24,000 nt of DNA from Clostridia bacterium. Lineage in GTDB: Bacteria; Bacillota; Clostridia; Lachnospirales; Lachnospiraceae. The position numbers were made by a program, and so were the translations under genes. The first letter of the stretch is position 1. The number at the start of each line of letters is the position of its first letter. The stretch is from the NCBI GenBank assembly GCA_910576325.1, contig CAJTIM010000034.1, forward strand, positions 9,942 to 33,941, written 5' to 3'. The notes below the pieces were generated by a model, which worked only from the letters and a program-made list of their open reading frames with translations, was not told the origin of the DNA and did not search any database. Of this stretch, positions 1-24,000 are shown one piece after another.

Positions 1-235
1 CCTTTGCACTGACTACAATCACCGGGATTCCCTGTACTAAGGGAAGCACCTGTTCTCCGGTCAGGCCGGGCAGCATCAGGTCCAGGAGAATGAGATCCGG
101 ACGGTGCTCTTTCAAAAGATAGACCGCCTCCGTACCGGAGTAAGCCCGCAGAACGCTGTAGCCCTCTTTCTTTAAAATCTCTTCTACCATATCGCCAATA
201 TAGATATCATCGTCAATGACTGCGATCTTTTTCAT
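1..235 (-). CDS. Response regulator, N-terminal receiver (REC) domain; the gene runs off the left edge
   Basis: Absent from the ORF track because it is truncated. The reverse complement from the ATG (CAT at 233-235) reads MKKIAVIDDDIYIGDMVEEILKKEGYSVLRAYSGTEAVYLLKEHRPDLILLDLMLPGLTGEQVLPLVQGIPVIVVSAK. It shows the acidic DDD pocket and a phospho-acceptor Asp context (LILLDLMLPG) typical of CheY-like receivers. An AAGGA SD lies about 9 nt upstream. Confidence 0.75.
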   Translation of the reverse strand, partial: MKKIAVIDDDIYIGDMVEEILKKEGYSVLRAYSGTEAVYLLKEHRPDLILLDLMLPGLTGEQVLPLVQGIPVIVVSAK

Positions 236-741
236 AAGATATATCCTTTTCCTTTCCTACAGGGGATCGTGCTTTGCAAATTGTTATTTTGAAATTATTA
301 TACGGCAGATTTTTCAGCTTCTCAACTGCACAAATAATGATATCACCTGTTTGTTCTTCAAAATTATAAGCAACACGCTTTAAGGACTCACAAGAAATCC
401 GTCAGGCAAAGCTTGCCCCCTGTGACAGTTGCTGCGTCCAAACCGCAAAGGATGGGGAAACGCTCTGCGGAATCATCCCCCGTAAGCAGTAACGGATTAT
501 ATATCAATTCGTTCCTGATTTACAAACAGGCAAAAGGATTCTCCATAAACTTATTTTTTCCTAACATAACTTTGTCCCTTTTTTCATATGTTTTGATAAC
601 AAATGCTCGTACAAGGTTTTGCGCTTGCCGGCAGCCGTGCATGTGAGCGGTACTCCGGCTTCAATATTAATATTCCCCAATGCGCCTTAACCTTTGTATG
701 AGCCCTGTTTCCACAATATGCACGAAGGGATGGATTATAAT

Positions 742-3372
742 ATGAAACAACCGGCACCCTCTCCGAACGGCCTTCGGGGACAGAATATCCTGGAGGACGG
801 GCATCACAAAACAATCATGGAATCCTTTTTTGAGCAGCTGAATGATCCGCTGATCTTTATTCTCTTTATCGCCGCCGCCATCTCCATGCTTTTAGGGGAG
901 GTCAGCGACACGGCTATTATTCTCGCTGTGATTCTGGTCAATTCCGTTGTGGGCGTGATCCAGGAAGGTAAGGCTCAGAAAGCGCTGGAATCCTTGAAGC
1001 AGATGACCAGTCCCTCGGCTCTTATCCGGCAAAACGGCGTTTTAAAGGAGATTCCGGCCCGGGATCTTCTGCCCGGGGATATTGTCTGCCTGGACGCCGG
1101 CCGTCAGGTGCCTGCGGATCTGGAGCTGATTTCCGTAAACAGCCTGAAAATTGAAGAGGCCGCTTTAACGGGAGAATCGGTTCCCGTGGAAAAGGATTTG
1201 TCTAAAAACAACAAAGCCTATATGTCCACCAATGTAACCTACGGCCGGGGGGAGGGCGTTGTCACCGCTATCGGCATGGATACGGAGATCGGAAAGATTG
1301 CGCGCCTTATCAATGAATCCCCCACGGAGACAACGCCTCTTCAGCAGCGTTTGGGAGAGCTTGGAAAGTTTTTAAGTATTGTGTCCCTTCTTCTGTGCGC
1401 CCTGCTCTTTTTCATCGCTGTTCTCCAGAAAAGGGATATTATGGAAATGCTGATCACGGCTATTTCCCTGGCGGTGGCCGCCGTCCCGGAAGGTCTGCCT
1501 GCCATTGTTACGATGGTGCTTGCCTTAAGCGTCTCCCGGATGGTAAAGGTTAATACCATTGTAAAGCGCCTGCCGAGTGTGGAAACCCTGGGCTGTGTCA
1601 GTGTGGTCTGCTCCGATAAGACAGGCACCCTCACCCAGAATAAGATGACGGTTACCGCCTGCTATACGGGAGGCCGGATTCTGGATGCGGCCTCCCTCTC
1701 ACCGGAGAAAAACCGCCAGTTTCTGGAAGGCTTTGCCCTCTGCAATGATGCTGTCATCAATACGGACAACCGTCTGGGAGATCCGACGGAGCTTGCTCTT
1801 CTGGATCTGGCTCACCGCTTTTATCTGGAACGTCCTGCACTGGAACGGAAATTGCCGCGGATTCAGGAGCTGGCCTTTGATTCGGATCGAAAGATGATGA
1901 CCACCCTGCACCGAAACGACAGTTCTACTGTTTCCTATACCAAAGGCTCCCCGGATGAAATTCTGAAGCGCTGTGATACGCTTCTGCTGAACGGCAGGAC
2001 GGTTCCCCTGGATTCTGTTAAGCGCAGGGAGATTGCGGCCGCAATGAATACGCTGTCCGGCAGGGCTTTGCGGCTTCTGGCTCTGGGGATGCGGATTGGT
2101 ACGGACCGCCCCACGGAGAGCGGGCTTACGTTTGTGGGGGCTGTGGGAATGATGGACCCTATCCGGCCGGAGGCTGCAAAGGCAGTTCGTGATTTTCGGC
2201 GGGCCGGGGTTAAGACGGTGATGATCACAGGGGACCGGAGCGATACGGCATTTGCCATTGCCAGGGAGCTTGGGATTGCGGAGCGGCCGGAGGATTGTAT
2301 GACGGGGGCGCAGATTGATTCCCTGTCCGATGAGGAATTTTCTAAGGCGGTGCAGAGGCTGTCGGTATTTGCTATGGTTTCTCCTGAGCATAAGGTCCGC
2401 ATTGTGAAAGCGCTGAAGGCTTCGAAAAAGATTGTGGCTATGACAGGGGACGGGGTGAATGACGCTCCCTCTCTGAAGGCTGCGGATGTGGGCGTGGCTA
2501 TGGGTATTACGGGAACGGATGTGGCTAAAAACGCGGCGGATCTGATTTTAGTTGATGATAATTTCGCTACCATTGCCAAGGCCATTGCGGAAGGGCGGGG
2601 GATCTATGAGAATATTAAAAAGGCGGTGCTGTTTCTTTTGTCCTCTAATTTCGGGGAAATTATTACGATGCTGACCGCTATTTTACTGGGGCTTGGGTCT
2701 CCCCTTAAGCCAAGCCATATTCTCTGGATTAATTTGATTACGGATTCCCTTCCTGCTCTGGCTCTGGGTGTGGACCCGGGAGATCCCAGGCATTTTATGA
2801 ACCGGCCGCCCCGCTCCAGTAAGGAGAGCTTGTTTGCCGGAGGGGGCTTGAGCTGTACTCTGCTTTATGGTATTTTGATTGGCTTTATCAGTATGACGGC
2901 TTTTCTGCAGCTTCCGATTTCGCTGCTGACGGCTCATGGGGCTTCTGTGAGTCTGGAAAATCTGCGTATTCTTCTGTCGTCGCCGGAGATTTTGGCGCGC
3001 TCGCAGACTTATGCCTTTACGGTTCTGGGGATCTCACAGCTTTTCCATGCTGTGGGTATGCGTGATGTGGAGACGTCGCTGTTTCGGATGAAGCATCTGA
3101 ATAACCGGCTGATGATGGCGGCTTTTGTGATTGGCTTGGGGCTGCAGGGACTGGTTACGGAGTTTCCTTATTTTATACGGGCTTTTGGGACCTGTCACCT
3201 GGAGCTTGGGGAGTGGGGGCAGCTTGTTCTTCTGGCTGCTATGCCTCTTGTGGCTCATGAGCTGCTTTTGCTGAGTCCGGGGCGTATTTTACAGCAGTTT
3301 CATAAAGGCGAGAAGTATGAGAAGTACGCCGCTAACCCAGCAGAGGTTCGATCTACAATGGGACGATATTAG
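742..3372 (+). CDS. P-type ATPase, Ca2+-transporting (P2A/SERCA-PMCA-like, YloB-like)
   Basis: The 892-aa ORF carries the P-type signatures LTGESVPVEK (TGES), CSDKTGTLTQNKM (DKTGT phosphorylation site), AVPEGLPAIVT (the PEGLP M4 motif typical of Ca2+ pumps) and MTGDGVNDAPSLKAADVGVAMG (hinge). The start is uncertain: the track opens at TTG 694, and in-frame ATGs lie at 718, 730 and 742. I chose 742 (MKQPAPS...), but any of these is possible. Confidence 0.9.
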   Translation: MKQPAPSPNGLRGQNILEDGHHKTIMESFFEQLNDPLIFILFIAAAISMLLGEVSDTAIILAVILVNSVVGVIQEGKAQKALESLKQMTSPSALIRQNGVLKEIPARDLLPGDIVCLDAGRQVPADLELISVNSLKIEEAALTGESVPVEKDLSKNNKAYMSTNVTYGRGEGVVTAIGMDTEIGKIARLINESPTETTPLQQRLGELGKFLSIVSLLLCALLFFIAVLQKRDIMEMLITAISLAVAAVPEGLPAIVTMVLALSVSRMVKVNTIVKRLPSVETLGCVSVVCSDKTGTLTQNKMTVTACYTGGRILDAASLSPEKNRQFLEGFALCNDAVINTDNRLGDPTELALLDLAHRFYLERPALERKLPRIQELAFDSDRKMMTTLHRNDSSTVSYTKGSPDEILKRCDTLLLNGRTVPLDSVKRREIAAAMNTLSGRALRLLALGMRIGTDRPTESGLTFVGAVGMMDPIRPEAAKAVRDFRRAGVKTVMITGDRSDTAFAIARELGIAERPEDCMTGAQIDSLSDEEFSKAVQRLSVFAMVSPEHKVRIVKALKASKKIVAMTGDGVNDAPSLKAADVGVAMGITGTDVAKNAADLILVDDNFATIAKAIAEGRGIYENIKKAVLFLLSSNFGEIITMLTAILLGLGSPLKPSHILWINLITDSLPALALGVDPGDPRHFMNRPPRSSKESLFAGGGLSCTLLYGILIGFISMTAFLQLPISLLTAHGASVSLENLRILLSSPEILARSQTYAFTVLGISQLFHAVGMRDVETSLFRMKHLNNRLMMAAFVIGLGLQGLVTEFPYFIRAFGTCHLELGEWGQLVLLAAMPLVAHELLLLSPGRILQQFHKGEKYEKYAANPAEVRSTMGRY

Positions 3373-3843
3373 GCGGCCCAGTATGCTTCCAAGGAGGACG
3401 GCCAGGGCGCCTATGAGGAAGGAGGCCAGAAATGCGGTGGGTATGGAAGCGGCGGGAATCCCGGCTCCGATTCCTGCCGCAAGGCTGTCGATGGAGAGGG
3501 CGGCTCCAAGGGCTAGTGCTTCTGTGGGGGAGAGTATGGCGTCTTTGTTTTTGTCGGCGGTTTCCGCTTCGTTATGACAGGTGCGGTCGAATAGTTTTAC
3601 CAGGCCCAGGATGAACAGGAGCAGGAAGCTGAAATGCTGGGTTATGTTTCCTGGAAGGAGACGGTTTACTAAGCTTCCTGCCAGGAGGGAGCAGACTAGG
3701 ATTAGGCTGGAGATGGCTGTTACTATGATTATGGAGAGGGGCGGGACTTTTATTTTGCTTACGCCGTATACAAAGCCGGCGGCAAATGCATCTACGGATA
3801 GGGCTGTTACTAGGAGTAGGATTTCTAATAGGTATGAATACAT
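3289..3843 (-). CDS. ytaF: YtaF-like sporulation membrane protein / MntP (DUF204) family putative cation efflux protein
   Basis: The protein is polytopic and shows the duplicated DUF204 pattern (LSVDAFAAGFVYG ... LSIDSLAAGIGAG). Its size and layout match YtaF/MntP proteins. The track start is GTG 3852. I prefer ATG 3843 (MYSYLLEI...), which is preceded by GGTGA at a good spacing. Confidence 0.7.
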   Translation of the reverse strand: MYSYLLEILLLVTALSVDAFAAGFVYGVSKIKVPPLSIIIVTAISSLILVCSLLAGSLVNRLLPGNITQHFSFLLLFILGLVKLFDRTCHNEAETADKNKDAILSPTEALALGAALSIDSLAAGIGAGIPAASIPTAFLASFLIGALAVLLGSILGRLISSHCRSNLCWVSGVLLILLAFMKLL

Positions 3844-3844
3844 G

Positions 3845-3890
3845 AAAATCACCGGATATACTTTTATGGTTATTGTATTCCGGTGATTTT
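3845..3890 (-). terminator. Hairpin downstream of the helicase gene, possibly an intrinsic terminator; its 3' arm overlaps the ytaF SD and start region
   Basis: A perfect 12-bp inverted repeat, AAAATCACCGGA (3845-3856) / TCCGGTGATTTT (3879-3890), encloses a 22-nt loop. On the minus strand the stem ends in a U run. The long loop makes it atypical for a terminator. Confidence 0.45.
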
Positions 3891-3916
3891 GTTCGGTTTC
3901 ATGTGTTGTATTTGTG

Positions 3917-6900
3917 CTATTCTTTTTCTTTTATCCAGTCAAATAGGTTTAGTTGGATTTCTTTTTGTTTTTGCCTTTTTATTTGGGCTTCTTCATGGTT
4001 GACCGTATCCTCCGGCAGCTCTTTTAGGAAGCAGGAGGGGGATTCGGATGTGAGAAGGATTAGTTCTTCTCTGGCTCTTGTCATGCCTACATAGAATAGG
4101 CGGCGTTCTTCTATGAGGTTTGTCTGTCCTGCTCCTGTTTCCAGTGGGAGAAGCCCTTTTTGCAGGCCGCATAGGAGGACGACCGGGAACTCCAGGCCCT
4201 TTGAGCCGTGTAAGGTCATTAGGTGTACGGCGTCTGAGGTGTAACGCTTTCCCGGATGTCGCCGGATGTCGCTTTCTATGCCTAAAAGCAGATGGTTTAG
4301 GAAGTCTTCCATTGTTTTTGCGGCGTAGGACATTTCGGTAAGCTTTTTTAGGGACCGGTCTTTTTCTAATTGGAGGTCTGAGGACCATTCTGTTAGCAGC
4401 TTTTGGGGTTTTGTTTTTTGTATTTGAGTGTTGTATTTTTCTGCTGTTTTTGAGTAAGCTTCGGGGTTGGAGAACAGAAGGCGGAGGCTGACCTCTTTGG
4501 AACGTGTATCTTCGGGGTGCAGCAGATGGCGGAAGAAACATAGGGTTCCTCTTACTGTCGGATTGGAGAGGAAGGGATCTTTGCCTCCTATGATGCAGGG
4601 GATGCCTTCCTGCTTTAAATGCTGCTCGATTCGTTCGGCCTGGCGGTGGGTTCGGTAGAGGATTGCTATATCACCGAAGCTGCGGTTTCGTTCTTTTTCT
4701 TCTGTGTGGGCGGCTTCATGGGCCTGGAGCATGTCTACTCCGCCTATTTGTCGGATAATTTCTCCGGCTAGGAAGGCGGCTTCTTCTTCGGAGCTTTTGG
4801 CTGTTGCCAGGCGGACTTTTGGGCCTTTTTGGTTTTGGGGATGGAGTATTCTTTTTGGACCTGGATTTTGGGATATTACAGGAAGGGCGGCGGCCAAAAT
4901 CTCCGGTGTGGAGCGGTAGTTTTGAGTCAGGGTTATCTCGTGGAGCATTGGATAATCGGTTCGGAGGGCTTCGAAGCAGGCCGCGCTGCTTCCTCGGAAA
5001 CCGTAGATGGATTGATCCGGATCTCCTATTACGAATAGCTGGGTACCATTTTGGTTCCATAGCTTAAGAAGCTTGTATTGGATGGGGTTGATATCCTGAA
5101 ATTCGTCTACCAGGAGGTAATTGTATGATTTTTCTCTTGCAAGGTCTTGTTTTATGTTCTCGTCTCCGGTTCTTTCTTGCTGTAGGAGGCGGCAGGTTTC
5201 TACCAGTAGATCGTCATAGTCCCAAAGTCCCTGTTCTTTCAGTCTGTGGTTATAAGCTTCTATTATTTGCAGCTCTTCTTCTTTTAAGTCTGGCAATATG
5301 GTCTCTTTTGCAATGAAATCAGGCTTTTTATTCTCTGCTTTTAATAGGTATGGCTTTTTTGGTCCTTCGCTCTTTCCTGACGTTTTAAAAAGGGATATTA
5401 AATGCTGCATCTGTTCCGGCTTTTGCTTTAAGCCGGATTCTTTTATGATCTCCCGAAGAATTTCCAGGGCTTCCACATCGTCAATCAGGATTCCTGTCTC
5501 ACCTTTATCCTGGAGGCAGGATAAACAGAGGGCGTGAAAGGTCCCGGCCCGGAGCTTTTTCCAGCCCTGCTTTTTTCCGAAGCTTTTCTGTAAGCGTTCT
5601 TTTAACTGACCTACCGCACGGTTGGTAAAGGTGATGGCTGTTATTTCCGATGGCTTTACTTTACATTCCTCAATAAGATATTGGATATGTGCAATCAGGG
5701 TATAGGTTTTTCCGGTTCCCGGGCCGGCGGTTACGGCAACAGCACGGGCCTGGGTGCGGATTGCTTCCTGCTGCTCCGGGTTTTCTGAATATGTGTCTGC
5801 CTCTCCCTTTTCTTCTGTGCTTTGATTTCTTTCCTGCTTACTCCACTCTTTTTCTTTCGCCTCTTTTTTTGATTTTCTTTTTTCTGTGTCTTCCTCTTTT
5901 TTTGCTTTTGCGGTAATGATTTGACTATTTTCTGAATTAATCTTGTTTAAGCCGAGTTTTTGTTTCTTTGTTAAGTCCAATGGCTCCAATTGTTCCAGAA
6001 AACTCATCTGTCCGTCCGGGCCGTTCAGTTCTTCCGGCTGAAATAAATATATTTTTCCATACTCTCCGTCAAAGCCCGGTGTGCGGATGACCTTTCCCTC
6101 CCGCAGACGTTTGATGCCTTCCCCTATCAAGGTTCCGGTGCTTTTGCAAATCTCCTCTATGGGAATGCGGCGCAGAATCTCAAATTCCGGGCCGAGCTTT
6201 TCCAGCATGGCTTCATATTCCCGCACAACCTTTACGCTGGCGGCGGAGCGGCCGATGGAGGCCCCTATCACTTCGGGCAGAGGCACCAGGCTTTCGTATC
6301 TTTTTGCTTCCCTCCGCACATAGTTTTCCGGGCGGTCGGAGAGCTGCTCTATCCGGTGGGATACGCCTGTGGTCAGCTTCCGGCCGCATATTGGGCAGAG
6401 TCCTTGATGGCGGTCCGCCTCTGCCGGGCTTAGGCAAATGCTGCATTTGCGGTGGCCGTCGTAATGGTATTTGCCTTCCTCGGGGAAAAATTCTATGGTT
6501 CCCTCCAGTCCCTTTCCTTCCTGAATGGCTCCGTAAAGATTCTCGTAGGATAATTGGATGTCCAGCAGATTTGCTTCCCGTCCTAGCTTTGCCGGGGAAT
6601 GGGCATCGGAATTGGAAACAAGCTGAAATCTGTCGAGGGCGGAAACACGCCAGTTCATGGACGGATCGGATGATAAGCCTGTTTCCAAAGCATGTATCTG
6701 GGGGCTGAGATCTCCAAAACATTCCTCCACAGTGTCAAAACCGGAAAATGCGCCGAACAGGGAAAAATGGGGCGTCCAGATATGGGCGGGCACATAGATA
6801 GCCCGGGGGCACAATTCCAGTATGATTTCCAGCAGATCATGGCAGTCAAGGCCCAGAATCGGACGGCCGTCGGAGTGGATATTGCCGATGGTTTCCAGTT

Positions 6901-7261
6901 TTGCCGCTATCATATCCGCATCCTCCAGTCCCGGGAGCAGGATGAGGCTGTGTACTTTTCTGGTTTTGTCGTATTTCTTATAGATTGAGCTAATCTCGCC
7001 TGTCACTACAAAACGAGGCTCCCAGAATGTTCCTGCTGTGCCGTCCTTGAGCCGGTATTCCTTTTTCAGACGATACAGGCCGTCCTCTGCAGGTTCCAGT
7101 TTTTCCTTTAGTTCCTCTCTCCATGCCTTGTGAGTAAAGTCGCCTGTGCCTACCAGGTGGATTCCTTTGCGGCGCGCCCACAGTTCCAGATACTCAGGAG
7201 TACACTCCTTGCTGGTGGCACGGGAATACCGGGAATGGATATGTAAGTCTGCGATGTACAT
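3917..7261 (-). CDS. Fusion protein: N-terminal EndoQ-like PHP-domain nuclease with Zn finger, K/E-rich linker, C-terminal SF1 UvrD/PcrA-type helicase
   Basis: N-terminus: MYIADLHIHSRYSRATS...HLVGTGDFTHKAW is a PHP metal-binding pattern as in endonuclease Q, and a 4-Cys finger follows (CSICLSPAEADRHQGLCPICGRK). A low-complexity linker comes next (KAKKEEDTEKRKSKKEAKEKEWSKQER). Helicase motifs: AGPGTGKTYTL (Walker A/motif I), LLVDEFQDINP (motif II), QNYRSTPEIL (motif IV), TLHGSKGLEFPVVLL (motif V) and YVGMTRAREEL (motif VI). A GGAGG SD lies 8 nt before the ATG at 7261. Confidence 0.85.
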   Translation of the reverse strand: MYIADLHIHSRYSRATSKECTPEYLELWARRKGIHLVGTGDFTHKAWREELKEKLEPAEDGLYRLKKEYRLKDGTAGTFWEPRFVVTGEISSIYKKYDKTRKVHSLILLPGLEDADMIAAKLETIGNIHSDGRPILGLDCHDLLEIILELCPRAIYVPAHIWTPHFSLFGAFSGFDTVEECFGDLSPQIHALETGLSSDPSMNWRVSALDRFQLVSNSDAHSPAKLGREANLLDIQLSYENLYGAIQEGKGLEGTIEFFPEEGKYHYDGHRKCSICLSPAEADRHQGLCPICGRKLTTGVSHRIEQLSDRPENYVRREAKRYESLVPLPEVIGASIGRSAASVKVVREYEAMLEKLGPEFEILRRIPIEEICKSTGTLIGEGIKRLREGKVIRTPGFDGEYGKIYLFQPEELNGPDGQMSFLEQLEPLDLTKKQKLGLNKINSENSQIITAKAKKEEDTEKRKSKKEAKEKEWSKQERNQSTEEKGEADTYSENPEQQEAIRTQARAVAVTAGPGTGKTYTLIAHIQYLIEECKVKPSEITAITFTNRAVGQLKERLQKSFGKKQGWKKLRAGTFHALCLSCLQDKGETGILIDDVEALEILREIIKESGLKQKPEQMQHLISLFKTSGKSEGPKKPYLLKAENKKPDFIAKETILPDLKEEELQIIEAYNHRLKEQGLWDYDDLLVETCRLLQQERTGDENIKQDLAREKSYNYLLVDEFQDINPIQYKLLKLWNQNGTQLFVIGDPDQSIYGFRGSSAACFEALRTDYPMLHEITLTQNYRSTPEILAAALPVISQNPGPKRILHPQNQKGPKVRLATAKSSEEEAAFLAGEIIRQIGGVDMLQAHEAAHTEEKERNRSFGDIAILYRTHRQAERIEQHLKQEGIPCIIGGKDPFLSNPTVRGTLCFFRHLLHPEDTRSKEVSLRLLFSNPEAYSKTAEKYNTQIQKTKPQKLLTEWSSDLQLEKDRSLKKLTEMSYAAKTMEDFLNHLLLGIESDIRRHPGKRYTSDAVHLMTLHGSKGLEFPVVLLCGLQKGLLPLETGAGQTNLIEERRLFYVGMTRAREELILLTSESPSCFLKELPEDTVNHEEAQIKRQKQKEIQLNLFDWIKEKE

Positions 7262-7553
7262 CTATTTTCCTCCGAATAGTGGTATTGATACATGTATTTT
7301 GGGTTGCAAGATAATCATAAGGCTGCTTAGGCATAAATTAAAAATAATTCTAAAGCTCTATTTTATTTCATCCCTAATCTTTCAAAACTGTAAACTTTTT
7401 CATCAATTATATATATTCTCTACTGTAGGATTGTTCATGAATAATTTCCTTTTTTTCGCTTTTTCTTGTTTCGTCTTTAAAATTCTCCCTTTTGGAAAAA
7501 TGCTTCTGCTGTATAAGTTGCTGATTTTACTCCCGCTTAACAGCTCTTCAAAT

Positions 7554-8105
7554 TCATTTCTCCATCATATCATCTATTTTTTGAAGTAAGTCCCAATCGA
7601 CATTTTCAAGCCGTTGATCTAATTCCTCAATTAATTTAAATTTCTGTTGCTCAATTCCTGCGTCATACCCATTTATTTCACTATACTTTTTCATATACTG
7701 TGTAAGCCAATAATATTTATTATATAAGATAACCTCTAAAGGTTCCCTAGTTAATGCGATAACCTCGGTTTCTTTACAGTAAAACAACAAACAATAATTA
7801 TATATGGAATTGAGAATTTGATTCTCATATTCTTTTTTGATGCAATATCCTGTCTTGGATAACAATTCGTCCATATTATTTAATAATAATTTCATATTTT
7901 TTCGAGATCCCTCATGCATAACCTTGTCCAAACAACATGTTTTCCACTTCGAAATAAGAAAGCTCTTAAAGCATATAAATATTACCTTTTTTGAAATTAT
8001 GTTCCATGCATATTTTTGCATATGATTGCTGAATTTGCACTCACCTGGCACTTCTTCAAACCGAAATTTATGCTGATGTACCCCATAAATATAAAATGTA
8101 CTCAT
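7554..8105 (-). CDS. Hypothetical protein (orphan, AT-rich island); the N-terminal third is doubtful
   Basis: This is a 183-aa ORF in the AT-rich segment with no motif I recognise. It has only a weak SD (AGGAA about 13 nt upstream) and overlaps the upstream ORF by 38 nt. It may be the 3' part of a frameshifted single gene, or may really start at an internal Met (MHEGSRKNMKLLL...). Confidence 0.45.
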   Translation of the reverse strand: MSTFYIYGVHQHKFRFEEVPGECKFSNHMQKYAWNIISKKVIFICFKSFLISKWKTCCLDKVMHEGSRKNMKLLLNNMDELLSKTGYCIKKEYENQILNSIYNYCLLFYCKETEVIALTREPLEVILYNKYYWLTQYMKKYSEINGYDAGIEQQKFKLIEELDQRLENVDWDLLQKIDDMMEK

Positions 8106-8445
8106 TCATAGTTTCTATTCCTAAAGTTATATCATTCCATTTTGAAGGGACAACATTTACTGCTTTGATTATCGGTTCATATAGAATATTTACACGCTGA
8201 TTCATCTCTTCCAATCGTGATTTCATCCACGCTATATCATCAGCAGAAGCCGGCAAGTTCGTGCGGTTTTTATATATCTCAGTCCAATTACCGCAAAACC
8301 TCCCGTCTGATTCCAGAAAATTTACAGCCTCTGTTATAAAGTCATTCATTGACAAAAACATATTTTTGCCGGATATAACAACTAAAATATTCTGTTCTGA
8401 AGCCCCTGAGTTAAAACAAAGATTTCCAAAATCAAACGCAATCAT
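8068..8445 (-). CDS. Hypothetical protein (orphan, AT-rich island)
   Basis: This is a 125-aa ORF with a good SD (GAGGAGATTAGAGTGA then ATG). I recognise no family signature. Confidence 0.55.
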   Translation of the reverse strand: MIAFDFGNLCFNSGASEQNILVVISGKNMFLSMNDFITEAVNFLESDGRFCGNWTEIYKNRTNLPASADDIAWMKSRLEEMNQRVNILYEPIIKAVNVVPSKWNDITLGIETMNEYILYLWGTSA

Positions 8446-8485
8446 TCACTCTAATCTCCTCAGCCAAATCCTGATTTCTTATACT

Positions 8486-8706
8486 TGAATAAAATTATCA
8501 GCCTGTTACTTGCAATGTATTTATAAACTCGTCTTTCATTGGTATACAGTTCCGAAAAAAGAGCATAAATGTAATCATTTTCTCTCCTTGTCCACTAAGA
8601 ACAATATCCACCGATATATTTGATTATAAAATATTTGCCTGTCGCCCGCAATGTATATTTATTGCCTCATTTTCACTGGAAACACAGCTCCAAAAAGTAT
8701 GAACAC
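8486..8706. repeat. Two imperfect tandem copies (period ~136 bp) of a ~85-bp unit
   Basis: R1 spans 8486-8571 (...TGAATAAAATTATCAGCCTGTTACTTGCAATGTATTTATAAACTCGTCTTTCATTGGTATACAGTTCCGAAAAAAGAGCATAAATG). R2 spans 8621-8706 (TGATTATAAAATATTTGCCTGTCGCCCGCAATGTATATTTATTGCCTCATTTTCACTGGAAACACAGCTCCAAAAAGTATGAACAC). By eye they are roughly two-thirds to three-quarters identical. Confidence 0.55.
8498..8578 (-). CDS. Candidate 26-aa mini-ORF (MITFMLFFRNCIPMKDEFINTLQVTG)
   Basis: A strong SD (AAGGAGAGAAA) lies directly upstream of the ATG (CAT at 8576-8578), and the stop is TGA (8498-8500). The ORF sits inside repeat copy R1. The only support is the SD and the open frame. Confidence 0.3.
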   Translation of the reverse strand: MITFMLFFRNCIPMKDEFINTLQVTG

Positions 8707-8771
8707 CCTTAATAACAACCAACATATACCAACGTTTTCCAACAAAATCCCACTCTTAACCTCTGCCTTTT

Positions 8772-8820
8772 CATAAAAAAATGATCACATTCCGCTCCTT
8801 AAAGCTTCCTGTGATCATTT
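8772..8820 (-). terminator. Possible intrinsic terminator downstream of yitT-like gene
   Basis: A perfect 11-bp inverted repeat, AAATGATCACA (8779-8789) / TGTGATCATTT (8810-8820), encloses a 20-nt loop. On the minus strand it is followed by a run of T (plus-strand A run 8775-8781). The stem is AT-rich and the loop is large, so it would be weak. Confidence 0.4.
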
Positions 8821-8942
8821 CATCCTATCTTACTTTACTTTTATGACCCATAAATTATTTTTGCACGAAATATCCAAATTGTAATTACAATCCATCTGCA
8901 ATTTCCGAACAAAAACTTCAAACACAAGCCCTAACTGTTACC

Positions 8943-9821
8943 TCAATCAATCGGCTTCAAATAAAATCCTCCATAAAAGTCCTCCGATTTAAAGGTATTG
9001 ATCACCACATGAGGATCCGCCTTCCGCATCAGCTTCGCAATGTCCTGAATCTCGTAGCTTGATACTACCGTGTGCAAAAGACTGACCTTCTTTCCGCTGT
9101 AACCTCCTATCCCGTCTACCCGGGAAACGCCGTGGCGGTACTCCGCTACATAAGCTTCAATCACCGCATCCGCCTTTGTTGTGGTAATCTGCATGGTCAT
9201 CCGCTCATACCGATGGTAGAAGGAATCAATGGTCTTTGTGGAAATGAACTGGAACAATATGGAATATCCTGCATACTCCCAGCCAAACATACAGCCGAAA
9301 ATCGTAATCAATGTAGCATTAAATACAAAAACATAGCTCCAGATAGACTTCCCCTTTTTATTGGAAATATAAAGAGCCACAAAATCAATGCCCCCTGTGG
9401 AAGCATTCCCTTTCAGGGCAATAACGGTCATAATACCGTACAAAAATCCACCGAAAATCACATTCAGCAGAATATCCTCAAATAAAGGCTCAAAGCTCAG
9501 CACCCGCAGAAAGAAGCTGGCAAAGAAAACCTGCAAAAGAGAAAAGAAGGTAAACCGCTTACTAATGCTTTTGCTGCACATAATGGCTACCGGTATATTG
9601 AGAAGCAGCATTCCCAAAGATACGGAAAAGGAAACTCCAAAAAAGGTAGAGGTTATCTTCTCTATCAAAAACGCCACACCCGTAAAGCCGCTGGACAGCA
9701 GGTTAATGGGAACCATAAAAATCTGCATAACAGCCGCCTGCATAAAGCCTGCAAGTAAAACGCTTGCAAAAGTATAAGCAAAACGCACTTTATCATTATT
9801 TCTTATTTTCTGAAAATTCAT
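8943..9821 (-). CDS. YitT-family membrane protein (DUF161 membrane domain plus C-terminal DUF2179)
   Basis: The 292-aa protein has a typical YitT N-terminus (FAYTFASVLLAGFMQAAVMQIFMVPINLLSSGFTG), a GGIDFVALYISNK motif and a soluble C-terminal domain. Its ATG overlaps the cutC stop (ATGA at 9818-9821). Confidence 0.85.
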   Translation of the reverse strand: MNFQKIRNNDKVRFAYTFASVLLAGFMQAAVMQIFMVPINLLSSGFTGVAFLIEKITSTFFGVSFSVSLGMLLLNIPVAIMCSKSISKRFTFFSLLQVFFASFFLRVLSFEPLFEDILLNVIFGGFLYGIMTVIALKGNASTGGIDFVALYISNKKGKSIWSYVFVFNATLITIFGCMFGWEYAGYSILFQFISTKTIDSFYHRYERMTMQITTTKADAVIEAYVAEYRHGVSRVDGIGGYSGKKVSLLHTVVSSYEIQDIAKLMRKADPHVVINTFKSEDFYGGFYLKPID

Positions 9822-10558
9822 AAGGCATCAACCAGCTTCTTTACTAAATTTTTGTCCACAGCCTCATAGTCCTTTCTGTGAGGAGACTCCGCATATGCAT
9901 AGGAAACCTGCGGTCCTTCTGTAGTGGGATCGGTAAGCCATCCACGGCAGGAGCTGTGTACCTGACTGATTCCGGTACGCTCCATAAGCTCTGCGGCATT
10001 TCCTGCATTCATGCCGCTGCCGGCCAGAAGCTCGATTCTTTCCCCATATTCCTTTTGCAGCTTAGCCAAAAGCTCTATGCCGTCCACAGCCTTTTCCTGC
10101 CCGCCGCTGGTTAAAATGCGATCTATTCCAATATCAATCAGAATTTCAATAGCTTTGCAGGGATCTTGCACACAGTCAAAGGCACGGTGGAAGACTGCCT
10201 CTCCATGATGCTTCTTGATAATGCCCGTCATTTCCCGGGTCTGGTTTTCTTCTATCTCTCCGTTTTCATTGAGACAGCCAAAGGCAATGCCGTCGGCGCC
10301 GTTTTGAAGAAGAAGCTCGGCGTCGGCCTTCATAACCTCAAAGTCGGCAGCGCTGTAGCAGAAACCGGCTCCGCGGGGTCTGACCATAGCAATAACCTTC
10401 AGATCCGTATTCTTTTTTGTTAAAATGAGTGTTCCCAAAGACGGCGTTAAGCCTCCCAGGTACAGGGCGCTGTTCAGCTCAATGCGTTTGGCGCCTCCAT
10501 GATATGCCGCCAGTGCATCCTCATAGCCTCCGCAGCATATTTCCGCAACCTTTTCCAT
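9818..10558 (-). CDS. cutC: CutC-family protein (TIM-barrel protein annotated as copper homeostasis protein; true function unclear)
   Basis: The 246-aa protein starts MEKVAEICCGGYEDALAAYHGGAKRIELNSALYLGGLTPS, which is the characteristic CutC N-terminus, and its length fits the family. Confidence 0.85.
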   Translation of the reverse strand: MEKVAEICCGGYEDALAAYHGGAKRIELNSALYLGGLTPSLGTLILTKKNTDLKVIAMVRPRGAGFCYSAADFEVMKADAELLLQNGADGIAFGCLNENGEIEENQTREMTGIIKKHHGEAVFHRAFDCVQDPCKAIEILIDIGIDRILTSGGQEKAVDGIELLAKLQKEYGERIELLAGSGMNAGNAAELMERTGISQVHSSCRGWLTDPTTEGPQVSYAYAESPHRKDYEAVDKNLVKKLVDAL

Positions 10559-10588
10559 ATTTGTCCTCCATTCCAGTACCGTGATATC

Positions 10589-11680
10589 CTACCGAATCAT
10601 CAATGCAAATCCATGAGCCGGCCGGATGCAGTCCAGGATTAACTGCTCGCCTTCATTGATATGTCCCACATAATTGTAGTCATCACTGGCCTTAATCTCA
10701 TCCAGCACAATCATCAGCTCACCCGCATAATGCTTCAAGTTATCATTAACAATGATCACATCACCCTTCGTAAACACATCCTTATGATTCTCACGGGGAA
10801 CAATGCTTTCATTCTTATATTTTACCCTGGGAAAGCTGGATCTGACAACAAGTTCATTACAATCATCCCGGCTTGCATGAATATCACAGGTAATAAGCTC
10901 CCGTTCAATCTCGGAAATCCCTTCTTCCACATCCACCTTCATAGCCGGCTTGCTCAAGTCCGTCTCCGCCATGATTTTCAACTCTTCCTCACTGGCAAAA
11001 GCATTTCCAACCATAAAATCCGTACAAAGTCCCAGAGCACTTAAATGACGAAGCTGTAAATCAATCGGCAGATCCCGATGGATTTCCAAAGTCGGAAGTC
11101 CTTCATAGACCTCCCAAGGCCCATGCGTATTCTCCTCTCTGCTGGTCACAAAAGTCGCATTGGTCAAGCCCAAAGGCTGATACCGGCTGTTCAGCTCCTT
11201 ATAACGTTTCAACCCCATACCCGTGTTCCTCTGGGGATAAAAATTACTGCAAATACACATATTATTCCGGTCAGCGCCCTTCTCAATCATCAAATCCAGC
11301 GCCATAGAACAGGATGCATTGTATTCAATCAGAATCCCATAAGGATTTCTCGTAATCTGTATATCCTCAAATTCCCCAAAATGCCCGTCCAGGCGGATAA
11401 TATCCACACCCATCTGCGCAAAAACAGACAAGTCCATAGGCGCAGCCCCAAGTCTCTCAAACACCTGCGGATTCGTATCCACCGACACAATAAGCCCGCT
11501 CTCATGAGCCACCTTACAAAACTCCGTAAACTCATCCACAATCTTCTCCCGGCTCTCCTCCACCGACAAAAGACAAGTAAATACTCTCTGAAAGCCATAC
11601 CTTCCGGCCAGCTTCATATACTCATAACAAGCTTCCTTCGGTGCCCGCTCCGGATAAACGGAAATTCCCAGTCTCTTCAA
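10589..11680 (-). CDS. DUF871 / MupG-family protein (6-phospho-N-acetylmuramidase-type 6-phospho-glycosidase)
   Basis: The N-terminus KRLGISVYPERAPKEACYEYMKLAGRYGFQRVFTCLL and the ~360-aa length are typical of DUF871/MupG. The track start (GTG 11710) reads through the SD. I place the start at TTG 11680, 7 nt after GGAGG, which gives the family-typical MKRLGISVYP. Confidence 0.75.
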   Translation of the reverse strand: MKRLGISVYPERAPKEACYEYMKLAGRYGFQRVFTCLLSVEESREKIVDEFTEFCKVAHESGLIVSVDTNPQVFERLGAAPMDLSVFAQMGVDIIRLDGHFGEFEDIQITRNPYGILIEYNASCSMALDLMIEKGADRNNMCICSNFYPQRNTGMGLKRYKELNSRYQPLGLTNATFVTSREENTHGPWEVYEGLPTLEIHRDLPIDLQLRHLSALGLCTDFMVGNAFASEEELKIMAETDLSKPAMKVDVEEGISEIERELITCDIHASRDDCNELVVRSSFPRVKYKNESIVPRENHKDVFTKGDVIIVNDNLKHYAGELMIVLDEIKASDDYNYVGHINEGEQLILDCIRPAHGFALMIR

Positions 11681-11766
11681 TTCACTACCTCCATTCCAAT
11701 TGCGCAGCACCCCTAAAAATACACAAACACAAAATCAATCCGCACATTTTAAAGGATACTGCCGTT

Positions 11767-12888
11767 TCAGTTCCCTAACCCATCCATCAATCTATAAAAT
11801 GCATAGCCATAAATCTGCGCATTCTTTTCAATATCACAGATACGCATCCACTCATCCGGCATATGCCCAATCCCCTTCTGCCCCTTAAAGCTCGGCCCAA
11901 AAGGTACAATATTCTTCACCACCTTCGCATAACTGCCTCCGGTAGTCGTCACCGCGCTTCCATCCTCCTGCATAATCTCTTCATAAACATGCTCCAAAGT
12001 TTTCACCAAATACGTATCCTTATCAAAAAACACCGGGTCCAGATTCGAATCCAGCGACAAGGTCATATGAGGCGTACAAAGCTTCTCCAAAGCCTCCCGC
12101 ATCGTATCCAGAGAATAAGAAGCCGGATAACTGGAAACCAAAGTCAGTCCGCAGGTATCCCCCTCCTCAAAAAGCTCCACCTTCCGCACCTGATTCTTCC
12201 CAAACTCTTCATCCGCATAATCCACTCCAAGAGCAGACGACAAATCATTCTGATTCAAAACAAACCCATTCAAAAACCGAACCAGTTCCCCAAGCTCCGC
12301 CTTCGGCAGACTATACCGAAAAGCCGCCCTGCCGCGCTCCGCATAAATCACCGGATACTTACAGTCAGGAGTCCATCCCATCAAAGGATACTTGTGATTC
12401 TGAAAATACCACTTCATATCCTCCATTCCGGTCTCCTCATTCGTCCCAAAAATAATCTTCACCTTAATCGGAAACTCATACCCCAGATCCACAAGCGCCT
12501 TCAACCCATACAAACAGCAAAACATAGGCCCCTTATTATCCAAAACCCCCCTGGCATACAAAAAACCATCTTTCTCCGTACACACAAACGGATCCGTTTT
12601 CCACACCCCGTTCACATCCACCACATCCAGATGTCCCACACAGGCTATATACTCCTCCGTATCCGGCCCCCAGGAAGCAATCCCAATCTGATTCCCCACA
12701 TTCTCCGTCTCAAATCCAAGCCCTCTTGCAATCTCCAGAGCCTTATTCAGGCAATCCGTCACCCTAACCCCAAAAGGATGCTCCGGCGCAGCCGTATCCT
12801 GCCTGGAATCCATATTACAAATCGTCTTAATATCCCCCACCAAATCCGGAAGCAATTCTCCCACACGTTCAACAATTCTCTCCTTCAC
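11767..12888 (-). CDS. M20-family metallopeptidase (PepV-like dipeptidase)
   Basis: The protein has CVGHLDVVDV (His ligand), RGVLDNKGPM (Asp ligand) and FGTNEETGMEDM (Glu-Glu). It uses a GTG start 5 nt after AGGAGG. Confidence 0.8.
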   Translation of the reverse strand: MKERIVERVGELLPDLVGDIKTICNMDSRQDTAAPEHPFGVRVTDCLNKALEIARGLGFETENVGNQIGIASWGPDTEEYIACVGHLDVVDVNGVWKTDPFVCTEKDGFLYARGVLDNKGPMFCCLYGLKALVDLGYEFPIKVKIIFGTNEETGMEDMKWYFQNHKYPLMGWTPDCKYPVIYAERGRAAFRYSLPKAELGELVRFLNGFVLNQNDLSSALGVDYADEEFGKNQVRKVELFEEGDTCGLTLVSSYPASYSLDTMREALEKLCTPHMTLSLDSNLDPVFFDKDTYLVKTLEHVYEEIMQEDGSAVTTTGGSYAKVVKNIVPFGPSFKGQKGIGHMPDEWMRICDIEKNAQIYGYAFYRLMDGLGN

Positions 12889-13025
12889 AATAGCCTCCTA
12901 TTCCAGTTCCGTAATATCTATTACAACACACCCACATGAAATCAATTTCCAGTCACAAATGCACGTGCCTGTAAATCGATTTGTGCGTTGTAACAGATAC
13001 ACAATTCTTCTCAACAACCTACCGG

Positions 13026-13232
13026 GCTGTCGCAGAATCAGCCGGCAGGCTTTTCCGATATCCAGTGTCCGGCTATTCGCGCACACTCTGTCTGCTATGG
13101 ACGAACATTGCCTCATTCCGCACATCCTCCGCAAGCAACCACCAAGGCAATGTACGGTCAGAGCAGACAGAGTGTGCGTGAATCGTCCGAACACAGGATA
13201 TGGAAATGGCTGCCGGCTGATTCTGCGACAGC
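13026..13232. repeat. Long imperfect palindrome (~71-nt arms plus an inner stem), intergenic within the operon
   Basis: The left arm (13026-13096) is GCTGTCGCAGAATCAGCCGGCAGGCTTTTCCGATATCCAGTGTCCGGCTATTCGCGCACACTCTGTCTGCT. The reverse complement of the right arm (13162-13232) is GCTGTCGCAGAATCAGCCGGCAGCCATTTCCATATCCTGTGTTCGGACGATTCACGCACACTCTGTCTGCT. The outer 23 nt and inner 17 nt match perfectly. A further inner pair is ACATTGCC / GGCAATGT. Confidence 0.65.
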
Positions 13233-13247
13233 CTCACAACCTACCAC

Positions 13248-14201
13248 CTACTCCACAACAGGCGCCATCCTCACCCGCATATATTCCTCAAGCCACTCCT
13301 GATCCGCTTCTTTAAAACTACAATGCCCATCCTCTTCCCTGGTAACAAGATAAACAACCGGCTCCAACCCTTCCGCAGCCACACTAAACGAAAACCCTCC
13401 AATATTAGTAGCACATCCAAACTCCCCTTTACAGTTCATAGCCACCACCGAAAGATCCCCGGCCTCACCACGCTTCTCACGCAATCTCCGATCCAGATCC
13501 GTCACCGCCTTCTCACAAGCCTCCTGAGGCGACATCCCTTCCTTCATCAACCGCACAATCTCATAAGAAATACACCCTTTCATCAGGTCTTCTCCAAGCC
13601 CGGTAGCCGTAGCTCCGCCGACCTCAGAATCCGCATAAAATCCGGATCCTACAATCGGAGAATCCCCCACACGTCCGCTTCGCTTCATAAAAAGCCCGCT
13701 TGTACTGGTAGCTGCCGTCACCGTCCCGGAAGTATCCAGACAAACCATTCCCACCGTATCATGACCATCATAAGGTTTCAGCTCCTGATCCATCTCCTTC
13801 TTCCGCTTACGGTAAAAAGCCTTCGCCCTGTCCGTGAGCATTTCCTTCTCCTCAAACTGCATTTCCCGTGCGTACTTTTCCGCCCCCGCACCTACCAGAA
13901 CATTATTCACCTTTTCCTCACTGAGCTTCTTCGCAATACTGATGGGATTGGCAAAATCTTTAATCGCCCCCAGAGCGCCGACACTCATCGTATCCCCATC
14001 CATATAACCGGCATCAAGCTCCACAATCTGCTCCTCATTTGGCAGACCGCCGTAACCAACCGATTTATAATACGGAAAATCCTCCACCGCCTTAATAGCC
14101 GTCTCAATCGCCTTGCCGGAGGTCTCCCCCTTCTTCAGCATTTCATCCGCAAGCTCAATCCCTTCCTTGGCCATCCGCCAGGTCGCTATAATACCATACA
14201 T
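13248..14201 (-). CDS. Ntn-hydrolase of the asparaginase_2 family, glycosylasparaginase-like (HDT autoprocessing site)
   Basis: The 317-aa protein has the autoproteolysis/nucleophile motif YDGHDTVGMVCLD, followed by TSTSGLFMKRSGRVGDSPIVGSGFYAD and GGATATGLGEDLMK. His-Asp-Thr at the cleavage site is the pattern of glycosylasparaginases. Isoaspartyl peptidase/plant-type asparaginases usually have G-T at this position. Confidence 0.8.
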   Translation of the reverse strand: MYGIIATWRMAKEGIELADEMLKKGETSGKAIETAIKAVEDFPYYKSVGYGGLPNEEQIVELDAGYMDGDTMSVGALGAIKDFANPISIAKKLSEEKVNNVLVGAGAEKYAREMQFEEKEMLTDRAKAFYRKRKKEMDQELKPYDGHDTVGMVCLDTSGTVTAATSTSGLFMKRSGRVGDSPIVGSGFYADSEVGGATATGLGEDLMKGCISYEIVRLMKEGMSPQEACEKAVTDLDRRLREKRGEAGDLSVVAMNCKGEFGCATNIGGFSFSVAAEGLEPVVYLVTREEDGHCSFKEADQEWLEEYMRVRMAPVVE

Positions 14202-14335
14202 CTATATCACTCTCCTATTCCGTTCCGTAACATTCTTCCTGATACACCTTCATCAAATCATTTCCCGGCCGCAAATTCTTGCATCAGCACATTGATTTAT
14301 GCTCCCTGAAAATATCTCTGTTTCGGTTCCGCCGT

Positions 14336-15394
14336 TTATAATATACTTTCAAAAATCTCCCCGCTCATATCCTTCGCCAGCTCACAAACAAGCCGAATGC
14401 AAGCCTCCACATCATCCGTATGGATCATACTGTGATTCGTATGCATATACCGAATCGGAATCGAGAGCGTCATATTGATAACACCGTCAAACGCCTTATG
14501 AATATTCCCCGAATCCGTTCCGCCCTTGTTGAATACCGCATACTGATGGTCAATCCCATGCTTCCTGCAAATTCCTTCCACATACCGCACCAGTTTTCTG
14601 GGAGCAATGGAATTGGAATCAATCATAGACAGCACCACGCCCTTCCCCAGAGAGCAGATATTGTGATTGGCAGGCGTATCCCCGGCCAGTGTGGTATCAA
14701 TCGCAAATGCAATATCAGGGTGCACCCATTCCACCGCCGTTCTCGCTCCCCGAAGCCCCGGCTCCTCCTGAACGGTATTCGCCAGATACAGAGGCGTATG
14801 AACCTCATCCCGAAGCCGCTTAGCCGCTTCCAGCATAATATAATTTCCAATCCGGTCGTCAAATGCCTTGCAGGACACATATTTTGGATTCCGCATCACC
14901 TCAAAATGAGTCCAGGGCACTACCATATCTCCCACAGCAATCCCCAGAGAAAGAACCTCCTCCCGGTTCTCCACTCCCAGATCCAGATATATATCCTCCA
15001 TAGAAACCGTCTTGTTCCGAATCTCGGCAGGCAGCCCGTGTGTTGCCATACTCCCCATCAAAGCCGGATAAGACCCATTTTCCCTTGTGACAACCGTATA
15101 CCACTGTCCCAGAACAAGATGGCTCCACCAGCTCCCCACCGGCCGCAGCCTTAAAAAGCCCTGCTCGTCAATGGTCTCTACCATAAATCCAACCTCGTCC
15201 ATATGGGCGGCAATCATCATTTTCGGTCCCGGCCTGTCTTCACACTTTGCGGCAATGACGCTTCCAAGACCGTCCTTTCTGCAATTCAGGCCAAGGCCCC
15301 TGTACTCCTCCTCCAAAATACATCCAATCTCCTGCTCAAAGGAGGAAATACCCGGCGCTCCGCAAATCCGTTCCATTTTTTCCAAATCAACCAT
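14336..15394 (-). CDS. M42-family aminopeptidase (FrvX/YsdC/TET-like), canonical active site
   Basis: All five motifs are present: AAHMDEVGFMV, KAFDDRIGN, VQEEPGLRGA, AFAIDTT and IRYMHTNHSMIH. The track start (15463) is an upstream extension. I place the start at ATG 15394 (MVDLEKMERICGAPGISSFEQE), which overlaps the previous stop within ATGGTTGA. Confidence 0.85.
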   Translation of the reverse strand: MVDLEKMERICGAPGISSFEQEIGCILEEEYRGLGLNCRKDGLGSVIAAKCEDRPGPKMMIAAHMDEVGFMVETIDEQGFLRLRPVGSWWSHLVLGQWYTVVTRENGSYPALMGSMATHGLPAEIRNKTVSMEDIYLDLGVENREEVLSLGIAVGDMVVPWTHFEVMRNPKYVSCKAFDDRIGNYIMLEAAKRLRDEVHTPLYLANTVQEEPGLRGARTAVEWVHPDIAFAIDTTLAGDTPANHNICSLGKGVVLSMIDSNSIAPRKLVRYVEGICRKHGIDHQYAVFNKGGTDSGNIHKAFDGVINMTLSIPIRYMHTNHSMIHTDDVEACIRLVCELAKDMSGEIFESIL

Positions 15395-16412
15395 GCCCGT
15401 CACCCATTCCAAATCCCATAATTTTCTCCGAGTCCAAGGTACGCAGGTAAGAAGCCAATGCATCCGTCAGGGCATCCGCATCGCTGACCTTACAGATTTC
15501 ATTTGCGCTTCCCAGATGGTCCACAGCAATGCCGACGCTGATACTGGGGGTTCCCTTTAAGGTCTTATGAATAAAGGACCCGTCATTTCCCAGGAGGCCG
15601 AAATACTCCTTTGTCTCCGTCTGCCCGGCAAAATCCCGAAGAAGCGCCTGGGCGGGAAGCATCTGGCGATCATAATAGCCCAGAATCACCTTATCTCCCA
15701 ACTGAACCTTCCTTTTTGCCGTATCAAATGCCGTAAGCGCAATGGCCGCGTCCGGCCGTATCACATAGGTCGCTGTCTTAGTCCCCCGGTATCCGATGAC
15801 AGACTGGGCAACGCCCCCTGCTGCCAAATGAAAATCAAGCTCCGTATCCTTCAATTTTTCCAAAAGCTCCAGGATAACTTCATTCAGCACCCGCGGAAAC
15901 AGGGCCTTTGCAATCACAGTCCCGTCCTGCTCTCCAAAAGTGCCTGCATAGCCTGCCAGGTCTCCCGGATGAATCCGCTCCTTTGCCTCATCGCCGCTTA
16001 AACCGCAGGTGATAAAGAGATCCTCCGCGCTCTTGATCTCGCAGGAGTCCTCCAGAGCCTTTTTGTCCATGCCGATGACGCCGTCAATAAAAGTGTCCTC
16101 TCTGGTCAGAATCCGCACGCGCTGATGCAGCAGGGAACTAAGGGCAATACTCTCCAGAGGAATAAACGCCAGGGTTCCGTCCTTTTTCACCTCGGAAATC
16201 ATCAGTCCCACTTCATCCAGAGGGGAGGCAATCATAAGCGTTGCCGCCTTAGGGTTTTTTGATTTTTTTACGGCAAATACCGAGCCGAGGCGGTCATACT
16301 TTAACTCATCGCACAGAGGCTTACAGCTCTCCCGGAGAATTTGGGCCGCCGCCTGCTCCCCGCTGCTGACTCCAAAGCTGTTGCATAAGGTTTTCAATCT
16401 TTCTGTATTCAT
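15387..16412 (-). CDS. M42-fold paralogue with a degenerate metal/catalytic site (likely pseudo-peptidase)
   Basis: The 341-aa protein aligns to the M42 layout, but ASPLDEVGLMI replaces AHMDEVG (His lost), KALFPRVLN replaces K.FDDR.G (Asp lost) and AQSVIGYRGT replaces QEE.GLRGA (Glu-Glu lost). An AAGGAG SD precedes ATG 16412. Confidence 0.7.
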   Translation of the reverse strand: MNTERLKTLCNSFGVSSGEQAAAQILRESCKPLCDELKYDRLGSVFAVKKSKNPKAATLMIASPLDEVGLMISEVKKDGTLAFIPLESIALSSLLHQRVRILTREDTFIDGVIGMDKKALEDSCEIKSAEDLFITCGLSGDEAKERIHPGDLAGYAGTFGEQDGTVIAKALFPRVLNEVILELLEKLKDTELDFHLAAGGVAQSVIGYRGTKTATYVIRPDAAIALTAFDTAKRKVQLGDKVILGYYDRQMLPAQALLRDFAGQTETKEYFGLLGNDGSFIHKTLKGTPSISVGIAVDHLGSANEICKVSDADALTDALASYLRTLDSEKIMGFGMGDGHG

Positions 16413-16428
16413 ATTTCTCCTTTTAAAA

Positions 16429-16501
16429 GGGCTGCCGCAAAATAAGACAGCAGACTTTTCCGATTATCGGAAATGGCTGATGGCCTATTTTGCAACAGCC
16501 C
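16429..16501 (-). terminator. Long composite hairpin followed by a U run, between the GrdB-like gene and the M42-like gene (terminator, attenuator or processing site)
   Basis: On the minus strand, GGGCUGUUGCAAAAUA pairs with UAUUUUGCGGCAGCCC, giving 16 bp including two G-U pairs that would be A-C mismatches on the plus strand. The inner hairpin is TTTCCGAT-A-ATCGGAAA (16457-16473). The stem is followed by UUUU and then directly by the SD: AAAAGGAGAAATATG. Confidence 0.5.
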
Positions 16502-16521
16502 CTTTCACCACATTTCTATTC

Positions 16522-17046
16522 TTAATAGCAGACACGCTTCTTGATATCTTCCAAATCAGAAGAGGATTCAACCGTTCCCTTAATCAGATCGCAGAGATCC
16601 GAAAAGCTGTCATTTAATCCGGTTCCGCCCTTTTTCGGCATCTTTACAATAGGCGTCTTGTCCTTGTAAAGCTCAATGGTCTCTCCGTTTTCCACTGACA
16701 TCATGGCACAGGACTTGATTTCCGTTTTCTCCAGGATAGAGGTTGAAATCATAGCTGCCATTTTCGCGTAGTCAGGGAAGTTAAAACAGGGACCGCATAC
16801 CACGAAGTCCGGTTTTACCTTCTTTACCATAGCCGTCATCTTTGTCACAACCTCTTCCTGGTTGTTCAGAAAGTATTCGTTGCCGCAGTAGAGGGTAGCC
16901 GCTACCTTGGCTCCAATCTTCTCCAGATGGGATTCCATCATTAAGGCTGAGCCGATTCCGCCTTTTACGGCCGTCAGTCCCACGTTGGGATTGGACTTCC
17001 CTCCGGCTCCTGCCAGACCCTGATCAAAAATTAATACGATATTCAT
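16522..17046 (-). CDS. Stand-alone protein resembling the N-terminal ~170 aa of glycine/sarcosine/betaine/proline reductase component B (GrdB/PrdB family)
   Basis: MNIVLIFDQGLAGAGGKSNPNVGLTAVKGGIGSALMMESHLEKIGAKVAATLYCGNEYFLNNQEEVVTKMTAMVKKVKPDFVVCGPCFNFPDY follows the GrdB N-terminal pattern as I remember it (H.INQF.AG.GGEE...GP.FNAGRY). The protein stops at TAA after 174 aa, well before the GrdB selenocysteine region. The track start at 17109 reads through the leader. The true start is ATG 17046, 6 nt after AGGAGG. Confidence 0.65.
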   Translation of the reverse strand: MNIVLIFDQGLAGAGGKSNPNVGLTAVKGGIGSALMMESHLEKIGAKVAATLYCGNEYFLNNQEEVVTKMTAMVKKVKPDFVVCGPCFNFPDYAKMAAMISTSILEKTEIKSCAMMSVENGETIELYKDKTPIVKMPKKGGTGLNDSFSDLCDLIKGTVESSSDLEDIKKRVCY

Positions 17047-17052
17047 ACTCTG

Positions 17053-17189
17053 CCTCCTATTTATAGTCGCTGCGCGACAGCACTGAAGGGTAAAGTCACT
17101 TCGACACACTTGTAGTGAGAGGAACTTTTATTCGAAAGGACACTCATAAAAGTTCCTCTCGTGTGTCTTTGCGACTTTACCGTCCAACC
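17053..17189 (-). repeat. Structured intergenic element, copy 1 (candidate 5' leader RNA of the GrdB-like cistron, or a MITE-like repeat)
   Basis: It is about 89% identical to copy 2. On the minus strand the folds are P1 UAAAGUC/GACUUUA, P2 GACACAC/GUGUGUC, a perfect 15-bp helix GAGAGGAACUUUUAU/AUAAAAGUUCCUCUC with loop GAGUGUCCUUUCGA, and then the mini-hairpin GUCGC-GCA-GCGAC directly before UAUAAAUAGGAGG and the ATG. Confidence 0.6.
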
Positions 17190-17208
17190 GATAATACTGT
17201 TTTTTGTC

Positions 17209-17231
17209 AGGGCTGCCCTCACGACAGCCCT
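17209..17231. other. Short GC-rich hairpin just downstream of the EIIC stop
   Basis: The plus strand reads AGGGCTGCC-CTCAC-GACAGCCCT. On the minus strand this forms a 9-bp stem (one G-U pair) with a GUGAG loop. The T run lies on the plus-strand side (TTCCTTTTTT), not downstream on the minus strand, so its role as a terminator for the EIIC transcript is doubtful. Confidence 0.35.
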
Positions 17232-17257
17232 TTCCTTTTTTATGTAGCTATATTTTC

Positions 17258-18610
17258 TCAGTCAAACTCCAGGTCGTCAAAGGACAAATCATCCAATTCG
17301 TCAGTCTTATTGCTCGTCTTGCTCTCATCGTCCACGTAGCGCTTGTCAAGCAGCTTGAAGAACGGATAGTAGATAAGAATATCCACCGCAAGCTGCACAA
17401 TCTGGACAACAGAACCCATGAAGGAACCGGTCACCAGGAATCCCGAGAAGATGATGGGACAGGTCCAGGGAAGCTGCACGCCCAAGGTAATCGGCATAAT
17501 ACCCGTTACCGTAGCCAGATATCCGATAATCGTATTTGCAACCGGCGCAAGGATGAAAGGAATTGCCATCAGCGGGTTCAATACAATCGGAAGACCGAAA
17601 ATCAACGGCTCGTTGATACCGAAGATACCGGCCGGCAGGGACAGCTTTCCTAAAGTCTTCATACGGTTGGATTTTCCAAGGAATGCCATCATAATAACAA
17701 GACCCAGGGTCGAGCCGCCGCCTCCGAAGTTGCAGAAGAAATCGGAGAAGCCTGCCGTAAAGATGTTGGTCATCTCAAGTCCTGCCTGAGCCGCCTCGTA
17801 GTTCTCCACAGTCAGTACCTTATGGATGGGGCTGAAAATGGTGTTAGTTACAGCCGGTCCGTTGATACCGAAGAACCAGAACAGCGTGGACAAGAACTGA
17901 TAGATTACCTCAAATCCGGACAATCTGCCAAGTCCCACCAGAGGCGCCTGGAGTACCCGGTAAATAAAGTAATGTACATACTCAAATGAAGTATGGTCGA
18001 AAATAATACCTACTACAAAGAATACGGTCATCGCAATTGCGGAAGGAATCAGGGAAGCAAAGGATTCCATAACCGCAGGCGGCACGCCGTCGGGCATCTT
18101 AATCACAAGCTTTTTGCGGATGGCCCATGCGTAAATCTCAACCGACAGAATCGCCGTAATCATGGCCAGGAACATTCCGGCCGTTCCCAGGAAGGTAAAC
18201 TGGAATCCGCTGAAGGATGCGGCCTCTGCTGCGCCCTCCACTTCCACTAATGTCTTCTGGGGCGTAATAATCAAAAAGCATACCAGTGCTACCACAGCAC
18301 CGCCGATTCGATTCTCCAGTCCCTTTTCTCTTGCATAGCAGTAACCGATACTCAATACACCAAGAAGCGCCACGCAGTCAAAGGCGATAGCGGATACTCT
18401 TCCCAGGTATGCATCCCAGCCGGCCCCGAAGATGGAGGTCATCATATTCAGGAAGCCCTCCAGGGGGAAGTTGGCAATCAGCAGGAAAATGGAACCCACA
18501 ATGGTGATGGGAACCGTAATCAGAAAACCGTCGCGGATCGCAGACAGTACCTTGTTCTTGGACAGCGCGTTTGCAACGGGCATCAAGAACTTCTCAAGTT
18601 TTTGCATCAT
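17258..18610 (-). CDS. PTS EIIC component, lactose/cellobiose (chitobiose) family
   Basis: The 450-aa polytopic protein has the N-terminus MMQKLEKFLMPVANALSKNKVLSAIRDGFLITVPITIVGSIFLLIANFP, typical of CelB/ChbC-type EIIC. It also has an unusual acidic C-terminal tail. Confidence 0.9.
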   Translation of the reverse strand: MMQKLEKFLMPVANALSKNKVLSAIRDGFLITVPITIVGSIFLLIANFPLEGFLNMMTSIFGAGWDAYLGRVSAIAFDCVALLGVLSIGYCYAREKGLENRIGGAVVALVCFLIITPQKTLVEVEGAAEAASFSGFQFTFLGTAGMFLAMITAILSVEIYAWAIRKKLVIKMPDGVPPAVMESFASLIPSAIAMTVFFVVGIIFDHTSFEYVHYFIYRVLQAPLVGLGRLSGFEVIYQFLSTLFWFFGINGPAVTNTIFSPIHKVLTVENYEAAQAGLEMTNIFTAGFSDFFCNFGGGGSTLGLVIMMAFLGKSNRMKTLGKLSLPAGIFGINEPLIFGLPIVLNPLMAIPFILAPVANTIIGYLATVTGIMPITLGVQLPWTCPIIFSGFLVTGSFMGSVVQIVQLAVDILIYYPFFKLLDKRYVDDESKTSNKTDELDDLSFDDLEFD

Positions 18611-18613
18611 AAC

Positions 18614-18937
18614 TTATTTCCCTCTACTTTCTTTGTAAAGCTTCATTGCTTTCTTTAGTACTCTTTCACCGTCCATGTTGCCATAGTCGGTGCTGTCGAT
18701 CACAGCAACGATGTGATCCTGGCCGTAACGCTCGTTTACCTTATCAAACAGGTGCTTTACCTGAGGTCCCAAGAGAATTACTTCCGGATTGAACTCACTG
18801 ACAACATCGCTCATATGTGTGTCTGAGAATGCCTTGATCTCAATGGGAAGCTCATGGGCGTCCGCCGTTTTCTGCATTTTGCTTGCAAGAAGGCTGGTTG
18901 ACATTCCTGCATTACAGAATAAATAGAATCGCTTCAT
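18614..18937 (-). CDS. PTS EIIB component, cellobiose type
   Basis: MKRFYLFCNAGMSTSLLASKMQ contains the active-site Cys in the LFCNAGMSTS loop, and the ~105-aa size fits. The track start at 18943 (MTMKRF) lies only 3 nt after AGGAGG, so the second ATG (18937) is preferred. Confidence 0.9.
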   Translation of the reverse strand: MKRFYLFCNAGMSTSLLASKMQKTADAHELPIEIKAFSDTHMSDVVSEFNPEVILLGPQVKHLFDKVNERYGQDHIVAVIDSTDYGNMDGERVLKKAMKLYKESRGK

Positions 18938-18962
18938 GGTCATTTTCCTCCTTTCTGTCTCT

Positions 18963-19265
18963 TTACTTTTTATAAAGCTCTATCAGCTCGGAAGCCAGTA
19001 ACTTAATTGTCTCCGCAGCCATCAGCTGATCCTCCGCATGCATCAGAAGCAGGCATACTTCTGTCTTTTCGCCGCTTGCTTCCTTGGTGATTAATTCCGC
19101 ATGCTCCTTGTGTCCGTTCACATAGCAGGAATCGCCATGCTTCATTGCCTCTTCCGCCTTCTCAAAGTCGCCCTTCTTGGCAGCTTCCAGTGCGGAGATG
19201 TAGTCGCTCTTTGCCTCTCCTACCGCAGAGATGATCTTAAAACAGATCAGTTCCATTTCTTCCAT
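18963..19265 (-). CDS. PTS EIIA component, lactose/cellobiose family
   Basis: The 100-aa helical protein has LLLMHAEDQLMAAE (the phosphorylatable His context HA.D.LM) and an N-terminal ISAVGEAKS motif. Confidence 0.9.
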   Translation of the reverse strand: MEEMELICFKIISAVGEAKSDYISALEAAKKGDFEKAEEAMKHGDSCYVNGHKEHAELITKEASGEKTEVCLLLMHAEDQLMAAETIKLLASELIELYKK

Positions 19266-19297
19266 AAATCCCGTCCTCCATTCCAGTTCTGTATGAA

Positions 19298-19858
19298 TTA
19301 TTTATTGTCGATTACCTTACTGCCGGCCCAGATGTCATGCGCCGCTTTTCCGTCGCGGTATGCAAGCCACACAGACACTATAAATACGCCAAACAGCAGA
19401 TAATTCAGCGCCTTTCCCGCTGCGCCCAGGGTCAGCATGGTAAGCATCTGTACCGCATACTGGCCGGTGAGCAGAAAGGCTCCCTCCAAAAGCATCACTC
19501 CCGCAAGCTGTCTCACGGCAAGACGGCCCGCCGGCAGGGGATTGTTGTCCTCCCCCACGATGCGAAGGTTCATAAGTCTTTTCCCAAGGGTCTGCCCTTT
19601 CCACACCCACATGGGAATCACATAGTAGTAAACGGCTCCGAATACCAGGCCCAAAAATCCTGCAAGCCATCCGTAGGGGGCATCAAAAAGGGTTAAATCC
19701 GTATTGATAACTACCTCTCCTGTGAGCATATTCCACAAAAGCCCTACCGGAATCACGCTGAAAGCCGAACCAAGATATCCGTCAAGAAGATAGGCAAATC
19801 CTCTTCGGCTCCACGGGGCCGGTACATAAACGGGTTCAGACTTCTTTTTTCCCTTCAT
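19298..19858 (-). CDS. RDD-family membrane protein
   Basis: The 186-aa protein has the N-terminal WSRRGFAYLLDGYL (RDD-family R..A...D pattern), three predicted hydrophobic segments and a conserved GQTLGKRLMNLRIV. It has a strong SD (AGGAGGTTGAA then ATG). Confidence 0.8.
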   Translation of the reverse strand: MKGKKKSEPVYVPAPWSRRGFAYLLDGYLGSAFSVIPVGLLWNMLTGEVVINTDLTLFDAPYGWLAGFLGLVFGAVYYYVIPMWVWKGQTLGKRLMNLRIVGEDNNPLPAGRLAVRQLAGVMLLEGAFLLTGQYAVQMLTMLTLGAAGKALNYLLFGVFIVSVWLAYRDGKAAHDIWAGSKVIDNK

Positions 19859-19863
19859 TTCAA

Positions 19864-19999
19864 CCTCCTATTTAAAGTCGCTGCGCGACAGCTCTAAAGG
19901 GTAAAGTCACTTCGATGCACCTGTAATGAGAGAAACTTTCATTCGAAAGGACACTCATGAAAGTTCCTCTCGTGCATCTTTGCGACTTTATCATCCAGC
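19864..19999 (-). repeat. Structured intergenic element, copy 2 (candidate 5' leader RNA of the first operon cistron, or a MITE-like repeat)
   Basis: The architecture matches copy 1. P2 is GAUGCAC/GUGCAUC, a double compensatory change relative to copy 1. The long helix is GAGAGGAACUUUCAU/AUGAAAGUUUCUCUC, with one compensatory pair and one G-U that would be an A-C mismatch on the plus strand. It ends GUCGCGCAGCGACUUUAAAUAGGAGGUUGAA and then the ATG. Confidence 0.6.
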
Positions 20000-20040
20000 A
20001 ACAAATCTTTTTCAAAAACACTTGACATTTCTTAGCTGGA

Positions 20041-21945
20041 CTATTCTATCAATTCTACAAAGGCTTTGGCTGTTTTCGCCTCCCGGATTCTGGACAGAAG
20101 AAGCGTGTCGTCGCAGATATTCCCGAACCAGTCAAAGAAAATCTTTAAAAGCTCCTTCTCATCATCCCGGATAGCCAGAAGCAGCACCAGATGAACCTGG
20201 TAATCTCCCCACTGAACCGGCTTTTTCAGAATGGCAATGCTCATGGTAGACTGAATGGCCGAGTAGTTCAGCGCATGGGGAATGGCATAGCCGTAGCTGA
20301 ATGAGGTGTACGCCATCTTCTCCCGGTCAAAGGTGGATTTCTTAAAGGTTTCGTCCACCCGGCCGCCCTCATACATCCGGTCGCACATATGGGTGATAAC
20401 TTCCTCATAGGTGTCGCAGTCCAGATTGTAATAGTAGTAATCTTCCAGAATCAGACACTTGATAAAGTTATTAAACTCCGTTTTGTAATGGCGCTTATCC
20501 AGGTCCGTAATAGCCTTGAATATCTTATACTCATCACTGGTATTCACAAACATGCTGATGACAATCGTAGGTATATCCAGCTTGTGGGTCAGCGGTATAG
20601 TAGAGATAATCAAATCCGGGTTCAGGCTTTCTATCGCCGGCGCCTCGTAGTAATTCAATATGGTATCAATGACGATCCGATCTCCAAAACGCTCCAGTAT
20701 CTTATCGCTGCATGCCCCCGACATGGTGTTGCTGTTGGGCTGAATCAAAACCACATGATAGTAATATTTGATGTTCAGCCGGTCATAAGCCGCGCCCAGG
20801 TGAATGGCCAGGAAGCCAATCTCATCCTCCGAAACCGAGGTCTCCATATATTCCTCGATGATATGCCCGACGAACACGCTCATCTCAAATACCATCGGAT
20901 AGGTCTTTTTGATTTCCGGCAGACAGATATTGGAAACAACCGCTCCCAGCTGTATCCGCTCCAGAAGATTCTGAAGGTGCAGTACCAGACCGTCCTTAAA
21001 GAGCATATCCGCCGAAAAATCAATGTCATACCTCTGCCGGGCCATGCTTACGATTTTCAGCATCAGCTCCTCTGCCTGTACCAGATAATCTTCCTTCTCA
21101 AACAGGGTGCTTCTCTGCCTTCCGATCAGCAGATTTGCAAATAAGACAACCTCATTCTCATTCAGCTCAAAGGAAAGTGTTGCTGTCACCCTTGTGAAAA
21201 ACTCCATCGCAATCTTATATTCCGGAGTGTCCCTTATTTCACAGCGGTAACGGTTCGTCTCCACATAGTTGTAGTTCATCATTCTCTGAATGGACACGCC
21301 TACGTGTATCATGAGCATGGGGAAGGTTTCCTCCCGCACCCGGTAACTGTATTTCTCCAGGATTTCTTCCAGGATATTTTTTACCTTTATCAGATCAAAA
21401 TTGGGGAAAAGCTCATCAATTTTATTCAGGTTGATGAAGTTTCCTTTGGTCTCATTGGCAAGTAAGTCCTTGTAAACAAACCGTTTGCTTTCCTCGCTCC
21501 CTTTTAGATAAATGTGGCTGCCTGTTTTGACCAACTCCACGCCGTCGTATTTTTCCAGCATTTCGGAAATCTTTTTCATATCATTTTTGATGGTAAATTC
21601 ACTTACGTAAATGTCATACTGGAGATCAAAAATGTTTAATTTCCGTTTGTTTAAAAGCAGTTTTTCGATGATGTATTTGCATCGTTCCTCGGAGGTCTGG
21701 GGGATATGCTCCCTTTGCTCCAAATCGCTTTCTTCCGAAACATCCTCATTGATCCGGTAGCCATAGCGCACGCTGGATTCTATAATGCCCTTGTAGGTCT
21801 TTCCCAACTGCTCCATGTCGCTGCGGATGGTCCGGTCCGAAACGCTGAGAATCGTTGACAGCTCCTTCCCTGTGATCCAATCCTTTTTCTCTTTTAAAAT
21901 TTGAAGAATTTTTTTCTGTCTCATTTGCATGGCTTTATTATACAT
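20041..21945 (-). CDS. PRD-domain transcriptional regulator of the LicR/MtlR/CelR type (HTH, PRD x2, EIIB-like, EIIA-like)
   Basis: There is an N-terminal winged-HTH region (KKILQILKEKKDWITGKELSTILSVSDRTIRSDMEQL), central PRD-like repeats and a C-terminal EIIA(Mtl/Fru)-like domain (SFSYGYAIPHALNYSAIQSTMSIAILKKPVQWGDYQVHLVLLLAI). The track start at GTG 21969 reads through the SD. ATG 21945 (MYNKAMQMRQKK) follows AAAGGAGGTGAGTTT. Confidence 0.85.
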   Translation of the reverse strand: MYNKAMQMRQKKILQILKEKKDWITGKELSTILSVSDRTIRSDMEQLGKTYKGIIESSVRYGYRINEDVSEESDLEQREHIPQTSEERCKYIIEKLLLNKRKLNIFDLQYDIYVSEFTIKNDMKKISEMLEKYDGVELVKTGSHIYLKGSEESKRFVYKDLLANETKGNFINLNKIDELFPNFDLIKVKNILEEILEKYSYRVREETFPMLMIHVGVSIQRMMNYNYVETNRYRCEIRDTPEYKIAMEFFTRVTATLSFELNENEVVLFANLLIGRQRSTLFEKEDYLVQAEELMLKIVSMARQRYDIDFSADMLFKDGLVLHLQNLLERIQLGAVVSNICLPEIKKTYPMVFEMSVFVGHIIEEYMETSVSEDEIGFLAIHLGAAYDRLNIKYYYHVVLIQPNSNTMSGACSDKILERFGDRIVIDTILNYYEAPAIESLNPDLIISTIPLTHKLDIPTIVISMFVNTSDEYKIFKAITDLDKRHYKTEFNNFIKCLILEDYYYYNLDCDTYEEVITHMCDRMYEGGRVDETFKKSTFDREKMAYTSFSYGYAIPHALNYSAIQSTMSIAILKKPVQWGDYQVHLVLLLAIRDDEKELLKIFFDWFGNICDDTLLLSRIREAKTAKAFVELIE

Positions 21946-22151
21946 AAACTCACCTCCTTTATTTTCCACATAATTTCCTAGCTGTTAGGAAAAAGTACGT
22001 GTCATTTTATATAACCTGTACATTGTAGCATGGGTTTGGAGGTTTCTCTACGTAAAAAACGACTATGCTGCGGATAATTTTTTATTTTCAGTTGTATATA
22101 CTTAGTGATATACTAAAGGATATCCGCCATCTTTAACCATTAGGAGATTTT

Positions 22152-22406
22152 ATGACTAAAAAGCATTTTAAAGAAAATCTGCTGCGCGGCCGGGGATGCT
22201 GTGTGCAGGCGGTTCAGAAAGATCCGGAGGCCTACGGAGCGCTCCTGTAAAAGGAGATTATCAAGAAAGAGGAATCGGCCTTTTTGACAAATCACAATTT
22301 CTGTGTTACATTTGACCCTGTTTGGGATATGATAAAAGAAGAATGCTTTCAGCCGGAATTTTGTTATTTGAAAAGGCGTTTGCCGATACCGGAAGAATGG
22401 TTCTAA
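22152..22406 (+). pseudogene. Small ORF interrupted by an in-frame TAA (32 codons, stop, 51 codons); a gene remnant or a 32-aa peptide gene
   Basis: A TAGGAGA SD lies 5 nt before ATG 22152. The ORF reads MTKKHFKENLLRGRGCCVQAVQKDPEAYGALL, then TAA (22248-22250), and the same frame stays open as KEIIKKEESAFLTNHNFCVTFDPVWDMIKEECFQPEFCYLKRRLPIPEEWF to TAA 22404-22406. No family recognised. Confidence 0.3.
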
Positions 22407-22456
22407 ATCTTATGACAGAATGATAAGCTTTAACTATAAAGCCGGAGATTAGGATA

Positions 22457-23878
22457 ATGGAAAAAGATTATTTATTGAAGGAACGCCCTTTGCGTGCCTT
22501 GTTTTTGTTTGCGCTGCCGATGATCATCGGGAATCTGTTTCAGCAGTTTTATACAATGGCCGACTCTATGGTGGTGGGCCGCTATGTGAGTGAAAATGCC
22601 CTGGCTGCCGTGGGAGCTTCTTATTCTCTTACGAATGTATTTATCTGCGTGGCTATCGGGGGCGGCGTAGGGGCTTCCGTGCTTACCAGCCGGTATTTCG
22701 GCGCTCAGGAATACGGACGTATGAAAAAGTCGATTTCTACGGCTCTTCTTACTTTTTTGGGCATCAGTCTGGCCTTAGCAGGGCTGGGGCTTTTTATGGG
22801 GCGGGAGTTTATGGTGTTTTTAAAGACGCCGGCGGATATTCTTGATATGGCGGTGGAATATCTGAATATTTATTTTATGGGACTGCCCTTTCTTTTTATG
22901 TACAATGTGCTCTCCTCTATGTTCAATGCACTGGGGCGGTCCAGGATTCCGTTATATCTGCTGATCTTCTCTTCTGTTTTTAATATTGTGCTGGATATTT
23001 ATCTGGTGCGCTCTCTGGGACTTGGAATCGCCGGGGTGGCCTGGGCTACGCTGATTGCTCAGGGGATTTCGGCTTTGCTGTCTTTTTTCATTTTTCTTCG
23101 GGAGCTGCGGGGATATCCCGGATCTTCCGGAGACTATGATACCGGAAACTCTATTCCTACCGTTCATTCCAAAAAATATTCGTCCCTTTCACGATTTATT
23201 CGCAGATTTTACAGTACAGAAGAGCTTTTAACCATGTGCCGTGTGGCTCTTCCATCCATTTTCCAGCAATCCACCGTGTCTATTGGTATGATGCTGGTTC
23301 AATCCGTAGTCAACAGCTTCGGCCCGCAGATGCTGGCAGGCTTCTCTGCCGGAATGCGCGTGGAGAGTATCTGCATCGTCCCTATGGCCGCTCTGGGCAA
23401 TGCCATGTCCTCCTACACCGCACAAAATATGGGGGCTAATCAAAAGGAGCGTGTAGTAAAAGGCTATCACGCAGCCCTTCGCCTGGCAGCCCTTTTTGCC
23501 CTGCTTCTCTGTCTGGCCTTGGAGTTCTTTCATTTTCCCATCATCTCCTCCTTTCTCGGAAGCGACGGCACGAAGCTTGCTCTGGAAACGGGAAGCAGCT
23601 ACCTGAGATTTATCGGATTCTTCTTCGCCCTTATCGGCCTTAAAATGTGTACGGACGGCCTTCTCCGGGGCGCCGCCGATATGAAGATGTTCACCATAGC
23701 CAACCTTGCCAATCTGTCGCTGCGTGTCATATTCGCGATCACTATGGCTCCCCGGTTCGGCATTGCTATGGTATGGTATGCGGTGCCTTTGGGATGGCTG
23801 GTAAACTTCTTGATCTCTTTTACGGAATACCGCAGCGGAAAATGGCAGACAAAGCTGAACAGGGCCGCCGCAAAATAA
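22457..23878 (+). CDS. MATE-family efflux transporter
   Basis: The 473-aa, 12-TM-type protein has the N-terminus LFLFALPMIIGNLFQQFYTMADSMVVGRYVSENALAAVGAS, typical of MATE/NorM-like proteins, and shows the two-halves repeat. Confidence 0.9.
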   Translation: MEKDYLLKERPLRALFLFALPMIIGNLFQQFYTMADSMVVGRYVSENALAAVGASYSLTNVFICVAIGGGVGASVLTSRYFGAQEYGRMKKSISTALLTFLGISLALAGLGLFMGREFMVFLKTPADILDMAVEYLNIYFMGLPFLFMYNVLSSMFNALGRSRIPLYLLIFSSVFNIVLDIYLVRSLGLGIAGVAWATLIAQGISALLSFFIFLRELRGYPGSSGDYDTGNSIPTVHSKKYSSLSRFIRRFYSTEELLTMCRVALPSIFQQSTVSIGMMLVQSVVNSFGPQMLAGFSAGMRVESICIVPMAALGNAMSSYTAQNMGANQKERVVKGYHAALRLAALFALLLCLALEFFHFPIISSFLGSDGTKLALETGSSYLRFIGFFFALIGLKMCTDGLLRGAADMKMFTIANLANLSLRVIFAITMAPRFGIAMVWYAVPLGWLVNFLISFTEYRSGKWQTKLNRAAAK

Positions 23879-23890
23879 GGCCGCCCTGTT
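23858..23890. terminator. Probable bidirectional terminator between the MATE gene and the convergent gene
   Basis: AACAGGGCCGCC (23858-23869) pairs with GGCCGCCCTGTT (23879-23890), a 12-bp GC-rich stem with one mismatch and a 9-nt loop. The stem overlaps the MATE stop codon, and T-rich sequence follows (TTCACTGTTATTTCTT). Confidence 0.55.
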
Positions 23891-23895
23891 CACTG

Positions 23896-24000
23896 TTATT
23901 TCTTATAAAATGCTTCCAATGCCTCCGCCAGATAATCTGCCGTTCCCTGTCCCTCCGTCTGATCCATCTGCTGCCGAAGGGCCTCATTTGTCCGGTAATC
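23896..24000 (-). CDS. 3' end of an unidentified gene entering from the right edge
   Basis: The minus-strand frame is open to the window edge and reads ...DYRTNEALRQQMDQTEGQGTADYLAEALEAFYKK, ending at TAA (23896-23898). It is too short to assign a family. Confidence 0.35.
   Translation of the reverse strand, partial: DYRTNEALRQQMDQTEGQGTADYLAEALEAFYKK

Follow-up and report, generated by a model that had tools for sequence, protein, structure and literature searches.

A PTS-linked glycosylasparaginase gene cluster in a Clostridia bacterium, probably an enlarged ega-type system for salvage of Asn-linked GlcNAc

We describe a cluster of 13 co-directional minus-strand genes that spans positions 8943-21969 of the window (the whole 24,000-nucleotide stretch of DNA that was analysed, from a gut member of the Lachnospiraceae, class Clostridia). 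The cluster is probably an enlarged, clostridial-type ega system, which would carry out PTS-dependent cytoplasmic salvage of the Asn-linked GlcNAc stub from degraded N-glycoproteins. A first-pass annotation had read it as a candidate uncharacterised glyco-amino-acid or glycopeptide catabolic system and knew of no characterised pathway with this composition. A PTS system for Asn-linked GlcNAc is indeed favoured by the match to ega, by the glycosylasparaginase and by conservation of the locus; however, "uncharacterised" is outdated, because the Enterococcus faecalis ega locus was reported in 2023 to serve the use of glycoprotein-derived GlcNAc-Asn (Combret et al. 2023, Res Microbiol 175:104169, PMID 37977353, as summarised in PMC11549559). 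Since the core of the cluster matches ega, only its extra genes are new.

As far as it is described in PMC11549559, the E. faecalis ega locus consists of a GntR regulator, a dipeptidase, the glycosylasparaginase EgaG, Lac/Cel-family EIIB and EIIC, and a GrdB-like "oxidoreductase". The cluster has in common with that description the cytoplasmic glycosylasparaginase (here called Ntn), the Lac/Cel EIIB/EIIC, the GrdB-like protein and a Sapep/PepV dipeptidase. Loci in Enterococcus gilvus and E. raffinosus share the ega layout, and the window's proteins are 55% (Ntn, against the E. gilvus enzyme), 44% (EIIC), 45% (EIIB), 40% (EIIA, again against E. gilvus) and ~37% (M20) identical to theirs; L. curvatus carries the set Ntn-GntR-GrdB-like-EIIC-Sapep.

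All 13 head-to-tail genes of the first-pass annotation were found, and the family call for every one holds up in profile searches (Pfam and NCBIfam). The block does not stop at 9818, as had been proposed, but reaches 8943, the end of yitT. All gene coordinates given here are on the minus strand. The first gene encodes a LicR/MtlR-type PRD activator (20041-21945; Pfam HTH_11/Mga, two PRD and EIIA_2), whose reading frame can start further out, at a GTG at 21969; it is followed by an RDD-family small membrane protein (19298-19858; Pfam RDD, 68 bits), and the final gene encodes a YitT + DUF2179 membrane protein (8943-9821; Pfam). Both overlaps that had been noted are present in the sequence, namely ATGGTTGA at 15387-15394 between the two M42 genes and ATGA at 9818-9821 between cutC and yitT. 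Contrary to the earlier description, the remaining gaps are not all short: those between regulator and RDD (182 nt), EIIC and GrdB-like (211 nt), M42b and Ntn (134 nt), and Ntn and M20 (359 nt) make up four gaps of 134-359 nt.

The neighbourhood is conserved in relatives. Across 80 related loci from Firmicutes and Coriobacteriia, the recurring order is regulator-(RDD)-EIIABC-GrdB-like-(M42 pair)-Ntn-M20-(DUF871)-CutC-YitT, with the full 13-gene set confined to the closest relatives. Bacterium 1XD21-13 has the complete set. EIIC is present in 47/80 loci and CutC in 49/80; the GrdB-like gene immediately follows EIIC in 38/80, M20 adjoins Ntn in 44/80, regulator homologues head the locus in 30/80, and YitT, in 22/80, usually closes the block. 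RDD lies among the PTS genes in 19/80, and also in Anaerococcus. The members counted are nearly always on the same strand as Ntn and less than 6 kb from it, and such same-strand, same-order recurrence in dozens of genomes implies that the arrangement is more than chance. Searches anchored on the GrdB-like protein retrieve a matching gene set in Anaerococcus and in an additional metagenome contig (L090). The proposed co-occurrence of DUF871, Asparaginase_2, M42 and PTS genes is borne out for the PTS/Ntn link; only ~14-17/80 loci have DUF871, and as few have the M42 pair, which makes both of them optional modules rather than core. Conversely, the RDD, GrdB-like and CutC proteins, to which no role in the system had been given, are conserved parts of the locus, as is YitT; these four are accessory components. 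Several related loci also contain a gene resembling aspartate ammonia-lyase, in some cases accompanied by one for malic enzyme; the lyase-like gene fits aspartate as a product.

The PTS comprises EIIA (18963-19265; Pfam PTS_IIA, 112 bits) and EIIB (18614-18943; Pfam PTS_IIB) of the lactose/cellobiose family, and EIIC (17258-18610; Pfam PTS_EIIC; TIGR00410, 400 bits) of the lactose/cellobiose/chitobiose family. EIIC scores 328 bits against the B. cereus PTS IIC component 3QNQ, deposited as cellobiose-specific, which we take to be the diacetylchitobiose transporter ChbC; it resembles 3QNQ about as closely as it does the ega-type EIIC, and its sequence does not reveal substrate specificity. The DUF871 family is now classed as GH170, and its member here (10589-11710; MupG_N 234 bits, MupG_C 107 bits) is a putative 6-phospho-beta-glycosidase that groups with a B. 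cereus 1X7F-like set (262 bits) and not with the E. faecalis 2P0O-like set (71 bits). Taken together, the similarity to 3QNQ and the pairing of GH170 with a Cel-type PTS, which is the design of L. paracasei chb (PMC12791066), could indicate a plain chb/cel-type operon for N,N'-diacetylchitobiose or cellobiose, in which GH170 would cleave the 6'-phosphate form and Ntn, the peptidases and CutC would be mere neighbours; a DUF871 gene also lies within the B. coagulans CELO2 operon. We consider this unlikely, because EIIA/EIIB/EIIC stay tied to the glycosylasparaginase in 38-47/80 loci, mostly without GH170, the DUF3284 (ChbD) partner was not found in the window with Pfam, and the account of PMC11549559 assigns GlcNAc-Asn transport to the homologous Enterococcus PTS. 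The GH170 genes linked to Ntn loci occupy five or more different places in them, and in Anaerococcus an operon of PRD regulator, EIIA, EIIB, small ORF, GH170 and EIIC directly adjoins an ega-type operon. The recruitment of GH170 to Ntn loci in several positions is a new feature.

The central enzyme, Ntn (13248-14201; Pfam Asparaginase_2, with GHDTVGM), is a cytoplasmic glycosylasparaginase of the EgaG/AsnA2 type. Since its residue 4 pairs with residue 7 of the crystallised Flavobacterium protein, there is no space ahead of it for a signal peptide. The conserved features are HDT, Trp, an Arg-x-x-Asp pair and TG.GE, and homologues 95% identical to it are already labelled glycosylasparaginase by NCBI sources. 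A salvage locus for beta-aspartyl (isoaspartyl) peptides, with Ntn as an isoaspartyl peptidase working alongside M42 and M20 proteins and the PTS unrelated, would account for the three peptidase-fold proteins and for the sole NCBIfam match of Ntn, to beta-aspartyl-peptidase; that match, however, at 119 bits, is far under the cutoff of 567, whereas a PDB search gives 181 bits to the Flavobacterium glycosylasparaginase against at most 125 bits to isoaspartyl peptidases. The HDT autoprocessing site and a Trp near the N-terminus are moreover invariant, and linkage to PTS and GlcNAc-related genes is conserved, so that we regard an isoaspartyl function as very improbable and the earlier glycosylasparaginase-type call as well founded. 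By family, as judged from sequence, Ntn is thus glycosylasparaginase-type, the activity being established only for its homologues EgaG, AsnA2 and the Flavobacterium enzyme. Recycling of muropeptides or peptidoglycan (a muropeptide-like compound had been suggested earlier), in which the PTS would import MurNAc-GlcNAc(-peptide) and the peptidases would trim stem peptides, is barely credible: DUF871 does belong to the family of MupG, which in the S. aureus mupG-murQ-murP-murR operon cleaves PTS-imported MurNAc-6P-GlcNAc (PMC6262408), but neither a MurQ etherase nor a MurP-type (glucose-family) PTS was found in the window with Pfam, the PTS is of Lac/Cel type, the DUF871 protein is 1X7F-like rather than 2P0O-like, and a glycosylasparaginase has no part in muropeptide breakdown.

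The two M42 genes differ sharply in their active sites. M42a (15387-16412; Pfam Peptidase_M42, 123 bits) is a pseudo-peptidase lacking the entire metal-binding and catalytic set: the five metal ligands and the catalytic Glu, which read H, D, E-E, D, H in active members of the family, are replaced by P, F, S-V, T, G. M42b (14336-15394; 302 bits), which shares its first 8 nt with the end of M42a, retains all ligands and is an intact, TET-type aminopeptidase. M42b scores 260 bits against PDB 1VHE, presumably B. subtilis YsdC, and in NCBIfam it matches best, though under their cutoffs, PRK09961 and PRK09864, two models for aminopeptidases of the E. coli type. A degenerate copy occupies the equivalent position in Bulleidia, Erysipelothrix, Abiotrophia and Sarcina, and the pairing of a dead with an intact M42 copy, conserved across genera, is a new feature. 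The M20 protein (11767-12888; TIGR01887, 281.7 bits, above cutoff) is a Sapep/PepV-type dipeptidase with a shortened lid domain; its alignment with PepV 1LFW falls into two segments, between which PepV residues ~199-314 are left out.

The "putative oxidoreductase" of ega corresponds here to a GrdB-like protein without selenocysteine (16522-17046; GrdB_like_no_Se, NF041545, 230.6 bits, cutoff 175). In its AF2 model (pLDDT 92) the chain adopts a three-layer alpha/beta fold, for which the PDB offers no informative structural neighbour. The CutC-family TIM-barrel protein (9818-10558; Pfam CutC, 193 bits) falls short of the NCBIfam equivalog threshold (163.6, with 311 required). It is encoded on the Ntn strand within 6 kb of Ntn in 45/80 loci and adjoins Ntn also in Bacteroidota and Microbulbifer; this adjacency across phyla, including Bacteroidota and Gammaproteobacteria, is likewise new. 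The most likely substrate of CutC is a cytoplasmic product derived from GlcNAc. The gap between Ntn and M20 contains a palindromic hairpin insert of ~210 nt (13015-13245, nested inverted repeats) that carries GGTAGGTTG at both ends and folds as RNA at -143.8 kcal/mol (z = -13.5). L059 has the insert, whereas L001, L002, L003 and L061 lack it and separate the two genes by ~7 nt; metagenome searches returned it at this locus only. The hairpin may divide Ntn and M20 between separate transcripts.

We suggest the following scheme for an ega-type salvage system. By homology to ega, EIIABC would import GlcNAc-Asn, and possibly GlcNAc-beta-1,4-GlcNAc(-Asn) or short Asn(GlcNAc)-peptides, and, as is usual for this PTS family, would phosphorylate the sugar at O6. 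Glycosylasparaginases reportedly require free alpha-amino and alpha-carboxyl groups, and the M42 aminopeptidase, probably working as a hetero-oligomer of active M42b and dead M42a, together with the short-lid PepV-type dipeptidase, may expose these by trimming any residues that flank Asn. By analogy with ChbE and MupG, GH170 would remove 6-phospho-GlcNAc from a disaccharide substrate, while the glycosylasparaginase would split the GlcNAc-Asn amide to aspartate, ammonia and GlcNAc(-6P). GlcNAc-6P would then enter a NagA/NagB route encoded elsewhere in the genome, and the LicR-type activator may tie expression to the PTS phosphorylation state.

Finally, the cluster can be set against known systems. 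Compared with ega as described in PMC11549559, it differs in gene order, in having a LicR/MtlR-type PRD activator in place of GntR, in the shortened M20 lid, and in possessing the M42 pair, GH170, CutC, YitT and RDD. The alf-2 operon of L. casei/paracasei, which breaks an N-glycan-core glyco-amino acid down to GlcNAc and Asp, similarly links an intracellular glycosylasparaginase (AsnA2) genetically to PepV (PMC6960285). In L. casei pepV is not needed for growth on 6'FN-Asn, so the peptidase roles proposed here are tentative. Unlike the cluster, alf-2 has no PTS and relies on the MFS permease AlfH, the alpha-L-fucosidase AlfC, the ROK kinase SugK, AsdA and a GntR regulator, none of which is in the window; PTS phosphorylation would make a kinase such as SugK unnecessary. 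The L. paracasei chb locus shares a cellobiose-type PTS (ChbABC) and a GH170/DUF871 hydrolase, ChbE, only 26% identical to MupG and proposed to cleave 6'-phospho-diacetylchitobiose; both were shown in 2026 to be required for N,N'-diacetylchitobiose use (PMC12791066). It differs from the cluster in its DUF3284 protein, ChbD, and in having no glycosylasparaginase, peptidases or CutC. The S. aureus mupG operon likewise has a GH170 6-phospho-glycosidase, which there acts on a PTS-imported, 6-phosphorylated beta-1,4 amino-sugar disaccharide, whereas the PTS family, the need for MurQ and the peptidoglycan-derived substrate are different. The E. coli frv, sgc and ypd operons embed the M42 genes FrvX, SgcX and YpdE and thus also place aminopeptidase-fold genes inside PTS sugar operons, although of other PTS families; to our knowledge they include no glycosylasparaginase and no dead/active M42 pair has been described in them. 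The cluster is chiefly valuable for the hypotheses it allows to be tested on CutC and on M42 proteins associated with PTS genes.

Thirteen co-directional genes occupy the minus strand of this mouse-gut Lachnospiraceae sequence, from 21969/21945 down to 8943, and Pfam and NCBIfam searches confirmed every family named in the first-pass annotation. The block begins with a LicR-type activator (PRD, Mga and HTH domains, with EIIA_2 at the C-terminus), an RDD membrane protein and EIIA, EIIB and EIIC proteins of the PTS Lac/Cel family. These are followed by a selenocysteine-free GrdB-like protein (NF041545, 230.6 bits; cutoff 175), two M42 proteins (M42a, 15387-16412, and M42b, 14336-15394), an Asparaginase_2 Ntn hydrolase (hereafter Ntn; 13248-14201; PF01112, 217.6 bits), a Sapep/PepV-type M20 dipeptidase (11767-12888; TIGR01887, 281.7 bits; cutoff 207.95), a DUF871 protein (10589-11710; MupG_N, 234 bits, and MupG_C, 107 bits), CutC (9818-10558; Pfam CutC, 192.6 bits) and finally a YitT/DUF2179 protein whose gene ends at 8943. 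The two start/stop overlaps reported on first reading, within the M42 pair and between cutC and yitT, are present as described; the lower boundary of 9818 has to be moved to the end of yitT, and several of the supposedly short gaps are not short, the largest being 359 nt between Ntn and M20. No RNA family was matched by Rfam across the whole window, and promoter and terminator scans were uninformative, giving the same counts as shuffled sequence. The Ntn protein is 95-99% identical to Lachnospiraceae MAG proteins and 93% identical to a homologue from 'bacterium 1XD21-13', and the same cluster occurs on metagenome contigs at a protein identity of 96-100%.

A key question is whether Ntn is a glycosylasparaginase, as first proposed, or an isoaspartyl peptidase of the same fold family. 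The scores favor the former: in a PDB search, Ntn matches the Flavobacterium glycosylasparaginase structures with 181 bits (E = 3e-52), compared to at most 125 bits for isoaspartyl peptidases and plant-type asparaginases. The autoprocessing site H147-D148-T149 is invariant in our alignment (A1), the Flavobacterium enzyme included, as are W8, R177, D180, T200 and G201, which were matched to the Flavobacterium chain. The motifs kept in this alignment are the N-terminal Trp, the Arg and Asp of GRVGDSP, and TG.GE; we take the Trp, the Arg-x-x-Asp and TG.GE to have the substrate-binding roles known from the Flavobacterium and human structures. Four residues separate the start of Ntn from the position that matches residue 7 of the Flavobacterium chain in the crystal. 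This leaves no space for a signal peptide, and the enzyme must therefore work in the cytoplasm. Judged from its sequence, Ntn is a cytoplasmic glycosylasparaginase-type enzyme with a predicted activity of EC 3.5.1.26.

The association of Ntn with PTS, M42 and DUF871 genes is not peculiar to this contig, since the same gene set recurs in the same order among relatives. A single genome scan with the Ntn alignment yielded 80 loci, taken with 10-kb flanks, against which the 13 window proteins were searched by tblastn. CutC was found in 49 of the 80 (in 45 on the same strand and within 6 kb of Ntn), EIIC in 47, M20 in 44, EIIB in 40, EIIA and the GrdB-like protein in 38 each, the PRD regulator in 30, YitT in 22, RDD in 19, the intact M42b in 17, the degenerate M42a in 16 and DUF871 in 14. 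The recurrent order is regulator-(RDD)-EIIA-EIIB-EIIC-GrdB-like-(M42a-M42b)-Ntn-M20-(DUF871)-CutC-YitT, seen in Clostridium, Hungatella, Lachnospiraceae, Erysipelotrichaceae, Abiotrophia, Granulicatella and Coriobacteriia. The complete set of 13 genes is confined to the two closest relatives (loci L001 and L059), and a Bulleidia locus (L003) has all of the 13 except DUF871. Lactic-acid-bacterial versions of the locus typically carry a GntR regulator.

Searches anchored on the GrdB-like protein added further arrangements. An Anaerococcus locus reads Reg-Ntn-EIIA-RDD-EIIB-EIIC-GrdB-M42-M42-M20-DUF7916, and in the Anaerococcus loci L088/L089 an operon at 13824-18513, consisting of a PRD regulator, EIIA, EIIB, a 127-aa ORF, GH170 (DUF871) and EIIC, lies directly downstream of an operon of the type described for enterococcal glycosylasparaginase (ega). 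Here two modules that the window has in fused form lie naturally side by side. On a further contig, GH170-CutC-Ntn-M20 is divergent from EIIB-EIIC-GrdB. DUF7916 proteins of ~300-317 aa also recur distally in ega-type loci, behind CutC, YitT or M20 (L008, L034, L042, L043, L049, L088), and M81 (MlrC-like) and M3 peptidases recur in others (L018, L019, L021, L022, L051).

Five loci (L021, L027, L028, L030, L035) have an aspartate-ammonia-lyase-like gene (Lyase_1 + FumaraseC_C) inserted behind M20, and in four of them (L027, L028, L030, L035) a malic enzyme gene lies upstream. The lyase-like gene, with or without malic enzyme, fits aspartate as a product, and the two genes together suggest a drain for released aspartate through fumarate and malate to pyruvate.

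The two M42 proteins differ in their active sites. In M42b the catalytic Glu and all five metal ligands are in place (H, D, E-E, D, H), while at the metal-ligand and catalytic positions M42a reads P, F, S-V, T, G, having lost every one. M42a retains the M42 fold and cannot be an active metallopeptidase of the M42 (TET) type. A degenerate copy, always directly upstream of an intact one, is also present in Bulleidia, Erysipelothrix, Abiotrophia and Sarcina; loci with such a pair are L003, L027, L042-L044, L063 and L069, and the persistence of the pair across distant genera argues that M42a is a maintained pseudo-enzyme. Most plausibly it would be a subunit that serves the structure or the specificity of a TET-like hetero-oligomer, although such a complex is itself speculative. 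A literature search on M42 proteins together with PTS returned nothing relevant.

CutC is generally annotated as a copper homeostasis protein, and several lines of evidence point elsewhere. Its adjacency to Ntn is the most widely conserved link of the Ntn loci, spanning Firmicutes, Actinobacteria, Bacteroidota and Gammaproteobacteria (CutC contexts include L077, L079, L083, L086, L092 and L095-L099). In Erysipelotrichaceae the unit is just Ntn-M20-CutC among unrelated neighbors, and the Ntn-CutC pair also occurs in a Bifidobacteriaceae locus and in Microbulbifer. Within Bacteroidota it is accompanied by glycosidase or amino-sugar genes: GH20-Ntn-CutC in Chryseobacterium, Ntn-CutC-GH2 in Fulvitalea, and GH92, ROK, Ntn-CutC and nagB in Hymenobacter. 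The Bacteroidota Ntn proteins carry a twin-arginine-type signal sequence and their CutC partners have no signal, and therefore CutC would work in the cytoplasm, downstream of the amidase. In a CutC-anchored sample drawn from annotated plasmids and chromids, the gene stands beside GH20, ROK and nagB in Kozakia; beside a peptide ABC transporter, an aminopeptidase, an alpha-L-fucosidase and ROK in Alkalihalophilus; beside a Man-PTS and a SIS isomerase in Listeria; and, behind a TonB receptor, beside a BadF/BadG-type ATPase in Asticcacaulis and Pseudoalteromonas. We take this ATPase to be of the GlcNAc-kinase type. Two other cases of the sample had no link to a GlcNAc-type gene.

The sequence of CutC itself fits poorly with a copper site. 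The Cu(I)-binding cysteine pair proposed for human CUTC is C31 and C52 (3IWP), and the second of these is replaced by Asn in the window CutC and in 35 of 55 aligned homologues, including most of the Ntn-linked ones. The conserved motifs are E, R-ELxxxxxGG-TPS, RPR, HRAFD, LTSG and GSG, and the window protein scores 163.6 bits against the NCBIfam equivalog, below its cutoff of 311. No literature linking CutC with glycosylasparaginase was found, the sole trace being an indirect STRING-type link in Xanthomonas. Taken together, the data suggest that CutC is an enzyme of GlcNAc-related catabolism rather than of copper homeostasis.

DUF871 is now CAZy family GH170, whose founding member is MupG (PMC6262408). 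The window protein shares 40% identity with B. cereus 1X7F and 25% with E. faecalis 2P0O, and by analogy it would act as a 6-phospho-glycosidase. The family has joined Ntn loci in at least five different positions, and the Ntn-linked copies share 34-52% identity with one another and with 1X7F, against ~25-30% with 2P0O. The variety of positions, along with this pattern of similarity, argues for repeated functional recruitment and not accidental adjacency.

The M20 dipeptidase retains the motifs of its catalytic domain and lacks in its lid the equivalent of ~PepV residues 199-314 (about 100 residues). The M20 genes of four Ntn-M20-CutC loci whose lengths were listed (L005, L011, L019, L022) are also short, at 373-383 aa, compared with 433 aa for the annotated Sapep of E. 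gilvus and E. raffinosus and 443-455 aa for ORF calls at two further Enterococcus loci. As a speculation, a lid of reduced size might leave room for bulky glycosylated dipeptides.

For the GrdB-like protein, the predicted model is a confident alpha/beta domain (pLDDT 92), for which neither an informative structural neighbor nor a solved homologue was found. Its conserved motifs are D-Q-x-x-A-G-x-G-G-K, YCG, CGP and PKKGG. A thioredoxin-like CGPC redox motif was considered and rejected: in an alignment of 37 locus-derived homologues the second Cys does not reach the 60% set for the consensus. The gene always follows EIIC, and four lactic-acid-bacterial loci (L054, L064, L065, L087) have EIIC, GrdB-like, Ntn and M20 genes with no EIIA or EIIB within the searched flanks. 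The annotated 'oxidoreductase' and an accessory role in transport are equally plausible.

The 359-nt gap between Ntn and M20 (12889-13247) contains a near-perfect hairpin of ~210 nt at 13015-13245. It is built of nested inverted repeats of 32 nt (94%) and 46 nt (83%), has GGTAGGTTG at both ends, and folds with -143.8 kcal/mol (z = -13.5). The hairpin is common to the window and L059, whereas L001, L002, L003 and L061 do not have it and show a gap of ~7 nt; the adjacent 12894-12990 is similar to the leader that precedes Ntn in relatives. The hairpin could be an insert of MITE type, or it could act within the operon in the processing or stability of RNA. That it is a multicopy MITE was discounted, an exact 24-mer being confined to the window's own locus in the metagenome collection. 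Beyond yitT, two minus-strand ORFs of low GC (~0.35) at 7554-8445 (183 and 125 aa), neither with a Pfam match, precede a UvrD-like helicase gene; the L001 ORF map shows no ORF between yitT and the helicase, and this stretch therefore looks like a small foreign insertion. The helicase (3917-7261) is a UvrD/REP-type protein of 1114 aa whose helicase domains begin at about residue 494, the N-terminal ~490 residues having no Pfam match.

What might the full cluster accomplish? By analogy with ega, we infer that GlcNAc-Asn is the core substrate and that it would be phosphorylated by the PTS. It is conceivable, though in our estimation rather unlikely, that the extra genes extend this core to a complete cytoplasmic route for N-glycopeptide stubs. 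In such a route the PTS would import Asn(GlcNAc)-peptides and/or chitobiosyl-Asn, a hetero-oligomer of dead and active M42 subunits and the short-lid PepV would trim the peptide, and GH170 would take off 6-P-GlcNAc. CutC would be an unrecognised enzyme, not a copper protein, processing GlcNAc or GlcNAc-amine(-6P) downstream of the glycosylasparaginase and of hexosaminidases. Uptake of glycopeptides or chitobiosyl-Asn is speculative, as is any specific chemistry for CutC, YitT, RDD and the GrdB-like protein. If the scheme were true, it would give a first biochemical context for CutC, human CUTC included, and for the PTS-embedded M42 proteins FrvX, SgcX and YpdE.

GlcNAc-Asn and short glycopeptides are end products of the degradation of host and dietary N-glycoproteins in the gut. 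The loci extend an ega-like PTS route beyond enterococci, as it is widespread in Clostridia, Erysipelotrichia, Peptoniphilaceae, Coriobacteriia and Lactobacillales. They also offer concrete hypotheses for four families whose functions have long been unknown or doubtful, namely CutC ('copper homeostasis'), the PTS-associated M42 'peptidase/cellulase', the GrdB-like protein without selenocysteine and YitT, of which CutC and the dead/active M42 pair are the most valuable leads.

Finally, we compare the cluster with characterized systems. The first-pass annotation had proposed glyco-amino-acid catabolism and had held that no characterised pathway has such a composition. The former showed good biochemical intuition, and the finding is real; the latter does not stand, because a PTS with a glycosylasparaginase for a glyco-amino acid has been in print since 2023, and the core is thus already known from ega of E. 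faecalis. The title of Combret et al. states that the ega catabolic and transport enzymes are needed for use of glycoprotein-derived GlcNAc-Asn, and the description in PMC11549559 gives the locus as a GntR regulator, a dipeptidase, EgaG, Lac/Cel EIIB and EIIC, and a GrdB-like 'putative oxidoreductase'. With E. faecalis outside the 80 scanned loci, megaplasmid loci of E. gilvus and E. raffinosus served as stand-ins; their order, GntR-Sapep-glycosylasparaginase-EIIB-EIIC-EIIA, is the ega layout, and a Latilactobacillus curvatus locus reads Ntn-GntR-GrdB-like-EIIC-Sapep. Between the window and the Enterococcus ega-type proteins, identity is 55% for Ntn, 44% for EIIC, 45% for EIIB, 40% for EIIA and ~37% for M20. 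Like ega, the window has a glycosylasparaginase gene of the cytoplasmic type, Lac/Cel EIIB and EIIC on the same strand as the amidase, a Sapep/PepV M20 dipeptidase, albeit with a shortened lid, and a GrdB-like protein without selenocysteine. The regulators differ, being GntR (LSA1692-subfamily) in ega and the PRD/Mga/EIIA_2 LicR-type activator in the window, which contains no GntR gene.

Three other systems were compared as well. In alf-2 of L. casei, the cytoplasmic glycosylasparaginase AsnA2 is linked with PepV for fucosyl-GlcNAc-Asn (PMC6960285), and equivalents of these two alone were found in the window; Pfam searches of its proteins detected no AlfH MFS permease, AlfC alpha-L-fucosidase or SugK ROK kinase. 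In the MupG system the DUF871 protein partners the MurQ etherase and the MurP PTS, whereas neither is matched by Pfam among the window proteins. Use of N,N'-diacetylchitobiose by L. paracasei requires a Cel-type PTS and the GH170 enzyme ChbE, which is proposed to cleave the 6'-phosphate form of the disaccharide (PMC12791066); a combination of GH170 and a Cel-type PTS has been in print since 2026. In chb the DUF3284 protein ChbD stands beside EIIC and GH170, whereas DUF3284 has no Pfam match in any of the 13 window proteins. The window locus suggests that GH170 enzymes work in a second physiological context, and the cluster as a whole is a richer form of the known PTS plus glycosylasparaginase system, with another regulator and four or five conserved accessory modules.

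Follow-up and report, generated by a model that had tools for sequence, protein, structure and literature searches.

A dispersed structured repeat directly 5' of Shine-Dalgarno sequences in gut Lachnospiraceae and its probable relation to an IS110-family insertion system

Introduction

IS900 and its relatives (IS110 family, Mycobacterium avium subsp. paratuberculosis) are DEDD insertion sequences (ISs) with a single insertion orientation and a target motif of ribosome-binding site (RBS) and start codon. The insertion point of IS900 lies between RBS and ATG. Its target CATGN6TCTCCTT (CATGNNNNNNTCTCCTT) is the reverse complement of AAGGAGA-N6-CATG, i.e., of an RBS followed by ATG; for IS900-type elements, the target is reported not to be duplicated as flanking direct repeats, and short structured non-autonomous derivatives are not described there (PMC8141618). 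IS621 represents the IS110 bridge-RNA recombinases, which show a CT core at both junctions, a long left non-coding end with RNA segments matching both target strands, and a sigma-70 promoter that is reconstituted across the core when the element circularises; the natural target is a REP-type repeat (Durrant et al. 2024, PMC11208160). In Pseudomonas putida, the small-RNA module ssr9 of the IS110-family element ISPpu9 spreads alone with the transposase acting in trans, i.e., it circularises and its solo copies are scattered (PMC12288879).

BOX, Correia and ERIC elements are short, non-coding, multi-copy, palindromic and co-transcribed, with possible effects on mRNA processing or expression. Clustering and nesting are known for such MITE-like repeats, and for Correia elements, no more than a predominantly upstream position relative to genes is reported, while the respective review does not mention strictly sense placement abutting the Shine-Dalgarno sequence (SD) for any MITE family (PMC10969869). 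Finally, Nijveen, Matus-Garcia and van Passel (2012) described putative mobile promoters at positions -150 to -50 without proposing a mechanism (PMC3575422).

Here, we study two structured elements from a Lachnospiraceae genome, located within a stretch of 24,000 nt that we call the window. Both belong to a family of non-coding, modular repeats that is dispersed in gut Lachnospiraceae. They share the general properties of BOX, Correia and ERIC elements listed above, but no sequence relationship to them. Pneumococcal BOX elements have a modular A-B(n)-C build, which resembles the layout of module A, unit B (one or several) and tail found here. We know of no MITE family with strictly sense, SD-abutting placement.

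Results

Position and composition of the two copies

Repeat search and alignment place the two copies on the minus strand at 17053-17186 (copy 1) and 19864-19997 (copy 2), with a length of 134 nt and 90% identity. This agrees with a preliminary description of the locus, which had also correctly put their ends 6 nt before the ATG of a GrdB-like gene (copy 1; ATG at 17046-17044) and 5 nt before the ATG of an RDD gene (copy 2; ATG at 19858-19856). Each copy forms a long hairpin plus a mini-hairpin and has its 3' end at the SD of the respective gene. The folding energies are -59.7 kcal/mol for copy 1 (z = -6.2) and -54.3 kcal/mol for copy 2 (z = -5.1), equalled by 0/200 shuffles in either case. 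The parts are as follows, where hyphens within junction motifs mark boundaries.

20041-21969, minus strand: gene of the PRD regulator (Pfam domains HTH_11, Mga, PRD and EIIA_2), DNA-binding
19864-20045, minus strand: full composite of copy 2, with left junction AAT-AG, module A, unit B, tail and right junction AAAT-AG-GAGG
20041-20045, minus strand: left junction AATAG of copy 2, including the PRD regulator stop codon TAG (20043-20041)
19991-20040, minus strand: module A of copy 2 (TCCAGCTAAGAAATGTCAAG...GCTGGATGA), matching an IS110-family terminus
19900-19992, minus strand: unit B core of copy 2, three stacked helices (outer 11 bp, second 7 bp, third 15 bp)
19877-19889, minus strand: mini-hairpin GUCGC-GCA-GCGAC in the tail of copy 2 (predicted fold)
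19864-19870, minus strand: TAGGAGG of copy 2, with core AG at 19869-19868 and the rest of the host SD, GAGG, at 19867-19864
17182-17251, minus strand: region 5' of copy 1, with ATAG directly after the EIIC stop codon and a GGGCUG...CAGCCC hairpin (17209-17230)
17053-17181, minus strand: copy 1, with unit B core (17089-17181) and tail including the mini-hairpin (17066-17078)

Copy 2 is the longer one. Its extra 5' module of ~50 nt (module A) reaches the regulator stop codon, and the composite fills the entire spacer between this codon and the RDD start codon. The AG at 20042-20041 of its left junction is the counterpart of the core dinucleotide of the IS110 junctions described below. The regulator itself is context only and no partner of the element. 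Within unit B, the 15-bp helix is closed by a 14-nt loop, and the termini are inverted (G(A)TAAAGTC...GACTTTACC).

A clear module A is absent from copy 1, whose junction AAAT-AG-GAGG has its AG at 17058-17057 and its GAGG at 17056-17053. On its 5' side, we find a degenerate remnant, ACAGTATTATCGGTTGGACG (17181-17200), that is similar to the 3' end of module A. This 5' region varies among near-identical strains; in L001/L016, GGACTGTCGCGCAGCGACCAGG found 5' of the copy 1 position is the tail of another B unit.

Orthologous operons

Orthologous operons with 80-89% protein identity do not carry the element. Their regulator-RDD spacer has 14-15 nt and their EIIC-GrdB spacer 33-34 nt. L050 and L054, with junctions of these lengths, represent empty sites. 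SD and spacer of the GrdB-like gene (AGGAGGCAGAGTATG) are identical in L052 and L049, both of which lack this repeat, with other repeat modules occupying both slots in L049. Since AGGAGGCAGAGTATG occurs with equal spacing in orthologues without the repeat, the SD belongs, by this comparison, to the host, and the element occupies the slot directly 5' of it. The earlier suggestion of a MITE-like palindromic repeat that supplies an SD is thus essentially right with respect to the repeat but not with respect to the SD. The GAATAG stop at the left junction of copy 2 is also present in L049, and the ancestral junction at this site would have read GAATAG followed by GAGGTTGAAATG.

Two copies per operon, the adjoining PRD regulator and a stable fold with compensatory differences could suggest a regulon-specific cis-regulatory RNA, i.e., a riboswitch or antiterminator target for the PTS and peptidase operon. 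We consider this extremely improbable, given the element-free orthologues and the occurrence of the element in front of more than 40 unrelated genes. Furthermore, the regulator is of the DNA-binding HTH/Mga type without an RNA-binding CAT domain according to Pfam. An Rfam search of the copies gave no match, in line with the earlier statement that no known riboswitch, T-box or RAT consensus is recognisable, and neither a terminator nor an SD-sequestering alternative was found in the element. The same distribution, i.e., presence at dozens of unrelated genes and absence from orthologues, refutes the proposal of a leader shared by the regulon, and likewise that of a sensor for the sugar-uptake operon.

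Distribution of the repeat family

A 19-mer of unit B matches 44 loci, 42 of which are in Lachnospiraceae-type genomes (14 loci in MGBC000113, 11 in a Lachnoclostridium MAG, 7 in isolate 1XD21-13), and the A plus B arrangement is found at ~30 further loci in metagenomes. Within Lachnospiraceae genomes and metagenomes, the element lies upstream of ~70 unrelated genes, among them purM, glmS, pyrG, ilvD, rnfE/B as well as V-ATPase, PTS and ABC transporter genes. At each of the ~45 independent genome sites, the element is in sense orientation relative to the downstream gene, and ~38 of the sites have the start codon 5-10 nt past GGAGG, most copies ending in ...AAT-AG-GAGG-N5-10-ATG. Even divergent gene pairs (L025, L044) carry one sense copy per gene. 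That is, the slot of the family is directly 5' of the SD, always in sense orientation, and bounded by ...AAT-AG on the left and AG-GAGG on the right.

The same AG recurs in nested and tandem arrangements. A plus B is inserted 3' of an earlier tail in L024 and L040, and a different repeat is inserted 3' of the B tail in L018 and L043, in each case at the SD-proximal AG. Tandem B units are separated by an AG, and the minimal remnant in L099 reads AG-TCCAGCTAAGAAATGTCA-AG-GAGG. A unit-number polymorphism between L064 and L170 can be explained equally well by unequal crossing-over.

As described for the putative mobile promoters (PMC3575422), highly similar upstream regions, in part structured RNAs, recur at unrelated genes, both inside one genome and across genomes. 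In contrast to these, a specific targeting system is implicated here, and no consistent promoter was found inside the element.

An IS110-family element in the same slot

Module A aligns with the terminal ~55 nt of an IS110-family IS (the end downstream of the transposase gene, reversed), and the first 22 nt from the junction AG of copy 2, AGTCCAGCTAAGAAATGTCAAG (20042-20021), are identical to the IS terminus. The IS with this 22-mer terminus encodes DEDD_Tnp_IS110 and Transposase_20, and its copies align across ~1831 bp. At 69 left and 22 right junctions, all of them distinct, it occupies the slot AA-AG-GAGG (logo A(.67)A(.86)-AG-G-A(.86)-G(.95)-G(.82)), with a start codon following 22/22 of the right junctions. 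Judged from these junctions, a 1.83-kb IS110-family IS with a DEDD recombinase inserts in fixed orientation at AA-AG-GAGG, i.e., in the slot of the repeat family. The preliminary description had expected a selfish repeat to show random orientation and position; the strictly sense and mostly SD-abutting placement observed instead is explained by such an SD-targeting element, one end of which matches module A of copy 2.

The IS resembles IS900 in its one-way insertion at an RBS followed by a start codon; here, the start codon is 6-9 nt downstream and the transposase is antisense to the host gene. It differs from IS900 by phylum and by insertion within or directly 5' of the SD, which is rebuilt as TAG-GAGG; furthermore, the window holds short elements only and no IS. 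As in IS621 (PMC11208160), there is a CT core (host-sense AG) at both junctions and a long left non-coding end (~400 nt), and joining of the two ends, as on circularisation, would place TTGACA-17 nt-TATAAT across the core. The left-end RNA contains GAAGGAGG and CCUCCUU, matching both target strands; in ~78%-identical IS variants, CCUCCUU is unchanged while the first segment differs (GAAGGAGA, GAAGGGGG). Unlike IS621, the natural target is the SD instead of a REP-type repeat, and the putative bridge RNA is predicted from sequence, with no Rfam match for the left-end RNA. ISPpu9 provides the parallel of a short non-coding structured-RNA module of an IS110-family element (PMC12288879). However, ssr9 constitutes a small-RNA gene of its own that resides in REP sequences, whereas the Lachnospiraceae element lies within mRNAs at SDs and has a far higher copy number; circle formation is described for ssr9.

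An IS110 transposase was found neither in the window nor in the 44 genome loci carrying unit B, such that a cognate autonomous element in these genomes is putative. Unit B plus tail shows no detectable homology with the left IS end. The element terminates at the SD with ...CTTTAAAT-AG, unlike the IS with its end ...TTATACT-AG, and a donor-binding guide common to both is thus hypothetical. Directly 5' of the core, the predominant base is T for the repeat family and A for IS targets.

Unit B is a foldback palindrome with perfect inverted termini of 9-11 nt, as would be expected for a classical MITE whose termini GGTAAAGTC...GACTTTACC are recognised by a DDE transposase. The inverted repeat of IS256 starts with GATAAAGTC, which fits this explanation as well. 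Placement would then be due to selection and module A an unrelated neighbour. But the 3' flank of B is always its own tail, no target duplication of 8-9 bp flanks B, and no long element with these termini is present in the ~1.2 Mb of analysed loci. Selection alone is an implausible cause of ~45 all-sense sites, ~38 of them SD-abutting, with native spacing preserved, and an IS with demonstrably identical slot and orientation exists. We thus regard a classical MITE as quite unlikely.

Taken together, the two copies are probably non-autonomous modular elements of an SD-targeting IS110 (bridge-recombinase) system that are co-transcribed with the host gene. The family would be an associate or derivative of a bridge-RNA-type recombination system, in which recombinase and left-end RNA would target AAAGGAGG. 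Every insertion would rebuild ...T-AG-GAGG; therefore, the host gene would keep a working SD and the site would remain a target, which would account for the nested and tandem arrays. The ancestral operon regulator-RDD-PTS-GrdB would have been compact, and the window copies would have entered two of its narrow cistron junctions.

Fold and possible effect

The alignment confirms the compensatory differences reported earlier between the two copies, i.e., GACACAC/GUGUGUC (copy 1) vs. GAUGCAC/GUGCAUC (copy 2) in stem 2 and a U-A to C-G swap. With more homologues, 98.2% of the cells of the family alignment are paired and 11 base pairs are changed on both sides; 0/500 shuffles reach these values. In the mini-hairpin, 3/5 pairs covary within the family (GUCGC/GCGAC, GUUGC/GCAAC, AUCAC/GUGAU). 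Given these paired cells and covarying pairs as well as 104 G·U vs. 16 A·C on the sense strand, selection acts on the fold of the sense strand, the strand for which folding had been proposed. This G·U bias identifies the folding strand, not any host benefit. The proposed switch helix between 5' UAAAGUCGC and 3' GCGACUUUA is not upheld: it is 82.9% paired with 113/500 shuffles being as good, shows no covariation, and is broken in copies whose mini-hairpin covaried.

High conservation of unpaired sequence is seen in the loop (AUGAGUGCCCUUUCGAAU), the bulge (AUUACAGG) and the internal loops. Together with a leader common to dozens of genes, this might point to a dispersed regulon, i.e., to a site for a global trans-acting factor (small RNA, RNA-binding protein or thermosensor). 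We deem this unlikely: the host genes are functionally incoherent, the loop, formerly called invariant, varies within the family (e.g., GAGUGCUCUUUCGA in L001; further variants exist), hairpin-deleted copies persist, and no partner factor was found. High identity would equally result from gene conversion and a recent spread of the repeat.

A host-beneficial portable 5'-UTR module, i.e., a hairpin with an unpaired consensus SD kept for raising or standardising expression, is a possible though tentative explanation. It could act via protection from RNase J/Y by the 5' stem-loop or the ribosome-bound SD, via an RNase III site uncoupling cistrons, or by shielding the translation-initiation region against upstream sequence. 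The conserved fold with its compensatory changes and sense-strand G·U bias is compatible with this, as are orthologous copies kept across species with covariation (L007/L028, L005/L033, L019/L045, L027/L039). Furthermore, the SD is unpaired more often with the element than with shuffled upstream sequence (0.485 vs. 0.370, p = 1e-4), and many of the host genes have housekeeping functions, at which harmful insertions would not persist. For Correia elements, processing by RNase III is documented, and for ERIC elements, effects involving RNase E (PMC10969869). On the other hand, the accessibility gain is small (0.49 vs. 0.37), orthologous operons work without the element, and internal hairpin deletions are tolerated in L008, L022, L027 and L047. 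Gene conversion between copies can also mimic purifying selection, e.g., for the orthologous tails L019-2 and L045-2, which show a genome-specific difference.

For a non-autonomous element of an SD-targeting IS110 system, we infer both mobilisation and any RNA function from sequence. Co-transcribed in the operon mRNA, unit B would fold on itself into an interrupted hairpin of ~33 bp, followed by the mini-hairpin, and this fold would occlude the SD no more than random sequence, probably slightly less. Most likely, the element would be a near-neutral insulator or give the downstream cistron modest 5' protection or processing, rather than sense a ligand.

Repeat copies at two cistron junctions

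The element preceding the GrdB-like and RDD genes is real and well folded; it belongs to a large repeat family, selfish or semi-domesticated, and is no regulator of the PTS/peptidase operon. Both reported copies are present as direct repeats of 134 nt with 90% identity. TAGGAGG forms the 3' end of each copy, and the start codon follows 5-6 nt further on:

17053-17186, minus strand: copy 1; start codon of the GrdB-like gene at 17046
19864-19997, minus strand: copy 2; start codon of the RDD gene at 19858
9818-17046, minus strand: part of the operon that also holds MupG-like and CutC genes

The operon further encodes a PRD-type DNA-binding regulator (HTH_11, Mga, PRD, EIIA_2), the RDD protein, lactose/cellobiose-type PTS IIA, IIB and IIC, the GrdB-like protein, two M42 peptidases, an asparaginase-2 and an M20 peptidase. 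It looks like a system by which a glycosylated amino acid or peptide is taken up and broken down, and its gene order is the same in relatives. The GrdB-like protein has 174 aa and is matched by the GRDB Pfam model over its N-terminal half only.

The fold drawn in the preliminary description comprises an outer helix, two further helices of 7 bp and 15 bp, the longer of which bears a 14-nt loop, and the mini-hairpin GUCGC-GCA-GCGAC. It was reproduced with folding energies of -59.7 (copy 1) and -54.3 kcal/mol (copy 2), i.e., z = -6.2 and -5.1 relative to dinucleotide-shuffled sequence. With regard to known RNA families (riboswitch, T-box, leader), no curated Rfam covariance model matched anywhere in the whole window at the gathering score, and at E<=10 only chance matches to a miRNA and to snoRNAs were obtained on the hairpin.

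Empty sites and the native Shine-Dalgarno sequence

We located orthologous operons via homologues of the GrdB-like protein. In two of them (L050 and L054) the element is absent at both junctions, as visible from the respective spacer lengths.

Spacer lengths at the two junctions in the window and in two orthologous operons
Operon; protein identity; regulator-RDD spacer; EIIC-GrdB spacer
Window; (reference); 182 nt; 211 nt
L050; 89%; 14 nt; 34 nt
L054; 80%; 15 nt; 33 nt

The Shine-Dalgarno sequence (SD) and its spacer, AGGAGGCAGAGTATG, are identical in the window and in the operons L052 and L049 (L050 has AGGAGGCAGCTTATG). That is, the element sits directly 5' of a pre-existing SD and supplies none itself. 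At the left junction, AATAG in the window contains the regulator's TAG stop codon, and the ancestral regulator-RDD junction would have read GAATAG|GAGGTTGAAATG. The SD-side slot is a hot spot: in L049 (93% identity) precisely these two slots are filled by other repeat modules, and immediately 5' of copy 1 the near-identical strain L001/L016 departs from the window.

Dispersal and placement of the repeat family

Contigs with an identical RDD protein end inside the element, which is a sign of a repeat. The 19-mer TCGAAGTGACTTTACCCTT from the 3' arm of the hairpin (unit B) matched 44 loci in the species-representative genome set, where 2/44 are chance matches in other phyla and the remainder belong to Lachnospiraceae-type genomes. 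Individual genomes hold many such loci (MGBC000113 14, a Lachnoclostridium MAG 11, isolate 1XD21-13 7), a profile search over the 19-mer loci added copies without the 19-mer at about 1 per 40 kb, and further copies are present in metagenomes. The repeat unit is short (130-190 nt), non-coding, multi-copy and dispersed within as well as across genomes, as for MITE-like elements.

Placement follows a strict rule. At all of about 45 independent sites the repeat is in sense orientation to the next gene, and at about 38 of these the start codon of a long ORF lies 5-10 nt past GGAGG; where copies face in opposite directions, each is directed at its own divergent gene. The genes downstream are unrelated (purM, glmS, pyrG, ilvD, rnfE, rnfB, a V-ATPase subunit, PTS and ABC transporter genes). 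Given these genes and the absence of the element from orthologous operons, a leader limited to this regulon, as first proposed, is not what we find. The idea that dozens of copies in random orientation would mark a selfish repeat holds in one half only, because copies do number dozens but their placement is far from random.

We rejected carriage by phages, since viral contigs gave 0 matches for the 19-mer of unit B and 1 for a 22-mer of the 5' module (module A). A prior description was not found in the literature on MITEs together with Shine-Dalgarno sequences and Firmicutes, or on Lachnospiraceae repeats. Metagenome contigs (L001-L004 and many of L056-L135) very often start or stop 30-55 nt inside these repeats; the family thus systematically breaks assemblies precisely where genes begin.

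Modular anatomy and junctions

The repeat is composed of modules. Module A (about 50 nt; TCCAGCTAAGAAATGTCAAG...TTTTTTGCTGGAC) is present in copy 2, while copy 1 retains a degenerate remnant of its 3' end only. It is followed by unit B, the foldback hairpin GGTAAAGTC...GACTTTACC, and by a tail consisting of CTTTAGTGCC, the mini-hairpin and TTTAAAT. Both modules have inverted termini, which read GGTAAAGTC...GACTTTACC in B and GTCCAGC...GCTGGAC in A. Tandem B units are found at loci L010, L014, L022, L029, L037 and L047, and internal deletions of the B hairpin at L008, L022, L027 and L047. In its modular architecture the repeat resembles the pneumococcal BOX element. The GGTAAAGTC termini may resemble those of IS256; an autonomous element with such termini was rejected, as none is among the fetched loci.

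The left junction reads AAT|AG| and the right one |AG|GAGG. AG or (A)TAG occurs at both junctions, and the flanks match in L046 (GATAG), in the second L045 copy (L045-2; ATGG), in L029 (TAG) and in L006 (TAGG). A 5-nt target duplication was rejected because the 5-nt flank variants of A-type copies do not co-vary; a shared 2-nt core fits the junction pattern better than a true target-site duplication. Other repeat families share the ending, e.g., family Z with ...GGATATTACGGAACTGGAAT|AG|GAGG.

Structure at the RNA level

Covariation was assessed on 43 distinct full copies. Standard pairs fill 98.2% of cells, and 11/38 pairs are altered on both sides (55 cells), where these counts are inflated by relatedness and gene conversion. 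Since most copies were chosen via the 19-mer in the outer 3' arm, the variation of the outer helix is under-sampled. The observed pairing values were reached by 0/500 shuffles, and slid controls fall to about 40-49% paired. On the gene-sense strand, 104 G·U pairs stand against 16 A·C mismatches across the family, such that the folded strand is the mRNA-sense one; for the window this is the minus strand, in accordance with the preliminary description.

The same description had also considered a switch-like alternative helix, for which covariation is absent. In the folding model, the unpaired probability of the SD is 0.485 compared to 0.370 with the upstream part shuffled (31/47 copies, p = 1e-4). 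The fold is self-contained, and the SD is not gated by it. A structure gating a terminator or the SD finds no support: there is no terminator 3' of the hairpin, the SD is not sequestered and the alternative helix lacks covariation. The hairpin may be of benefit to its host.

Within the element, we found neither a terminator after the hairpin nor a consistent internal promoter or a conserved upstream ORF. A consensus promoter scan of the element gave nothing convincing. Inspection led us to reject a sigma-54 promoter at the 5' edge (TGGA-N-...GTCGCA), whose GG/GC spacing is 1 base too long. A sigma-70 promoter in module A (TTGAAA-17/19-TAAAGT) could exist in some copies (L018, L038, L044) but was rejected as a general feature; variation within the module is greatest at the -35 position. 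Native promoters lie just upstream at several loci (L021, TGTTATAAT; L033; L035). Finally, a 28-codon upstream ORF (MSALSNESFSHYRCVEVTLPFSAVAQRL) from the loop ATG was rejected because the 15-bp helix encloses its SD-like GAGAGG. The position of its stop varies among copies, and the loop ATG is missing in diverged copies that retain the helix (L007, L028, L031).

An IS110-family element that targets the SD

When metagenomes were scanned for the 22 nt that begin module A, at least 120 loci were obtained. Among the matches listed (123), 30 continue into unit B as in the window, 31 are too near a contig end to be assigned and 62 continue into something else. Most of those 62 listed matches are the terminus of a longer element with copies that can be aligned along about 1831 bp. 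Its product is a 418-aa protein with DEDD_Tnp_IS110 and Transposase_20 domains (for the DEDD recombinase at the metagenome locus L059:2134-3438, minus strand, Pfam E = 1e-13 and E = 2.3e-20, respectively), and recombinase homologues occur at about 40 loci among the matches listed.

The junctions of this insertion sequence (IS) read ...AA|AG|TCCAGCTAAG... (transposase antisense) ...CCATTATTATACT|AG|GAGG-N6-9-ATG with variable flanks. The matches listed comprise 69 different left junctions and 22 different right ones, which yield the logo A(.67)A(.86)|AG|G-A(.86)-G(.95)-G(.82), and a start codon follows 22/22 right junctions. Insertion is thus site- and orientation-specific, with the core dinucleotide at both junctions and without long inverted repeats; an inverted copy of the 22-mer was not found at the far end of the IS.

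Read in the direction of the transposase gene, the core is CT. When the ends are joined in silico (right end ...TTGACATTTCTTAGCTGGA, CT core, left end AGTATAAT...), TTGACA-17-TATAAT arises across this core, and the predicted circular junction is TTAGCTGGA-CT-AGTATAAT. Work on IS110 elements and the bridge RNAs they encode has described both a CT core that is conserved and a promoter reconstituted at the junction (PMC11208160); the present IS shares both, with the promoter here rebuilt in silico.

In the RNA of the left IS end, a candidate bridge RNA, the segment GAAGGAGG is the complement of CCTCCTTC in the target strand, and about 115 nt beyond it lies CCUCCUU, which is identical to that strand. 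CCUCCUU is kept in variants of only 78% identity, in which the GAAGGAGG segment differs (GAAGGAGA, GAAGGGGG). The same RNA also has a donor-like GUAUAAU. Rfam gave zero matches for the left IS end at the gathering score. SD targeting by an IS110 member, as proposed here, has a precedent in IS900, whose target CATGN6TCTCCTT is the reverse complement of a ribosome binding site plus ATG (PMC8141618).

At L059:3401-4615 (plus strand), the transposase gene of another IS110-family member faces the first IS head-to-head and truncates its left end, which suggests that IS110 elements insert into one another.

Relation of the repeat to the IS

Module A aligns with the terminal ~55 nt of the IS, with 22/22 identities over the first 22 nt, and the composite repeat and the IS share both the AG...AG|GAGG slot and the orientation. 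Nested insertions are always at the SD-proximal AG: at the genome loci L024 and L040 an A+B unit lies exactly between AAATAG and GAGG of an older tail, at L018 and L043 Z follows a B tail, AG separates tandem B units, and L099 holds a 20-nt remnant, AG|TCCAGCTAAGAAATGTCA|AG|GAGG. If each insertion rebuilds the slot, this would account for both nested and tandem arrays.

From these shared features we infer that A+B has been mobilised by an SD-targeting IS110 recombinase. ISPpu9, for which a short RNA-coding module spreads alone using the IS110 transposase, is a precedent for such a non-autonomous module (PMC12288879). A recombinase gene was found neither in the window nor in the 44 genome loci with unit B, and the SD-proximal repeat end (...CTTTAAAT) differs from the corresponding IS end (...TTATACT). 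Homology of B to the left IS end was rejected, since local alignments score no better than those of shuffles. Between the loci L064 and L170, a 124-nt unit is polymorphic with identical flanks, which could be the result of unequal crossing-over.

The placement rule is likely caused by a lineage of IS110 bridge recombinases that targets the SD and has short structured derivatives in mRNAs. A wider reading, which we offer tentatively and regard as somewhat less likely than not, is that a bridge-RNA-guided IS110 with the SD as its programmed target has spawned passenger modules (A, B, Z and others) at about a hundred genes per genome in gut Lachnospiraceae, in 5' UTRs and at cistron junctions. 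Since each insertion would rebuild the SD, the site would be reusable and the gene would stay on, giving a genome-wide set of genes under one selectable RNA leader, which could be added and removed reversibly.

Implications

The interest of the finding lies in the placement rule and its likely cause. For annotation, a false riboswitch candidate is removed, and an explanation is given for a repeat at which metagenome assemblies break precisely where genes start. For mobile-element biology, the results indicate an IS110 lineage of abundant gut bacteria with a guide apparently set to the SD, and short derivatives that would reside inside mRNAs without silencing them. If true, translation-initiation sites would naturally serve as reusable insertion sites with a fixed orientation, which bears on the choice of safe targets by bridge recombinases and on the bulk rewriting of the 5' UTRs of housekeeping genes. 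Furthermore, one hairpin is available in dozens of natural variants in front of different genes, with which one could test, in Clostridia, how 5' structure affects the stability and translation of mRNAs.

Further repeats in the window and at other loci

The window contains additional repeats besides the two copies:

12894 to about 13000, minus strand: Z copy (...CACAAATCGATTTACAGGCACGTGCATTTGTGACTGGAAATTGATTTCATG...GATATTACGGAACTGGAAT|AG|GAGG) adjoining the SD of the gene for the M20 peptidase, whose start codon is the GTG at 12888
13025-13233: different palindromic intergenic element
16425-16500 and 23858-23884: shorter copies of the latter

The Z copy is the third leader-type repeat in the window; the full palindromic form of Z is found in L018 and L043, where it also ends in AG|GAGG. 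In the metagenome loci L105, L143 and L157, the 22-nt IS terminus is fused to another palindromic module, AGGAAATTTAAAACAGTCTCGGAACGG...GCAGAGACGGAACTGGAAT|AG|GAG, which is sense-oriented, adjoins a start codon and is in tandem in L105 and L143. At an orthologous junction (L027, 4347-4394; L039, reverse-complement 1496-1710), one species carries the full A+B+tail and the other the last ~45 nt only; in the remnant-bearing species, the GTGACTTTACC arm of the element supplies the TGA stop of the upstream gene. Within 13025-13233, a foldback of about 180 nt interrupts the hairpin GGCTGTCGCAGAATCAGCCGGCAGCC, which is unbroken in the near-identical strain L001, i.e., a clean filled-versus-empty polymorphism.
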